NCBI GenBank assembly: GCA_963846445.1
Contig: CAWJWM010000015.1
Location: forward strand, 20,043-84,042
Direction: 5' to 3'
DNA length: 64,000 nucleotides
Source: an uncultured Verrucomicrobiae bacterium
GTDB lineage: Bacteria; Verrucomicrobiota; Verrucomicrobiia; Limisphaerales; J093
The translations under genes and the position numbers were made by a program. Under the pieces are notes generated by a model. It did not search any database. It was given only the letters and a program-made list of their open reading frames with translations, and was not told the origin of the DNA. Within the stretch, counting starts at the first letter, position 1. Every line of letters begins with the position of its first letter. Of this stretch, positions 1 through 64,000 are shown piece by piece.

Positions 1-1195
1 GTAGCATGCCGCGCTGCACTTCGGTGACCGGCGCCTTTGCCACCTCTGACATCACGAACAAGTTCAGTCCTACCGGTGGCGTCAGCATGGCAATCTCGAT
101 CCCTACGATCATGATGATGGCGTATTGTACCGGATCAACGCCAAGGGCGTGCAGAATGGGAAGCGTCAGCGGCAGTGTGATCAGAATGATTGAATAGCCC
201 TCAAGTACAGTGCCAAGAACCAGAAGTATTCCGGCCATGACGAAGAGAAACTGCGTTGCTGAAAGTTCCAGGCCGGTGACGAGTTCGGCCAGTCGCACGG
301 CCAGTCCATTGCGCGTCAGCCAAAGCGACAGCAGGTTGGCCCCGGCGATGATCAGCAATATCGCCGCCGTTCGGGAAATGCCTTGTACGAGAACTTCCGG
401 AACCGCTCGGAGTTTCAAAGACCTGTAGACGAAGACGCTTACCAAGAGTGCCACTGCAGCTGAAAGCGCGGCGGCTTCTGTTACCGTAACGAAGCCCCCA
501 TAAATCCCGCCGAGCACAATCAGCGGAACTGCCAGCGCCGGAAGCGCGTGAAAGTTCACCCGCGCGAACTCAGGCCAACCAGCGAAGGGGATCGGTTTAC
601 CGCCCTGTCCGCGTGCCAAAAGCATGATAACCATGGCGAACAGCGCTACCTGTATTGCGCCCGGAACTACCCCTGCAAGAAAAAGCCTGGGAATCGAGGT
701 TTCCGACATCAGGCCGTAAATCACCAGCGGCATTGACGGCGGGATAAGAATTCCAAGCGTCCCGGCGGCAGCGGTTACGCCTAGCGCGAAGGGGCGCTTA
801 TAGCCGTGCTCCAGCATTTCCGGCACAACCATCGTGCCCATCGCCAACACTGTTGCCACGGAAGAGCCGCTGATCGCCGAAAACATAGCCGTGGCCATTA
901 GTGCCGCCAATGGAATGCCACCCGGCAATCGCCCTATCCAGCTTGCGGCCATAAGGATAAGCGCGCGCGCAATCCCGCCCCCCTGAATGAACCCGGCGGC
1001 GATCACGAAGAACGGGACCGCCATGAGCGTCGCCGAATTCATATGGTCAAGTACGGTTTGGGCAATGCCGGCGACAGATCCGCCATCTAAAAGCAACAGC
1101 ACGACCCCGAGGCCCATAAGAACGATGTAGATCGGAATTCCGAGCGCCAAGAGCCCAAGCAACCCGGCAATTCCAATGACGACCTCACTTCCCAT
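1..1195 (-). CDS. dctM: TRAP transporter large permease subunit (DctM family); 3' end runs off the window
   Basis: Absent from the ORF track because there is no stop inside the window. Reverse-strand translation from ATG (1195-1193) reads MGSEVVIGIAGLLGLLALGIPIYIVLMGLGVVLLLLDGGS... and stays open and polytopic-hydrophobic to position 1. Starts 13 nt after the dctQ stop, in dctP-dctQ-dctM order. Confidence 0.85.
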   Translation of the reverse strand, partial: MGSEVVIGIAGLLGLLALGIPIYIVLMGLGVVLLLLDGGSVAGIAQTVLDHMNSATLMAVPFFVIAAGFIQGGGIARALILMAASWIGRLPGGIPLAALMATAMFSAISGSSVATVLAMGTMVVPEMLEHGYKRPFALGVTAAAGTLGILIPPSMPLVIYGLMSETSIPRLFLAGVVPGAIQVALFAMVIMLLARGQGGKPIPFAGWPEFARVNFHALPALAVPLIVLGGIYGGFVTVTEAAALSAAVALLVSVFVYRSLKLRAVPEVLVQGISRTAAILLIIAGANLLSLWLTRNGLAVRLAELVTGLELSATQFLFVMAGILLVLGTVLEGYSIILITLPLTLPILHALGVDPVQYAIIMIVGIEIAMLTPPVGLNLFVMSEVAKAPVTEVQRGML

Positions 1196-1210
1196 GGTCA
1201 CCCAGTCCCT

Positions 1211-1777
1211 TCAATATTCGTGTTTGCCAAACTCGTCGCGCAACTGCCCGGACAAGGTTTTCGCGGTCCGAACCACGAGGTGAAAAGCAAGGAGCAACGT
1301 TCCGACCGGCAGAGACGCATAATACACCCAAAGCGGCAGGCGAAGTGTCGATGCGGTCCGTTCATCCCACTGATAGGCCTGTTCAACGACAAGAATGCCG
1401 GACCACATCAGGAACGACGCCAAGGCAATGCCTGCTACGCCGGCGATGACGATCAAAATCAGGCGCGCCGGGGCCGGCAGTATGGCAAGCAAGGTGTCAA
1501 CTCGCACGTGCCCGCCTTGCCCGGCTGTCCGCGCGCCCGCAAGAAACGTTGCCCAGATCGTAAGGAAGATGGTGACGTCGAAGGCCCAATCTAGTGTTAC
1601 CTCGGCCAGAAGGTAGCGAGCCGTCATTGCAGCGCATGCGAGAATGAGCGCGGCTGCCGCAAGAGCGGCGATCAGCGCCTTTTCTGCGGCATCAATTGCA
1701 GCGAGAACACGGTTCATTGAATGATCTCCGAAAAGCGCACTCTGCCGCGCCAGATATGTCGGCGCGGACAGGTTCAT
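1211..1777 (-). CDS. dctQ: TRAP transporter small permease subunit (DctQ family)
   Basis: 188-aa ORF of small-permease size with about 4 hydrophobic helices, lying between dctP and dctM. The true start is probably the internal Met (MNRVLAAIDAAE..., nt 1717). Confidence 0.8.
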   Translation of the reverse strand: MNLSAPTYLARQSALFGDHSMNRVLAAIDAAEKALIAALAAAALILACAAMTARYLLAEVTLDWAFDVTIFLTIWATFLAGARTAGQGGHVRVDTLLAILPAPARLILIVIAGVAGIALASFLMWSGILVVEQAYQWDERTASTLRLPLWVYYASLPVGTLLLAFHLVVRTAKTLSGQLRDEFGKHEY

Positions 1778-1781
1778 TTCG

Positions 1782-2816
1782 TCAGTTCAGCTTGGCTATC
1801 TCGCTCTGGGCGAGTGCAACGATTTCCGCGTCGACGCCGAGCTGCGCAGCAATCTCTGGCGCAAGTGCAAGAAGCCGCGCGTTGACTTCGGCCAGTTCAG
1901 CCGGATCGGGCACATGTATAACGACTCCATTGGCCGCATTTTCTTCTGCCGCGGCAGCTTGGCGACGCATGGCTTCGACACGTTCGTCGCCGATCACACT
2001 GTCCCACGCTTCTTTGAACGCCTTCTGATGCGCTTCGCTCAGGCCGTCCCAGAACTTCTTGTTGACCAGCGGAATGTAGTAAAGAACTGAAACTTGGTCG
2101 ACGAAGACCGATTTCACACCCGCCTCGAAGAGTTTTGCCGAGCGCAGGGTCTCATTCGTAGTCAGAAGGGCGTCGATGGTCCCCTGTGACAGCGCTAGCG
2201 GAACGTCAGGGAAAGGAATCGATACACCTTCGGCCCCAAGTGCCTTGTAGCGCGCAATAAACCCGGCTCCACCGGGCACACGAATCCGAGCGCCCTTGAA
2301 ATCGGCAAAGCTGGTAAGCGTTTTCCCGGCGCCAAATGTATTGGTGAAGCCCAGCAAGAACCATCTTCCCGGCACAACCAGCCCGAGCTTGCTTTCGATG
2401 TTGGCGGCCATAGCGCTCCCGAGTTCGCCATCAACAAGTTGGTTCACCTGTTCGGGCGACCGGCCAGAAAACAGCGGCAAATCGAGCAAGTTCATGTTCG
2501 AAACGAATGCCGCGATCGAAGAGTTTGTCGTTACCGACATCTCGATGTCACCTTGCGCAACGGCTTTGGGCTCATCGCGCGCGGCGTAAAGCTGTCCAGA
2601 TTCGAAAAGCTCTCCGACCAGCTCATTTGATGTTGCTGCGGCCAGCCTCTCCATGAATACGCGCAACGTTATGTTGCGAATATGGTTTGGGCCGGTGTCG
2701 ACCGAAATCCGAAATTTCGTTTCGGCGGCGGCAAAGCCAGTCATTGAAGCCAGCGCAATCGTGGCGGTAAGTGCCAACCTTGCTAGGCTGCGGCCATATG
2801 CGGTTAAGTCGGTCAT
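1782..2816 (-). CDS. dctP: TRAP transporter periplasmic solute-binding subunit (DctP family)
   Basis: 344-aa ORF with a signal peptide (LALTATIALASMTGFAAAETKF) and DctP-like sequence throughout. It is the first gene of the dctPQM operon. Confidence 0.85.
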   Translation of the reverse strand: MTDLTAYGRSLARLALTATIALASMTGFAAAETKFRISVDTGPNHIRNITLRVFMERLAAATSNELVGELFESGQLYAARDEPKAVAQGDIEMSVTTNSSIAAFVSNMNLLDLPLFSGRSPEQVNQLVDGELGSAMAANIESKLGLVVPGRWFLLGFTNTFGAGKTLTSFADFKGARIRVPGGAGFIARYKALGAEGVSIPFPDVPLALSQGTIDALLTTNETLRSAKLFEAGVKSVFVDQVSVLYYIPLVNKKFWDGLSEAHQKAFKEAWDSVIGDERVEAMRRQAAAAEENAANGVVIHVPDPAELAEVNARLLALAPEIAAQLGVDAEIVALAQSEIAKLN

Positions 2817-2904
2817 CGTAGCTTCCTCCCAGAAGTTCTGATCGCGGCGGCCTTGCGGCCTTCCCTTCGCCGATGATGGCCGTTTCGCCTATCACCGAAA
2901 GTGG

Positions 2905-2938
2905 CTTGATCTTGTCCGGACAACCAGACAAAATCAAG
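2905..2938. promoter_or_regulatory. Candidate GntR-family operator in the divergent dctP / CoA-transferase promoter region
   Basis: CTTGATCTTGTC-N10-GACAAAATCAAG inverted repeat (11/12 match). It contains a perfect inner palindrome TTGTCCGGACAA (2912-2923). The GT-N-AC core fits GntR/HutC-type operators, and a GntR gene lies 1.3 kb downstream. Confidence 0.45.
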
Positions 2939-2964
2939 CCCAAGTTACTTCAGGAGGTCGATTT

Positions 2965-4164
2965 ATGGGGATGCTCACCGGCGTCAGAATTCTTGCGGTC
3001 GAACTCTACGGCGCTGGCCCGTTCGGGACCCAGGCGCTCGCAGATCTGGGCGCCGAGGTGATCAAGATCGAGAACCCACGCGAAGGTGGCGATGTCACGC
3101 GGTCATTGGGCCCATATTTCAATGAAGGGATGGGGAAAACCGCAGAAAGCCTGTTTTTTCAGGCGATCAACCGCAACAAACGCAGCGTGGCACTCGATCT
3201 GGCCACCCCGGAAGGGCACGCTGCCTTCATGGAAATGGCGCGGGGCGCCGACGCCGTCGCATGCAATTTGCGCGGTGACGTGCCTGCGAAGTTGGGCCTC
3301 ACATATGAAACGCTCTCCACAGTCAACCCGAAGATCGTCTGCGCCTTCCTGTCGGCTTACGGGCGTGAAGGCAGCCGCGCTGCATGGCCTGGCTACGACT
3401 ACATGATCCAAGCCGAAACCGGTTATTTCGCGCTGAACGGTGAGCCCGACTCGCCACCATCGCGTTTTGGCCTTTCCATTGTCGATTTCATGACCGGCTA
3501 CTGCATGGCCTTGTCCTTGGTTGCGGGCGTCATGGCCGCGCGCGAACATGGCAAGGGGCGCGATCTTGATGTAACCCTTTACGACGTTGGCTTGGCAAAC
3601 CTCAATTACCTCGCCGCTTGGAGTGCCAACGCCGGGTACGAACCAGAGCGCATCGCCCGCTCGGGCCACCCTACGCTGGTTCCGTGTCAGTTGTTCCGCA
3701 CCAAAGACAGCTGGATCTATATCATGGCCAATAAGGAAAAGTTCTTTCCGGCGCTTTGCGCGGCACTAAATCGGCCTGCCTTGGCTACCGACGCGCGCTT
3801 CGCCGGCTTTCCCGAACGTCGTGCGAATCGCGCGGCCTTGTCCGACTTGCTCGATGAGGCCTTCGGCGCGCGCACCACAGCGGAATGGCTCGATCTGCTT
3901 GCCGGCGTGGTTCCTGCAGCACCCGTCGCGCGAATGGCCGAGGCGTTGAACTCGGCCTTCACCGCGGAAAGGAACATGATTGCAGATCTGACCGCAGCAA
4001 ATGGCACGACGGTCAAGGTTGTCGGCTCGCCATTTGGCGCGGGCGAGTCTGTCGCTCCTCGCGCGGCCCCCATTTTGGGACAAGACACGGAGGCGTTGCT
4101 TTTGGAGGCAGGGTATGATCCATCCCGGATTGAAGAATTGCGCAGGCGCGGCATCGCCATATGA
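2965..4164 (+). CDS. Class III CoA-transferase (CaiB/BaiF family)
   Basis: 399 aa. The N-terminus GVRILAVELYGAGPFGTQALADLGAEVIKIENPREGGDVTR is the family III CoA-transferase signature, and length is typical. Confidence 0.85.
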   Translation: MGMLTGVRILAVELYGAGPFGTQALADLGAEVIKIENPREGGDVTRSLGPYFNEGMGKTAESLFFQAINRNKRSVALDLATPEGHAAFMEMARGADAVACNLRGDVPAKLGLTYETLSTVNPKIVCAFLSAYGREGSRAAWPGYDYMIQAETGYFALNGEPDSPPSRFGLSIVDFMTGYCMALSLVAGVMAAREHGKGRDLDVTLYDVGLANLNYLAAWSANAGYEPERIARSGHPTLVPCQLFRTKDSWIYIMANKEKFFPALCAALNRPALATDARFAGFPERRANRAALSDLLDEAFGARTTAEWLDLLAGVVPAAPVARMAEALNSAFTAERNMIADLTAANGTTVKVVGSPFGAGESVAPRAAPILGQDTEALLLEAGYDPSRIEELRRRGIAI

Positions 4165-4200
4165 CGTCAAGCGGCGCAAGTAGCCGACGAAAGCAGAGTC

Positions 4201-4938
4201 ATGACAGTAGGGGCGGGGTCACTTTTCAAACAGATTGCGCAATCAATTGGAGATGCAATCGAAACGGGATCGATCGCGGTCGGCGAAATGCTTCCATCCG
4301 AGAAGGCCCTGGCGCTTCGCTATGGCGCAAGCCGCCACACCATTCGCGATGCGCTCAGTGAACTGCGCGCCTTGGGGCTTGTTGAAAGCAGGCAAGGCAA
4401 AGGTTCAATCGTCGTCAAAGCGCGCCGCCAGTCCAGCTACGCGCAGTCGTATTCCTCTATCGAGGAGCTTACGCGGTTTGCATCCGGCACACCGATCCAT
4501 CCGATTGAGGTTGACGACGTGATCGCCGACCAGGCGCTCGCAGGCGATCTTCATTGTGGCGTCGGGCAGTCTTTCGTTCGTATATTGGGGCTTCGTTACG
4601 GCGAAGACGATACCGCGTCGGCGCCCTCCGGATATGTCGAAGTCTATGTTGATGCCAGTTTAAGCAGAATCCGCGCGCACCTGCAGAACTTGAAGACCTC
4701 GATCGCTGAGACTTTGGAGCGGCTCTATAATCTGCAAATTTTCCGTATCGAGCAGGAAATTGCTTTGGTTCTACTTTCCGATGCGATCGCGAAGCACCTG
4801 AAGGTTGAAACAGGTACGCCGGCAATGCTTATCCGGCGCAGGTACGCCGCGGAAAACGGCCGCGTCGTGGAAACCGCATTCAGCTATTATCCGATCGGGC
4901 AGTTCGAATATCGAAACGTGCTGCTTCGTAACAAATAG
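4201..4938 (+). CDS. GntR-family transcriptional regulator (HutC/FarR subfamily, UTRA-type effector domain)
   Basis: 245 aa with an N-terminal winged HTH (EKALALRYGASRHTIRDALSELRALGLVESRQGKGSIV) followed by a roughly 150-aa effector domain. Confidence 0.8.
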   Translation: MTVGAGSLFKQIAQSIGDAIETGSIAVGEMLPSEKALALRYGASRHTIRDALSELRALGLVESRQGKGSIVVKARRQSSYAQSYSSIEELTRFASGTPIHPIEVDDVIADQALAGDLHCGVGQSFVRILGLRYGEDDTASAPSGYVEVYVDASLSRIRAHLQNLKTSIAETLERLYNLQIFRIEQEIALVLLSDAIAKHLKVETGTPAMLIRRRYAAENGRVVETAFSYYPIGQFEYRNVLLRNK

Positions 4939-6080
4939 CCACGATCAAGATTGATCTTACCGCGTCAGCACGTTCAGCAATTTCCAACCATCCCGCCTGC
5001 ATGATCACCGCGATGCCGTGCCCCGCTTTCAGAATGCCTTGCGCCGCGCCGATGCGCATCCAGTGGCCGCTGAAGTCGGCGACGTCGGCAGCATGACGCG
5101 CCGCGTCGACGGTCACACACGCCCGCGACACCCCCCTCAGCAAGGGCCGCAGCAAGAGCACCGCGAAGTGGTCCGCCGGATCGGTCCAATATTCTTCGGC
5201 CATCCAGCCCGTCGCCTGCAAGAGCGCCATCAGCCCTTCGCGCGTGAATTTGTGGCTGTTTTCGGTATGCAGGCTTTCGCCTGCGCGAAAACGGAACGTG
5301 CGGCCCGCAAGCGCCACAACCTGATCCGACTGGCTCACAAGGTGCATTTCAATGCGCGCATCCGCCGCATTCCACCTTGCCTCGTGGCGAAATGCCGCGA
5401 GGTCGAAATTTGCAGCAGCCTCGCGGTTCAGCCGTGCCAGCAGGTTCAGGTTGAAGGCGGCGGTCACGCCCTGCGCGTCGTCATAGGCGCGCAGCAGCAC
5501 GCCGGTGTCTTTCACCAGATCGACGCCCAGCACAAAACCCGCAACGCGCGGCATGCCGCGCAGGCGCAAAAGCAGATCGTGCGCCTGCACCGGATCAAGG
5601 TTGCCCAGCGTGGAGCCGGGAAAGAACAACAGCTTTTCGGTTTGCACGATATGGCGCGGCAGACGCGATGGGCGCCATGAAATCGGCAACCACCGGGTCC
5701 ACCACGATACCGGGAAGATCGCTGGCAACGCTGGCTGCCGTCTGCGCCAGAAACTCCGCTGAAATATCGATCGGCACATAGCGCGTCAGCCGGTTCTGGC
5801 CCGAAAGCAGAATGCGCGTCTTGACGCTGGCTCCGCTGCCAAGCTCGACAAGCGCTGTGCCCTCGGCCACGGCGGCGCAAATCTCGGCTGCGCGGGCGCG
5901 CAATATCGCGATCTCGGTGCGCGTCGGGTAGTATTCCTCAAGCCGGGTGATTTCTTCAAAAAGCTCGCTGCCCGGTTGATCGTAGAACCACTTGGGCGAG
6001 ATCGCCTTTTGCGCCAGCCCAAGCCCTGCAAGGGCATCCTCCAAGAGCGCGGGGTTTGCGATATTGGAATGGTCGAACAT
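4880..6080 (-). CDS. egtD: L-histidine N-alpha-methyltransferase EgtD (ergothioneine synthesis), broken by apparent indels
   Basis: The start ATG at 6080 lies 2 nt after the egtB stop. The N-part (MFDHSNIANPALLEDALAGL...YVPIDISAEFL...VVADFMAP) is in the frame of ORF 5595..6431. The C-part (EKLLFFPGSTLGNLDP...RAYDDAQGVTAAFNLNLL...IEMHLVS...TENSHKF...WTDPADHFAVLLLR) is in the frame of ORF 4880..5779, with the switch near 5655-5675. The roughly 90-aa tail after ...LLLRP follows a C6 run (5131-5136). One base fewer there gives a stop at about 5113, the expected EgtD end. Confidence 0.8.
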
Positions 6081-6082
6081 GG

Positions 6083-7336
6083 TCACGCGTCCTTCGCAAG
6101 CCGCAGGCCGAGCATCTGCCAGCGTTGATGCGGATAGAAAAAGTTCCGGTAGCTTTGCCGCATCTGCGCCAAGGGCGTCGCGCAAGAGCCGCCGCGCAGG
6201 ACAAACTGGTTGACCATGAATTTGCCGTTGTATTCGCCAATCGCCCCTGTCGCGGTGCGAAAACCGGGGTAGGGGGTAAACGGGCTTTGCGTCCATTCCC
6301 AGACGTCGCCCCACATTCCGCCTCCGGCGCGGGGTTGCAGCGCGTCGGTCTCCAGAAAGTTGCCTGCGATGGGGCTCTTGCGCCCGGCCACTTCCCATTC
6401 GGCTTCGGTCGGCAGGCGCGCACCCGCCCACCGCGCGAATGCGTCGGCCTCATAGTAGCTGACATGCACGACCGGCGCGTTCAGATCGACCGGCTCTGCG
6501 CCGTGCAGGGTGAAGGTCCACCACTGGCCGTCCTGCTGCCACCAGTAAAGCGGGTGTTCCCAACCCTCGCGCTTGCGCGCCGCCCAGCCATCCATCAGCC
6601 AGAGCGTCTCGCTTGCATAGCCGCCATCCTGCATGAACGCGATCCAGTCACGATTGCTGACCGGCCGATCCGCAATGGCGAACGCGCTGACAAACATCTG
6701 GTGCCGGGGGCTTTCGCAGTCGAACGCAAATCCGGCGCCATCATGGCCAATCTCGGTCAGCCCGCCGGAGTGCCCGGTAAAGCTCAGCGGCTGCTCGGCG
6801 CCCTGCGGCACCGGCACCGCGTCGCGGTAGGCGGGCAGCAGCGGGTTGTAGGAAAGCGCGTGCAGCAGATCGGTGACGAGCAATTCCTGATGCTGCATTT
6901 CGTGGTGACAGCCGAGCTCGACCAGCCCCGAAATCTCTGCCAGATCGGCCCGGTCCTGCGCCAGCAACGCCTGAATCCCGGCTTCAACCGTCTCGCGATA
7001 CCGCACCACCTCGGCAAACGCGGGGCGCGAGATCAGGCCGCGTTTGTCGCGCGCGTGGCGCGGCCCGGCCTGGACGTAATACGAATTGAACAGCACCGCG
7101 AAGCGGTCGTCGGGCGAGCGGTAGCTGGGCACCCGGGGCTTGAGGATGAACTCCTCAAAAAACCACGTCGTATGCGCCAGATGCCACTTTGTCGGGCTCG
7201 CATCGGTCATCGACTGCAGCATCATGTCTTCGGCGCTCAGCGGTGCCGCGAGCGCATCCGAGCGCGCCCGCGTCGCCGCAAATAGCGCCGCGATGTCGGG
7301 CCGGGGCGTCGCGTTACTCATGTTCTGCTGGTTCAT
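6083..7336 (-). CDS. egtB: Ergothioneine sulfoxide synthase EgtB (DinB-like + FGE-sulfatase domains)
   Basis: 417 aa. Motifs include SPTKWHLAHTTWFFEEF, ELGCHHEMQHQELLVTDLL, GDVWEWTQSPFTPYPGF and LRGGSCATP. Lies directly upstream of egtD. Confidence 0.9.
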   Translation of the reverse strand: MNQQNMSNATPRPDIAALFAATRARSDALAAPLSAEDMMLQSMTDASPTKWHLAHTTWFFEEFILKPRVPSYRSPDDRFAVLFNSYYVQAGPRHARDKRGLISRPAFAEVVRYRETVEAGIQALLAQDRADLAEISGLVELGCHHEMQHQELLVTDLLHALSYNPLLPAYRDAVPVPQGAEQPLSFTGHSGGLTEIGHDGAGFAFDCESPRHQMFVSAFAIADRPVSNRDWIAFMQDGGYASETLWLMDGWAARKREGWEHPLYWWQQDGQWWTFTLHGAEPVDLNAPVVHVSYYEADAFARWAGARLPTEAEWEVAGRKSPIAGNFLETDALQPRAGGGMWGDVWEWTQSPFTPYPGFRTATGAIGEYNGKFMVNQFVLRGGSCATPLAQMRQSYRNFFYPHQRWQMLGLRLAKDA

Positions 7337-7745
7337 CGCAGGCCTCTTCGATGGTCACTTTCGATGGGTCAAAGGCCACGCGCCCCTTCAGGGCAGCGGC
7401 ATCGGGCAGCGGGTCCGCGTAAGACCAGCCAATATCGGCAACCGCAGGCGCCCCGCCGCGCGCGGGCAGCGAGACATAATGCGCCGCACCTTTCAGCGGG
7501 CAAAACGTCGCTTTTTGCGAACGGTCAAGCGGCTCCGTCAGGTCGTCTTCGGGGATGTAGAGCGTCGGGTCGTAGAGATCGTGCCCGACCTCGATCAGCC
7601 GCAGTGCGCGCCGTGTCTCGGCCAGCAGGCGGCCCCGCGCGAAAACGCGCACGCGGGCCGCGACCGGCTTGAGCTTCATGAAATGGCGCGGCTCGTCCGG
7701 GCGATGGATCGTGCCTTTTGCCAGCGTCACGCGATCAGGCGGCAT
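7314..7745 (-). CDS. DUF427 domain protein
   Basis: 143 aa with a DUF427-like pattern (VFARGRLLAETRRALRLIE...LYIPEDDL...FCPLKGAAHYVSL...IGWSYADPLP...GRVAFD). Overlaps the annotated egtB start by a few codons. Confidence 0.65.
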   Translation of the reverse strand: MPPDRVTLAKGTIHRPDEPRHFMKLKPVAARVRVFARGRLLAETRRALRLIEVGHDLYDPTLYIPEDDLTEPLDRSQKATFCPLKGAAHYVSLPARGGAPAVADIGWSYADPLPDAAALKGRVAFDPSKVTIEEACDEPAEHE

Positions 7746-8203
7746 TCAGAACCAACCCCTTTTCCAGATAGTCGGCGTTGCTGCTCAAAAGCCGGGTCAG
7801 CATCTTGCGAAAGCTCGACTTCATCATCGGCACCAGCAAAAGTCCGAGCAGCCCCATCTTCGGCACAAAATCCATCGTCATGGCCACCTCGGTGCGGTTC
7901 GGCGCCAGCGCGCGAAACGCGATCGTCGCCACGGCCTTCTTCAGCGGCATGGTGCCCTCATAAATATCGATGACCATCTTTTGCTGAGGAAAGTACCCGA
8001 TGATCCGCTCGCGAATATAATTCTTGCCGTCCGCCAGATCACATTGACGTGTTGCTCCGGTTCCCGAAGGCGCCGAATTGTTGATCAGCCGCGATGCCTT
8101 CAGGCTCGGGTTGAACCGCGCGATAGCGCCGAAATTGTCCCAGCTAGCCCAGACATCCAGAAGCGGGGCGGTGACTTCTGCGGGTAACGGTGATCTTGGC
8201 CAT
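7735..8203 (-). CDS. SRPBCC (START/polyketide-cyclase-like) family protein with a 5' frame shift
   Basis: The body (AEVTAPLLDVWASWDNFGAIARFNPSL...DIYEGTMPLKKAVATIAF...) is SRPBCC-like. A good RBS (AGGAGG) plus ATG at 8203 encodes MAKITVT in a different frame. Removing one base from the CCC/GGG run (8182-8184) gives MAKITVTAEVTAPLLDVW. Confidence 0.7.
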
Positions 8204-8338
8204 GACGAGCCTCCTGTGTTGGTTTCGGGCGCGCTTTGGCGCGCTCTGTGTTGACAATGTAGCGGATTGCGGAGCAACAAATAGACGAAGAAACTATTAG
8301 AGACGGATCATAAACGATCCACATGAGAGGGCATTGGA

Positions 8339-9220
8339 ATGGCCGCTATTGCAGACTGGGACGGCCTGCGAATTTTTCTGGCCTGCGCCCGCAAGACCAG
8401 CTTGCGCGCGGCAGCCGAAGATTTGCGCGTCAACCACGCGACCATCAACCGCGCGATCAGCGGTCTGGAGCAAGCCCTTGGCACGCGCGTGTTCGAGCGC
8501 TCGGTGGCCGGGCTCACACTGACACAGCCGGGCGAAACCCTGCTTCGACACGCCGAAGAAATGGAGCGGCAGGCGCGTCTCGTCGGCATCAAACTTGCGG
8601 GTCTCGATGCAAAGCCTTCGGGGGTAATCCGGGTCTCGCTGCCAACATCTCTGACCACCACGTTCATCGCCCAGATTCTTGCCGGGTTCACCGAAGCCTT
8701 CCCCGAAATCGACGTCGAGGTGATCGCGACCAACCGCATCACCAACCTTGGCAAGCACGAGGCCGATGTCTCGATCCGTGTTGCGCACGAGGTCGAGGAT
8801 GATGTCGTTGGCCGCCGTGTCGTGCGTTTTGTCGTGGGCGCCTACGCCTCACCCGCCTATCTGGCTCGGCACCCGAACCTTGAAGTCGGCGATGGAACCG
8901 GCGCGCATTGGGTCGGCTGGGGCGGCAAACGCGCCTGGGTCAAGGATACGCCGTTCCCCAACGCGACGGTCCGCCACGGCCTGCCCGAAGTGTTCATGCA
9001 AATGGCCGGTGCGGCAAACGGGCTTGGCATGGTCTGGGTGCCGTGTTTTCTGGGCGATGCCGACAAACGATTGGTGCGTGTGCCCGGGGTTGTGCCGCAG
9101 CCGGACCGGTCGATCTGGGTCTTGCTGCATGGCGATCTGCGCAGCAGCGCGCGGGTGCGCGCCTTTGTCGATTACACGGTTGCCGCAATCAAGAAGGCCA
9201 GCAACCGCTTTACGCGGTGA
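8339..9220 (+). CDS. LysR-family transcriptional regulator
   Basis: 293 aa with an N-terminal HTH (WDGLRIFLACARKTSLRAAAEDLRVNHATINRAISGLEQALGTRVFER) and a LysR substrate-binding domain. Divergent from the SRPBCC gene. Confidence 0.9.
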   Translation: MAAIADWDGLRIFLACARKTSLRAAAEDLRVNHATINRAISGLEQALGTRVFERSVAGLTLTQPGETLLRHAEEMERQARLVGIKLAGLDAKPSGVIRVSLPTSLTTTFIAQILAGFTEAFPEIDVEVIATNRITNLGKHEADVSIRVAHEVEDDVVGRRVVRFVVGAYASPAYLARHPNLEVGDGTGAHWVGWGGKRAWVKDTPFPNATVRHGLPEVFMQMAGAANGLGMVWVPCFLGDADKRLVRVPGVVPQPDRSIWVLLHGDLRSSARVRAFVDYTVAAIKKASNRFTR

Positions 9221-9324
9221 GCGCCGCAAGCGCGCAGCGGGGAAGACGAACAATGTGCCTGTCTGCGCAGCTTCGATGCGCACGCTTGTTCAACAATCTT
9301 GCTAGCGGTTGAACATGCCGCTAC

Positions 9325-9398
9325 GCGCCTTTGTCGATTACACGGTCGCCGCAATCAAGAAGGCGAGCAGCCGCTATACAGGCTGAGCGCCGCGAGCG
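9325..9398 (+). repeat. Degenerate duplicate of the LysR gene 3' end (copy of 9159-9232)
   Basis: GCGCCTTTGTCGATTACACGGT(T/C)GCCGCAATCAAGAAGGC... recurs 166 bp downstream with about 8 mismatches over 74 bp, including the stop-codon region. Confidence 0.8.
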
Positions 9399-9418
9399 GG
9401 CGGGGCAATCGTCTGCGC

Positions 9419-10171
9419 TCAGGCAAAGACACCCGGCGTCACCTCGGTGCCCTTGGCGAGCGAAGTCTTGCGCGTCATCGGGATCAGCACACCGGCCTGG
9501 CGCATGGCGCCCACCTGCATGATCATCTCGCTGACCGCGCCAGAATGCGGGCGCGCGCTTATCTTGTTGAACCAGCCGTTTACGTGTGGGTGCGCCGCCC
9601 ATTCGGTGGGGCCCACGATTGCGCCCGCAACGTGCGACACCAGCTCGTGATACGCCAATAGATCGGCGAAGCTGATGTCATCACCGCAAAGATAGGGGCT
9701 CTTGGCCAGCCAGCGTTCCAGTTGCTTCAGCAATTCGTCGAGCGTGTATCGGCCCTTCGCGATTTCTTTTGAATAGTCGTTCTTGCCCCAGATGCACTCG
9801 GCAAAATGGGTGTAGAAAAAGGCCCCGGCGCCCCGGCGAAGATAGGTGGCGTGCCAGTGGCAATATTGCTGGATGTTTGCTCGCTGTTGCGGTGTCGCCC
9901 CGAACCAGTTCGAGGGTGCGGCGTATTTTTCGTTAAGGTAGTAGGCAATCGCCGAGCTTTCCCAGACCACGAAGTCACCATCGACCAGGATCGGCACCTG
10001 TCCGGTCGGGTTGTAGGTGTCTTTGAAGCTCTGCTTCTCGTTGTCGCCGTCCATCAGGTTCACGACCTCGTCGTCGAATGGTATTCCGATTTCGAGCATG
10101 AACTGGTGCACGGCGCGGCAGGGCTGCGACGTGGGGTGGTGCAAGAAGCGTACCTTGGTTGTCATGTGCAT
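9419..10171 (-). CDS. Theta-class glutathione S-transferase resembling dichloromethane dehalogenase (DcmA-like)
   Basis: 250 aa. Motifs VRFLHHPTSQPCRAVHQFMLEIGIPFDDEVVNL, YNPTGQVPILVDGDFVVWESSAIAYYLNEKY, ISFADLLAYHELVSH, ARPHSGAVSEM and RKTSLAKGTEV match my recollection of Methylobacterium DcmA (LYHPASQPCRSAHQFMYEI..., YNPTGQVPILVDGEFTVWES..., ERPHAKTVSEW, RKTAVLKGTEV). The GST fold is certain; DCM activity is inferred. Confidence 0.75.
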   Translation of the reverse strand: MHMTTKVRFLHHPTSQPCRAVHQFMLEIGIPFDDEVVNLMDGDNEKQSFKDTYNPTGQVPILVDGDFVVWESSAIAYYLNEKYAAPSNWFGATPQQRANIQQYCHWHATYLRRGAGAFFYTHFAECIWGKNDYSKEIAKGRYTLDELLKQLERWLAKSPYLCGDDISFADLLAYHELVSHVAGAIVGPTEWAAHPHVNGWFNKISARPHSGAVSEMIMQVGAMRQAGVLIPMTRKTSLAKGTEVTPGVFA

Positions 10172-10388
10172 TTCCTCCCTTTGCTTGCGTGTTCATGTCA
10201 GAGCACCGCCACGCTTCTGATGCTCTCTCCCGTTTTCGTCGGCCGAAATCTGGCTGGGTTTGGCGTGGATTGGCGCGCGCCTCCCTGCGCCGCCGCCCTG
10301 ACGCGGGTCGCCCCTGCGTCACACCTCGTTCCTTAACAACCCCCTAACGCCACCGCCATCCCCTTCATTTTCAACCACATTACCGCCC

Positions 10389-10404
10389 ATAACACGCGTG
10401 TTAT
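10389..10404. promoter_or_regulatory. Perfect 16-bp palindrome ATAACACGCGTGTTAT between adhC and the GST gene
   Basis: Read directly from the sequence. It has no spacer, so it looks more like a dimeric protein-binding site than a hairpin. It lies 8 nt after the adhC stop and about 215 nt upstream of the GST start. Confidence 0.3.
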
Positions 10405-10411
10405 CGCGCCC

Positions 10412-11539
10412 TCAGAACACCACCACGCTGCGGATGCTCTCGCCCGATCGCATCAACTCGAAGCCCTTGTTGATCTCATCGAGGCTCAGAACATGGGTGA
10501 TCATCGGGTCGATCTCGATTTTGCCGTCCATGTACCAGTCGACGATTTTCGGCACGTCGGTGCGGCCCCTCGCGCCGCCAAAAGCGGTGCCTTTCCAGAC
10601 CCGCCCGGTCACCAGCTGGAACGGCCGCGTCTGAATTTCGGCCCCCGCCGCCGCCACCCCGATCACGACCGAAACCCCCCAGCCCCGGTGCGTGCATTCC
10701 AGCGCCTGCCGCATCACGGTGACGTTTCCGGTGCAGTCGAACGAATAATCGGCGCCGCCGATCTGGTCGAACGGGGTTTTCGTGAGGTTCACGATATGCG
10801 CCACCACGTCGCCCACCTCGCGCGGGTTCACGAAATGCGTCATCCCGAAGCGCTCGCCCCAGGCCCGCTTGGCGGGGTTGAGATCGACCCCGATGATCAT
10901 GTCGGCGCCCGCCAGCCGCAGCCCCTGGATCACATTGAGCCCGATGCCGCCCAGCCCGAACACCACCGCCTTGGCGCCGATTTCCACCTTGGCGGTGTTG
11001 ATCACCGCCCCCACCCCGGTGGTGACCCCGCAGCCGATGTAGCAGGCCTTGTCAAAGGGCGCGTCGTCGCGGATTTTCGCCAGCGCGATCTCGGGCATCA
11101 CGGTGTGGTTGGCGAAGGTCGAGCAGCCCATGTAGTGCAGAATCGGCGTGCCGTTCAGCATCGAAAACCGGGTGGTGCCGTCGGGCATCAGCCCCTTGCC
11201 CTGAGTCGCGCGGATCGCGGTGCAGAGGTTGGTCTTGCGGGAAAGGCACGAGGGGCATTCGCGGCACTCGGGCGTATAAAGCGGTATCACGTGGTCGCCC
11301 GGTTTCAGGCTGGTGACACCCGGCCCGCATTCGAGCACCACGCCCGCGCCCTCATGCCCCAGAATCGCCGGAAACAACCCCTCCGGGTCGGCGCCCGACA
11401 GGGTGAAATCGTCGGTGTGGCAGATGCCGGTGGCCTTGATTTCCACCAGAACCTCGCCCGCGCGCGGGCCCTCAAGGTTCACTTCCATCACTTCCAGCGG
11501 TTTGCCGGCCTGCAAGGCCACGGCGGCACGGGTTCTCAT
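10412..11539 (-). CDS. adhC: S-(hydroxymethyl)glutathione dehydrogenase / class III alcohol dehydrogenase
   Basis: 375 aa matching the class III ADH signature along its full length ([63 protein letters not shown]). Confidence 0.95.
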
Positions 11540-11901
11540 TGCGCAATCCTCTCCCCTAGTACGTCAGTCAGCCACGCGACGGGCCGGCCCTCTCTCCTCC
11601 CATCGGGATTTGATACCCGACAGACGACCACGCGAAACCGGGACTCTGGTGGCGTTGCGCGCTCCCCCGCCGCCACCGAACATCCGTTTTAATGGTCATT
11701 GATTATCAATGCTGATCTTCGTGATTACCTGAGTCAAGCTTAATGTTGATCACGATCTTGAAAGCGATTGGCGAGCTGGCAAATCTCTGAAAAGACGACT
11801 GCATTCCATCGGGCCTATCGCAGGCAGGCAGAAATCCCTTGTCACGCAGGCTGACCGGCGCGGCTGCATCGCTTGCACAGACACTGTTTCAAGGCTATCG
11901 A

Positions 11902-11919
11902 TGTTCATCATGATGAACA
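11902..11919. promoter_or_regulatory. Perfect 18-bp palindrome TGTTCATCATGATGAACA with extra TGATGAACA-like half-sites; candidate operator of the DcmR-like regulator
   Basis: The palindrome was read directly. Further half-sites are TAATGAACA (about 11926-11934) and TGATGAACA (11971-11979). It sits in an AT-rich 360-bp divergent region between adhC and the HTH-MEDS gene. Confidence 0.45.
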
Positions 11920-11963
11920 AAGAGCATAATGAACACATGGCGGTCAGCGGAATTCCCACTGAC

Positions 11964-12753
11964 ATGAAACTGATGAACATTCACGAGGCCGCCCGTTTCC
12001 TGCGCGTCAGCGAAGTCTCGGTTCGGCGCTACACCAAATCCGGCGCCTTGCGCTGCCTGCGCGTTGGCGGGCGGCGGGAGCGCCGGTTTGAGCGTGAGGA
12101 TCTTGAGGCATTTGTTGGCGCGAACAGCCCGGCCCGCACCCTTGCCGAAGCGTCAAAGCCAATCGACGCGCCGCAGCCAACACTCGGTCCGGCAGATGTC
12201 GCGGCACCGGAGTTCGCCACAATCGAGGGTATGCCGGTGCCATGGGGACGGCATCTGTGCCAGCTCTATGAAACGGATCGCGGCCGCGTGCAGATGACCG
12301 TGCCGTTCCTGAATGATGGTCTGAACGCGGGCGACGCCTGTTTTTTGATCGCGTCCGAACCCGCACGCGCGCACCTGATCGAGGCGCTGCGCCGGGTTCG
12401 CGGCGACCTTCGGTCCGGATATTGACGCGGGGCGCCTGCGCGTGATCGACCACGCCCAGAACGGTAGCGCGATGCTGGCCGCGCTCGACGAGGCCTTTGG
12501 CGCAGCGATGGAAGAGGGTTTTGGCAAGCTGCGGCTGGTGGGCGACATGGCATGGTTTCTGGACCAAGGGCTCAGTGGCGACGAGTTGGTGAATTTCGAG
12601 ACCCGCTATGACCGCCAGATCGGCCACAGCTATCCGATCATTAGCCTCTGCCTCTACGACGCCCGGCGCTTCAGCGGAATCGAAATTCTTCATGCGCTCA
12701 AAAGCCACGCCGACACGTTCGATCTGCCACTCAGCCGGTTCCTTCTGCGCTAG
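11964..12753 (+). CDS. HTH (excisionase/MerR-like) + MEDS-domain regulator, DcmR-like; one internal frame shift
   Basis: N-terminal HTH: MNIHEAARFLRVSEVSVRRYTKSGALRCLRVGGRRERRFERED. MEDS hallmarks: HLCQLYETDRGRVQMTVPFLNDGLNAGDACFLIA, LRLVGDMAWFL, LVNFETRYD, ISLCLYDARRFSG and LHALKSHA. The domain is split between ORFs 11901..12425 and 12442..12753, with the frame switch near 12395-12405. The start could also be 11901 or 11973. Confidence 0.8.
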
Positions 12754-13085
12754 GTGTGAAGTCGCAGCAGGTTGATAACCCGGAGCGGGGTTGGAAAACT
12801 CTGCCTTCGGGCGGTCCAGCGTTCGGCGGGCGGACCAGCAGGTCACGACCAGCGAGCTTTGCCCGGTCGGCATGCCGATCAGGCATGTCGCCTAGAGAGA
12901 CATTTCAACTGAACTTGGCGCGAAAGTAGCTTGTGGGTACACCATGAAGCAGATCAGCTACACGAAATCCGCGATCAGGGTATTGCTGTGTTTCGGCGTG
13001 CAAAATTGACCCCCATGGCGGGGTGATCGGCGTCCAATTTTGACCCCCCTCAGGTTTTGTCTGACCATTCGCTTTTGGGCAGCGG

Positions 13086-14667
13086 ATGGAGTGGGAGTTG
13101 AAGAGAGTGGATACGATCGCACGCGTTCGCCGGGCCTTTCATGTACAGGGCTGGTCGATGAAGAGGATCAGCCGGGAGCTGCATGTCTCTCGCAACACGG
13201 TGCGCAAGATCCTGCGGTCAGGCGAGACTGACTTCACCTATGAGCGCGAACACCAGCCGCTGCCGAAGATCGGGCCTTGGGTTGAGCATGTTGACCGGTT
13301 CTTGCTTGCCAATGAGGGTAAGGCATCGCGAGAACGGCTGACGCTGATCCGGATTTACGAGGAAGTTCGTGCCCTTGGATATGCGGGCAGCTACGACGCT
13401 GTCCGACGCTATGCCAAGACCTGGGCGAAGGCCCGTCGGGTCGATCACGGCAGACGCCTATGTGCCGCTCTATTATGCGCCGGGCGAGGCCTACCAGTTC
13501 GACTGGAGCCATGAGATCGTGCTGATCAACGGCGTGACGGTGACGGTGAAGGTCGCCCATGTCCGGCTTTGCCACAGCCGGATGATGTTCGTCCGGGCCT
13601 ATATGCGTGAGAGCCAGGAGATGGTGTTCGATGCGCATGATCGGGCGTTCGCGTTCTTTCGTGGCACCTGCACGCGGGGCATCTATGACAACATGAAGAC
13701 GGCGGTTGAGACGGTATTTGTTGGCAAGGAGCGCCTCTACAACCGCCGCTTCCAACAGATGTGCAGCCATTACCTCATCCAGCCGGTCGCATGCACGCCG
13801 GCATCGGGCTGGGAGAAAGGCCAGGTCGAGAACCAGGTCGGGCTTGTGCGCGAGCGGTTCTTCACGCCGCGCCTGCGGGTCAAAAGCCTGGATGAGTTAA
13901 ACGTCTGGCTGCTTGATAAATGTATCGCCTACGCCAAAGCGCATCGGCATCCAGAGCAAACAGATCAGACGATCTGGCAGATGTTCGAGGCCGAGCGGCC
14001 TCATCTGGTGGGTTACGCTGGCCCCTTTGATGGTTTCCACAGCGTCCCGGCCTCGGTGTCAAAAACTTGCACGGTGCGGTTTGATAACAACAAATATTCG
14101 GTGATCTCGACGGCCGTCGGGCGGCCTGTCGAGGTGCATGCCTACGCCGAACGGATTGTCATTCGTCAGGACGGGGCTGTCGTTGCAGAACATCCCCGGT
14201 GCTTTGGCCGATTTGAGACGATTTACGATCCTTGGCACTATGTCCCTGTTCTGGCTCGCAAACCCGGTGCACTGCGCAATGGCGCCCCGTTCCGTGACTG
14301 GGTTCTGCCCGCCGCCATGGCCACGATCCGCCGCAAGCTGAAAGGCGTCAGCGATGGCGACAAACAAATGGTCTCGATCCTCGGCTGCGTATCCGCCGAT
14401 GGGATCGCCGCTGTGGAGGCCGCCTGCAAGGAGGCGCTGGATCAGGGCGTCTTCTCCGCCCCGGTGGTCATCAACATTCTGGCCCGAAGCCGCGATCTGT
14501 CACCGGCTCCGCTTCTTCTCACCCCAGCGACGCTGCGTCTGGCCCATGAACCGGTGGCTGATTGCGCGCGCTACGACAGCCTCAGGAGGACCAACACATA
14601 TGGAACGCACCCAAATCCTCGACTTGATGAGCAGCCTCAAGCTCTATGGAATGCGCAGTGCTTATGA
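13086..14667 (+). CDS. istA: IS21-family transposase IstA (frame-shifted near 13430-13440)
   Basis: The N-terminal HTH part ([36 protein letters not shown]) is in ORF 13086..13514. The DDE core ([19 protein letters not shown]...[17 protein letters not shown]...[10 protein letters not shown]) is in ORF 13369..14667. Confidence 0.9.
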
Positions 14668-15328
14668 CGAGGTCATGGCCTCCGGCATCAAGCGCCAGCA
14701 CGAACCGCCCCGCATCTTGGGCGACCTGCTGCAGTCCGAGATCGCCGAGAAGCAGGCACGCTCGATCCGCTACCAGCTCACCATCGCAAAGCTGCCGCTG
14801 GCGAAGGATCTGGATGACTTTGACTTCACCGACACGCCAGTCAATGCGGGCTTGGTCCGAGACCTTGCAACCGGCACCTTCGTGGCCGATCAGCGCAATG
14901 TCGTGCTGGTCGGCGGCACCGGAACCGGCAAATCGCATCTGGCGATCGCTATTGCCCGCGCGCTGATCCGCAACGGCACACGCGGGCGGTTCTACAATGT
15001 CGTCGATCTGGTCAATCGTCTCGAGACCGAGACCCGCAGCGGCAAACAGGGCCGCCTGGCTGATTACCTGAACCGCCTCGACTTCATCATCCTGGACGAA
15101 CTTGGCTATCTCCCCTTCGCCCAGGCTGGCGGCCAGCTCCTGTTCCACCTCATCAGCAAACTTTACGAACGCACTTCCGTCATCGTCACCACCAACCTCG
15201 CCTTCGGTGAATGGCCAAGCGTCTTCGGGGACGCCAAGATGACCACCGCGCTCTTGGACCGCCTCACCCATCACTGCGAGATCGTCGAAACCGGCAACGA
15301 GTCCTGGCGCTTCAAAAACCGCGCCTGA
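14600..15328 (+). CDS. istB: IS21-family helper ATPase IstB
   Basis: [25 protein letters not shown]..., Walker [18 protein letters not shown], and Walker [10 protein letters not shown]. An RBS AGGAGGA lies at 14584-14590, and the gene overlaps the istA 3' end. Confidence 0.9.
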
Positions 15329-15514
15329 CGCCAACGGATTTTGGTCTGACCCGCCTTCGTCATATGACCACTCCGTTGGGTCAGACCAAAATCCTACGCC
15401 ACCGAGGGGGTCAAATTTGGATGCCGATAGGGGGTCAGTATTGCGTGCTGATTGACATCTGATAGCTGACGCCCGATCTCAGTTCCGCGTCGCGCAGGGT
15501 TTTCTCATTCAGTT

Positions 15515-16663
15515 TCAGTCTCTTGCCAGCGCCGCGAAATAGACTGCGCTGGCACGGTCGATCTCGCCGATGGCTCGGGCCTGCACGGCATTGAACTTGG
15601 CCCCGATCTCCTCACGCTTTGCCTCGGCTTCCGCAATCGGTCCCTGGTTCTGGTTCAGGATGGGGAGGTCCATCGAGACGCCGAGTTGCCACTTGTTCTC
15701 GGTCTGATCGAGTTCGTAACCCGGTCCGAGATGGGTGTCGGGATATTGCCTAGCTATTTGCAGCTGGAGCGCGGACTCGCTGGCGGCATATTCAGCGAGC
15801 GCGCTCAAAACATCCGCGCGATTCAGAACGGCCTGGCGCTGGATTTCGGCGGAGGTGAGGTTCGTCGGAAATGCGGCCAGGTCGGGATACGAGTAGCGCA
15901 CGCCGTCGAGTGCGCCCAGTGGCACGCCGATGGCCTCGGCAAGTTGGCCACGGGCCTCCGCCTCTTGGCGTCGGGCGTCTTTCAGGCTGAGCTGCGCATT
16001 CTGGCGCGCCACACGCGCCTGCGAGACTTCCACGGGTGAAACGGCACCGGCTTCCCATTGGACTTCCACCAGGCGCGCGACGCGATCCAACGCGTCGCCC
16101 TGTTCGTGCAGCAACGCGGCGGTTTCCTGCGCCGCCTGGAGCGCGAGGAGGCTCGTGCGCACGCGATTGCGCACAAGCCAGGCCGCGCTCGCCAGATCGA
16201 ATCGCGCCATTTCGCCGAGGTACTGTGCCTGGGCGACGCGATACTTGCGCTTGCCCATCGTCTCGACCGGGATGTCCAGTACGCCGCCGAGAATCCACGG
16301 CGTGATCCCGGCGCCGATGGACGACGAATTGAGGCCCGGCGTGAACGCCAGGTTCGGATTCGGCCGCTGGGCAGCGGTGGCAATTCCGGCGGTCGACGCG
16401 TGCCATCGGGCCCGCGCGACGTCCATGTCGGGGTGGTAATAGAAGGCGGCCAGGGTCAGCGCCTCGAAATCCCAGCGTTCACGCGGCCAAGCGGCCGCCA
16501 GGCCATTGGTCTCGAGGAACGCCTTCAGCCCCAGGTCTTCGAGGCTCCGCCGGCCGAAGGCGTCAACGGCCTTGGCCGGAGCGAGTGGTTGGGGGTGGTA
16601 TCGCGCGCAGCCCGTCGCGAGCACGACCACGATCGCCAAGCAGACGACTGAAAAGACGTACAT
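15515..16663 (-). CDS. Outer-membrane efflux factor lipoprotein (TolC/NodT/CzcC family), 3'-disrupted
   Basis: Lipobox VVVLATGC followed by OMF repeats. The ORF stops at 15515, but a shifted frame continues LKLNEKTLRDAELRSGVSYQ up to the IS21 end at 15458. So the gene has a frame shift and is truncated by the IS. No MFP or RND partner is adjacent. Confidence 0.75.
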   Translation of the reverse strand: MYVFSVVCLAIVVVLATGCARYHPQPLAPAKAVDAFGRRSLEDLGLKAFLETNGLAAAWPRERWDFEALTLAAFYYHPDMDVARARWHASTAGIATAAQRPNPNLAFTPGLNSSSIGAGITPWILGGVLDIPVETMGKRKYRVAQAQYLGEMARFDLASAAWLVRNRVRTSLLALQAAQETAALLHEQGDALDRVARLVEVQWEAGAVSPVEVSQARVARQNAQLSLKDARRQEAEARGQLAEAIGVPLGALDGVRYSYPDLAAFPTNLTSAEIQRQAVLNRADVLSALAEYAASESALQLQIARQYPDTHLGPGYELDQTENKWQLGVSMDLPILNQNQGPIAEAEAKREEIGAKFNAVQARAIGEIDRASAVYFAALARD

Positions 16664-16774
16664 CGCACTGGCAACGCTAGCGTGCTTCGGCCTGGTTCGG
16701 ACACGGGTGATGAGGTTCACGGTTTGAACCAAGGCGGCGTTGTAAGCCAAGGGGTCGACGCTGTCGAGCCACGG

Positions 16775-17395
16775 TTACCGGGCCAGGCGAACCGCCATGT
16801 TCACTAAGTCCTTGTAGGCTTCTTGGATGGCGTCGGCGTTGACCTCGTCCATGGCGTAGGGAGCGATGTCCTCAAGCAGCATAAGCCGACTTACGATCAG
16901 CGGCAGGTCTTCCACCGTGGGCTGGCGCGGATCGGAAAGCCCGTCCTCGTTCAAGTCCTCGATCAAATCCTGCCGCTCGTGCGCGGACAAAGTCGGGTCG
17001 TTGATTGCCTCGTACCAATAGGCCTCCGCCTCCGGATCGGCTCCGACGAAGCTCAAAGCCATGCGCGCGATCGGGTCGAGAATCTCTTTCTGCGGGCGCT
17101 GAACCGGCTGGGGCGGAGGCATGGGGGACGGCGCTTGCGCGCCCGCCGGGGCGGGTTTGGACGGCGGTTCTTGCGGAGCGGGCGCAGAGGGTGCGGGCAA
17201 CGGGGCTTCTGCCGTGGTTGGCGCCAGTTGTTGGGGGGCCTGAGGCGGCGGGGCGGAAATGGGCCCCGATGTCGCGCGGGGTGCGACCGGTTGTGGACCT
17301 GAGTCCAGCGCGGTTGGCGCACGGAGAAGCACCACGCACGCGACCACGCATCCCAGGGCCAGGCCGCCGGCAAACAGGATTTTTGTCGCGCGCAT
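16775..17395 (-). CDS. Hypothetical secreted/anchored protein with a Pro-rich linker
   Basis: 206 aa with an N-terminal hydrophobic anchor (ILFAGGLALGCVVACVVLL), a roughly 90-aa P/A/Q-rich region, and an acidic C-terminal domain (DPEAEAYWYEAINDP...). I recognise no family. Confidence 0.5.
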   Translation of the reverse strand: MRATKILFAGGLALGCVVACVVLLRAPTALDSGPQPVAPRATSGPISAPPPQAPQQLAPTTAEAPLPAPSAPAPQEPPSKPAPAGAQAPSPMPPPQPVQRPQKEILDPIARMALSFVGADPEAEAYWYEAINDPTLSAHERQDLIEDLNEDGLSDPRQPTVEDLPLIVSRLMLLEDIAPYAMDEVNADAIQEAYKDLVNMAVRLAR

Positions 17396-17522
17396 GTGTT
17401 TCGCTTTACGGAACCGTGTTCCACCCGCTTGAGGCTGCCATTCAGCACCCGTCCCACGGCGGACGCTTCGGGTCCGTCCTCACCGGCACGCGGAGCTGGG
17501 CGTTCGGCTCCATCTGCTGCGT

Positions 17523-17792
17523 CTACTCGAGCCGCCTGCCTGCCGGGTCGAAACTCGCCTCAACGTCATAGACGTTCTTGCCCTTCTCGACCTCCTTGGT
17601 GATTTGATCCACGCGCCCACCGGCGGTCACTCTCTCCACGGTGGCACGCGCTGCGCCAGACAACTCTGCCAACGATACACGGACGTCTCTCTCCGCAGTC
17701 GCCGACTTGGTGCACCGGCAACCCGCCCCAAGACCCGCCAGCCCGACGGCGAGCGCCCGGGCAATGACCAACTGACTGATCCGAGCCTGCAT
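17523..17792 (-). CDS. Small lipoprotein with a PepSY-like fold signature
   Basis: 89 aa with lipobox GLGAGC and C-terminal ...VDQITKEVEKGKNVYDVEASF..., resembling PepSY-like inhibitor-type repeats. Weak call. Confidence 0.4.
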   Translation of the reverse strand: MQARISQLVIARALAVGLAGLGAGCRCTKSATAERDVRVSLAELSGAARATVERVTAGGRVDQITKEVEKGKNVYDVEASFDPAGRRLE

Positions 17793-18125
17793 CTGTGTGT
17801 CTCCTTTCTTGCTGTGTTCGTTTCAACTGACTGGAACTCCCACCCGGTGCCCCCCGCGAGGACGACTCTTGTCTGAGCGAGCACCTGCTTTGTCTTCGTC
17901 CAGGAATCCGGCTGATGTTCGCAAAGTATGGGTGGTTCGGTCAGGCGTCTTTCTATCACGTCGCCTCATCAGACCGCAATAGAACAACAGCAGTTCACGC
18001 CCTCTCAATGAAAACTAAATGAACGTCGCATGACGATCTTGTCATCTGCGCCTTTCCTGGTTGCGCCAGGGTGACGACCCGATAGTCGAATGGCCTCGTG
18101 TCGCTCGGGGCGCGGTCCGTCGCGG

Positions 18126-21100
18126 TCACCGGGCCGGAATTGGGTGGCGCCCGCAGGCTGGTGAGACTGCGTGAGGTCTGGTTGCCAATGCACACTGATA
18201 CTCAACGGTGGTTCGGCCCAACGTGAGCGAGGTGCGCTTACCAGGTGACGGCAACGTGCTGCTCTCGACCGCGAGCAGGGCCGGACCCGACGGCCAGGCC
18301 GAGTCGTTGTAGCCGGACAGGTACCAACCCGTGCCTTCGAGGTTGGCGGTCTGGTTGTACTTCCACGTTGCGCCGAGCGAAAGCAGGTCGACGGTGGTCG
18401 TGGCCAAGGTGCAGTCGCCCAGGGCGGTACCCGGATTTCCGCCGCCGGGCGTCGGCTGAGCGAATGCGGTGAACCTATCTGCGCCATTCGGTGAGCGTCC
18501 TTCCGAAACGTCTGTCCGCTGCGCGCCGTAGTTGATCGCGTCAATCAGCTCCAACTCGGTCGAGTAGAGGAGAATGACGCCGACGTCAGGCGAGAGCTTG
18601 AAGCTGAGGTGATCCGCGCCCTGCTCCGGATCGCTATCTGCAACGAACTCGGCGTAGCCCTTGCCGGCGATGAAACTGAGCGGGGCGACAGGATGCCGCT
18701 TCGGCTCGCCCGCGGCGTCCGAGAGGAACAGGCCGCCCAGCGCCACCGGGATGGGATCGGGATTGTGGAGTTCGAGGAAATCGTTGCGCGCCACGAACTG
18801 GGCGTCGGCGAGCCATTCGTTAATCCGCAGGGTGTGCGGATCGCCTGTGAGCTGCGGCAGGTTCGCTCCGCCGAAGATCGGTTGGCAGAGTCCCCAAACG
18901 CCCTCGGTCAACCGCCCGAGGGTGTTGTTGATCAGCGTGTAGAAATTGCCCTGCTTGGCGGTGACCGCGTTGTCGCAGTCGAAGAACAGATTCCCGACGA
19001 TCGTAATCTCTGAGGCATTGCCGCCATTGCCGCCGCCCGAGACCGCAGCCGAACTGTCCGGCGCGCCATTGCGGTGGACATGCAGGAAGATGTTCCCCTC
19101 GATCCAAGCATCGGTGCCATCTAGATCCAGGATGTCGTCCGTCGAGCCGACGAAAACATTGTTGTAGAACTGGATGATGGGTTGCCCCGGGCGGTTTCCC
19201 CCGGTGAAGTCCACGATGTCGCTGTAGCCAATGCTGGAGCCGAAGTAACTGTCGCGCACGATGCCGCGGCCCCCGGTCCTGATGCCGCCCGTGCCATGCA
19301 GCGGCTCGACGGCTGCCGTCGTGGCCGGGAAGTAACAATGACTGATGACGAACGAACTGTCGTCGAGGTCCAGGTACCGATGGCTGGTTGTACCGAAGGT
19401 GGCGTGATCGAGATGGAGCGTGCCGCCGGCGACCTCGATGCAGGTGGTGCCATTCCCTTCAAAATGCGCGTAGGCGATGCGTGTCTCAGGCGAGCCGACG
19501 ACGCCATTGATGGTGAGACCGCCCCAACTCCCCGTCGCGCCCGGCAGGACCGTGAACCGGATCGGCGCCGTCACGGTGCCCTCCGCGACCAAGCGACCGC
19601 CGTTGGCGACGGTCATATCGACCCCCGAACCGAAATACACCGTCGTGCCCGGCTCGATCGTGAGTGTCACTCCGCCGCTCACCGCAAGGTCGGCGGTGAC
19701 GCTGTAAGGCCCGCCTGCCGCAGTCCAAGTCGTGTTGGCCGCAATCGCGCCGCTGATGGTCTGTACCGAACCGTCGTCGTACCAGACGTCGAGCGTCGTC
19801 CTTTCGACTTCGCGATCCCCGTCGCCCAACGCCTGCACGAGCACGCGATTCAGACCGGGGTGGAGGTCGACGCTGTCGTTTGTCCAGGCGGCCTGCCAAG
19901 CGGTCCACTGCGCAGTGCTGCCGTTGATCAACACCCGGCGCGTGTCGATCGCGTTGCCCTGCCCGGAGAGCGCAATCGTCGCGTTGGTGGTCCGGGGATA
20001 CCCATTGACGACGGAAAGACGATGCGCGACGGTGAGCGCCCGCGGGAACTGGGAGAGGACATAGGCGACGTGGTTCGAGTTGAAGGCCTTCACGTTCGAG
20101 ATCGTGCCCGCATCCACGTAACTCGCCAGGAGATGGTCGAGCAGTGGGTTCATGTGTGCGGGCGCGAAGGTCGTCTCGGCCAAGGCTTCGAGGTGCTTGA
20201 AATACAGGGGCACAAACTCCGAACGCTTCATGAAACGATCGATCACCGCGACGTTGGTCATCCGCCAGATGCCGTCGGCGCAGGTCGTCGTCCGCAAGCC
20301 GCGTCCCATCACTGCATCCAAGTCGTAAGGCAGGAGCAGGAACCGGGTGTCGTTGGTGCCGCGATACAGTGCGAAGTCGTCCCCTTCGCCGATGCCCAGG
20401 CTCGCCTCCTGGTTGTCGAGCAGCGTGTTGACGGCAAAGTACTTCATCCACTCGTCGACGTTGACGACGCTCTGGACGTCGCTCATGTAGGTGTTATCGG
20501 GCGCGTGATTGAGCAGGTCGAGCAGGTGAATGAAGTCGGACCAATCGTTGGCGGCGGCGTTGTTCTCCTTGGCGTAGGCGTTGGTGTAACTTGTGTAGGA
20601 TGACCCATGCCACGCCAGGTCAGCCTCGGAATTGATGCCGGGAATCATGTCCCGGATCCCGCGATACAGATTGCCCTTGTCATCAAGTGGGAACTGGCGC
20701 TGCACCAGCCGGTCGTCCACCACTTCGTTGGCGACGTAGGAACCGAACTGCTCCTGGTCTGGCTTGGCGAGGTTGAGTCGCATTCACGCGCACCTGGACA
20801 GGGCGTGAGTCCGCCGTCGGGATGCCGAGTCGGCGGAACACGGCGCTGCCCAGGTGTTGTGAGTGGGTGTAGTGCGTGTTGAGGTTGATCCCGAAACGGC
20901 CTTTCCAGATTCGATCTTTCGGAAAGCCGACGTGGAAATTGTGGGGGACAGAGTTCCGCGTGCCATGCCCGCGGTTGCGAAAGTCGCATTGGTAGCGCAG
21001 GTGCGTAGTCGTGCCGCCGTCCAGCACACCATCAGTGCTGACAAACGTGCCATTCACCACGGCATCGCTCGACGGTTCATCACCCCAGATCTCGGTCGAG

Positions 21101-22066
21101 AGGTAGTCGTACTCCGCCTGCGTCACGATCAAGCGGAACAGGGATTGGTCGCCGGCATAGACCGAATTGTCCACCTGGTAGGCGAGATTCGCCGTGCGCG
21201 CCCCCCCGGAGGGCTGCACGTTCGGATAGTTCCGCGTATGGCCGTCGGCATCCCGGGCCGTGAGGGAGAACTCGATGATCGTTCCGTTCGCGTGTGGCGG
21301 CAGAATCACGCCATACAAGCCGTCGCCCACCACCCCGTCCCCGTGAGCCCCATCGTCGAACATCAATGCGGTGGTGAACGGAGCGGCGCCGTCGACGCGC
21401 CAACTCAGACTCACCATCAGGCCGTCTGGGTCGTTCGTCCACCAGCCGTGCGGTGACAGTCACCGGGGCGGTCGACCGCGGCACGAGAGGCGCGTGCGCC
21501 ACCTCGACGACCAACGGAGCGACGTTCGTGCGCGCGATCGAATTGGCACGACCGGGAGTCCCGCCGATCACACCGCTCGAACCCCAGTTCTGCCCGAACT
21601 CATTCGGCAGATCACGGTTGATAAGTTCCAGCGATTTCCCCAGCCCGTTATGCTCGGCAAACCACTCCCAGCCCTGCCGGTCCAGCCGGTCCAAGGGGCC
21701 AATGCGACGCACCGCCCAGTCACCCTCCGGCGCAAACGCGACGCTGTTAACCAGGTTCCCCCGCGCGTCCTCGATCCTCAATTCTTCGCCGTCGTGACTG
21801 AGCGCGCCCAGCCAGCCGCCGACCAGGTTCGTCACACCTGGATGGCGCACGCCAAACGTGGCGGCATCGGCAGCCACAATCAAGTAAGCTCCTGGCGCAA
21901 GCGATGTGTCGGTCGGGAAGGCGAAGTCGACACCGCGGGTCACCCGCCAGCCAGACAGGTCGATCAGCTCGGTATCGGCGTTGTAAAGCTCGATGTGTTC
22001 GTTTGAGCTGGCTGTCTGGGCCCCGACGGAGGCGACTACTCGAACGCGGTTCTGACCGGCTCGCCA
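18126..22066 (-). CDS. Large LTD - CotH kinase-like - right-handed beta-helix - LTD surface protein, broken into at least 3 frames
   Basis: Three colinear ORFs: 21080..21943 (open to 22066), 20683..21417 and 18126..20783. The first carries a lamin-tail domain (NEHIELYNADTELIDLSGWRVTRGVDFAFP). The second and third carry CotH (YQCDFRNRGHGTRNSVPHNFHVGFP..., DEWMKYFAVNTLLDNQEA, LLPYDLD), a beta-helix and a second LTD (LRINEWLADA...FLELHNPDPIPVALGGLFLSD). Frame switches lie at about 21427 and 20775-20790. There is no start or signal peptide, and the C-terminus looks aberrant. Confidence 0.7.
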
Positions 22067-22224
22067 TCAGGTGAAACCGGCCGCCGCGCGTTCAGGAGCC
22101 AAAGCGTGGTGGCGGTTGTGTGACGGAGTTGGTCTCGAAGGTTATCCGCTGTCTTGGCTTCGCCCGGTTTGAAAGACATCACGTCGCAACTGTGAACGGT
22201 CGAGATGGCCCCCGGATCACAATG

Positions 22225-22244
22225 GAATGACAGTTCTGTCATTC
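22225..22244. promoter_or_regulatory. CusR/CopR-type box (GAATGACAGTTCTGTCATTC)
   Basis: Perfect 20-bp palindrome with core ATGACA-N4-TGTCAT, like the E. coli CusR box AAAATGACAANNTTGTCATTTT. It lies upstream of the OmpR-family heavy-metal response regulator operon. Confidence 0.55.
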
Positions 22245-22620
22245 ACCGTTCATCTCGTTGTCACGGTGAGTGGAGCAATGTAGGCACGTGAACGCCGCTA
22301 TCACGGCAAACGAATTCGCCGGGGACGCAGGCGGGGACGAAGCAAGTCCGGCCGGGTCGAAGGAAGTTCTTCACCCGAAAGAGCCGCCCGTGTGGGGACT
22401 CTACGTCTTGGTCGCGGTGCTGGGAGCCGTCATGTTTTCCATCGATGCGGTCACCGAACGGATTGTGGCTGCCGCCGAAAACTGGAGGCTGGCACCGTAA
22501 AGAATCGGGGCCGGATGAACCTGTGAGGAAAAGGCACGTGTGAAACCGGACTTCGCCTCCACACATCTGACTCCCAGTCCCGCATTGCCGCCGTCCGTGT
22601 CGCCCGCTAATATCGGGATC

Positions 22621-23298
22621 ATGCGCGTGCTCATCGTCGAAGACGAGAGGAAGACCGCCTCGTTTATCCGCAAGGCACTCCAGGCCGAGGGCCACGCGGT
22701 CGACGTGTTGCACGACGGCTCCGTGGCGCTCGCCGCTGTCGGCAACACGCCTTTCGACGTCGTCGTCCTCGACATCATGTTGCCGGGCCGCGACGGTCTG
22801 AGCGTGGTGCGGCTGATGCGAGAGAAGAAGATCGCCACCCCGGTGTTGCTTCTGAGCGCGCGAGGCGAGGTCAGCGAAAGAGTTGAGGGGTTGAACGCGG
22901 GCGCCGACGATTATCTGCCCAAACCGTTTGCCCTCGAGGAACTGGCCGCCCGCGTCCGGGCGTTGGGCCGCCGTCAGACCGACGCCAAATCGCTCATCCT
23001 CTGCGTCGCCGATCTCACGCTCGACTCGGCCACACGCAAAGTGAAACGAGGCGGGACGCCCATTGAACTGGCGCCACGCGAGTACTTGTTGCTGGAATTC
23101 CTCATGCGCTCCGCTGGGCGCATCTGCGGTCGCATGGCCATCGTTGAGAAGGTGTGGGACTACGATTTCGATCCGGGCACCAATCTCGTGGATGTCTACA
23201 TTATGCGCCTGCGCGAGAAGATTGACAGCAACTTCGAACCCAAGCTGCTCCAGACCGTGCGCGGGGTCGGCTACATGCTGAAAGAGCCGTCATCATGA
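22621..23298 (+). CDS. OmpR-family response regulator, heavy-metal (CusR/CopR) type
   Basis: MRVLIVEDERKTASFIRKALQAEGHAVDVLHDG...DVVVLDIMLPGRDGL...ADDYLPKPFALEELAARVRAL...VYIMRLREKID...TVRGVGYML. The start was taken at the internal ATG of ORF 22540..23298. Confidence 0.9.
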   Translation: MRVLIVEDERKTASFIRKALQAEGHAVDVLHDGSVALAAVGNTPFDVVVLDIMLPGRDGLSVVRLMREKKIATPVLLLSARGEVSERVEGLNAGADDYLPKPFALEELAARVRALGRRQTDAKSLILCVADLTLDSATRKVKRGGTPIELAPREYLLLEFLMRSAGRICGRMAIVEKVWDYDFDPGTNLVDVYIMRLREKIDSNFEPKLLQTVRGVGYMLKEPSS

Positions 23299-24402
23299 CG
23301 ATCCACAAGCGGCTGACGCTTTGGATGGGCGGCGTCCTGCTGTTGTCGCTCACCCTGTTGTCCGGGGCGCTGCACTACGAATGGGTCGAACAGCAGCGGC
23401 GCAGGGACCAGAACAAACCACACGAACCCGCTTGGGAGGAAGTCGGGGAAATCGTGCTCGTTCTACGGACTTCCCACCACCCTCTTGTTGTTCATGGGCA
23501 GTTGCTGGTTGCTCCGGAAAGCCCTCGCTCCGGCTACGTGTCTGACCTCGGCGGCGGAGCGCATTCATATCTACAACCTGAAGGAACGTCTTCCCACGAC
23601 AGGCAGCGGTGACGAACTCGACCGGCTCACCGTGGTTTTCAATTCCATGATGACACGGCTCGACGAATCGTTCACTCACATTCGCGATTTCACCCTCAAC
23701 GCCTCGCACGAACTCAAGACGCCACTCACCGTGATGCGCGCCGAAATCGAGACCGCCCTGCGCGATCCCGCTACCCCGCCTGCGCAGCGCGAGATCTATG
23801 CCGATCAGCTCGAACAAATCGCTCACCTCACCAAGATTGTGGATTCGCTGGCGCTCCTCGCCAAGGCGGATGCCGGCGGGCTCGCCCTTGCCCAGGAGCC
23901 TGTCCGGTTCGACGAACTTGTGCGCGACAGCTTCGCCGACGCCCAACTGCTGGGCCGGCCCGGCCTGATCAGCGTCGAATTGCAGGCCTGCGACCCAACA
24001 ACCGTCCGGGGTGACCGTCAGCGGTTGAGGCAACTCCTGCTCAACCTCACCGACAACGCCATCAAGCACAATCAGCCGCACGGCTTTGTGACGATGGCCC
24101 TGCGACACAAGGGCGACATCGTCGAACTGCTGATCGCCAACAGCGGCCCTGGAGTGTCTCCCGAGAACCTGCCGCGTGTGTTTGACCGCTTCTTCCGGGG
24201 CGATCCGGCGCACAGCAAGACCGTGGACGGCTGCGGCCTCGGCTTGGCCATCGCGCAGTGGATCGTCCGGGCTCACGCCGGCAGCATCAATCTGTCCTCC
24301 CATCCCGGCGAGGTCACAACCGTCAGCGTCCAGCTTCCCCTTGCGACCACATCGGAGGGACCTTCTCCTCAACAGTCGCAATCGCTAACACCAAAGGGCT
24401 GA
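23295..24402 (+). CDS. Heavy-metal sensor histidine kinase (CusS-like), frame-shifted between TM1 and TM2
   Basis: ORF 23295..23612 supplies TM1 (LTLWMGGVLLLSLTLLSGAL). ORF 23485..24402 supplies TM2, HAMP, HisKA (ASHELKTPLTVMRAEIE) and HATPase (DNAIKHN..., GCGLGLAIAQWIV). The frame switch is near 23450-23465, and there is a 4-nt overlap with the RR gene. Confidence 0.85.
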
Positions 24403-24549
24403 GGTGAAACGACCATCGAGGAAATCATGCGGGTCTTGGCCGCGGATGCATTGGATCCCTTGGCCGCGTAAGCGTGACCAACATGTCGTCGCTCCTGACC
24501 GAGCGCCGCGCAGCGGCACCGCATCTTTTCGCGACGCAGGAGCGAAAGA

Positions 24550-25809
24550 ATGATGGTCATTCCGCTCGGCGCACTTGCAGCTCTCAGCCTCGCCCTGACG
24601 CTCTGGCAGTGGGTTGAGACACGGCGGTTTCCTTTGCACCGGCGGATAGCCGAGCCGGGATTCGCCCCGCCACTCACACTGCTCAAGCCACTCAGTGGAT
24701 GCGATGCCGAGACGGAAGCCTGCCTGCGCAGTTGGCTGACTCAGGACTACCCGAGAGATGTGCAGATTCTCTTCGGAGTCAGGTCCGACGACGATCCGGC
24801 GGCGGGCGTCGTGCGAAAGCTCGAGGCTGAATTCCCCCGAGCGGACATCAGGTTGGTGGTCTGTCCCCGGCGTCTGGGCGCCAACGCGAAGGTCTCGACG
24901 CTCGCCCAACTCGAAGGCCACGCAGCCCACGCCATCTGGGTGGTGAGTGACGCGGATGTCCACGCGCCGCCGGATCTCTTGCGGAATCTGGTCGCTCCGT
25001 TGAAGGATGCCGGCGTGGGGCTGGTGAACTCGCTCTACGCCCTCGGCCCCCCGCCCGCGATGCGCTGGGAGGCGGTGAGCGTGAACGCCGATTTCTGGGG
25101 CGGCGTGCTGCAGTCACGCCGGCTCGGACCCGTGCGATTCGCTTTGGGCGCCGCGCTGGTGGTGCGGCGCCTGCACGTGCAGAAAGCAGGCGGCTTTGCC
25201 GCACTGGCGAACATGCTGGCCGACGATTTCGAACTGGGTCGCCGCGTGGCCGAACAGAATGCCCGCATCGCCTTATGCCCAGTCGTCGTGACGTGCCGCG
25301 AAGCGCCCCGGGGGTGGACCGCGGTCTGGCGCCATCAGCTCCGTTGGGTTCGGACCATCCGGGTTTGCCGCCCGTGGCCTTACGCGGCCAGCGTGTTGGG
25401 CAACGCCACTGTCTGGCCCCTGCTCTGGACCCTCGCCGATCCGCGTCCGATCGTTTGGACGGGGGCGGCGGCGTGTTTGGCTGTCCGGATGGCAACTGCG
25501 TGGGACAGCCAAAGGCGATTGACCCTGTCCGACGCCCACGGCTGGTGGTTGTGGCTGGTGCCTCTGAAAGACTTGCTGCAGAGCGTGCTCTGGGCCTTGG
25601 CCTTTCTGGGGGAAACCGTCGAGTGGCGCGGGGAACGCTTCCGGGTGCTGCGAACCGGCGAGTTGAGGCCAGCCACGCAGGGGGCACCAGGAGTCAGTGA
25701 ATCCGCGGTTCCACCCTTGGCTCGCCACTCACCTCCCAAACGCGCACTCAACCGACAGACCAAAAAGCAGAGGCGAACACAGGAGACCACCTCGTCGGGT
25801 CGCCGGTGA
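24550..25809 (+). CDS. Family 21 glycosyltransferase (ceramide glucosyltransferase / HpnI-like)
   Basis: 419 aa with an N-terminal TM, PLTLLKPLSGCD, DVQILFGVRSDDDPA, VVSDADV and QLRWVRTIR. The basic C-terminal tail (about the last 50 aa) looks non-native. Confidence 0.7.
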   Translation: MMVIPLGALAALSLALTLWQWVETRRFPLHRRIAEPGFAPPLTLLKPLSGCDAETEACLRSWLTQDYPRDVQILFGVRSDDDPAAGVVRKLEAEFPRADIRLVVCPRRLGANAKVSTLAQLEGHAAHAIWVVSDADVHAPPDLLRNLVAPLKDAGVGLVNSLYALGPPPAMRWEAVSVNADFWGGVLQSRRLGPVRFALGAALVVRRLHVQKAGGFAALANMLADDFELGRRVAEQNARIALCPVVVTCREAPRGWTAVWRHQLRWVRTIRVCRPWPYAASVLGNATVWPLLWTLADPRPIVWTGAAACLAVRMATAWDSQRRLTLSDAHGWWLWLVPLKDLLQSVLWALAFLGETVEWRGERFRVLRTGELRPATQGAPGVSESAVPPLARHSPPKRALNRQTKKQRRTQETTSSGRR

Positions 25810-26071
25810 TGGATGCAGGCGAATGACGATTTCACGAACATCGGCGTTCAGGGAGAAGCTGCGCGCAATGAAGTACTCGACGCCCCCGCCCACATCGACG
25901 GCCGGACCGATCCCCCCCCTCGCGCGTCCAACCCACGCTGCCGGGCTGTTCGTCCTTGATTTCAGCATGGCAAATACCAGCACCTGCATAGACGTAGATG
26001 TTGACGGGACTGACGGGGAATCGGTCTTTCAGCCTGCGCGAGAAAGGGAAGATGAGAATTTCGTTGGGCAT
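25729..26071 (-). CDS. Possible small outer-membrane beta-barrel protein, fragmented
   Basis: Two overlapping frames carry beta-barrel-like strings: VNIYVYAGAGICHAEIK (ORF 25832..26071) and DVGGGVEYFIARSFSLNADVRE (ORF 25729..25989). There is no clean start or signal peptide. Low confidence. Confidence 0.25.
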
Positions 26072-26135
26072 TTTTCTATGGCGTTGCGGCGATCATGCGC
26101 ACCGCTATCGCAGAGGAAACCAGACAACGCGGGGA

Positions 26136-27080
26136 TTACTCATCAACTTGCTCCAGGACTTCGCGGACGATGTAGCGCGGGCGTTGTTGCACGAGCTGAT
26201 ACATGCGCCTGACGTATTCGCCAATCAGCCCGATGCCGACCATCGTGAGGCTGATCAGGAGGAACACGAGTCCCAACAGCGTGAACAGCCCGCCTTCCTC
26301 CGGCCCAAGGACGAGCCGGCGTCCCGCCAGGACGAGAACGAGCACCAGACTGCCGATGGCACAAGCCATCGCCACCAGAGTGAACAACTGCAGCGGTGCG
26401 GTGGTGAAGCCGATGACGAGGTCGAAGCTCAGCCGCATGAGCTTGAAGTAGGAATACTTCGAAGTGCCGGCGGCGCGTTCGGCATGCACCACGGTGACTT
26501 CGCCGGGGTTGGCCGCGAACTTGTAGGCCAGGGCTGGGATGTACAGTGAGCGCTCGTTCGTGCGCACGACGGCGTCCACCACGTGCCGGCGGTAGGCACG
26601 CAGCATACAGCCCTGGTCGGTCATGTGAATGTCCGTAACCCACTCGCGAAAGGAGTTCACTACCCGGGAGGCAAAGCGGCGACAAAGAGAATCCCGGCGA
26701 TGTTCGCGCACGCCACCCAGCGCATCACAACCATCCTCGATCTTCGCCAGCAGTTTGGGGATTTCCTCAGGCGGGTTCTGCAGGTCGGCATCCAGGGTGA
26801 CGATGATCTCGCCGCGCACGCGTTCGAACGCGGCCATGATGGCGGTGTGCTGGCCGAAGTTGCGACTGAAATCCATCACCCGCACCTGCCGCGGCCGCTG
26901 CAGATGAAAGCCGCGTAGGAGTTCGAGCGAACGATCGCGGCTGCCATCGTTGACGAAGATCACTTCCCAGGACTTGCCCGTCCCGTCGAGCGTCTTGGTC
27001 AGGCGCGTGAAGAGCGGGCTGAGGTTGGCTTCCTCGTTGAAGACAGGGATGACGACGCTGAGGTAAACCGGTTTCACCAC
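26136..27080 (-). CDS. GT2 polyprenyl-phosphate glycosyltransferase (ArnC / DPM1-like)
   Basis: 314 aa with LSVVIPVFNEEANL, VIFVNDGSRDRS, TLDADLQNPPEEIP and two C-terminal TM helices. Confidence 0.85.
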   Translation of the reverse strand: MVKPVYLSVVIPVFNEEANLSPLFTRLTKTLDGTGKSWEVIFVNDGSRDRSLELLRGFHLQRPRQVRVMDFSRNFGQHTAIMAAFERVRGEIIVTLDADLQNPPEEIPKLLAKIEDGCDALGGVREHRRDSLCRRFASRVVNSFREWVTDIHMTDQGCMLRAYRRHVVDAVVRTNERSLYIPALAYKFAANPGEVTVVHAERAAGTSKYSYFKLMRLSFDLVIGFTTAPLQLFTLVAMACAIGSLVLVLVLAGRRLVLGPEEGGLFTLLGLVFLLISLTMVGIGLIGEYVRRMYQLVQQRPRYIVREVLEQVDE

Positions 27081-27730
27081 TTGCGCTTGTTAAGGCAGGC
27101 GACGGCCTCATTGATGGCGCCGCGGCTGAGCGACGGCCGTGAGAACGGCAGACACGGCTCGGGATTCGCAGGATGACTCTGCGGTGAACTACGCCCAGTC
27201 CCAAGCGGACTCCATGTGTCCGGCTGGTTGCTCAGGAGGACAAAGTTGCGGTTGGCGAACACGACATGCGCGTGCCAGTCTGGGTTCTGCTCACTGTATC
27301 TGTGATAGCGTATGGTGGTCATCACGGCGTAGGCGCGTTGGGGGCTTTTCCATAGCGCCTGGAAGGCGGCCTTGTCCAGGTAACGATCCGCGTGATTCTC
27401 GATGCGCAGCCCGAAGTCCTGCTCGAAGTGTCCCGCCGGCGGGGTGTAGTCCGCCACACCAACAAGGCGGTCAAGGTAAACCGGTAGATCCTGGAGGTAA
27501 TGATTCAACGAAAACACTGGCGTGTCGGCCTGGAGGCACGACTTGAGCTGCTGGCACAGCGCTTTGGCGGATGGGCGCATTGGCGCGGCGAGCGGATTGA
27601 ACAAAACCATCAAAACCGCGGCGCACAACACGGGCGCCAGCAGGCGGCGCCGCCAGTCGCGGGCGCTGGCAAAACGGTAGGCCACCGTCGCGCTGGCGAA
27701 CAACCCCACCGCCAGCGGCCCCACCAGCAT
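27074..27730 (-). CDS. C-terminal part (TM + periplasmic domain) of, or partner to, the ArnT-like GT39 protein
   Basis: 218-aa ORF whose ATG directly follows, in the same frame, the TAG stop (27731-27733) of the upstream GT39 ORF. It has an N-terminal TM and then a soluble domain. Confidence 0.55.
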   Translation of the reverse strand: MLVGPLAVGLFASATVAYRFASARDWRRRLLAPVLCAAVLMVLFNPLAAPMRPSAKALCQQLKSCLQADTPVFSLNHYLQDLPVYLDRLVGVADYTPPAGHFEQDFGLRIENHADRYLDKAAFQALWKSPQRAYAVMTTIRYHRYSEQNPDWHAHVVFANRNFVLLSNQPDTWSPLGTGRSSPQSHPANPEPCLPFSRPSLSRGAINEAVACLNKRKW

Positions 27731-28969
27731 CTACTTGGGCTGGTCCGTCGCCCAATCCCGCCGCACGAGCAGGATTGGCCCCACCACGGCCAGCGTGGCG
27801 GTCATCACACCCAGGCTGAGGAGTGCGCCGCGCAGCGAGGTGCGTTCGGTTTGTTCCACCACGCGCCCGAGGAACCGTTCGAGCAACAGCGCGAGCGCAG
27901 GATAGGCCGGCAGGATGTAAGGAATGAGCTTCGACTGCGAGGCGGAGAAAAAGAGCAGAACGAACAACGCCCAGATCCCGCAGAACCACTCCGCGTGGCG
28001 CTCCTGACGATGCTGCCACGCGCCGGCGAAAGCACTCTTCAAAGCCTGCGGCAGGAAGGTTACCCACGGAAACAAACCGGCTGGCAGCACGACGAAATAG
28101 TACCAGAACGGTTCGGTCCGCCGGTGAATCGTCGTCAGATATCGCAGCACCTGTTGATGAACGATGTAGTACCAGAGAAAGCCCTGCCCCTCGATGCGGG
28201 TCGAGAAGAAGCTGGGGCTGGCGGCCTGGGGAGGTGTGGCGCGTGCCGCCAGGACATGCCATGGGATTGTGACGGCGAGAAACAACGGCACGCCGAGCCA
28301 CAAGTAGAGCGGGAGCAACCGCCGCCACTGGTTCATCAGCAGCGTCCAGAGAAACACGATCGCGCCGGGCACGAGGAATCCGATGAACCCCTTGGCAAGT
28401 GTGGCCAGCCCCAGGCAAAGATAGACACCCAGCAGGAGACACAGCCGCGTGCGCCCGGCTGCTTCCCGCATCCCCAGCAGGAACAGGCAGAGGGCGGCGC
28501 TGCTCAGAGCCGAGACCGCCATGTCGAGAATGAGCACCTGGCTGAGCCCGAACCACAGCAGACAGGTGGCCAAGACGATGGCGGCAGCCAGCCCCGCCGC
28601 GCGTCCGAACAGGTTTCGTCCAGTCGCATACACGACCAAGCAAGTAATGAGCCCGAACAAAGCCGGCCAGAAGCGCAGGGCGCCTTCATGCGGCCCGACA
28701 ACCCGGATGGTCAGTGCGCTCATCCAATAGCAGAGCGGTGGTTTATCGAAATAGAGCACGCCGTTGAGCCGCGGCGTCACCCAATCTCCGCTGGCCGCCA
28801 TTTCGCGCGCAATCTCCGCGTAGCGCGCCTCGTCGGGTGAGGCCAGCGGTCTCACCCAGAGGGTGGCGAAATAGAACAGGCCGATGCCCAGCCCAAGCCA
28901 GAGCAGGTCACGGCGCCAGCCGGCGCATCGGGGGCCCGACACGGCAGCAGTGAATCCGAATTCACGCAT
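27731..28969 (-). CDS. GT39 / PMT_2 family glycosyltransferase (ArnT-like), membrane core
   Basis: 412 aa and polytopic. Motif LASPDEARYAEIAREMAASGDWVTPRLNGVLYFDKPPLCYWM is the ArnT/PMT loop-1 signature. Confidence 0.8.
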   Translation of the reverse strand: MREFGFTAAVSGPRCAGWRRDLLWLGLGIGLFYFATLWVRPLASPDEARYAEIAREMAASGDWVTPRLNGVLYFDKPPLCYWMSALTIRVVGPHEGALRFWPALFGLITCLVVYATGRNLFGRAAGLAAAIVLATCLLWFGLSQVLILDMAVSALSSAALCLFLLGMREAAGRTRLCLLLGVYLCLGLATLAKGFIGFLVPGAIVFLWTLLMNQWRRLLPLYLWLGVPLFLAVTIPWHVLAARATPPQAASPSFFSTRIEGQGFLWYYIVHQQVLRYLTTIHRRTEPFWYYFVVLPAGLFPWVTFLPQALKSAFAGAWQHRQERHAEWFCGIWALFVLLFFSASQSKLIPYILPAYPALALLLERFLGRVVEQTERTSLRGALLSLGVMTATLAVVGPILLVRRDWATDQPK

Positions 28970-28972
28970 GGA

Positions 28973-29866
28973 TCACGAGCTGGCTGTGGGCGAATCCCAG
29001 TGCGTCGCCGGGGATGTCTTCCCCCCCGGTCTCTCCAGCACCGCATACCACTGTTTCGAGATCCAGCGCCGGGCCGCCATGGTCCGAACGACGCGCAACC
29101 CGGCTGCTTCCACATCCGCAACAAACTGCCTTCTGGGGATGGGAATTCGGTCCGCGGGCGGCCTGCGGCGAAGCCAGTTGCGCAGGCGGAAGACGATCGC
29201 CCCCAAGGACGACTCGCAGAAGAAGGAAACGACGATCGGCCCCCGGCAGATACGGCCCAACTCGCGCAGGCAACGCCGGCGAACCTTCACCTCGCGGAAA
29301 TGATGAAACAGGCGGTTGCACAGAACCGCTTCGAAAGCGTTGTCCTCGAATCCGGTCTCGAAGGCATCTTCCACGCGGAATTCAGTGCCGTCGGCAATGC
29401 CGTGGGCCTCCGCACTTTTCCGAGCCTGTTCGATCATGTGCCGAGATGAATCCGCTTCGGTCACTCGAAAACCCATCTCGACCAGAAGGGGAAGCAGCCG
29501 TCCGGTGCCGGAAGGCAAATCCAACACTCTCGATCCGGCGGCCAGCCCGCTCAGCGCCGCCCGGATGCAAACCACTTCGCGCCGGTGCGTTGCTGTTCCA
29601 CCCAGTGATCGAGCGTATTTCTGGGCCGAAGCCTCGGTGCTGAACCGCTTCCTGGTCTGTTCCGCCGTATCAATCTCCTCACTGAGCACCCTCAGGTTCA
29701 ATCCATCCCTCCGTACCCTGGAGGCGAACTCCCGATGATCGAATCCATCACCCACGCCTGGTGCAGGCTTTGGCCCCGGAAGGCACACCGAGGGTCCGCC
29801 TGGTCGCGCGGCGCCGCCTGCGCTTGCTGGCGCCAGCAGCCAACCGGTCTGTTCTGGCAAACTCAT
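28973..29866 (-). CDS. Class I SAM-dependent methyltransferase
   Basis: Motif I VLDLPSGTGRLLPLLVEMG, then FEAVLCNRLFHH. The start was taken at MSLPEQTGW (29866). It is the first gene of the methyltransferase-ArnT-ArnC operon. Confidence 0.75.
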   Translation of the reverse strand: MSLPEQTGWLLAPASAGGAARPGGPSVCLPGPKPAPGVGDGFDHREFASRVRRDGLNLRVLSEEIDTAEQTRKRFSTEASAQKYARSLGGTATHRREVVCIRAALSGLAAGSRVLDLPSGTGRLLPLLVEMGFRVTEADSSRHMIEQARKSAEAHGIADGTEFRVEDAFETGFEDNAFEAVLCNRLFHHFREVKVRRRCLRELGRICRGPIVVSFFCESSLGAIVFRLRNWLRRRPPADRIPIPRRQFVADVEAAGLRVVRTMAARRWISKQWYAVLERPGGKTSPATHWDSPTASS

Positions 29867-29912
29867 GTTGGCGAAATGTACTCTTCCCGAATGACTGAAC
29901 GCTGATCTCCAC

Positions 29913-29928
29913 ATGACATTTTTGTCAT
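29913..29928. promoter_or_regulatory. Second CusR/CopR-type box (ATGACATTTTTGTCAT)
   Basis: Perfect ATGACA-N4-TGTCAT palindrome with the same core as 22225-22244. It lies 47 nt upstream of the methyltransferase start and about 300 nt upstream of the giant gene start. Confidence 0.5.
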
Positions 29929-30224
29929 TCTCACTGGAATCCTCGCGGCGCGGACGCAGTCGAGTACGGCCTGCCCTTGTTGTGGGTTCAAGGGAGTCGA
30001 TCCGATGGCCCGGGCCTCGAAGAGCACCCGCAGACGCCACGAAGCACGCAACCTGTTACCCGCCCTACAGGCAGGCAGCTTGCAGGCGAAGACCGCGTTC
30101 CCGCAACTCAATCATGTCGCGGAAAACCACTTCGCGTGGACCCATCGGAACTCCCGAGCCGGTGCGGTGTTTTGGCAATGATGGGCTGACATCCAGAACG
30201 AAACCAGATGACCTCAGGAGCTCC

Positions 30225-33200
30225 ATGAAACTGTATCTTCCCTGTTCGCCTCGGCAGTGGCCACTGATTTGGTTTCTGCTCGCTGGCCAGTTCCTGGCGG
30301 CATCTGCCGAGGCCCAGGTTCTGTTGAATGTCGATTTCGGGCCGGGCGCGGCCAGTGCCAAAGTCGGCTTTGCCGCGACGGGCCAGCAGACAAATGACTT
30401 CTGGAATGCCTACGGCCATTATCACCCCAAGTTTCAGCCCGGCCTGCAAGCGGTGCCGGACGGGAGGGCGGAAGGCTTGAGATACGCCGATGCATCGAGT
30501 TCGGAGATCACGCTGGCCGTCAGCAATGCGCCCGGTGTTTGGGGGAACGCCACCGGCGACCCGATGCTCGACAGCTACATGTTTGCCCCGAACGGATCGA
30601 ACCTCGTCGTCACCCTGACGGGGTTGGGGGCCGGCCGATATCATTTCTACCTCTACGGTTGGGCGGCGGCGGATGTGGCGGGCGAACAGACGTCGCGCTT
30701 CATCCTGCGCTCGGGAACGAATGTCCTCGGACCTCTGAGCGCAACGGCGCTCGAAGAGCCGCTTTTGCTCTCCTCCGGACGCGGGCGTCTGCCGGTGGTG
30801 GTTCAACGCGACTTCCCCGTCGAGATGAACCAACCGGTGGTGATCGAGGTCGTGCCCGCACCGGGCGGGGTGGCCGTGCTGAACGGGCTGCAGGTGCTGT
30901 CCCGAGGCACCGGCCCGCCCAGGCGGGCGGTTCCCGAGCCGGTGTTGTCTCCTGGGGGCTTCACCAATCTCCTGCTGCATTCGATCAGCTATACCGGCGA
31001 GGTCGCGACGGCCCGCGCTCGGTTCTCGGTCTCGATCCAGGCGGAGTCCGGCACGACTAATCACGTGACGGCGCCGTTGTTCGAGGGCGAGTTGGCTTTG
31101 CTCGACCCCGAGTTGCCTGATGGCTGGCAAATCGTCAAGCAGGGGCGTCAATTCACGCTCCACTCGACCGCCGCAGGCCGCAGCCAGATCGAACTGACTC
31201 TGGTCGCCCGGGTCATTCGAGAAGAGCCGTGGAATGTCGTTCGTTTCACGGGCCCTCCCGCCGCGGCCGCCACGGTCTGGGTCACTTCCGCCGAGCCCAA
31301 CATGGATCTGCAGCTTCTGAGCGGATTCCCGATCGAGGACAACGACGCCAGTCAAGCGGGTGTTCGTGGTGTGGTGGGGGCTGATCGCCAAGTCGCCCTG
31401 CGCTGGCAAGGCAAGGCGATCGAAGCAACCCGCGAAGCCCTGGTCACCGCCGACACCCGCTGCACAGTGGACGCCACGCCGGCGATCATTCGCTTGCTGA
31501 CGACCTTCGCGTGCGAGGTTCTCCAGGGCCGTTGCTCGCAGGTCAGGGTCGCCCTGCCGCCCGGCCAGACGCTGACCAAGTTGACCGGCGACCAGATCAA
31601 GGACTGGCGGGCGGTCGCGGAGGGCGACGCCTCGGTCGTGACGGTGGATTTCATGCGTGCGATGGAAGGTCTCACCACGTTCGAGCTGGTCTCGGAACAG
31701 CCGTTGCCCGCACTGCCGGGCCCCATTGCGTTGCGTCCCCCGCAGCCTCTTGGAATTCAGCGGGAAACAGGTCGCCTCAACGTCCGGACCGAGGACCTGG
31801 TGGCGCGGGTGGACCGGAGCGAAGGGTTATGGCAGGTCAATGCCGATCCGGGCGACTTCGCCGCCTTTCAGTTCAATCAACGTCCGGCGGTGCTCCATCT
31901 GCATCTCTCACCGGTGGAACCGCTGGTGACGGCGGCGGCGCGCGTGCGGGCCGCGATCGAGGAAACGCGGCTGCTCGCCGAGCATCGGTTTGACTTGAAC
32001 GTTTCGCGAGCGGGCATTTACGGCCTGGAATGGGGTGTGCCTCCAGACTGGACGGTGACACAGGTCGAGGGAGAAGGCATCGAGGACTGGCAATCGAGCG
32101 CGGGACAACTGCGGTTGCGGTTTGCCCAACGTCTGCTGGGCCAGCGCGTTCTCACGGTTCATCTCGAACAGGCACTGAACCGCCTCCCCCCGGACATTGC
32201 GTTGACGCCGTTGCGTCTGGCGAGCGCGACGCGCCAAACCGCGCTCATCGGCGTCGGCGCCAGCGCAGGCATTCAACTGAAGACCGGCGTCCTGAGCGGC
32301 TGCCGTGAAATCCCGGTTGGTGCCTTGCCCGAGCGACGGGATGAGTCGCTCGCCTTTCGGGCGGACGCGGGCGATTGGCGGGTCGCCCTCGCGGTCGAGC
32401 GGCTGAGTCCGCGGATCGTGGCTGAGGTGTTCAACCTGGTCACCATCGGCGACGGTCTTGTCGGCGGCGGCGCCACGATCCGGTTTGGCATCGTCAACCA
32501 GGGGGTCCAGCAATTCCGCGTTCGGCTCCCGGCCCACTGGCGCAATGTCGAGTTCACCGGCGCGAACATCCGCCGCAAAGATCGCGAGGGCGACGTCTGG
32601 AGCATCGCTCTGCAGGACAAGGTATGGCGCGGTTACACCCTTGTCGCGACTTATGACTACGCCTTTGACCCGCAGAAAGCGACGCTGGACGCGGGTGGCG
32701 CCCACCCGCTGGACGTGGAACGGGAGACCGGCACCATCGCCATCACCAGCGCCGCCAACCTGGCCCTCGAACCCGCCCCGATCACGGAACCGTTGCGGCG
32801 CATCGATCCTTCCGAGCTGGCGGCGACCGATCGCGCCTTGGTGGCCCGGCCGGTGTTGCTGGCCTACCGCTACGAAGGCTCCGCTTACGCGTTCGAACTT
32901 CACCTCACGCGTCACGAAGAGGTCCCCGTGCTCGATGCCGTGGCGGACCGCGCCCAGTTCACCAGCGTGCTGACCGGGACCGGGGAAATGCTCACCCAGG
33001 CGAGTTTCCTGGTGAAGAACAACGAGCGGTCGCATCAGCGCTTCGAGTTGGCTCCCGACGCGACTCTCTGGGGCGTGACCGTCAACGGCGAACCTGTGCG
33101 CGCTGACCGCGACGGCGATTGGGTGGTTGTGGCCCTGCCGCGCAGCGACAACCGTGACCAAATCTACGCCATCGATCTCAAGTACGCCCAGCAGGTCGGC

Positions 33201-36200
33201 ACCCTCAGCGGCCTGTGGCCCAAGCGCCTCGAACTCACCGCCCCCAAGACCGACCTGCCCGGCACCTACGCCGAGTGGGTGCTTCACGTGCCTGCCTCCC
33301 GCCACGTTTACGGTTTCGCCGGCACCCTCAAGGTCACCGGCGGCACCACCTACGGTTGGCGGGACGGTTGGGATCAGTTCGTCGCGACGTATCGCGGACT
33401 CTGGCACGAGTATGGCGCCGCGCTGATCTTTGGCGCGGGCCTCCTGGCCTTCGTGGTCGCTCTCATCTGGTACGGCAACAAAAAGGGCTTTGGCGGCGTT
33501 GTGACCGTCCTCATCGTCTTCTGTTTCCTCGCCATCCTCGCCGGCATGATGCTGCCCGCCCTCTCGAAGGCCAAGGGCAAAGCCCAGCGCATCAATTCGC
33601 TCAACAACCTCAAACAAATCGGCCTCGCCGCCCGCCTTTACGCAACCGATAACAAGGACCGAATGCCTGACAGCCTCGATGCGATGAAGGGGGAGCTGGG
33701 CACCGACAAAGTGTTGTTCGATCCGGAAACCGGCCAACGGTACACCTACGTCGGCGCGGGCAAGTCCGAAGCCGATCCCAACGCCATCATCGCTTACTCG
33801 CCGGAACGCCCTGGCGGACGACGCGAGGTCGTGTTCGCTGACGGCAGCGTGCAGATCATGTCCGCCGCACAGTTCGCACAGGCCACCGCCCAGGACCAAT
33901 CCGTTCCCATGGATCAGCGGATGCTCGAACGCTACGGGCCCGCCGGGCGTTCCCAGACTGCCGCAGTCCCCGATGCAGCCCAAATCGTGACGGCTGCTCC
34001 CCAGCCGCCCCCACCCCCCCAGGCCCAAGTGCCCACGCCAGTCCAAACACCGGCCGAAGGCGTCGCGACTGCCGTTGAAGGAGTCCCGGGGGTTGCCGGC
34101 GCCATGCCCACGGCGGCTGGCATCAAGTCGATCCGCTTCGATCTTCCCAAGGCTGGACGGGCATACACGTTCACGCGCGTCCTGAGCGTCGAAGAAACAG
34201 CCCCGCGGATCAGCGTGGCCCTGGTGTCCAGTCGGCTCTTCACGTTTGTCCGTGCTGCGGCCCAAGTACTGGCTTTTCTGGTGGGGTTAATGCTCGTCCT
34301 GGTCCACTGGCGGTCGGTGCGTCCCAAGGCGTTCTGGTTGACGGTCGGGGTGGTGCTCGCGGGATTGGCAATCGCCGATCTGCTGATCGCCTGGCGCGTG
34401 TTGCACCTCGCGCTCTCGATGGCTGTTCCCGGCGTGCTGTTCGCGGCGGTGGCGTGGGCGCTCCTGCGCTGGCGCCAACGCGCCACAAACCGCCCACCAC
34501 CTCCCGCGTCCCCGCCTCTGCCCACGCCAGAGGCGGAAGCCTCCGGTCCCGGGGTTGCCTCCGGCGCCACTCTGTTGGTGCTGCTCTTATTCAGTGGATG
34601 GACGGAAGCAGAGGCCGCCACACCGTCGGAGCCCTCCTCGAACCGCGTGGCGATCACACGCCTCGACTTGACCGGCGTCGCGCGACAGCGGGCCGCCCAA
34701 TTCGATGCCACGCTCCTGCTTGTCGCCAACGGCACCGATGCGTCCGCTCCGCTGTTCGGCGCGGACGTTGCCGTCGAGGAATCGACCGTGATTGCCGGGC
34801 AGGCGCAGATCTGGCGGGAGGGCGACCAGTGGAACGTGTTCATGCCGCGCCCCGGCTCGGCGACGGTGCGATTGAAGTTGCTGGCGAAGCTGGGTGGCGA
34901 CCTGGCCAAGCCGGAACTCGATCTGACCTTGCCTCCGGCCCTGGGCGGGCGATTGACGCTTGTGTTGACGGAACCGGACGCCGACGTTGAGTATCCCGAT
35001 GCGCTGGGTTTTACCCGGCGGCTCGAAGGGGAGACGACCGTGGTCGAGGCGGTTTTGGGCGGCACCGGCCGGCTGCGCCTGGGCTGGACCCCCAAACGCA
35101 AGCGCGCCGCCGAGGTCGAAGCCACCGTCTTCGCCAACCAGATCGCCCTCGTCACGCTCGGGGGCGGCGTCATCAGCACTCGCGCGGTGATGGACTGGCA
35201 GGTCAGCCAGGGCGAACTGCGCCAGGTGCTCGTGCGCCTCCCGACGGGCAGTCGGCTGCTGAAGGTCCAAGGCCCGCAAGTGAGTTCCTGGCAGTTGACG
35301 CCCACGAACGCCAGCCTCCTAAGGGTCGATCTCCTCAAGCCCGTTGCCCCGAGTCTGCGTCTCACGCTTGAACTCGAGCAGAGTCTCGAAGCGCTTCCAG
35401 CGAACACGCGGATTGCCCTGCCGGAAGCGCTCGAGGTCAAGCGCCAGACTGGCAGCGTGGGGATCCGGGCCGCAACCGAACTGGGCCTGAGCATCGAGCG
35501 CACGGCCGGGCTCGATCGGGTCGACAACGCCGAGTTCGCTCGAGCAGCCGAAGACGCCCAACTGGCCGTCTTCAGCGCATGGCGCTTCCTCCGACCCGAC
35601 TTCGATCTCGAAGTGAAGGCCGAGTTGCTCCAACCGCGACTTGAAGTGCTCCAGCGCCAACATTTCACCGTCGGCCTCGATCAGACCGACCTCATGAGCC
35701 GGATCGAATACACCGTCACCCGCCTGGGCGTGTTCGCTCTGCGCCTGGGTCTGCCCGCCGAAGGCCGCCTTGACGCGGTCAGCAGCGAGGCCATGCAGAG
35801 TTGGGCTGAACACACCGAAGGCGCCCAGCGTTTCCTCGACCTGACGCTCAAGGAACGCACAATCGGCCGTGTCGAGGTCGAGGTCCACTGGTGTCAGCCT
35901 TTGACAAACCTGCCGCCCGTGTTGGCCCTGGCCGGCCTGCACCCCCTCGACGCGGCCAAGCTCAACGGCTACCTGACCGTATCCGCCGGCGCCGGAGTCG
36001 GGCTGAAGACCACCAACCTGGTCGGGGTGGTCGAAGTTCCCGCGGCGACGGTGCCCGGGTTCACGCCGGCGAACGCAGGCGCGCTGGCCTTCAAGTACTT
36101 GACCACCGAGCCTTCCGCGGAGTCGCCCTGGCGGGTTGCGCTCGCGACGGAGCAGCTCGAATCCTGGGTCCGCGCCGAGATCGTGACGTTTGCAAGCGTC

Positions 36201-37721
36201 GGCGAGACGCTCGTCAGCGGTCAGACCCTGATCCGCTATGAGATCCAAAACGCCCCGACACGCGAGTTGCGCCTCAAGGCACCCCCCGCCTGGCGCAATG
36301 TGGAAATCCTGGGAGCCGGCATCCGTCGACGCGATCATACAGACGGCGAGTGGCGCATCGAACTGCAGAACAAAGTCATGGGGACTTACCGATTGACCGT
36401 GCCCTGGGAAATGCCGCGCGGCGACTCGAACGCGCTGGTGCTCGCGGGTCCTGAGGCGGTCGGCGTCGAACGCGAGACCGGGGCGGTGGGCCTGCTCACA
36501 CAGGGCCAGTTCCAGTTGGCACCGACGGACACTCCCGATCAGTTGTTGCGCATTGACGCCCGCGAGTTGCCAGCCTGGGCGACCGCCGCCCACCCGGGAC
36601 ACCCGGTGCTCAGCTATCGTTACCTGCGGCCCGGCTGGCGGCTGGGCCTTGAAGTGCGCCGTTTCCAGGATGCGGCTGTCCTGCAGGGCCTGGTGGACAG
36701 CGCGCAACTCCGAACGGTCATGGCCGACGATGGCCAGCAAATGACGCAGATGGAGCTGAGCATCCGCAATAACGGACGCCAGAACCTCGCCGTCGCCCTT
36801 CCGCGGGACGCCCGACTCTGGTCCGCATTTGTGGACGGCCAGCCCGTCCGCCCCGCCCGACGCGACGACCAACTCTTGCTCCCGCTGGAACGCCCCACCA
36901 CTGACGACATCCCCATCGCGGTCGAGGTCATCTACGTGGGACGTGTTGATTTCCCCCGCGTGGCGGGCCGGGTCCAGCTCGATTCGCCCTGTCTCGATCT
37001 GCCTCTCAAGGACGCCCGTTGGGAACTGTTTGTGCCTCCGGACTACTCATACCGAAAGTTCGCAGGCACCATGAGCTACGAAAGCGCCGAACTGGTTGCG
37101 GTCAGCCAGGACTTCACCTTCGCCGAGTATCAACGTCAGGAACTGTCGAAACAAGCCAGCTTCGAGGCGCGCGCAGTCGATTTCCTCCAACGCGCCCGGA
37201 CCGAATTCGCCACTGGCAATCTCGACAAGGCCACGCAACTCAAGGGATTCAAAGGCGCGCAGATTCGCGATCAACAGGCCGCCGCCGAGTTGAAACGCCT
37301 CGAAGCCGATGTGAACCGCGCCCAAAGCAGCCAACTGATCGAAGCGCAGCGCAACTACCTCTTCCTCAACGATGCCCGACTCGGTTTGGAGCGGGGTGAC
37401 CTCCGCGCTGAACAGGCCCCCGACCTGTCGAAAGACTACGACGCCCGCGTGGCCGAACAGCAGGTGGCCCAGTTGCAGAAAGCACAAGCCCTCACTGAGA
37501 CGCGCGTCGCTCCCTTGCGCGTCAATCTCCCCACGCGCGGCTTGCGCTACTCGTTCGTGCAAGCGCTTCAGACCGAGCCCAACAAGCCCTTGACCATCCG
37601 CCTGCACGCCCGCAACGAGCGCGAGCGCGGTTGGATTGCCGCCGCCGCTCTCTGGCTTGGCGGGTTTGCTCTCTTATGGATTGTCGCCGCCGTCACCCTG
37701 GCTGCTCGACGAGCCCGCTGA
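30225..37721 (+). CDS. Giant (2,498 aa) envelope protein: signal peptide, N-domain, two paralogous roughly 1,000-aa modules, embedded pilin-like domain, multiple TM segments
   Basis: A single uninterrupted ORF. RBS AGGAG plus ATG at 30225 gives MKLYLPCSPRQWPLIWFLLAGQFLAASAEA. The internal duplication is seen directly, e.g. VERETGTIAITSA / VERETGAVGLLTQ, and FLVKNNERSHQRFELAPDATLWGVTVNGEPV / LSIRNNGRQNLAVALPRDARLWSAFVDGQPV. A pilin-like stretch LAILAGMMLPALSKAKGKAQRINSLNNLKQIGLAARLYATDN...FADGSV lies at nt 33495-33872. Confidence 0.85.
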   Translation: MKLYLPCSPRQWPLIWFLLAGQFLAASAEAQVLLNVDFGPGAASAKVGFAATGQQTNDFWNAYGHYHPKFQPGLQAVPDGRAEGLRYADASSSEITLAVSNAPGVWGNATGDPMLDSYMFAPNGSNLVVTLTGLGAGRYHFYLYGWAAADVAGEQTSRFILRSGTNVLGPLSATALEEPLLLSSGRGRLPVVVQRDFPVEMNQPVVIEVVPAPGGVAVLNGLQVLSRGTGPPRRAVPEPVLSPGGFTNLLLHSISYTGEVATARARFSVSIQAESGTTNHVTAPLFEGELALLDPELPDGWQIVKQGRQFTLHSTAAGRSQIELTLVARVIREEPWNVVRFTGPPAAAATVWVTSAEPNMDLQLLSGFPIEDNDASQAGVRGVVGADRQVALRWQGKAIEATREALVTADTRCTVDATPAIIRLLTTFACEVLQGRCSQVRVALPPGQTLTKLTGDQIKDWRAVAEGDASVVTVDFMRAMEGLTTFELVSEQPLPALPGPIALRPPQPLGIQRETGRLNVRTEDLVARVDRSEGLWQVNADPGDFAAFQFNQRPAVLHLHLSPVEPLVTAAARVRAAIEETRLLAEHRFDLNVSRAGIYGLEWGVPPDWTVTQVEGEGIEDWQSSAGQLRLRFAQRLLGQRVLTVHLEQALNRLPPDIALTPLRLASATRQTALIGVGASAGIQLKTGVLSGCREIPVGALPERRDESLAFRADAGDWRVALAVERLSPRIVAEVFNLVTIGDGLVGGGATIRFGIVNQGVQQFRVRLPAHWRNVEFTGANIRRKDREGDVWSIALQDKVWRGYTLVATYDYAFDPQKATLDAGGAHPLDVERETGTIAITSAANLALEPAPITEPLRRIDPSELAATDRALVARPVLLAYRYEGSAYAFELHLTRHEEVPVLDAVADRAQFTSVLTGTGEMLTQASFLVKNNERSHQRFELAPDATLWGVTVNGEPVRADRDGDWVVVALPRSDNRDQIYAIDLKYAQQVGTLSGLWPKRLELTAPKTDLPGTYAEWVLHVPASRHVYGFAGTLKVTGGTTYGWRDGWDQFVATYRGLWHEYGAALIFGAGLLAFVVALIWYGNKKGFGGVVTVLIVFCFLAILAGMMLPALSKAKGKAQRINSLNNLKQIGLAARLYATDNKDRMPDSLDAMKGELGTDKVLFDPETGQRYTYVGAGKSEADPNAIIAYSPERPGGRREVVFADGSVQIMSAAQFAQATAQDQSVPMDQRMLERYGPAGRSQTAAVPDAAQIVTAAPQPPPPPQAQVPTPVQTPAEGVATAVEGVPGVAGAMPTAAGIKSIRFDLPKAGRAYTFTRVLSVEETAPRISVALVSSRLFTFVRAAAQVLAFLVGLMLVLVHWRSVRPKAFWLTVGVVLAGLAIADLLIAWRVLHLALSMAVPGVLFAAVAWALLRWRQRATNRPPPPASPPLPTPEAEASGPGVASGATLLVLLLFSGWTEAEAATPSEPSSNRVAITRLDLTGVARQRAAQFDATLLLVANGTDASAPLFGADVAVEESTVIAGQAQIWREGDQWNVFMPRPGSATVRLKLLAKLGGDLAKPELDLTLPPALGGRLTLVLTEPDADVEYPDALGFTRRLEGETTVVEAVLGGTGRLRLGWTPKRKRAAEVEATVFANQIALVTLGGGVISTRAVMDWQVSQGELRQVLVRLPTGSRLLKVQGPQVSSWQLTPTNASLLRVDLLKPVAPSLRLTLELEQSLEALPANTRIALPEALEVKRQTGSVGIRAATELGLSIERTAGLDRVDNAEFARAAEDAQLAVFSAWRFLRPDFDLEVKAELLQPRLEVLQRQHFTVGLDQTDLMSRIEYTVTRLGVFALRLGLPAEGRLDAVSSEAMQSWAEHTEGAQRFLDLTLKERTIGRVEVEVHWCQPLTNLPPVLALAGLHPLDAAKLNGYLTVSAGAGVGLKTTNLVGVVEVPAATVPGFTPANAGALAFKYLTTEPSAESPWRVALATEQLESWVRAEIVTFASVGETLVSGQTLIRYEIQNAPTRELRLKAPPAWRNVEILGAGIRRRDHTDGEWRIELQNKVMGTYRLTVPWEMPRGDSNALVLAGPEAVGVERETGAVGLLTQGQFQLAPTDTPDQLLRIDARELPAWATAAHPGHPVLSYRYLRPGWRLGLEVRRFQDAAVLQGLVDSAQLRTVMADDGQQMTQMELSIRNNGRQNLAVALPRDARLWSAFVDGQPVRPARRDDQLLLPLERPTTDDIPIAVEVIYVGRVDFPRVAGRVQLDSPCLDLPLKDARWELFVPPDYSYRKFAGTMSYESAELVAVSQDFTFAEYQRQELSKQASFEARAVDFLQRARTEFATGNLDKATQLKGFKGAQIRDQQAAAELKRLEADVNRAQSSQLIEAQRNYLFLNDARLGLERGDLRAEQAPDLSKDYDARVAEQQVAQLQKAQALTETRVAPLRVNLPTRGLRYSFVQALQTEPNKPLTIRLHARNERERGWIAAAALWLGGFALLWIVAAVTLAARRAR

Positions 37722-37856
37722 TCGGCACGAGCGCGCTTGCTCCCGGCGAGGCTGCGCCTCAGACCAACGAGGCGTGTGACCAGATCGTTTGCGCTTGGCC
37801 TTCCCCAGGTGATCGGCGCGTCCCGCTGAGTCTCCCGTCCGGTCGCCAAAGCCCGA

Positions 37857-38081
37857 TCAAAACTTGAAAACCTCGTTCATGCGACCGCACTGAGGGCAGC
37901 GGGAGAGATCGACATCGGCATCATCGGTATACACGTACCCGCATTGTCCGCAGCGGAAGATGTGGTCTTCCGTCTCGGTCGGACCGAAGCGGCGCCGACG
38001 CAGTTCACAATAGACTGCAATGGCCGCGACCGCGGCCAGCAGCACGAGGACGTAAGAAAAGAGAAGGCGCTCGACGGTCAT
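37857..38081 (-). CDS. Small membrane-anchored zinc-ribbon protein
   Basis: 74 aa: MTVERLLFSYVLVLLAAVAAIAVY (TM), then CGQCGYVY...CPQCGRMNEV (two CxxC pairs). Its ATG overlaps the tonB-like stop (ATGA). Confidence 0.6.
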   Translation of the reverse strand: MTVERLLFSYVLVLLAAVAAIAVYCELRRRRFGPTETEDHIFRCGQCGYVYTDDADVDLSRCPQCGRMNEVFKF

Positions 38082-38851
38082 GGAGCATTTGTGCCGGGAG
38101 AAAGCACCTGCCACTGGAAGACAAGTTGTCCCCAGGTCAGGAGTGGGGCGCCGGGTTCCGGGGCGACCGGCTCAAAGCGGGCGGCGCGGGCCAACGCCAG
38201 GGCGTGTTCGTCGGCGGCCGGGAGCCCGCTGCGCGTCAGCAGAGTCGCTGCCAGCACCCCGCCGTCGCGATCGACCATCAGTTCAACGGTCGTGGGCGCC
38301 AGCACGTCGTGGTGAGTCCAGCTTGGCAGTTCGGGGGCATCGATCCTCTTCCGCCTGGCCAGTTCACCTTCCACGCGGGCGGCGGATGGCAGCGGAGTCG
38401 ATGGCTTTGGCGTGGCGGCAGCGCCTGCAAACGGTTCCGGGAGTGGAGCAGCGGCCAGCGGGGACGGGACGGCTTGGGACGTTGAGAGGCTCTTGGCGAC
38501 GGCCAGACGGTTCGGGTCTTGCGTCAACCATTGGGGAGGGTCAGCCCAATACCGTGAACCGCCTTCCAGCCTCGGCAGCCGGCGCCAGGTCGGCCCCGAG
38601 AATCCTCGAACACTCACCAAGGCGACCTCCGCCGGGTCGTCCACCCACACCTGGGATTCCAGGTCGGACGGCGTCACCGGCTCGGGCAACAGCCGCACTC
38701 GGCCCCGCTGGTTCGCGGGAGCAACGGACAAGGGGGTGCGTGACGAAAAGACCAACACCAGAATCACCTGAAGCAGGAAGATGCTGGCCACCCACTGCCA
38801 CCCTCGGGGTCGGTCCCAGAACCCGGATTTGTGAGCAGAATGGCCGATCAT
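38078..38851 (-). CDS. TonB-family energy transducer
   Basis: 257 aa with an N-terminal TM (WVASIFLLQVILVLVF), a Pro-rich spacer, and a C-terminal TonB-like domain (VELMVDRDGGVLAATLLTRSGLPAADEHALALARAARFEP). Has an ATGA overlap with exbD. Confidence 0.7.
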   Translation of the reverse strand: MIGHSAHKSGFWDRPRGWQWVASIFLLQVILVLVFSSRTPLSVAPANQRGRVRLLPEPVTPSDLESQVWVDDPAEVALVSVRGFSGPTWRRLPRLEGGSRYWADPPQWLTQDPNRLAVAKSLSTSQAVPSPLAAAPLPEPFAGAAATPKPSTPLPSAARVEGELARRKRIDAPELPSWTHHDVLAPTTVELMVDRDGGVLAATLLTRSGLPAADEHALALARAARFEPVAPEPGAPLLTWGQLVFQWQVLSPGTNAP

Positions 38852-39294
38852 GGACTGCCCGGCGATTGCGCCCCGGACGGGAACAGCGGGGGACGAGTGC
38901 CGATCACAATCTCCCGAATCCCGGCCTGTCGGGCGAGGGCGGCCAGGCGCACGATCGCCGCATGCTTGACCGATGCGTCGGCCTGAACAAGCAGCGCGAG
39001 CGGTTCACGGCTCTGCTCTGATTTGGCTGCCAGACGCTCCCGCAACTCTTCGTCGCCAATCACCTGATGCTCGAAGTAGACCAATTCGTGCTGGTCCACA
39101 GTGACCACCAGGAACGGTCCCCGTGGGGCGGGTTGATCCTGCAACCCTACGGTGGGGAGCTGGATCTGCAATCCCGGCACCGGCGCAAGCGCGGTTTGGA
39201 GCAGCAGGAACAGCACCAACAGAAAGAGCACACTCGCCACTGGCGCAACGTCCAGCCGTCCGGTGAATGGCTTGAGATTGCGTTGGTACCGCAT
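38848..39294 (-). CDS. exbD: Biopolymer transport protein ExbD/TolR
   Basis: MRYQRNLKPFTGRLDVAPVASVLFLLVLFLLL... then a periplasmic domain (LLVQADASVKHAAIVRLAALARQAGI). The start was taken at the internal ATG 39294. Confidence 0.8.
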   Translation of the reverse strand: MRYQRNLKPFTGRLDVAPVASVLFLLVLFLLLQTALAPVPGLQIQLPTVGLQDQPAPRGPFLVVTVDQHELVYFEHQVIGDEELRERLAAKSEQSREPLALLVQADASVKHAAIVRLAALARQAGIREIVIGTRPPLFPSGAQSPGSP

Positions 39295-39378
39295 CGGTCG
39301 AGAGCGGCTAACGAGGGTGCGTCTCGGCCCGAGGCCGCAGGTCGCCATCTCGTTTCGTCTGGGCTTTGGCCTTCATAT

Positions 39379-39556
39379 GGTCTGAGGCGCGCCTCGCTCG
39401 AGTGGCTCCTCGTTTAAAATCTTTAGTAAACGACTCAAGTTCTTGCGCCGCGCAGCGGCGCCCCTTAGCGAGGCGTCGAATGTCGGTTGCCATGGCCAAA
39501 AGCCAGCGCAAACGAATCGGTGTCATGCTCCCTCTGTCTGAGGCGCAGCCTCGCTA
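39379..39556. repeat. Palindromic intergenic element, copy A (inside the exbB-exbD operon)
   Basis: Bounded by GGTCTGAGGCGCGCCTCGCT (39379-39398) and GTCTGAGGCGCAGCCTCGCTAA (39536-39556). Contains the GC hairpin GCGCCGC-GCA-GCGGCGC (39445-39461). Also contains a 91-bp unit with 10-bp terminal inverted repeats TTAGCGAGGC...GCCTCGCTAA (39466-39556). Related copies lie at 53450-53595 and 63910-64000. Confidence 0.75.
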
Positions 39557-40171
39557 AAGCTTGTGGAGATCGTTCAGCAGGCTGACGATTTCGGAGGACG
39601 CTTTCTCCATGTCGACGACGATCTCATTGACACGGCTGACCAGGTAGTTATAGCCGGCATAGCAGGGGATCGCCACTGCCAACCCGGCCCCTGTGCAGAC
39701 GAGCGCTTGCCAGACCCCCCCCGCCAGTTGGGCCGCCGGAGCCGAGATGCCTTGGGTCTGGAGAACGCGGAAGACGTCGATAAAGCCCAGCACGGTGCCC
39801 AGCAGGCCCATGATCGGCGCGATCTGCCCGATCGTCGCCAACAACGCGAGCTTCTCCTCGAGCCGCGGCACTTCGACCAACCCCGCGTCCTCGAGGGCTT
39901 CCCGAACCCCCTCCCTTCCCCGTTCGCGATTGAGAACCGCCGTCTTGACCAACCGGGCCACCGGTCCGGGGGTCGCATCGCAAATGGAGATCGCCTCGAC
40001 CACATTGTCCCGTTTGAGCACGTTGCGCACGCCGTTGATGAAGTCGAGGGAATTGATCTGTTCCCGATGATAGTGCAGCAACCTCTCGACAAACACGGCC
40101 ACCGCCAAGGCTCCGGCAACCAAGAGGAGCCACATCATCGAACCGCCATGGCTGAGCAACTCGGGCAACAT
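39554..40171 (-). CDS. exbB: MotA/TolQ/ExbB proton-channel protein
   Basis: 205 aa with 3 TM helices and LATIGQIAPIMGLLGTVLGFI...GGVWQALVCTGAGLAVAIPCY. Confidence 0.85.
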   Translation of the reverse strand: MLPELLSHGGSMMWLLLVAGALAVAVFVERLLHYHREQINSLDFINGVRNVLKRDNVVEAISICDATPGPVARLVKTAVLNRERGREGVREALEDAGLVEVPRLEEKLALLATIGQIAPIMGLLGTVLGFIDVFRVLQTQGISAPAAQLAGGVWQALVCTGAGLAVAIPCYAGYNYLVSRVNEIVVDMEKASSEIVSLLNDLHKL

Positions 40172-40317
40172 CCGCTTCTTCTACCGGGACGAAGCCGGCA
40201 TCGGCAATCTTCAAAAAACCCGCTCGCGCGGGTGAGAACTCAATTGCGCCGCCGGACAGGTCCCCCTATCTTCCGCACGAAGCGCGCCGCGCGTCCCGCC
40301 GGCTGGCGCCATGCGCA

Positions 40318-42831
40318 ATGAACGTCACACTCAATTGGCTGAAACAATACGTCGATTTCGACTGGACCCCGGACGAACTCGCTGAACGGCTGACCATGCT
40401 GGGCCTTGAAGTCGAGGGGGTCAAGCGTTTGGGCGGCGAGTTCGATGGCATCGTCGTCGCCCAAGTGCTCTCCCGAGACAAGCACCCCAATGCCGATAAG
40501 CTCTCGGTCTGCCGGGTGCAGGACGGGCAAGGGGAACGCCAGATCGTCTGCGGAGCCCAGAACTTTCAGGCAGGTGACAAGGTCCCCCTGATCTTGCCGG
40601 GCCATTGCCTGCCCGCCCGGCCCGGCGAGCCGCCCTTCTCCATCAAGGTCGGCAAGATACGAGGAGTGGAATCGCACGGCATGCTCTGCTCCCCCAAGGA
40701 GCTTGGTCTGGCCGAGGATGCGCAGGGACTCATGATCTTGCGCGCAGACGCTCCGCCCGGCCAACCCTTTGCCGCGTACCTGGGCCGCAGTGCTGGCGAT
40801 GTCGTGTACGACCTGGAAATCACGCCGAACCGCCCCGACCTCAACAGCGTGATCGGCATCGCGCGCGAAATCGCGGCACTCACTGGACATCCACTGCGCC
40901 TGCCCGAGCTGCACACGCCGCCGCTGCTGCCCGACGACCTTCGAGCTGACGACCTTGTGGCGGTGCGCCTCGAAGACCCGGACCTGTGCCCGCGCTATAC
41001 CGCCCGCGTGCTGCGGGGCGTGAAGGTAGGGCCCAGCCCGGATTGGATGCGTGCGCTGCTCGAACGGGTGGGGCTGCGCAGCATCAACAACGTGGTCGAC
41101 GCCACCAACTTCGTGATGCTCGAAATCGGACAACCGCTGCATGCGTTCGATTACGGCCTCATCGCCCCCGGACGCGCGGCTTCCGCAGACCCGGGCGCCA
41201 AGCCTGTGATTGTGGTCCGACGCGCGCGGGCGGGTGAATCGTTCATCACGTTGGACGGTCAAAACCATCGCCTCGCCGATGCCATGCTGCTCATCGCGGA
41301 CGAGCAGAAAGGCATCGCGCTGGCGGGCATCATGGGAGGAGAGAATTCGGAGATCCATGAGCGGACCGTCGACGTCCTGCTCGAGAGCGCCTATTTCATG
41401 CCCGCCAACATCCGGCGCACCTCGAAGATGCTCGGGTTGCGCACGGACGCCTCGTATCGCTTCGAGCGCGGAGCCGACCTGGAAATGACCGACTGGGCCA
41501 GTCGGCGGTGCGCCCAGTTGATCCTCGAGACCGCAGGCGGCCGGCTCGCCGCTGGCGCCGTCGATGCGTATCCCCGACCGCTCGAACCGCGCCAGATCAC
41601 CTTGCGCCACGAAAAGGTCAATCAACTGCTCGGCATTCATCTCCAGCCCGCCGAGATCGAGTATTACCTCGGTCAACTCGGCCTGAAGGCGGCTGGGCGC
41701 AAGCCGCGGCCGGTCGGTGAGTCTGATCGGATCGAGCCGGTGACCTTCATCGTCCCCACGTTTCGCGTCGACCTGAAGCGAGAGGCGGACCTCATCGAGG
41801 AGGTCTGCCGACTGCATGGTGTCGAGAGGATCCCCGCCACCCCGCCACGGGGGGCGATCGGTGCGCACGAGTACGACGCGCGTCACGACCAGATCGCCGA
41901 GGCCCGGCGGCTGCTCGCGGGTCTGGGCTTGCAGGAAGCTCAGGGCCAAACGCTCATCTCCGACACCGCTGCGGCTTTCGTCCTGGCACCCTCCTGTCCT
42001 GGCCCAATGACCCGGCCCGCTGCGGCGGTGGCGCTGGCCAACCCGCTCAGCGGCGACATGAATGTCCTGCGTCCGAGTCTGTTGCCGGGGCTTCTCGATT
42101 CCCTGCGCCACAATCTGAACCGCCAGAACCTGGATGTCGCCCTGTTCGAGGTGGGCCGCGTCTTCGTGCCGGATGGCGGAAGCATCGCGGAGCACCGGCG
42201 AATCGGCCTGGCTCTGACGGGCCGGCGCCAACCCACCTTCTGGAGCGGTCCGGACCGGGAGGCCAGGTACGACGCGTCGGACCTCAAAGGACTGGTCGAG
42301 GAGTTTCTGGAGCAGTATGGCCTGCGCGGCGTCACCTGCCTCCGACAGACGGATCCTCCCCCGCTCTTCGTCGAGTCGGCTGTGCTGCTGCTCGGAGGAA
42401 AGCTGGCGCTCGGAGAGATCGGGCAACTCGCTCCGGCCCTGGCCAAGCGCTACGACCTGCGCGATCCCGTGTTTCTGGCGGAGCTTGACCTCACGCAGTT
42501 GCTGCTGCGCCGCAACCCGGTGAAATCCTTCAAACCGTTGCCCGCCTTCCCGTCGATCCGGCGCGACCTGGCGATTGTGGTGGCGGAGTCTGTCACGCAC
42601 GAGGCGGTGGTCTCGTCCGTCAGACAGGCCAAAGTCCAACACATCGAATCCATCGAGTTGTTCGACGTCTTCCGGGGCAAGAACATCGCTCCCGGCCAGA
42701 AGAGTCTGGCCTACGCTTTCACCTACCGAAGCGCGGAACGCACCCTGACCGATGTCGAGGTCAACGCCGCCCAGGACAGGATCGTAGCCCGGCTGACCCA
42801 GGACCTCGACGCCGTCGTGCGTGACTCCTGA
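40318..42831 (+). CDS. pheT: Phenylalanine--tRNA ligase beta subunit
   Basis: 837 aa: MNVTLNWLKQYVDFDWTPDELAERLTMLGLEVEG, tRNA-binding domain (HPNADKLSVCRVQDG) and B3/4, B5 and FDX-ACB order. Confidence 0.95.
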   Translation: MNVTLNWLKQYVDFDWTPDELAERLTMLGLEVEGVKRLGGEFDGIVVAQVLSRDKHPNADKLSVCRVQDGQGERQIVCGAQNFQAGDKVPLILPGHCLPARPGEPPFSIKVGKIRGVESHGMLCSPKELGLAEDAQGLMILRADAPPGQPFAAYLGRSAGDVVYDLEITPNRPDLNSVIGIAREIAALTGHPLRLPELHTPPLLPDDLRADDLVAVRLEDPDLCPRYTARVLRGVKVGPSPDWMRALLERVGLRSINNVVDATNFVMLEIGQPLHAFDYGLIAPGRAASADPGAKPVIVVRRARAGESFITLDGQNHRLADAMLLIADEQKGIALAGIMGGENSEIHERTVDVLLESAYFMPANIRRTSKMLGLRTDASYRFERGADLEMTDWASRRCAQLILETAGGRLAAGAVDAYPRPLEPRQITLRHEKVNQLLGIHLQPAEIEYYLGQLGLKAAGRKPRPVGESDRIEPVTFIVPTFRVDLKREADLIEEVCRLHGVERIPATPPRGAIGAHEYDARHDQIAEARRLLAGLGLQEAQGQTLISDTAAAFVLAPSCPGPMTRPAAAVALANPLSGDMNVLRPSLLPGLLDSLRHNLNRQNLDVALFEVGRVFVPDGGSIAEHRRIGLALTGRRQPTFWSGPDREARYDASDLKGLVEEFLEQYGLRGVTCLRQTDPPPLFVESAVLLLGGKLALGEIGQLAPALAKRYDLRDPVFLAELDLTQLLLRRNPVKSFKPLPAFPSIRRDLAIVVAESVTHEAVVSSVRQAKVQHIESIELFDVFRGKNIAPGQKSLAYAFTYRSAERTLTDVEVNAAQDRIVARLTQDLDAVVRDS

Positions 42832-44121
42832 CTAACCCCTTCGGTTGACCCGCCAGAGCAGGATGGCGCCGACGATCTGAAAAAGCAGGTTCGGGATCCA
42901 GAGCACCAAGTGCGGCAGGCGGTCAGGCCGGGTCTCCCAGGCCTGCCCGAGGATGATAAAACTGTAGTACATCAGCACGAGAACCAACGCCAAAGCCACC
43001 CCTGCGCTGGTTTCACGGCGGTGGGCGCGGATGCCCAAGGGGATGCCCACCAACGCGAATCCAACGCACGCGAACGAGAACGCAACCTGACGGTGCATCT
43101 GCACCGCGACAGGCGTCACGTCAACCCCTCGCCGACGATAATCATAGAACTCTCGCATGAGCCTGCCAAAGGTCATCTCGGAGAGCCTGGGCTTGTCCCG
43201 GCGGGGTGAACTGACGCGGACGGGCAGGAGCAGCGGTCGATCCTGAGCGCTGCCTAACTGCCAGGAATCCCGGTAGACCCCTTCAACCTCGGGCAGAAAA
43301 AGGCGCACCTGCCCGTTGGTGGGGTCGATGCTGACCGTTGCCTCCGGTGCGCTCAACACGAGTTCCACTCGGGGAACAGACGACGAGACATTCGGCGGAG
43401 ACACGGATTCAGGAGCCACATTCGTCGCGGCCGGGACATCCGGGATGGCCGTGGCGCCGGCTGCGTGGTCGAGGGGCAGATTGGTCTCGACGACAACTCC
43501 CGGCGCACCGTTTGTCTCTTCCGTGATGCTGGCCGGCATCTCGTCCGTCTCTCCCTCGTCGGACAGTGGCGACGGCTGGCCGGTCTCCATTTGGTAGATC
43601 ACCACGTTCTTCAGTGTGTCTCCCTGAGCGCTTCCCACGTAGATGATGTAGCCCGGGAAATCTTTGATGAACTGGTTCTCGGCCAAAAACTTCGTGGGTT
43701 GATCGACCCCAAGGCGGTAGAACAGTTCTTTGTAGGCCATTCGGCATTGCGGCGCGAGCCGCAGGTTGAACCAACCGCTCAACCCGGTGAGGGCAAGGCT
43801 CAAGAGCAACACCGGCGCCGCAAGGGCGACGAGACTGATGCCACTGGCCCGTGCCGCGGTTAACTCCTGGTCCGCGCTCAAGCGACCGAATGTCAACAGC
43901 GTTGCGGTCAGCAATCCCATGGGCAGCGCGTACACCATGACATAGGGCACCAACAGGGTGATTGCCTGGATGACAATCCCCAAGGTGGCCTGGCGGTTGA
44001 CGAGCAAACCGAGGATTTGCTTCAGCAGGTTCCCAAGCAGAAGGACAAAAGTGAAGACGATGACAGTCATCGCGACGCTCGCCATCACCTGACGCAGGAT
44101 GTACCAATGCAGCGTTTTCAT
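42832..44121 (-). CDS. LptF/LptG family LPS export permease
   Basis: 429 aa: MKTLHWYILRQVMASVAMTVIVFTFVLLLGNLL..., six TM segments and a large periplasmic insert. Confidence 0.8.
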   Translation of the reverse strand: MKTLHWYILRQVMASVAMTVIVFTFVLLLGNLLKQILGLLVNRQATLGIVIQAITLLVPYVMVYALPMGLLTATLLTFGRLSADQELTAARASGISLVALAAPVLLLSLALTGLSGWFNLRLAPQCRMAYKELFYRLGVDQPTKFLAENQFIKDFPGYIIYVGSAQGDTLKNVVIYQMETGQPSPLSDEGETDEMPASITEETNGAPGVVVETNLPLDHAAGATAIPDVPAATNVAPESVSPPNVSSSVPRVELVLSAPEATVSIDPTNGQVRLFLPEVEGVYRDSWQLGSAQDRPLLLPVRVSSPRRDKPRLSEMTFGRLMREFYDYRRRGVDVTPVAVQMHRQVAFSFACVGFALVGIPLGIRAHRRETSAGVALALVLVLMYYSFIILGQAWETRPDRLPHLVLWIPNLLFQIVGAILLWRVNRRG

Positions 44122-44161
44122 CCCTTCGGCACCACAGCGAACAGCTTCGCGCGGTTCACGA

Positions 44162-44197
44162 CAAAAGAAAAGGGCCGCCTTCCTGCAAAGACGGCCC
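44162..44197 (-). terminator. Rho-independent terminator of the DUF11 gene
   Basis: Minus strand reads GGGCCGUCUU-UGCAGG-AAGGCGGCCC, a 10-bp stem with one G-U, followed by UUUUCUUUUG. It lies 55 nt after the stop at 44252. Confidence 0.7.
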
Positions 44198-44251
44198 TGA
44201 GAAGCTGGCCCGACGACGCCTTGGCAGGCTCGCCGAGTCGGCGCCCGCGGT

Positions 44252-45859
44252 CTAGTAAACCGTCGTGCTCTCGAGTTCGACGATCGGAGTCTCGCGCGTC
44301 CGCGTCGTGACCTGCACTTCGAGGCGATGGTCGCCTGCGGCGACGCCCTTGGCGCGGATCGTGTAGGTCACCACGGCCTTCGGCGCCAGGGTCGGCACCA
44401 CCGGCCACGTGACATTCTTGCCGCTGATGGTCCCCCCGCTGGAGGCGCTGACCGGGTCCGTCTGGGCCTGGAAGGCGGCCTTGACGGTGATGTTCTCGAT
44501 GTTCCGGCTGGAGCCTTGGTTCGTCACCCGGATGGTGAATGTGGTGAACTCATCGACTTGGATCGGATCGGGATCGTCAACCACCTCGACGAGCACGCCG
44601 GTGACGCCAACCCACTCGGTGCAGGCTTGGGCAGACTCGCGCAGGCCCTGGGATGTCACGACCGCCGCGCCGTTGCAGTAGTTGCCCGGCTCCTTGGAGG
44701 TGAGGGTCACATTAAACGACTTCTCAGCGCCCTTCTCGAGGGTCCCAACGTTCCACGTCGCGGTGTTTCCGCTCACGGTGGCGCCCTGAGCCGTGACGAT
44801 CGCAGTCGGCGGCGGCGCAGTGTCTGTCAGCACCACACCCGTCAGATCGACGTCTCCCACGTTGCTCACTTTGATCTGGTAGTTGGCGGTCTTGTTGATC
44901 AACTGCTGTTGATCACCCGTCTTCACGATCTTAAGGCCGGGCTGAACCACGGTGGTGCACGCGTCGTCGCTGACCTTTGGAACATTGTCGGCAACCGCAG
45001 ACGCCGTGTTGCAGAATTTGCCGCGCTGCGCAGCTTTGACGGTCACCGGGATGGTCTTGGACTGGTTGGGGGCCAACTCACCCACATTGAAGGTCAGTTG
45101 CTTCTGGCCGCTGGCGTGCGTCAGACCCTCAGGAATGTCATCCGTCACCACCACATTCCGGGCAACGGCGTTGCCGCGATTGGCGACCACGACGTTGTAG
45201 GCGACATCCGCGTTGAGTTGCGCCACCTCGGGCCCTGTCTTCTCGATGGCCAAGAGCGGTCGTCCGACGAGGGTCTTGGCGCACAGCCGCGGATCGGCGG
45301 AAACCGTCGCGCAGGAGCCGAGCTCGCCTTCGCGATCCGCACGAACCCATACCTTCAAGGGCACGACCTGGCCGGGATCCATATCGCCCAACTCCCACAC
45401 AAGGCGGTCGCCAACCACACGGGCCTGAGGTTCGCTCCGGACATAAGTCGCGCCAGCCGGAATCTGCTCGGTGACTACAACGTTGCCCACGCAGGCCATC
45501 GCGCGCGGATTCAACTCATACATGAACTCCTGCCCCAGCAGAACCTCGCGCGGCATCGTCTTCGTCATGTGCACCCACCCGGTGTCAATCACATCGCAGG
45601 CCCCGCTTGGCTGCGGGGCGGGCGCCTCGACAACGCGCGCAGGCCTGGGCGCCACCACCACCGCCGGTGCCGCCTCGCTCCCAGTAAACGGTGAGCGGCC
45701 CGTGTAAAAGTCGCCGTAAGGCACACTGAAATTCCGACGACCGTGCAACGGATCCTCGACGCCGGTCGCTTGCGCCACGGCCGTTTGAGAGAAGGCGAGA
45801 ACGAGCGCTGTCAAGCTAGCAGACAGCACTAACGACATAGAAAAATTTGGACGTTTCAT
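44252..45859 (-). CDS. Cysteine-rich DUF11-repeat envelope protein (chlamydial OmcB-like architecture)
   Basis: 535 aa with a signal peptide (SLVLSASLTALVLAFSQTAVAQA), about 4 DUF11-type repeats (e.g. YNVVVANRGNAVARNVVVTDDIPEGL, YQIKVSNVGDVDLTGVVLTD, FTIRVTNQGSSRNIENI) and paired Cys at repeat borders. Confidence 0.75.
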   Translation of the reverse strand: MKRPNFSMSLVLSASLTALVLAFSQTAVAQATGVEDPLHGRRNFSVPYGDFYTGRSPFTGSEAAPAVVVAPRPARVVEAPAPQPSGACDVIDTGWVHMTKTMPREVLLGQEFMYELNPRAMACVGNVVVTEQIPAGATYVRSEPQARVVGDRLVWELGDMDPGQVVPLKVWVRADREGELGSCATVSADPRLCAKTLVGRPLLAIEKTGPEVAQLNADVAYNVVVANRGNAVARNVVVTDDIPEGLTHASGQKQLTFNVGELAPNQSKTIPVTVKAAQRGKFCNTASAVADNVPKVSDDACTTVVQPGLKIVKTGDQQQLINKTANYQIKVSNVGDVDLTGVVLTDTAPPPTAIVTAQGATVSGNTATWNVGTLEKGAEKSFNVTLTSKEPGNYCNGAAVVTSQGLRESAQACTEWVGVTGVLVEVVDDPDPIQVDEFTTFTIRVTNQGSSRNIENITVKAAFQAQTDPVSASSGGTISGKNVTWPVVPTLAPKAVVTYTIRAKGVAAGDHRLEVQVTTRTRETPIVELESTTVY

Positions 45860-45896
45860 TGCTGAGGCAAATCCTAAGGCTGGCGCAGATCACTTG

Positions 45897-48800
45897 TCAA
45901 TCCTTGCGCAATCCTTGCGCAATCCTTGCGCAAACCTGCCTCAGGACTGTCTGAAGTGCTGACGTGCTCAGAGGGTTGGCCCGTTCTCCGGCGATTCGAT
46001 CAATGGGAAGTGTTGCCTGAAAATACGTTGGTGGAGAATAACTTGGACCGTCAACCGGCACTTCTAAGCCCGTCAGCGCTGCCCTGCTAGTCATGACGTT
46101 CAACTGGAATGCAGGGAACGCCCCCGTGAAAGAGGCATAGGCAACCGTCACCGACCGGCGGTAGAGCATCTGTCCATTCAAACCCAGGCCGTTCGAGACC
46201 CAGGCGTCGGCGGCCGTCCCCGTCGGGTTGATGTGAGCCGTAAACCAGTACTTGACCCCAGCCGCCAGCGCCGGGCGAACCGTCGAACTCAGCCTCACCA
46301 GGCTCATCGTCGGCCCCGGCACCATGCACCAAGACTCGAGTACCGCGCCCGGTTTGCCGCCCGCATCGGCCGCGAGCGAGAAGGTCCGAAGCGTCGTGCT
46401 GCTCGCCGTTAACGACTTACGCGCGAAAGGCAATTCGACCGAATCCAGTGCCCCGCCTGCCGCCATGACGAAAGGCACCGCAATCTCGAGAGCCGCGCTG
46501 GGCCCGTAGGGAGTCCCTGGGTCGGCGATCCCCCAACTGGATGCCGCTGGGATCGCCCCTGCTGCGTCCAAGGTCGTGAAGCCGATCGTGAGACCATCCA
46601 CAGGCGCGTCCACGGTGATCGTTGTCTGCACGCTGTCCTGGGCCGCCGGAACGCAGTTGTCCGTCACCGTCAGTTTCACGGTGTAGACGCCTGCCGCGCT
46701 GAACGTGTGAGACGGTCGCGCTTCGGTGCTCGTCGTTCCGTCCCCAAAAGACCACTGGTACGCCACGATGGACCCGTCCGGGTCATACGAGTCGGCGCCC
46801 GAAAAGGCGACCGCAAGCGGCGCTGTGCCCGTCGTGGGAGCAGCGCTGATCTGCGCCACCGGTGCCTGGTTGGCCGGCGTCACCCCAGAATCGTCCACTT
46901 TGACCCGGAAAGCGGGAATCGCCCCCGTGAAAGAGGCGTAGGCGACCGTCACCGACCGGCGGTAGAGCATCGTTCCATTCAAACCCAAGCCGTTCGAGAC
47001 CCAGGCGTCGGCGGCTGTCCCCGTCGGGTTGATGTGAGCCGTAAACCAATACTTGGTCCCAGCGGCCAGCGCCGGGCGAACCGTCGAACTCAGCCTCGCC
47101 AGGCTTATTGTCAGCCCCGGCACCATGCTCCAGGACTCGAGCACCGCGCCCGGTTTGCCACCCGCATCGGCGGCCAGCGAGAAGGTCCGAAGCGTCGTGC
47201 TGCTCGCCGTTAACGACTTGCGCGCGAAAGGCAATTCGACTGAGTCAAGTGCCCCGCCTGCCGCCGTGACGAAGGGTACCGCAATCTCGAGAGCCGCGCT
47301 GGGCCCGTAGGGAGTCCCTGGGTCGGCGATCCCCCAACTGGATGCTAATGGAATACTGCCCGCCGCATCGAGAGTGGTGAAAGCCACGGTCACACCCACG
47401 ACCACCGGCGCATCCACGGTGATCGTTGTCTGCACGCTGTTCTGGGCAGCCGGAACGCCATTGTCCGTCACCGTCAGCTTCACCGTGAAGACGCCTGCTG
47501 CGCTGAACGTGTGAGTCGGTTCCGCCTCAGCGCTCGTCGTTCCGTCCCCAAAAGACCACTGGTAAGCCACGATGGACCCGTCCGGGTCATACGAGTCGGC
47601 GCCCGAAAAGGCGACCGCAAGCGGCGCTGTGCCCGTCGTGGGAGCAGCGCTGATCTGCGCCACCGGCGCCTGGTTGACCGGCGTGACCCCGGAATCGCCC
47701 ACCTTGACCCGGAACGCGGGAATCGCCCCCGTGAAAGAGGCGTAGGCATCGGTCACCGACCGGCGGTAGAGCATCAGTCCATTCAGATCCAATTCGTTCG
47801 AGACCCAGGCATCGGCGGCCGTCCCCGTCGGGTTGATGTGAGCCGTAAACCAGTACTTAACCCCAGCCGCCAGCGCCGGGCGAACCGTCGAACTCAACCT
47901 CACCAGGCTCATCGTCGGCCCCGGCACCATGCTCCAGGACTCGATCACCGGGCCCGGTTCGCCGCCTGCATCGGCGGCCAGCGAGAAGGTCCGAGGCGTC
48001 GTGCTGCTCGCCGTTAACGACTTCCGCGCGAGAGGCAATTCGACCGAATCCAGTGCCCCGCCTGCCGTCATGACGAAAGGCACCGCAAGCTCGAGAGCCG
48101 CGCTGGGCCCGTAGGGAGTCCCTGGGTCGGTGATCCCCCAACTGGCGGTCGCCGGGATGGTCCCTGCCGCGTCCAATGTCGTGAAGCCAATCGTCAGACC
48201 ATCCACAGGCGCGTCGACGGTGATCGTTGTCTGCACGCTGTTTTGGGCCGCCGGAACGCAGTTGTCCGTCACCGTCAGTTTCACGGTGTAGACGCCTGCC
48301 GCGTTGAACGTGTGAGTCGGTCGCGCTTCGGTGCTCGTCGTTCCGTCCCCAAAAGACCACTGGTAAGCCACGATGGACCCGTCCGGGTCATACGAGTCGG
48401 CGCCCGAAAAGGCGACCGCAAGCGGCGCTGTGCCCGTCGTGGGAGCAGCGCTGATCTGCGCCACCGGCGCCTGGTTGACCGGCGTGACCCCGGAATCGCC
48501 CACTTTGACCCGGAAAGCGGGAATCGCCCCCGTGAAAGAGGCGTAGGCGACCGTCACCGACCGGCGGTAGAGCATCGTCCAGTCAAACCCAAGCCGTTCG
48601 AGACCCAGGCGTCGGCGGCTGTCCCCGTCGGGTTGATGTGAGCCGTAAACCAGTACTTGACCCCAGCCGCCAGCGGCGGGCGAGCCGTCGAACTCAGCCT
48701 CACCAGGCTCATCGTCAGCCCCGGCACCATGCACCAAGACTCGAGCACCGCGCCCGGTTTGCCGCCTGCATCGGCCGCCAGCGAGAAGGTCCGAGGCGTG

Positions 48801-49870
48801 GTGCTGCTCGCCGTTAACGACTTGCGCGCGAAAGGCAATTCGACTGAATCGAGTGCCCCGCCTGCCGCCATGACGAAAGGCACCGCAATCTCGAGAGCCG
48901 CGCTGGGCCCGTAGGGAGTCCCTGGGTCGGCGATCCCCCAACTGGCCGTCGCCGGGATCGTCCCTGCCGCGTCCAACGTCGTGAAGCCGATCGTCAGACC
49001 ATCCACAGACGCGTCGACAGTGATCGTCGTCTGCACGCTGTCCTGGGCCGCCGGAACGCAGTTGTCCCTCACCGTCAATGCCACCGTGTAGACGCCTGCC
49101 GCGTTGAACGTGTGAGTCGGTCGCGCTTCGGTGCTCGTCGTTCCGTCCCCAAAAGACCACTGGTACGCCACGATGGACCCGTCCGGGTCATACGAGTCGG
49201 CGGCCGAAAAGGCGACCGCAAGCGGCGCCGTGCCCGTCGTGGGAGCAGCGCTGATCTGCGCCACCGGCGCCTGATTGACCGGCGTGACCCCAGAATCGCC
49301 CACTTTGACCCGGAAAGCGGGAATCGCCCCCGTGAAAGAGGCGTAGGCGACCGTCACCGACCGGCGGTAGAGCATCGTTCCAGTCAAACCCAGGCCGTTT
49401 GAGACCCAGGCGTCGGCGGCCGTCCCCGTCGGGTTGATGTGAGCCGTAAACCAGTACTTGGTCCCAGCCGCCAGCGCCGGGCGAACCGTCGAACTCAGCC
49501 TCACCAGGCTCATCGTCAGCCCTGGCACCATGCTCCAGGACTCGATGACCGCGCCCGGTTTGCCGCCCGCATCGGCGGCCAGCGAGAAGGTCCGAGGCGT
49601 GGTGCTGCTCGCCGTTAACGACTTGCGCGCGAAAGGCAATTCGACCGAATCCAGTGCCCCGCCTGCCGCCATGACGAAAGGCACCGCAATCTCGAGAGCC
49701 GCGCTGGGCCCGTAGGGAGTCCCTGGGTCGGCGATCCCCCAACTGGCGGTCGCCGGGATGGTCCCTGCCGCGTCCAACGTCGTGAAACCAACGACCAGAT
49801 CGGCGCTCAAGGTTGGGCTGAAAGCAGCAAAAGCTGCTAGCAGAGCAGAGGTTAGGCAAGCTCTAGTCAT
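45897..49870 (-). CDS. About 1,320-aa secreted repeat protein: 5 x (about 180-aa unknown beta-rich module) alternating with 4 PKD domains; one frame shift
   Basis: Signal peptide MTRACLTSALLAAFAAFSPTLSA. Repeats run GFTTLDAAGTIPATASWGIADPGTPYGPSAALEIAVPF...KYWFTAHINPTGTAADAWVSN...MLYRRSVTVAYASFTGAIPAFRVKV. PKD domains read APLAVAFSGADSYDPDGSIVAYQWSFGDGTTS...GVYTVKLTVTDN. ORFs 48554..49870 and 45897..49160 are joined by a 1-nt deletion at 48578 (CGTCCAG versus CGTTCCAG in the sister repeat at 49377). Confidence 0.85.
45904..45933. promoter_or_regulatory. Three phased copies of the palindrome TTGCGCAA (11-bp spacing) abutting a TTGACA-N18-TAGGAT promoter for the DUF11 gene
   Basis: TTGCGCAA occurs at 45904-11, 45915-22 and 45926-33. 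On the minus strand the array is followed by TTGACA (45900-45895), 18 nt, TAGGAT (45876-45871), then ATG at 45859. It overlaps the last codons of the upstream repeat-protein gene. Confidence 0.5.
46090..49800 (-). repeat. Coding tandem repeat, period about 801-804 bp, about 4.6 copies
   Basis: The landmark ...CGTCCAA(C/T)GTCGTGAA... recurs at 49771, 48970 and 48170, with diverged equivalents near 47365 and 46565. The copies are visibly near-identical over long stretches. Confidence 0.9.
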
Positions 49871-50038
49871 GATAATACGTCATTCTTTGTCAGCAGAGAA
49901 TAAGCGCAGCCTGGGAACGACAGATGAAAAGAGTCAAGCGTTAATTTGAATATTATTGGGACATTCTTCTTTGGCCAGGTGCATTTCGGGCTGCTTCCGG
50001 CGGCATTTCCTGCATTCATTTGTGCGAGTCGAGGCCGC

Positions 50039-50112
50039 TAGAATCCTTGACCGGTGAAACATGGTGGGGACAGGTCAAGTTTGTGTGCCGCGTTGATGGG
50101 TCAAGGATTCTA
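50039..50112. promoter_or_regulatory. 14-bp perfect inverted repeat TAGAATCCTTGACC-N46-GGTCAAGGATTCTA in a divergent intergenic region
   Basis: Arms at 50039-50052 and 50099-50112, with a third partial half-site (CAGGTCAAG) at about 50071. It lies between the repeat-protein gene start (49870) and the GNAT-like gene. Confidence 0.4.
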
Positions 50113-50180
50113 AGGAGCGAGGCGCGGGAGAGAAGGGCAGGAAAACGAAAGGGCCGTTCATGATGTCCAAGATTGGGATT

Positions 50181-50201
50181 TGGTCTCAGGCGCGCCTCGC
50201 T
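50181..50201. repeat. Solo copy of the 21-nt palindromic motif TGGTCTCAGGCGCGCCTCGCT
   Basis: Matches the boundary motif of the elements at 39379-39398, 39536-39556, 53573-53595 and 63978-64000. Confidence 0.6.
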
Positions 50202-50297
50202 TGGTGTGTCGTTGCGTTGTGAGGTCGTATCCAGTTATCGTCCTTTCCGCGGGCGGTGAGACCGTCCGGGAAACCGATTGGTTTTGCACCGTTGCTC

Positions 50298-51455
50298 ATG
50301 AGTCTGGCCATCGTTCCATTAGATCGTCGTTCCACCGACCTGGACCGTTTCATTCGGGTGTCGTACGGGATTTACGATGGGGACCCGCATTGGGTCGCGC
50401 CTCTCTGGTTCGATCTCAAGAAGGTCTTCACTGACGCCAACCCGTTGTTTGAGCACGCCGAGGTGCGCTTATGGGTGGCCCATAGAAATGGCCAGGACGT
50501 GGGTCGGATCGCCGGGATCATCGATCATTATTTCAATCAGGTGCAGCAGGGGCAGACTTTCTTCTTCGGGTTCTTCGAGTCAGTCAACGAACCGGCGGTG
50601 GCGGCTGGACTGCTCGACGCCGTGTGTGCCTGGGGGCGGTCCCAGGGACTCGACCGCCTGCTGGGGCCGATGAACCCCACCAGCAACGACGAGTGCGGGC
50701 TCTTGGTGGAAGGCTTCGACATGGACGCGGCGTTCATGATGCCCTACAATCCTCCGTACTACCCAGAACTCCTGAGCGGCCTGGGATTCCAGAAGGCCAA
50801 GGACCTTCTGGCCTATCTGATTGACATCTCGAAAAGCCCGCTCGACCGGTTGAACCGGTTGGCCAACAAGTGCCGAGAGCGAAATCCCGATCTCGTCTTT
50901 CGCTCGGTGACCAAGAAGAGCCTGCAAACCGATTTGGGCAAGATCAAGCAGGTCTACAACGCGGCTTGGGAGCAGAACTGGGGATTCACCCCGATGACAG
51001 ACCCGGAAATTGACTTTCTGGCGGCGCGGCTCAAGCCCCTGCTGGTCGAGGGATTGGTGCAACTGGCGGAGAGCCCCGTCGAGCCGGTCGGGTTCCTCCT
51101 GGCTGTGCCGGACTTCAACCAGGCGCTGAAGCCGCTCCGGGGCCGCCTCCTCACCCCGAGGCTCCCGGGTGTTGTTCCTTACCTGCTCGGACGCAAGGTT
51201 CCCACACTGTGCCGCGTGATCACGCTGGGGGTCAAAGCGGCCTACCGCGGACGCGGGCTCGAGTCGGTCATGCTGTCGGAGGGCTTGAGGACGGGATTTC
51301 GGCTGGGGTTCACTGCGGCCGAAGCGTCGTGGGTGCTCGAAGACAACGTCAAGATGCGACGCGTCATCGAATTGTTCGGGGCGTCGGTGTACAAGCGGTA
51401 CCGCCTCTATGAACGGGAGGCCATGAGCCGTGGCTCGATCAGGCCTGGCTCCTGA
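50298..51455 (+). CDS. GNAT-like acyltransferase of an uncharacterised roughly 385-aa family
   Basis: MSLAIVPLDRRSTDLDRFIRVSYGIYDGDPHWVAPL..., GPMNPTSNDECGLLVEGFD, YNPPYYPELL, and a C-terminal acyl-CoA-binding-like VITLGVKAAYRGRGLESVM. Confidence 0.6.
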   Translation: MSLAIVPLDRRSTDLDRFIRVSYGIYDGDPHWVAPLWFDLKKVFTDANPLFEHAEVRLWVAHRNGQDVGRIAGIIDHYFNQVQQGQTFFFGFFESVNEPAVAAGLLDAVCAWGRSQGLDRLLGPMNPTSNDECGLLVEGFDMDAAFMMPYNPPYYPELLSGLGFQKAKDLLAYLIDISKSPLDRLNRLANKCRERNPDLVFRSVTKKSLQTDLGKIKQVYNAAWEQNWGFTPMTDPEIDFLAARLKPLLVEGLVQLAESPVEPVGFLLAVPDFNQALKPLRGRLLTPRLPGVVPYLLGRKVPTLCRVITLGVKAAYRGRGLESVMLSEGLRTGFRLGFTAAEASWVLEDNVKMRRVIELFGASVYKRYRLYEREAMSRGSIRPGS

Positions 51456-51540
51456 AGTCCGCCTGGAAAAACGGTTGCGTGCGCTCCCGGTTGCGGCTCT
51501 GATCGTTCCCGGGCAACCCCCGGACTTGAAAAGGAACCGC

Positions 51541-53217
51541 ATGAAGACCAATCCCCGAATCGTGAACTGTCTGATGGGACTCTGGCTTGTGGGTGTCGCT
51601 GGCATGGCGGCGGATGCTCCCGCCGCAGTTACAGTCCCCGCGACATCCCCTCCTCATCTCGCCCGGCTGCAGTGGTGGCGCGAGGCTCGGTTCGGCATGT
51701 TCATCCACTGGGGACCGGTCAGTCTCAAGGGAACGGAGATTGGCTGGTCGCGGGGTGCCGAGGTTCCCACTGAACAATACGACCGGCTTTACCAGCAGTT
51801 CAATCCCGTCGAGTTCGACGCCGAGACATGGGCGCAGGTGGCGAAGCAGGCGGGCATGAAGTACGTCGTGTTCACCACGAAGCACCACGACGGCTTCTGC
51901 ATGTGGGACACGAAGCAGACGGACTTCAACGTCATGCGCTCGCCGTTCGCCCGGGACGTGGTCAAAGAACTGTCGGCCGCCTGTGGCCGTCACGACCTGG
52001 CGTTCGGCACCTATCATTCGGTCTGCGACTGGCATCACCCCGATTTTCCGCTGGGCAGTCCAGGCGGCCGCACCCGCAAGCCCAATCCCAACCTGGACCG
52101 CTACGAGACTTACTTGCGCAGCCAGATCACAGAGTTGATCCGGGGCTACGGCCCGCTCCTGGTCATGTGGTTTGACGTCCCGCAGGAGTTCGATCGCCGG
52201 CGCGGGCAGGGCTTGATCGACCTGGCTCGATCCCTCCAACCCGACATTCTCGTGAACAACCGCAGCGGCGCGCCGGGCGACTACGACACCCCCGAGCAAC
52301 AGGTCGGCGCCTTCCAAATGGACCGACCCTGGGAAACCTGCATGACCATCTGCGAGCAATGGGCCTGGAAACCGAACGACACCATGAAATCGCTCCAGCA
52401 ATGTCTGCAAACACTCGTCCGCTGCGCGGGCGGGGACGGCAACTTGCTGTTCAATGTGGGACCAATGCCGGATGGCCGGATCGAGCCGCGCCAGGTAGAG
52501 CGGCTTCGCGAAATGGGCGCGTGGCTGGCCCGCTACGGCGACACTCTCTACGGGACACGCGGCGGTCCGTGGAAGCCGACGAAGACCCTCGCCAGCACCC
52601 GCCGGGGAAACCAGGTGTTCGTGCACATCCTGCGTTGGGACGCCGATACCGTCACCCTGCCGAACCTGCCGAAGAAGATCACCGGCAGCTCGCTCCTGAC
52701 CCGAGGAGCCGTCCGTGTCACTCAGACCCCGGAGGGAATTTCCCTCACCGTGGCTCCCGCTGACCGGTCCGAGATCGACACCATCGTGTGCCTCGAACTG
52801 GACGGCCCCGCCCTGGATATCGCGCCGTTGAGCCTGCCCTCGGCCATTCAGGCCAGCGCGTCCGTGGTGTACCAGAACATGATGGAGTACGGCGCCCAGA
52901 GCGCCTTCGATGACGACCCGCACACGCGTTGGGCAACTGACGCCGGAACGAGATCCGCCTGGGTGACGCGCGATTATGGCCGGACGATCACATTCGATGG
53001 AGTGTCCATCCTGGAAGCCTACCCCGGCCGCGTTCAGCGTTTCGAGTTGCAGTGCAAGGAAGGCGACGCCTGGCGCACCATCTGCGCCGGCACAACCTTG
53101 GGAGAGAAGTTCGAACGTGCGTTTGCGCCCGCCACCGCTCGCGAGGTCCGGCTCAATATCCTGGACGCCAAGGAAGGCCCCACCATCTGGGAAATCCGGC
53201 TCAACGGGGTGCGCTAG
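51541..53217 (+). CDS. GH29 alpha-L-fucosidase with a C-terminal F5/8 type C (discoidin) domain
   Basis: Signal peptide, then WWREARFGMFIHWGPVS, KYVVFTTKHHDGFCMWDT, and a C-terminal DDDPHTRWATD...RFELQCKEGDAWRTI. The start was taken at MKTNPRIV (51541). Confidence 0.9.
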   Translation: MKTNPRIVNCLMGLWLVGVAGMAADAPAAVTVPATSPPHLARLQWWREARFGMFIHWGPVSLKGTEIGWSRGAEVPTEQYDRLYQQFNPVEFDAETWAQVAKQAGMKYVVFTTKHHDGFCMWDTKQTDFNVMRSPFARDVVKELSAACGRHDLAFGTYHSVCDWHHPDFPLGSPGGRTRKPNPNLDRYETYLRSQITELIRGYGPLLVMWFDVPQEFDRRRGQGLIDLARSLQPDILVNNRSGAPGDYDTPEQQVGAFQMDRPWETCMTICEQWAWKPNDTMKSLQQCLQTLVRCAGGDGNLLFNVGPMPDGRIEPRQVERLREMGAWLARYGDTLYGTRGGPWKPTKTLASTRRGNQVFVHILRWDADTVTLPNLPKKITGSSLLTRGAVRVTQTPEGISLTVAPADRSEIDTIVCLELDGPALDIAPLSLPSAIQASASVVYQNMMEYGAQSAFDDDPHTRWATDAGTRSAWVTRDYGRTITFDGVSILEAYPGRVQRFELQCKEGDAWRTICAGTTLGEKFERAFAPATAREVRLNILDAKEGPTIWEIRLNGVR

Positions 53218-53287
53218 CGCGCATTTCTCACCAGGTTTTGTGCAACGCGAAGCAGATGTCATCCGGAGAGGCAGCCATGCGCGCTAG
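53214..53287. other. Stem-loop, copy 1 (11-bp stem CTAGCGCGCAT/ATGCGCGCTAG, 52-nt loop starting TTCTCACCAGGTTTTGTG)
   Basis: Read directly; overlaps the fucosidase stop codon. It is homologous to the stem-loop at 59654-59724, with one compensatory base-pair change. Confidence 0.5.
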
Positions 53288-53449
53288 AAAAGCAAAACCG
53301 CGCCCGAGTGGATGGATGGAACCGGGCAACAGAGTGTCGCCGAGCCAGGGCGGCTTCGGGGATGCTCTGACCCTTGTTTTCCCCTGTCCGGGCGCGGTTC
53401 TGCCACAGCCCGGATTTCCGTGTCATCTTTCGGGTTAGAGTGACTCTCT

Positions 53450-53595
53450 TTTTGAAATCTGCTGCAATTGAGTCAAGGTCTTGCGCCGCGCAGCGGCGCC
53501 ACTTAGCGAGGCGTCGGGCGCCGGTGATCGTGGTGGACACCCAGCGGCTAGGAGTCGTTCACATGCCTCGGCGGTCTGAGGCGCAGCCTCGCTAA
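53450..53595. repeat. Palindromic intergenic element, copy B
   Basis: TTTGAAATCT...GAGTCAAGGTCTTGCGCCGCGCAGCGGCGCCACTTAGCGAGGCGTCGGGCGCCGGTGATCG...GGTCTGAGGCGCAGCCTCGCTAA. Its 93-bp unit with 10-bp terminal inverted repeats spans 53503-53595. Confidence 0.75.
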
Positions 53596-53768
53596 GCGGC
53601 CGCAAGCGCGTTGACCGCCCACGGCGAGTTTCCTCTCGGGTCCTCGACCGCATGCGCCGGAAGGTCTCGCTCGCCGCCCGCGGCCCGGCGACGTGTGCGC
53701 CATCGTCCAGGCTTGACGCTGTCGGGCGTCCGCTCTCATGCTGCGGAACGTTGCGTCGATCCGTTGCC

Positions 53769-55300
53769 ATGCGAGGCGTGTGGCTGGCGCTGGTCCTGGC
53801 CGGCTGCGGCGTTTTCAGGTGTCTCGGCGCCGAGGCGCCTGCCGAGCCTTTGGCCGCAGGACCGTTTTATCATCGCTTTCGGCTCACGCTCGAGCCGGGT
53901 GAGCGCACGGAGGCGTTCGGGCCGTTGTTCTACACCGAGGAAGTCTGGGCCCAATGGCCTGACGCACTGGGCCTGCTGGCCGTTCCCGAGGAGCCATTGG
54001 AAGTGCAGGAAGCCGCAGTGACGGTGGCGTTGCCGCCGGTGTTCTCGAGCCTGCACCGCCCCGGGGTCGAGGGATTCTCGTGGGACTTCCTGTATCCGCT
54101 TTTGACCTACGATCGTTATGGGCAGGAAACGCGGCTGCAACTGGGCCAATTGCTCGCCTTCGGGGGAGGCCAATCGCAGGACGGATCGACGTCGCGCGAG
54201 TTCTCCCTGTTCCCATTGATCTTCTTTCGGCGCGCAGACGATCCCGCCCAGAATCACAGCGCCGTGCTGCCCTTTACGGCCATATCCGGCAGCGCTTGTT
54301 CCGGGATGAATGGCGGGTGGTGCTCTGGCCCCTGTACGCCCAAAGCCGCAAGAAGGATGTGGTCACCGACAATTACCTGGTGCCCCTGCTGCATCGGCGC
54401 CATGGCGACGGTCTGCATGGCTGGCAGTTTTGGCCACTGATCGGCCACGAACGGAAAGAGACCACCTGGCGCACGAATCGCTGGGGCGATGTCCAACCGC
54501 TCTGGGCGCGCGAGGCGCTGTTTGTGATGTGGCCGCTGTTCTTTCACAACACCGTGGACATCGGCTCGACAAACCAGGTGCGCCAGCGTGTGTTCCTGCC
54601 CTTCTACAGCCTCCAGTTGTCGCCGGCCAAAGAGACGCGCACCTATTTGTGGCCGCTGGGCCCGACCCTGGTCCACGACCGCGCCGAAGGTTATCGGCAA
54701 GTGGGTCTGCCCTGGCCTTTGATCGTATTCGCGCGTGGCGAAGGCAAGACAACGGATCGCGTTTTTCCCTTCTACTCCCACACCCGCTATCGGAATGGCG
54801 AGACGACTTGGTACATGTGGCCGGTCCTCTGGAAGAGACAGGCGCGGACGGAAGCGCTCGTGCGCGATCTGACGCGCGTGGCGTTCTTTCTTTATACGGA
54901 CGTGACCGAGCGCAAGCCGGCCAGCGGCCAGACCGGGCGGCGGACAGACCTTTGGCCGCTGTTTGCGGCGCGGCGGGACTTCGAGGGCAACGAACGATTC
55001 CAATTGCTGGCCCCCATCGAGACGGTCCTGTCCGCCAACCCAAGCGTGGCGCGCAACTGGTCGCCCCTCTGGTCCCTGTGGCGCTCGGAGAAAAATGCGC
55101 GGACCGGGGCGCGCAGTCGTTCCCTGCTCTGGAATCTGTATCGGTCGGAAACGGCACCCGGCGTGAAAAAATGCTCGCTGCTGTTCGGCCTGATCCGGTA
55201 TCAAGCCGGCCCTGAGGGTGTCCAGTGGCGCTGGCTCGGCCTGGTCGGCGGCGGCTCCGCTCGAGGCACTCCGAAGGATCATGTTTCAGAACGCCGGTGA
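53769..55300 (+). CDS. Uncharacterised secreted repeat protein with about 10 W-P-L-type motifs; frame-shifted at a T-run
   Basis: Signal peptide MRGVWLALVLAGCGVFRCLGA. Recurring motifs: FLYPLLTY, FSLFPLIFF, VLWPLYA, FWPLIG, VMWPLFF, FLPFYS, YLWPLGP, LPWPLIVF, VFPFYS, MWPVLW, LWPLFA, WSPLWSLW and LLWNLY. ORFs 53652..54440 and 54080..55300 rejoin if TTT (54274-54276) is TTTT, giving LPFYGHIRQRLF. Confidence 0.7.
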
Positions 55301-56024
55301 AATGCTGATGTTGCTGTGGCGCACGGCTCGGGCTCTCCCCTGCACGTGGCGCCAGCAACGGAAAGTGTTCGATCAGTTGTTCGAGATCGGCAACTCGAGC
55401 CTGCTGATGGCCTGTTTGCTCTCGCTGTTTATTGGCGGCGTGCTCGCGCTCCAGACCGGCCCGGTGCTCGCCGAGCGCGGTCTGACCAACTTCATCGGCC
55501 AAATCGTCGGCCTTTCCATGTGCCGGGAGTTGGCGCCGACCATGATGGCGCTGTTGATCGCAGGACGGATCGGATCGTCGATGGCAGCCGAGATCGGTTC
55601 GATGACCGTCTATCAGGAAATCGACGCGCTGCGGACCATGAACATCAATCCGATCCACTATCTGGTGCTGCCGCGCATGGTGGCCATCAGCCTGGCGCTG
55701 CCGGTGCTGGTTGTCTTCTCGATTCTGGTGGGCTGGCTTGGGGGCGCCTTGGTGTCGGTCTACAACTACCAAATCGCCATCTCTGTCGAGGGCTATTTCA
55801 ACAGCCTGCGCGACGGAATCGGCCTGATCGATGTCATCAACGGCCTGCTGAAGAGCGCGGCCTTCGCGGTGGTCATCGGTTTGGTGTCGTGCCACCAGGG
55901 CTTGCACACCGTCGGGGGACCGCGGGGCATCGGACGTTCCGTGACCAAAGCGGTGGCGAACTCGATTATCCTGATCCTGATCCTCGATTATTTCCTCACG
56001 CGGTTGTTGATGCACCTCGACTGA
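55281..56024 (+). CDS. mlaE: MlaE-family ABC transporter permease
   Basis: MFQNAGEMLMLLWRTA..., QLFEIGNSSL, LSMCRELAPTMMALLIAGRIGSSMAAEIGSMTVYQEIDAL. Confidence 0.85.
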   Translation: MFQNAGEMLMLLWRTARALPCTWRQQRKVFDQLFEIGNSSLLMACLLSLFIGGVLALQTGPVLAERGLTNFIGQIVGLSMCRELAPTMMALLIAGRIGSSMAAEIGSMTVYQEIDALRTMNINPIHYLVLPRMVAISLALPVLVVFSILVGWLGGALVSVYNYQIAISVEGYFNSLRDGIGLIDVINGLLKSAAFAVVIGLVSCHQGLHTVGGPRGIGRSVTKAVANSIILILILDYFLTRLLMHLD

Positions 56025-56791
56025 TGAGCGACCGACCACAACAGGGGGTCAGCCTCCGGGTGTGCGATCTCCACAAGAGCTACGACGGTCAACACGTGCT
56101 CAGAGGCGTCAGCTTCGAGGTCGACCGCGGCGAGATCTTCGTGCTCATGGGCCCAAGCGGCAGCGGCAAAACCGTCCTGTTGAAACACCTCATCGGACTC
56201 GAATCCCCGGATCGGGGGGAAATCCTCGTCGAAGGAAGACCGATCCAGGCGCCGGATGTGGCGGAACAATACCGGCTGGCGATGGTGTTTCAGTCCGGAG
56301 CGCTCCTGAACTCGCTCTCCGTGGCCGAGAACGTCGGGCTTTATCTGAGCGAACACAGGCTCCACCCACCGGAAGAGATTGCCCGGATTGTCGCCGAGAA
56401 ACTCGCCCTCGTCGGCCTCAAGGGGATCGAAGACAAGCTGCCCAGTGAACTGTCGGGCGGCATGAGGAAACGAGTGTCCATCGCGCGCGCCCTCGTGGTG
56501 GAACCTCAATTGATCTTCTACGACGAGCCAACCAGCGAACTGGATCCGCTGATCGCTGTGACCATCGGCAGTGAGATTCTGCGGCTCAATCGGCGCATCG
56601 AGGTCACCTCGATCGTCGTGACACACGATCGCGACCTGGCTTTCGGGATTGCCGACAGGATTGCCCTGATGAACGACGGCGAGTTGATCGCCCTGGGGCG
56701 CCCGGACGAGGTCAAGGCGAATCCGCATCCGCTGGTGCAGCAGTTCTTGCAGGCCGATTTCCGCTTTAACCCCCAATCGCTCGCCCCATGA
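56024..56791 (+). CDS. mlaF: MlaF-family ABC transporter ATP-binding protein
   Basis: Walker A GPSGSGKT, signature LSGGMRKRVSIARAL and Walker B LIFYDEPTS. Has a TGATG overlap with mlaE. Confidence 0.9.
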   Translation: MSDRPQQGVSLRVCDLHKSYDGQHVLRGVSFEVDRGEIFVLMGPSGSGKTVLLKHLIGLESPDRGEILVEGRPIQAPDVAEQYRLAMVFQSGALLNSLSVAENVGLYLSEHRLHPPEEIARIVAEKLALVGLKGIEDKLPSELSGGMRKRVSIARALVVEPQLIFYDEPTSELDPLIAVTIGSEILRLNRRIEVTSIVVTHDRDLAFGIADRIALMNDGELIALGRPDEVKANPHPLVQQFLQADFRFNPQSLAP

Positions 56792-57765
56792 AAAACACCA
56801 CCGAAACTCGACTCGGCTTCTTTTTCGCGCTCGCCATGGTGGCCGGCGTGATCATTCTTGAAATGGTTGGCGGCCTCGATTTCCTCCGCGGCGGGCTGCA
56901 ATTGAACGCCCGGTTCAAGAATATCCAGGAACTCAAGAAGGGTGACCCGGTCAAAATGGCCGGCAAACCCATCGGGCGGGTCTACGGCATCGAGTTTGCC
57001 GAAGACAAGGTCCTGGTGCGCATGCGCATCCTCGACCCGAAGGCTCTGGTGCGCACGGACACCCAGGCGACCATCAAGTTTTCGGGTCTCATGGGCCAAA
57101 ACTACGTGGCGCTCGATTTCGGCACGGACAAAGGCGAAATCATCACCCTTCCCGACCAGGAACTCGCCACCGAGGAACAGGCCGATATCGGCTCGATCAT
57201 TTCCAAGCTCGACGGCGTCACGGGCGACATCCGAAAGATCACCGCCAATTTCACCGACCTCAAGATCGATGAACTGATCATGCCCTTCCGGGATTTCATC
57301 ACCGAAGAACGCCCGCGGGTGACCGGCATCCTCACCAACGTCCAGGCCGTCGCCGAGCGCATCAACTCCGGTCGGGGCACCATCGGACGCCTGGTCAACG
57401 ACGATACGCTCTACGAGTCGGCACTCAGTACGGTGACCAACCTGAACGCCACCTCCGCCGACGCGCGCGACCTGGTGCGCCAGGCCCAGACGATCGTCGC
57501 CGACGTCCGCGCCGGCAAAGGCACCGTGGGGCGGTTGCTCGCGGAGGATCAGTTGTATCGGGAAGTGACCGAGGCCGCGACCCACTTGAAGGAGGTCCTC
57601 CAGAAAGTCAACCGCGGCCAGGGGTCGGTCGGCACACTCGTGAACGATAAGACCTTGGTCGACAATGCCAAGCTGACCCTCCAGAAACTCGACAAGGCCA
57701 CCGAATCACTCGAAGATCAGGGCCCGCTCAGCGTCATCGGCATCCTGATCAACCCGCTCTTCTGA
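56788..57765 (+). CDS. mlaD: MCE/MlaD-family protein with an extended C-terminal helical region
   Basis: 325 aa with an N-terminal TM (LGFFFALAMVAGVIIL), an MCE domain (LKKGDPVKMAGKPIGRVYGIEF) and repeated GxGTIGRLVND-type segments. Confidence 0.8.
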   Translation: MKNTTETRLGFFFALAMVAGVIILEMVGGLDFLRGGLQLNARFKNIQELKKGDPVKMAGKPIGRVYGIEFAEDKVLVRMRILDPKALVRTDTQATIKFSGLMGQNYVALDFGTDKGEIITLPDQELATEEQADIGSIISKLDGVTGDIRKITANFTDLKIDELIMPFRDFITEERPRVTGILTNVQAVAERINSGRGTIGRLVNDDTLYESALSTVTNLNATSADARDLVRQAQTIVADVRAGKGTVGRLLAEDQLYREVTEAATHLKEVLQKVNRGQGSVGTLVNDKTLVDNAKLTLQKLDKATESLEDQGPLSVIGILINPLF

Positions 57766-57770
57766 CCTCC

Positions 57771-58817
57771 TCAGAACTGCCGCAGAAAACGGAGATCGTT
57801 TTCGTAGAAGAGCCGGATATCGTTGATGCCATAACGGATCATCGCAACCCGCTCGATGCCGAATCCAAAAGCCCAGCCGGTCCAGATCTCAGGGTCGTAG
57901 CCGACGTTCTCGAACACCTGCGGATGCACCATGCCGCACCCGGCAATCTCGAGCCATTCCTTGCCCATCTTCCGCGTGAGCGGACTCGAGAAATCGATCT
58001 CGAAACTCGGCTCGGTGTAGCTGAAATAGTGCGGACGAAACCGAATCCGCGTCTCGGCCCCCATCAATTCCCGGAACACAAACTCGACCGTCCCCTTGAG
58101 ATCCGACACCGTTACACCCCGATCCACATAAAGCCCCTCCACTTGGTGGAAAGTCGGGTTGTGCGTCGCGTCCGCGTTGTCCCGCCGGTACACCCGCCCC
58201 GGCACGATGATGCGCACCGGGGGCGCTTGCTTGGTCATCACCCGAATCTGCACGGATGACGTGTGGGTGCGCAATAGCCAGGCCGGCGCGCGCTGGGCTT
58301 CACCCGTGCCAGACGCCCCCTCGCGGCTCGCCGAGAGATAAAAGGTATCCTGCGTGTCCCGCGCGGGATGGTCGGCCGGGGTGTTGAGGGCGTCGAAACA
58401 GTGGTACTCGTCTTCCGCCTCCGGACCGTCCGCCACCGCAAACCCGAGCTTCCGAAAGCTCCGCACGATATCCTCAGTCACCAAGGTCAGCGGATGCATC
58501 CGGCCAAGCGGGCGCCGGCGTCCCGGCAGGGTGAAATCGGTCGGCTCAGCCGGCAGCGCCGCCGCCAATTCCAGTTCCTGTCGACGAGCGATCAGCGTCG
58601 CCTCCAGCGTCCCCTTCGCCGCGTTGATCAACTTGCCCGCAGCAGGTCGTTCCTCCTTGGGCAGGGTTCCCAGTCCCTTCATCAGCGCCGTGAACCGCCC
58701 GTTTGTCCCCAGGTACGCCGTGCGCGCTTGGTCCAAAGCCGCCAAATCCGACGCCGCTCGCAACTCGGCGAGCGCGCCTTGCAGGAGCGGTTCAATCTGG
58801 TCGACGAAGCCTGGCAT
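57771..58817 (-). CDS. pheS: Phenylalanine--tRNA ligase alpha subunit
   Basis: LLRTHTSSVQIR, FHQVEGLYVD, FRPHYFSYTEPSFEID and GWAFGFGIERVAMIRYGI. The start was taken at MPGFVDQIEP (58817). Confidence 0.95.
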   Translation of the reverse strand: MPGFVDQIEPLLQGALAELRAASDLAALDQARTAYLGTNGRFTALMKGLGTLPKEERPAAGKLINAAKGTLEATLIARRQELELAAALPAEPTDFTLPGRRRPLGRMHPLTLVTEDIVRSFRKLGFAVADGPEAEDEYHCFDALNTPADHPARDTQDTFYLSASREGASGTGEAQRAPAWLLRTHTSSVQIRVMTKQAPPVRIIVPGRVYRRDNADATHNPTFHQVEGLYVDRGVTVSDLKGTVEFVFRELMGAETRIRFRPHYFSYTEPSFEIDFSSPLTRKMGKEWLEIAGCGMVHPQVFENVGYDPEIWTGWAFGFGIERVAMIRYGINDIRLFYENDLRFLRQF

Positions 58818-58938
58818 GTGTTCGGAATCGCTGCGTGGTGACCCGACTCGGGGCGGACGAGGGATCGGATGCGACCGGCGCAGGGCGGCGCCCCGGCGGC
58901 CTGCCGCGGCTGCCCCGATCACCAAAGCCGAACTCCGC

Positions 58939-59307
58939 TCAGCCGCCCTTCTTGGCGCGCAAGCCGGCCTGGGCCATTTTGACCAACTCGGAGAATGTCC
59001 CGGAATCCGTTGCGGCCAATTCCGCGATCATCTTCCGGTCCAGCGCCACTTTCGCCGCCTTGAGGCCTTCCAGGAATCGACTGTAGGTCAGCCCGGCAGC
59101 TCGCGCCGCGGCGTTGATCCGGATCTGCCAGAGGGCCCGGAAGTTCCGCTTCTTGGTCTTGCGGTCGCGGTAGGAGTACTGCCGTCCGTGATCGACCGCG
59201 TCGGACGCATATCGATAGAGCTTGGAACGTCGAGCGCGGAAGCCTTTGGCGGCTTGCAGCATGCGCTTGCGGCGCTTACGGGAGGCGGGGGCGTTGGTAA
59301 CGCGCAT
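58939..59307 (-). CDS. rplT: 50S ribosomal protein L20
   Basis: 122 aa: MRVTNAPASRKRRKRMLQAAKGFRARRSKLYRYA...RNFRALWQIRINAAAR. Confidence 0.95.
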   Translation of the reverse strand: MRVTNAPASRKRRKRMLQAAKGFRARRSKLYRYASDAVDHGRQYSYRDRKTKKRNFRALWQIRINAAARAAGLTYSRFLEGLKAAKVALDRKMIAELAATDSGTFSELVKMAQAGLRAKKGG

Positions 59308-59364
59308 GAGATCTTACGTTGAGGTTATGAAAGCGGCGTCGCTTGCAGCAACACCCGCCTTCTT

Positions 59365-59574
59365 CTAGTGGCTGAATGGCAGACTCGCCTTGATCCGGTA
59401 CACGTCCGTTGCGTCAACCGCCGCCGCGTGGCGCAAATGCCGTCGGCGCTTGGCGTTCTTTGTGGACATCAAATGGCGCCGCCCCGCGTGGGGTCGCAGC
59501 ACCTTCCCGGTGGCGGAGATCTTGAACCGCTTGGCCACCGCCTTCCGGGTCTTCACACCTTTGGGGCGTCGCAT
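59365..59574 (-). CDS. rpmI: 50S ribosomal protein L35
   Basis: MRRPKGVKTRKAVAKRFKISATGKVLRPHAGRRHLMSTKNAKRRRHLR... Lies directly upstream of rplT. The start was taken at the internal Met of ORF 59365..59604. Confidence 0.85.
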   Translation of the reverse strand: MRRPKGVKTRKAVAKRFKISATGKVLRPHAGRRHLMSTKNAKRRRHLRHAAAVDATDVYRIKASLPFSH

Positions 59575-59653
59575 ATATCGTATTCCTAACGAAAAAGAGC
59601 ACACAGTCTAGAAAGTCCTTTGGCACTGTGCAAGCTGGAAAATGCCAAAACTT

Positions 59654-59724
59654 AGCCCGCATTTCTCACCAACTTTTGATGTCCTCTAACCGGTCTCCGT
59701 CACATCGCACCTGAAATGCGGGCT
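59654..59724. other. Stem-loop, copy 2 (12-bp stem AGCCCGCATTTC/GAAATGCGGGCT, 47-nt loop starting TCACCAACTTTTGATG)
   Basis: Read directly. It lies 80-150 nt upstream of rpmI on the coding strand. It shares GCATTTCTCACCA-NN-TTTTG with 53221-53242. Confidence 0.5.
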
Positions 59725-59867
59725 GTCAGAAACCCGCGCCCCAAGAAGATGGACCCAATCTCGACCACATTGTGTCCGAGTGCCCGGGTCGCCCACGCGG
59801 CTGGGGCGCGTCCCGGCTCTGATGAACCGATGAGCCAATTCCCTTTGCTGGGCGCGGGTTTCATAGA

Positions 59868-59931
59868 CCCGGAAATCTCACCCACGGACCGTCAGGAATG
59901 CCACGACCGCCCCACTGGTGAGATTTCCGGG
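59868..59931. other. 15-bp perfect stem-loop CCCGGAAATCTCACC-N34-GGTGAGATTTCCGGG just after the rarD stop
   Basis: Read directly. No U-tract follows on the minus strand, so it is not a canonical intrinsic terminator. It is flanked by GGTTAGAGG / CCTCTAACC, which also occurs as GGGTTAGAG near 53434-53442. Confidence 0.45.
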
Positions 59932-59942
59932 TTAGAGGCCCA

Positions 59943-60845
59943 TTAACCATCGGCCTCGGGTGCCTTGGGCCGGCGCCAACGCCAGACTCCCTCCCACCAG
60001 TAAAGAGCCAACGCCAGCCAGATGATGCCAAAACCCACCGCACGCGGGCGCGGGAACGGCTCCCCGTAAGCCGCCACCCCGAGAATCAGCCCGCAGGTCG
60101 GCGACACGTACTGCAACAGACCCAGAGTCGAGAGTCGCACCAGACGGGCTGCCGTGGCGAAGAGCAGCAGCGGCATCGCCGTGACCACGCCCGTGAACAC
60201 CAACAAACCATCCTGGGCCCAGCCCCCGTGACCGAGAGCGCCGCTCCCCCGATGCTCCATCCCCCAGAGGTACCCAGCCGCCGGCAGGCAAAGCAAAGCA
60301 GTCTCGAGAGCCAAACCCGGCAAGGCCGGCAAGGGGGCAACCTTCTTGATCAGCCCGTAGCTGCCAAAGGTCAACGCCAACACCGCAGACACCCACGGGA
60401 ACGCCCCATACTGCCACGTGATGTAGAGAACCCCCGAAGCCGCGACCGCCACCGCGACCCATTGAAGGCGCCGCAGTTTCTCCCGCAACAGCGCCACCCC
60501 CAACGCGACGCTCACCAGCGGATTGATGTAGTACCCCAGACTCGTTTCCACGATCCGCCCGTCGTTCACCGCCCAAATATAGACGAACCAGTTCACCGCC
60601 AATAGCAGAGCCGCCCCCAGGTAGACCAGAAGCGTCCGCCAATGCCCCGACGCCCGCCTCAGGGCCGGCCCCTCCCGCAGCAGGATCACCAGGAAAGCGA
60701 GAAACCCGAACGACCAAAAGATCCGATGAGCGAGAATCTGCGGCGCCGGCACCGCGCGCAGCGCCTTCCAATAAACCGGAAGCAGGCCCCAGAGCACATA
60801 CGCGCCCAGCGCCGACCAGATGCCTCTTTGTGTTGCGGACGTCAC
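59943..60845 (-). CDS. rarD: EamA/RarD family transporter
   Basis: 300 aa: GIWSALGAYVLWGLLPVYWK..., HRIFWSF, 10 TM segments, and the RarD-type motif ETSLGYYINPL. Confidence 0.85.
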   Translation of the reverse strand: MTSATQRGIWSALGAYVLWGLLPVYWKALRAVPAPQILAHRIFWSFGFLAFLVILLREGPALRRASGHWRTLLVYLGAALLLAVNWFVYIWAVNDGRIVETSLGYYINPLVSVALGVALLREKLRRLQWVAVAVAASGVLYITWQYGAFPWVSAVLALTFGSYGLIKKVAPLPALPGLALETALLCLPAAGYLWGMEHRGSGALGHGGWAQDGLLVFTGVVTAMPLLLFATAARLVRLSTLGLLQYVSPTCGLILGVAAYGEPFPRPRAVGFGIIWLALALYWWEGVWRWRRPKAPEADG

Positions 60846-60950
60846 TGGGTCACTCGAATGAACCTCGACATCGAAAGCGGCTCTGAACCCTGCACCTCAC
60901 ACGCATTTTGGCGAAGGGAGCGTTCTCGGACCCACGTCCACTCTATTTCC

Positions 60951-61138
60951 CCTCACCCTAACCCTCTCCCTTGGGGAGAGGGAACCACCTCGTCCGCCCT
61001 CGGGCCATCTGAACAGCCCTCAACCCCGCACCGCCGTCGGGATTTGAAGATGAGCAAGGTGACCGAACATCAAGGATGCACGAATCGAGCGAGGGCGGAC
61101 GAACGGTCTCCCTCTCCTCGGGGAGAGGGCAGGGGTGC
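60951..61138. repeat. Inverted pair of REP-like GC hairpins (CCCTCTCC-loop-GGAGAGGG)
   Basis: CCTCACCCTAACCCTCTCCCTTGGGGAGAGGG lies at 60951-60982. Its relative, in opposite orientation, CTCCCTCTCCTCGGGGAGAGGGCAGGGGTG, lies at 61108-61138. Both are intergenic, between rarD and the pseudopilin-like gene. Confidence 0.6.
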
Positions 61139-61168
61139 AGCGGAACAGCGAGGGCGGAACGCGACGCA

Positions 61169-62059
61169 CTAAGGCCCGCCGTAGCCGGGGCCATTGAGAA
61201 CGTCATTGGGCCGAGGCCATTTGCGGACGTCGAGAAAATCGAGGAATTTCTGCATTTTGATGAACTCGGCCGTGCCGCCCACCCGGCCCACCATGGCGCC
61301 GCCGCCGCGGGCGACGTTGCCCGTGTACTTGCCGACACCAGCGTGGCGCTGGGACACGACCTCGCCTGCGGTTTCAGGAGCGTTGCCCAGGTCGTTGAAA
61401 TAAAAACCGTCGGTCTCGTTTTGCTCCCAGAGCATGATGTCCGTAGGCTTGAAATCGGTGGTCTTGTAAGTGTCGCCGGACCTGATGCCGCCCGACTTGG
61501 GCCCGACGTAACCGCCGATTGTGCCGTTGAAACAGTACGAACTGAGCTTCACCCACCGGGCCATCCACCACGTTTTGTACTGGCCGCTGCCGCGTTGCGC
61601 GACATCCTTCGGGCACCACAAAACGTGATGGTCGGACAGGAACGGCCCAAGATGGCCGACCTTGAAGAAAGCGACTTGATTGCTGAACTGGATCGAGTTC
61701 TCGGCTCTGCCCGCGGCACTGGGCATGTAGGTCGGGCCGCCAGGGATGCGCCCGTTGTTCGGACCGGCATAGGCCCAGCCGTCCGGACCGTTATTGGCGG
61801 TGCCATCGACCCCACCCCAAGTGCAGTGGGCCATATGATCGTTGTTGTCCGTGGCGTACATCTGATTCGCCAGCAAGATCTGTCTGACGTTGTTGATGTC
61901 CGCTGTCCCCTGCGCCCGGTCTTTGGCCCGCGAGAGCGCCGGCAGCAGCATGCCGGCGAGAATCGCGATGATCGCGATCACGACCAACAACTCGATCAGC
62001 GTGAAAGCCACCGTTCCGAGTCGGTCCCGGTGAGCCCCATAATCAGGATTCTTATTCAT
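61169..62059 (-). CDS. Prepilin-type N-terminal cleavage/methylation domain protein (type II pseudopilin-like, DUF1559-type)
   Basis: [18 protein letters not shown]|[56 protein letters not shown]... The start was taken at ATG 62059 within ORF 61169..62458. Confidence 0.85.
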
Positions 62060-62265
62060 AGTACGGACACATTCTGTGCTCTTGTGCTGTTCTGCGGCCC
62101 TGTTAACCGAATACCCCACCGATTGCAAGTGTGCGTTTTCGGGCACAGCGGACCAATCCCTGCCCCCCCCGTCCGCCTCCAATTCAACGAACTTCGAAGC
62201 CTCGCCGGATCCGGACCGTCTGATGAGGTGTGCACTGCGTTTGCCTTGCTCGTCTTGGATGCCTG

Positions 62266-64000
62266 ATGACCGTGCCTTGGCTTCTGGCCACAGGCTGGGC
62301 TGATTGGCCACAACTTCATGGCAACGCAGCCCATGACGGCAGGGCCCAGGCGGACCTCCGCCCGCCTTTCCGACTGGCCTGGGTGCGCGAGTTCGCCGGC
62401 GAACGCCTCGGCACGGCGATGGAACCGATCGTCGCCGGCGGGCAGGTCTTTGTGGCAACGCATCAAGGGAATCTCTATGCCCTGGGAGCGGCCTTGGGCG
62501 ACACCCTATGGCGATTCGCCAGCCACGGACCTCTGCTCCACTCCCCAGCCGCAGGCGACTCGATGGTCTTTGTCGCCAGCGCGGACGGTGGCGTCTATGC
62601 GCTCGACACGGAAACGGGCTGGCTGCGATGGTCCGCGGCCTCCGGAGATGGGGGGTTCGCAGCAGCGCCCGTGGTTGGGCAAGGGGCAGTGTTTGTTGGG
62701 ACTCGCGCCGGGACCTTTCTTGCGATCGAGGCGCAGACCGGCAGCGTGCGGTGGCGACACGCGTTGCCCGCTCCCATTCGCCAGACCGCCGCCCTCGGCG
62801 ACGGTCGGGTTTACGTCACTGCCGAGGACCTGCGGGTGCGTTGTTTCATGGCGGCCGACGGCCTCTTGATCTGGGAGTCCCCACCCTTGTCGGGTCAATC
62901 GGCGCGTGACTATTACCCCGTGGTCGTCTCCGCAGGCGGACGCGCTCGGATCCTCATCCGGACCAATCCCGCACGGAACATGGCGCAGCAGATTGCGCGT
63001 GACCGATCGATGCTGTGGTTTGACCACAGTGGAGTGGCATTCGAGGCGCTGGCTTGGGCCTATCCGCACCTGCCGGCGGCGTTGCAGGCGCGCACGCGGA
63101 CTTGGCTCGCAGATGAACTCGAAACGCATCCGCCTTTCGAGAGATCGGCCTGGTATCAGTTGGGATCCGGCCAACGACGCGAGTGGCACTCGACCCCGAT
63201 GGGAGAGGAGACCCGGCTGGGTCACGACCGCCCTTTTCACCCCTTCGGCAACGTGGCCGCCGTCGCGCTCTGCGGCCAACGGCTGGCTTTGGCGGCAGAG
63301 ATGCGCGGTCTCTGGCCCCGCATCCGGGCGAGTTTTCATGACTTCCAGGCGACCGGTTGGCGCCTCGACCCGGATCGCGGAGATTTGTTCGCCAACCGCT
63401 ACCTCGGATCGTGCCTGATGCTACGGACACTTGCGATCGAGTGCGGTGACCCCGAGACCAGCGCGGCATCCGAGGCCGTCGCCCAGGACATCGGCGAGGC
63501 CCTGATCGCCTGGTGGAAACGTGCGGGTGCGACCGGCACACTGACGCAGTTCGAGGGCCCGGCAGAACTGGATCCCTTCATCGGCAAGGGCGACGCCCTC
63601 TCGCTGCGGCTGGCGCCGCATCGGCACAAACTGGGGTTGTTCCACGACCTGACGCCGTCCGTGGCCCAGCGGATCAGACGGGACGCCCCCGAGGCAGCCG
63701 ACGCCCTCTGGCGGACGTTCACGGCGCTCTACGCGACCTGGTCGCTCGTGGGAGAGGAACGCCAGGTGCATTTCGGTGAGAATTCCATCGATCCGCCCGA
63801 CTTGGCGATGGACGGATTCCGAGCGTTGGCGTGGCTGCGCAAAGTCGAGGGGCCGGAACTGGCCTGCCGAGTTGACTTGCCCTTCTGCCGGGCGGACCTG
63901 TATTACCTGTTAGCGAGGCGTCGGGCGCCGGTGATCGCGCTGGACACCCAGCGGCTACGAGTCCTTCACGCGCCTCGCCGGTCTGAGGCGCAGCCTCGCT
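62266..64000 (+). CDS. PQQ-like beta-propeller repeat protein with an uncharacterised C-terminal domain; runs to the window edge
   Basis: Not in the ORF track because there is no stop in the window. The frame is open from 62227. It reads [25 protein letters not shown]..., [65 protein letters not shown] and [28 protein letters not shown] at 62230 is an alternative start. The last about 30 codons lie inside repeat copy C. Confidence 0.75.
63910..64000. repeat. Palindromic intergenic element, copy C (cut by the window end)
   Basis: TTAGCGAGGCGTCGGGCGCCGGTGATCGCGCTGGACACCCAGCGGCTACGAGTCCTTCACGCGCCTCGCCGGTCTGAGGCGCAGCCTCGCT. About 90% identical to 53503-53593. Confidence 0.75.

What the first reader, a model, noticed from the sequence alone, without database searches (positions are those of the whole stretch)
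9419..12753. Compact dichloromethane-dehalogenase-like locus: DcmA-like GST + GSH-dependent formaldehyde dehydrogenase + divergent DcmR-type (HTH-MEDS) regulator, next to an IS
Seen: a theta-type GST (9419-10171), adhC (10412-11539) and a divergent HTH+MEDS regulator (11964-12753). Established: the MEDS domain is named after DcmR, the regulator of dcmA in methylotrophs. DcmA turns CH2Cl2 plus GSH into S-(hydroxymethyl)glutathione/formaldehyde, which is the AdhC substrate. Known dcm islands are flanked by IS elements. From memory, the GST shares long identical stretches with Methylobacterium DcmA (SQPCR catalytic-Ser region, YNPTGQVPILVDG-F-VWES, RPH---VSE-, RKT--LKGTEV). Inference: this is a dihalomethane or related halo-/formaldehyde-generating GST module with built-in detoxification and its own sensor. 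It may be mobile, since the IS21 element starts 234 bp downstream.
Basis: partly seen in the sequence, partly recalled or inferred. Interest (0 to 1): 0.65.

Follow-up and report, generated by a model that had tools for sequence, protein, structure and literature searches.

The report
DcmA-like dehalogenase module with adhC
This gene cluster joins a close cousin of the bacterial dichloromethane-degrading enzyme to the enzyme that would detoxify its formaldehyde product and to a matching sensor-regulator; the cousin belongs to a large, untested sister family found in many environmental bacteria, so the enzyme's chemistry may be far more common in nature than thought.

Summary
A 248-aa theta-class GST (9419-10165, -), a bona fide adhC (10412-11539, -) and a divergent HTH_17+MEDS regulator (11901-12753, +) lie 233 bp from an IS21 element (12986-15457).

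- **GST:** it is 49-50% identical over its full length to both characterised dichloromethane dehalogenases (DM4, DM11). Ordinary GSTs reach only about 30%. It falls in an uncharacterised sister clade, not inside the DcmA clade.
- **Regulator:** it is a full-length DcmR homolog (41% identity). One extra C at 12411 breaks its frame. A 96-97.5%-identical intact ortholog exists elsewhere.
- **Recurring linkage:** clade I GSTs sit next to adhC (once adhC-fghA) and/or DcmR-type regulators in at least 6 subclades and several gene orders. One metagenome contig (L090) repeats the window's layout exactly.
- **Mosaic structure:** the GST sits in a ~0.9-kb cassette bracketed by ghost 3' ends of a lysR and an adhC. 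The regulator-adhC pair also occurs without the GST.
- **Mobility:** IS21-driven mobility is not supported. There is one IS copy, its istA is broken and it has no target duplication.

Most likely function (inferred, untested): GSH-dependent dehalogenation of a dihalomethane to S-(hydroxymethyl)glutathione, which AdhC then oxidises. I class it as a new variant of a known kind.

The parts
9419..10165 (-). DcmA-like theta-class GST of clade I, 248 aa (an alternative upstream ATG at 10171 would give 250 aa). Catalytic Ser15 lies in the SQPCR motif. The C-terminal tail RKTSLAKGTEV is invariant.
9317..9401 (+). Ghost 3' end (including the stop codon) of a second lysR gene, 86% identical to the resident lysR end at 9151-9235. 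It is the right-hand scar of the GST cassette. In close relatives, a 1,105-nt segment carrying a 339-aa gene sits exactly at 9317/9319.
10198..10232 (-). Ghost 3' end (including the stop codon) of a second adhC gene, 30/35 identical to the resident adhC end at 10412-10446. It lies 32 nt upstream of the GST start codon. It is a relic of an ancestral adhC'-GST operon.
   Evidence: The window's GST subclade uniformly has adhC immediately upstream.
10412..11539 (-). adhC, encoding S-(hydroxymethyl)glutathione dehydrogenase (class III alcohol dehydrogenase), 375 aa.
   Evidence: TIGR02818, 566.9 bits against a cutoff of 543.95. It is 97.6% identical to the adhC of L114.
11540..11900 (.). AT-rich divergent regulatory region. 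It holds the perfect palindrome CATTGATTATCAATG (11697-11711), further TGATCA and TTGAT half-sites, and a TTGACTC box. These are a candidate operator and promoter for adhC-GST.
   Evidence: This is an inference and has not been shown.
11901..12753 (+). DcmR-type regulator (HTH_17 + MEDS). Its frame is broken by one extra C at 12411; removing that base gives a 283-aa protein.
12986..15457 (+). IS21-family element. Its istA (13086-14667) is broken by an extra base at 13443, and its istB runs from about 14600 to 15328. Terminal multi-repeats lie at 12993-13048 and 15396-15452. It has no target-site duplication.
8339..9220 (+). Resident LysR-family regulator, convergent with the GST. It belongs to the conserved egtD-egtB-DUF427-SRPBCC-lysR backbone shared with Phaeovulum-like relatives.

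Best explanation
This is a chromosomal mosaic locus in a Phaeovulum-like Paracoccaceae genome. Three functionally matched parts have been joined:
1. a DcmR-type HTH-MEDS repressor;
2. its divergently transcribed adhC;
3. downstream of adhC, a horizontally acquired cassette carrying a theta-class GST from the uncharacterised sister clade of the dichloromethane dehalogenases.

Proposed mechanism:
- The GST uses its N-terminal serine (Ser15, SQPCR motif) to activate glutathione. The activated glutathione attacks a dihalomethane (CH2Cl2, CH2Br2, CH2BrCl or CH2I2) or a chemically equivalent C1 electrophile.
- The S-halomethylglutathione product hydrolyses to S-(hydroxymethyl)glutathione.
- AdhC oxidises that to S-formylglutathione, removing the genotoxic and formaldehyde-generating intermediate. 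An fghA located elsewhere in the genome would complete the path to formate.
- The DcmR-type regulator represses the adhC-GST promoter, probably by binding TTGAT-N-ATCAA-type sites, until an effector binds its MEDS domain.
- If the frameshift in this sequence is genuine, adhC-GST expression would be constitutive.

Shown: the homologies, clade placement, synteny recurrence, mosaic junctions and frameshift. Inferred: the substrate, adhC-GST co-transcription, the operator and repressor behaviour.
For: - GST homology: 49% identical to DM4 DcmA and 50% to DM11 DcmA over the full length, including the family-specific C-terminal tail.
- Conserved residues: 50 positions are >=95% conserved and identical in both clades. 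The catalytic SQPCR motif is universal.
- Isolated superfamily: scores fall from 271 bits to 157 bits or less for ordinary GSTs, and the best plasmid GST is 31% identical.
- Regulator homology: 41% identical to canonical DcmR over 255 aa, E = 3e-63, with the same HTH_17+MEDS architecture. DcmR is a stand-alone repressor (PMC11197473, citing La Roche & Leisinger 1991).
- adhC as neighbour: adhC is the most recurrent neighbour of clade I GSTs, in 9 GST-ascertained loci. L090 repeats the reg<>adhC>GST layout. L035 has adhC>fghA>GST. L097 adds a DcmB-like gene.
- Regulator partners: regulators >=60% identical to the window's sit next to clade I GSTs in L021, L115-117 and L118/119. In L115-117 a TodX/FadL hydrophobic-compound channel lies between them.
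- Scattered linkage: the linkage is scattered over at least 6 subclades.
- Ghost adhC end: the ghost adhC end 32 nt upstream of the GST shows an older adhC'-GST operon.
- No terminator: no terminator-like site was found on the coding strand between adhC and the GST.
Against: - No enzyme from clade I has been assayed.
- The GST lies outside the clade bounded by the two characterised DcmA types.
- Thirteen positions are fixed differently between the clades. They are concentrated at residues 107-133 and in the C-terminal tail, regions that line the electrophile site in theta GSTs, so the substrate may differ.
- Most clade I genes have neither adhC nor a DcmR-type gene nearby: about 27 of 34 loci with full flanks.
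- The regulator-adhC pair exists without the GST in L114, so the regulator may primarily serve adhC.
- dcmB and dcmC are absent, and no fghA lies in the window.
- The regulator is frame-broken here.
- The proposed operator rests on AT-rich k-mers from only 7 regions.
Confidence: 0.5

Rival explanations
1. The GST is a detoxifying glutathione transferase for a different class of small electrophiles, such as epoxides like ethylene oxide, methyl halides or other haloalkanes. Human GSTT1 handles compounds of this kind. On this view the tie to adhC is loose or reflects oxidation of other S-(hydroxyalkyl)glutathiones.
For: - The clades differ at 13 fixed positions clustered at 107-133 and in the C-terminal tail.
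- The closest solved folds are the broad-specificity human GSTT1 and GSTT2.
- MEDS sensors also serve ethylene and epoxyethane systems (PMC11197473).
- A TodX/FadL channel next to the GST in L115-117 points to an exogenous hydrophobic substrate, not necessarily a dihalomethane.
- Most clade I GSTs stand alone.
Against: - adhC is a strict TIGR02818 equivalog and is the single most recurrent neighbour.
- L035 couples the GST to the complete adhC-fghA formaldehyde route.
- Both the GST and the regulator have their nearest characterised relatives in the dcm system.
- A DcmB-like gene accompanies GST-adhC in L097.
Confidence: 0.2
2. The unit is primarily a formaldehyde-stress module. The DcmR-type regulator senses formaldehyde or S-(hydroxymethyl)glutathione and controls adhC. 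The GST plays an accessory role in glutathione-dependent formaldehyde handling, for example adduct formation or turnover, rather than dehalogenation.
For: - In L114 the regulator (97.5% identical to the window's) is paired with adhC alone, with no GST within 8 kb.
- L035 embeds the GST in an adhC-fghA operon.
- In the window the regulator is adjacent to adhC, not to the GST.
Against: - Other regulators of this subfamily (60-70% identical) sit directly beside clade I GSTs without adhC: L021, L086, L118/119 and L115-117.
- Canonical DcmA is not induced during growth on methanol, when formaldehyde is abundant (PMC7760279).
- Most clade I GSTs are unlinked to adhC.
- No GST is known to be required for glutathione-dependent formaldehyde oxidation (established knowledge).
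Confidence: 0.15
3. The juxtaposition has no functional meaning here. It is a by-product of rearrangements in a decaying or mis-assembled region, and the regulator is a dead gene.
For: - Three frame-broken genes lie within 8 kb: egtD, the regulator and istA.
- Ghost gene ends and an illegitimate junction lie at about 10233-10331.
- The IS21 lacks a target duplication, and synteny with L114 ends nearby at 12794.
Against: - The same GST-adhC junction occurs in an independent sample at 91% identity (L105).
- The same three-gene architecture recurs at 77% GST identity in L090.
- The GST and adhC reading frames are intact and have good ribosome-binding sites.
- The GST is 98% identical to orthologs in Phaeovulum MAGs.
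Confidence: 0.1

Closest known systems
DcmA dichloromethane dehalogenase / theta-class GST (EC 4.5.1.3): type A from Methylorubrum extorquens DM4 (P21161), type B from Methylophilus leisingeri DM11 (P43387)
   Same: 49-50% identical over the full length. It shares the catalytic Ser in the SQPCR motif, the YNPTGQVPILVDG block and the RKT..KGTEV C-terminal tail. Fifty positions are >=95% conserved and identical across both clades.
   Different: It belongs to the sister clade (248-aa class) and lies outside the clade spanned by types A and B. It lacks the 20-40-residue C-terminal extension. Thirteen positions are fixed differently, for example F119/Y120 against H/W and R113 against L. Its activity is untested.
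dcmRABC gene cluster and dcm island of DCM-degrading methylotrophs (DM4, Hyphomicrobium GJ21, Ancylobacter dichloromethanicus; L004, L079, L085)
   Same: A divergent DcmR-type regulator faces the operon that carries the GST, and an IS element lies nearby (PMC2680597, PMC7760279).
   Different: dcmB and dcmC are absent. adhC is inserted between the regulator and the GST. There is only one, defective, IS on one side. The host is not a known methylotroph or DCM degrader, and the flanking genes are ordinary chromosomal genes.
DcmR (HTH + MEDS stand-alone repressor of dcmA and dcmR)
   Same: It has the same HTH_17+MEDS architecture and similar length. It is 41% identical over 255 aa and is divergently oriented.
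   Different: Its frame is broken by one extra C at 12411 in this sequence. The published DM4 promoter motif GATC(C/G)ATAGCCT is not conserved in this subfamily, which instead shows TTGAT/TGATCA repeats. Its effector is unknown.
Glutathione-dependent formaldehyde oxidation operons (adhC/flhA/frmA with fghA/frmB)
   Same: It contains a bona fide adhC (TIGR02818 equivalog). A related locus, L035, has adhC-fghA-GST.
   Different: The window has no fghA. A DcmA-like GST occupies the downstream position. The regulator is of the DcmR type, unlike the FrmR-, NmlR- or FlhRS-type regulators I recall for such operons (recalled, not checked here).
Human theta-class GSTT1-1 and GSTT2-2 (PDB 2C3N, 1LJR, 4MPG)
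   Same: These are the closest solved folds (TM 0.77-0.82). Both use a catalytic serine. GSTT1 is known to activate dihalomethanes (established knowledge).
   Different: They are only 27-31% identical to the window GST, and they lack the conserved bacterial RKT..KGTEV tail.

Membership tests
DcmA dichloromethane dehalogenase (theta-class GST, EC 4.5.1.3) | Theta-class GST fold with an N-terminal catalytic serine (Ser12 of the DM11 enzyme, in the motif SQPCR) | tested here: met
   GST_N and GST_C domains. The best PDB matches by sequence and fold are GSTT2 and GSTT1. SQPCR is present, with Ser15 aligned to the DM11 serine. The role of Ser12 is recalled from Vuilleumier & Leisinger 1996 and was not re-read here.
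DcmA dichloromethane dehalogenase (theta-class GST, EC 4.5.1.3) | Falls inside the clade delimited by the biochemically characterised type A (DM4) and type B (DM11) enzymes | tested here: not met
   In an NJ tree of 227 homologs rooted with human GSTT2, the window GST lies in sister clade I (162 sequences). Both DcmA types lie in clade II (65 sequences). The tree is distance-based and has no bootstrap support values.
DcmA dichloromethane dehalogenase (theta-class GST, EC 4.5.1.3) | Superfamily-specific conserved C-terminal tail (RKT-x3-KGTE) and a high overall identity that sets it apart from other GSTs | tested here: met
   The tail is aligned and conserved. Identity is 49-50%, against 31% or less for plasmid GSTs. 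There is a gap from 271 to 157 bits in the exhaustive search.
DcmA dichloromethane dehalogenase (theta-class GST, EC 4.5.1.3) | GSH-dependent conversion of CH2Cl2 to formaldehyde and chloride | not testable with these tools
   This needs an enzyme assay. Only indirect support is available, from the recurrent adhC, fghA and DcmR linkage.
dcmRABC island | dcmB and dcmC downstream of dcmA | tested here: not met
   tblastn with DcmB and DcmC from L004 finds nothing in the 64-kb window.
dcmRABC island | IS elements flanking the dcm genes (a composite, transposon-like setting) | tested here: not met
   There is one IS21 copy on the regulator side only. The other side is the conserved egt-lysR backbone. 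istA is frameshifted and there is no target-site duplication.
DcmR-type regulator | N-terminal HTH plus C-terminal MEDS domain, homologous to DcmR over the full length | tested here: met
   HTH_17 scores 4.6e-11. MEDS is matched in two pieces at 8.6e-10 and 5.1e-17. It is 41% identical over 255 aa to the DcmR of L004, E = 3e-63.
DcmR-type regulator | Intact reading frame | tested here: not met
   An extra C at 12411 relative to the 96%-identical intact ortholog in L114 leads to a stop codon at 12423. egtD and istA nearby are also broken, so an assembly error cannot be excluded.
DcmR-type regulator | Divergently transcribed from the dehalogenase gene it represses, and responsive to DCM | tested here: inconclusive
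   It is divergent from adhC-GST rather than from the GST directly. Repression and the effector cannot be tested here.
AdhC / class III alcohol dehydrogenase (S-(hydroxymethyl)glutathione dehydrogenase) | Scores above the TIGR02818 equivalog cutoff | tested here: met
   566.9 bits against a cutoff of 543.95, covering model positions 2-367 of 368.
IS21 family | istA (HTH + rve + Mu-transposase C-terminal domain) followed by istB (IstB_IS21), with terminal inverted multi-repeats | tested here: met
   Pfam domains, inverted repeats, and 81% DNA identity to annotated IS21-like elements. istA carries a +1 frameshift at 13443, whereas the copy in L103 is an intact 510 aa.

The most novel reading that the evidence does not exclude
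Clade I may be a widespread, ancient family of natural-dihalomethane dehalogenases acting on CH2Br2, CH2BrCl, CH2I2 and CH2Cl2. It comprises hundreds of 90%-identity clusters in Alpha- and Gammaproteobacteria, Myxococcota, Planctomycetota, SAR324 and even a cyanobacterium. It has its own DcmR-type sensors and is repeatedly wired to glutathione-dependent formaldehyde oxidation. On this reading the industrial-era DcmA enzymes are a specialised offshoot, and these genes mark an unrecognised microbial sink for ozone-relevant halomethanes.
Probability: 0.3. Interest if true: 0.75.

Novelty: new variant of a known kind. Interest (0 to 1): 0.55.

Why it matters
In the papers I could read, aerobic DCM degradation is described as resting on one conserved enzyme, DcmA. 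It is known from a handful of near-identical dcmRABC clusters in methylotrophs from contaminated sites (PMC7760279).

This locus shows that a much larger and more diverse sister family exists. It shares the catalytic motif, the C-terminal tail and the DcmR-type regulator, and it has repeatedly been coupled to adhC, and once to adhC-fghA. If these enzymes dehalogenate dihalomethanes, three things follow:

- The chemistry would be widespread in marine and soil bacteria. That is relevant to the natural bromo- and iodomethane budgets and to natural attenuation of DCM.
- The adhC coupling would illustrate a way of handling the genotoxic S-halomethyl/formaldehyde intermediate without a methylotroph's pathways.
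- The regulators would be ready-made biosensor parts.

All of this can be tested directly with one cloned gene.

Tried and rejected
1. **DM4 dcm promoter motif GATC(C/G)ATAGCCT.** The window's only 1-mismatch copy lies in the regulatory region (11892-11903). The motif is absent from the 93%-identical L114 region and from every other clade I locus, so I rejected it as coincidence.
2. **First placement of the regulator frameshift.** I first placed it at about 12396-12400, in a G-run, and suspected a homopolymer error. The L114 ortholog moved it to an extra C at 12411, which is not in a homopolymer.
3. **Exact-sequence look-ups of the window GST.** The 250-aa form, the 248-aa form and P0233 all found no contig.
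4. **Genome and metagenome scans.** Neither returned a GST more than 81% identical to the window's. Closer strains came only through cluster members.
5. **Plasmid origin.** Only the IS matches plasmids, and no DcmA-like GST occurs on any of 72,556 plasmids.
6. **Composite transposon or IS21-mobilised module.** Rejected: there is a single IS, no target duplication and a broken istA.
7. **RNA elements and consensus promoters.** There are no credible Rfam matches in 8000-16000 and no strict sigma-70 consensus promoter in 9200-13000.
8. **fghA in the window.** No GHSMGG motif is present.
9. **Literature.** I searched for a description of the sister clade or of marine DcmA homologs. I found nothing beyond automatic dcmA calls in Binatota genomes.
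10. **Primary DcmR paper.** La Roche & Leisinger 1991 (PMC209020) is not held, so DcmR's repressor role is cited second-hand from PMC11197473 and PMC9320726.


Full report
**1. What is in the sequence**

The three genes exist as described.
- The GST ORF runs 9419-10171 on the minus strand. Its GGAGG ribosome-binding site fits the second ATG at 10165, giving 248 aa, the length of nearly all homologs.
- The GST carries GST_N and GST_C domains. Its nearest solved relatives are the human theta-class enzymes GSTT2 and GSTT1, by sequence (E = 5e-29) and by fold. The fold comparison used an AlphaFold model with pLDDT 85.6, giving TM 0.82 and 0.77-0.78.
- adhC (10412-11539, minus strand) passes the strict NCBIfam equivalog model for S-(hydroxymethyl)glutathione dehydrogenase, at 566.9 bits against a cutoff of 543.95.
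- The divergent regulator has an HTH_17 domain and a MEDS domain split over two reading frames.
- The IS21-family element occupies 12986-15457.

**2. Is the GST DcmA-like?**

Yes, but it is not inside the DcmA clade.
- I brought authentic enzymes into the session: DM4 DcmA (P21161 = P0216) and DM11 DcmA (P43387 = P0169).
- The window GST is 49% and 50% identical to them from end to end.
- This is far above the GST background. The best match among 72,556 plasmids is 31% identical.
- In an exhaustive scan of 1.84 billion representatives, scores fall from 271 bits for a full-length DcmA-clade member to 157 bits or less for ordinary GSTs. Only 16 representatives reach E <= 1e-30.
- A neighbour-joining tree of 227 homologs, rooted with human GSTT2, splits this compact superfamily in two. 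Clade II has 65 sequences and contains both characterised DcmA types plus a 268-aa class. Clade I has 162 sequences in 248-aa and 255-aa classes. The window GST is in clade I.
- Fifty positions are >=95% conserved and identical in both clades, and the catalytic SQPCR motif is universal. Thirteen positions are fixed differently: K50R, H107Y, R113L, A115G, F119H, Y120W, W128Y, Y133F, I217Q, M232F, S237A, L238V and A239L. They cluster at 107-133 and in the tail.
- By analogy with theta-class structures, those segments line the electrophile site. That is my inference and was not measured.
- I found no paper describing clade I. The literature I could read treats DcmA as a conserved enzyme known from near-identical dcmRABC clusters (PMC7760279).

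**3. The regulator**

- Once repaired, it is 41% identical to the DcmR of a canonical dcmRABC locus over 255 residues (E = 3e-63). It is therefore a true DcmR homolog. DcmR is described as a stand-alone HTH+MEDS repressor (PMC11197473).
- A 96-97.5%-identical, intact 283-aa ortholog in a Paracoccaceae MAG (L114) settles two points. The gene starts at 11901, and the window carries one extra C at 12411 (CTT-C-GGT), which leads to a stop at 12423.
- egtD is also split: Pfam profile positions 3-140 and 132-303 lie in different frames. It is intact at 313 aa in relatives.
- istA has an extra base at 13443, whereas a Rhizobium copy is an intact 510 aa.
- Three broken genes within 8 kb mean I cannot tell a genuine pseudogene from an assembly error.

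**4. Does the three-gene linkage recur?**

I fetched 80 loci from species-representative genomes and 17 from metagenomes. I scored them by tblastn.

Among clade I loci found through the GST:
- adhC is adjacent in L007, L011, L035, L089, L090, L092, L093, L097 and L098.
- A DcmR-type regulator is adjacent in L007, L011, L021, L086 and L090.
- L090 has exactly the window's layout: divergent regulator, then adhC, then the GST.
- L035 has adhC, then fghA, then the GST.
- L097 adds a DcmB-like gene.

adhC is the most recurrent neighbour in an unbiased clustering of flanking ORFs.

Starting from the regulator instead, relatives 60-70% identical sit beside clade I GSTs:
- in a Bradyrhizobium MAG (L118/119);
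- in L115-117, where a TodX/FadL-type outer-membrane channel lies between the regulator and the GST.

The linked GSTs are scattered over at least six subclades, in different gene orders. Clade II also shows DcmR+DcmB, and once adhC, in L078.

Against this, about 27 of 34 clade I loci with full flanks have neither partner.

**5. The locus is a mosaic**

- The GST is bracketed by two ghost gene ends, each with its stop codon in register. One is an 85-nt copy of the lysR 3' end (9317-9401, 86% identical to 9151-9235). The other is a 35-nt copy of the adhC 3' end (10198-10232, 30/35 identical to 10412-10446).
- GC content of the GST is about 57%, against about 67% for adhC.
- The nearest named relatives are Phaeovulum sp. 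MAGs.
- Close strains share the egtD-egtB-DUF427-SRPBCC-lysR backbone at 95% identity and carry both 85-nt copies. They have an extra 1,105-nt segment with a 339-aa NTP_transf_8 gene exactly at 9317/9319.
- One of these strains (L105) continues from the GST into adhC with the window's spacing, at 91% identity. The junction is therefore real and shared between samples.
- Homology to L114 covers only 10388-12794 (adhC, the intergenic region and the regulator). There, adhC is followed by a MAPEG gene and flagellar genes, with no GST. Homology to L110 runs from adhC to 10331.
- So a resident regulator-adhC block is joined, through an illegitimate junction at about 10233-10331, to a GST cassette. 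That cassette once sat directly behind a different adhC.
- The window's GST subclade uniformly has adhC immediately upstream, which agrees with that history.

**6. Mobility**

- The IS21 is a single copy on one side. Its istA is broken, and no target-site duplication is visible (flanks GGGTATTG | TCTGATAG).
- The other side is conserved chromosomal backbone.
- The IS may have taken part in the rearrangement that ended synteny with L114, but the element does not frame the module.
- Horizontal transfer of the GST is instead supported by three observations: the cassette scars; the lower GC content; and 63-80% identity across distant phyla, including Planctomycetota, SAR324, Myxococcota and a cyanobacterium.

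**7. Regulatory region**

- The stretch 11540-11900 is AT-rich. It contains the window's only perfect CATTGAT-T-ATCAATG palindrome (11697-11711).
- Across seven independent regulator-side regions, several words are enriched: TTGATC in 6 of 7, TTTGAT in 6 of 7, TGATCA in 5 of 7 and TGACTC in 5 of 7. Background frequencies are 0.07-0.21 per 250 nt.
- The 11-mer TTGATTATCAA is shared with L115.
- I regard this as a candidate operator and promoter. The caveat is that AT-rich intergenic DNA inflates such words.

**8. Interpretation**

The most economical reading is as follows.
- The GST performs DcmA-type chemistry on a dihalomethane or an equivalent C1 electrophile.
- AdhC removes the S-(hydroxymethyl)glutathione it produces.
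- A DcmR-type repressor gates expression. That repressor may be inactive in this strain.

This rests on homology and recurrent synteny, not on any assay, so I give it 0.5. The rivals are:
- a different electrophile (0.2);
- a primarily formaldehyde-responsive module (0.15);
- a meaningless or decaying juxtaposition (0.1).

I class the locus as a new variant of a known kind. It is dcm-like in its enzyme and regulator. It differs in belonging to an uncharacterised sister clade, in having adhC in place of dcmB and dcmC, and in sitting in a non-methylotroph chromosomal setting.

Noticed in passing
window 4880-6431 (-): egtD, the histidine methyltransferase of ergothioneine synthesis, is split over two frames. 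Pfam Methyltransf_33 positions 3-140 lie in ORF 5595-6431 and positions 132-303 in ORF 4880-5779. Close relatives have an intact 313-aa gene. With the regulator and istA, this makes three frame-broken genes within 8 kb.
   Followed up: partly
window 9317-9319; L104 1195-2299 (about 8748-9852 on the reversed locus): Close relatives carry a precise 1,105-nt extra segment with a 339-aa NTP_transf_8/DUF6788 gene between lysR and the GST. The window lacks it. The segment sits between the two 85-nt lysR-end repeats, so it behaves like a gene-sized cassette insertion or deletion.
   Followed up: partly
L114 6790-9692: A Paracoccaceae MAG has the same regulator (97.5% identical) and adhC (97.6% identical) as a divergent pair with no DcmA-like GST. 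A MAPEG-family (membrane glutathione transferase-like) gene and flagellar genes follow adhC.
   Followed up: partly
L115 2680-5837 (also L116, L117): A DcmR-type regulator is divergent from a TodX/FadL-type outer-membrane channel (Toluene_X). The channel is followed by a clade I GST 68% identical to the window's. This hints at uptake of a hydrophobic or volatile substrate.
   Followed up: no
L035 7995-10738; L097 2633-5816: L035 (a Sandaracinaceae MAG) has adhC, then fghA (GHSMGG motif), then a clade I GST. L097 has the GST, then adhC, then a DcmB-like gene 64% identical to canonical DcmB.
   Followed up: partly
L038-L053 and L055-L083: A 268-aa class within the DcmA clade (60-67% identical to DM4 DcmA) is common in Candidatus Binatia, Rhodospirillales and other MAGs. 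It often has a divergent DcmR and a downstream DcmB but no DcmC. DcmA-clade genes are therefore much more diverse than the published near-identical set.
   Followed up: partly
window 12986-15457: The IS21 element has no target-site duplication. It carries a perfect 17-nt inverted repeat (15336-15352 / 15378-15394) just after istB. Synteny with L114 ends at 12794, which is 192 nt before the IS. The origin of 12795-12985 is unknown.
   Followed up: partly
window 29913-37721 (+): A very long ORF of 2,602 aa lies in the window, along with glycosyltransferase genes and a CotH-kinase-like gene (18126-20783). These were not examined further.
   Followed up: no
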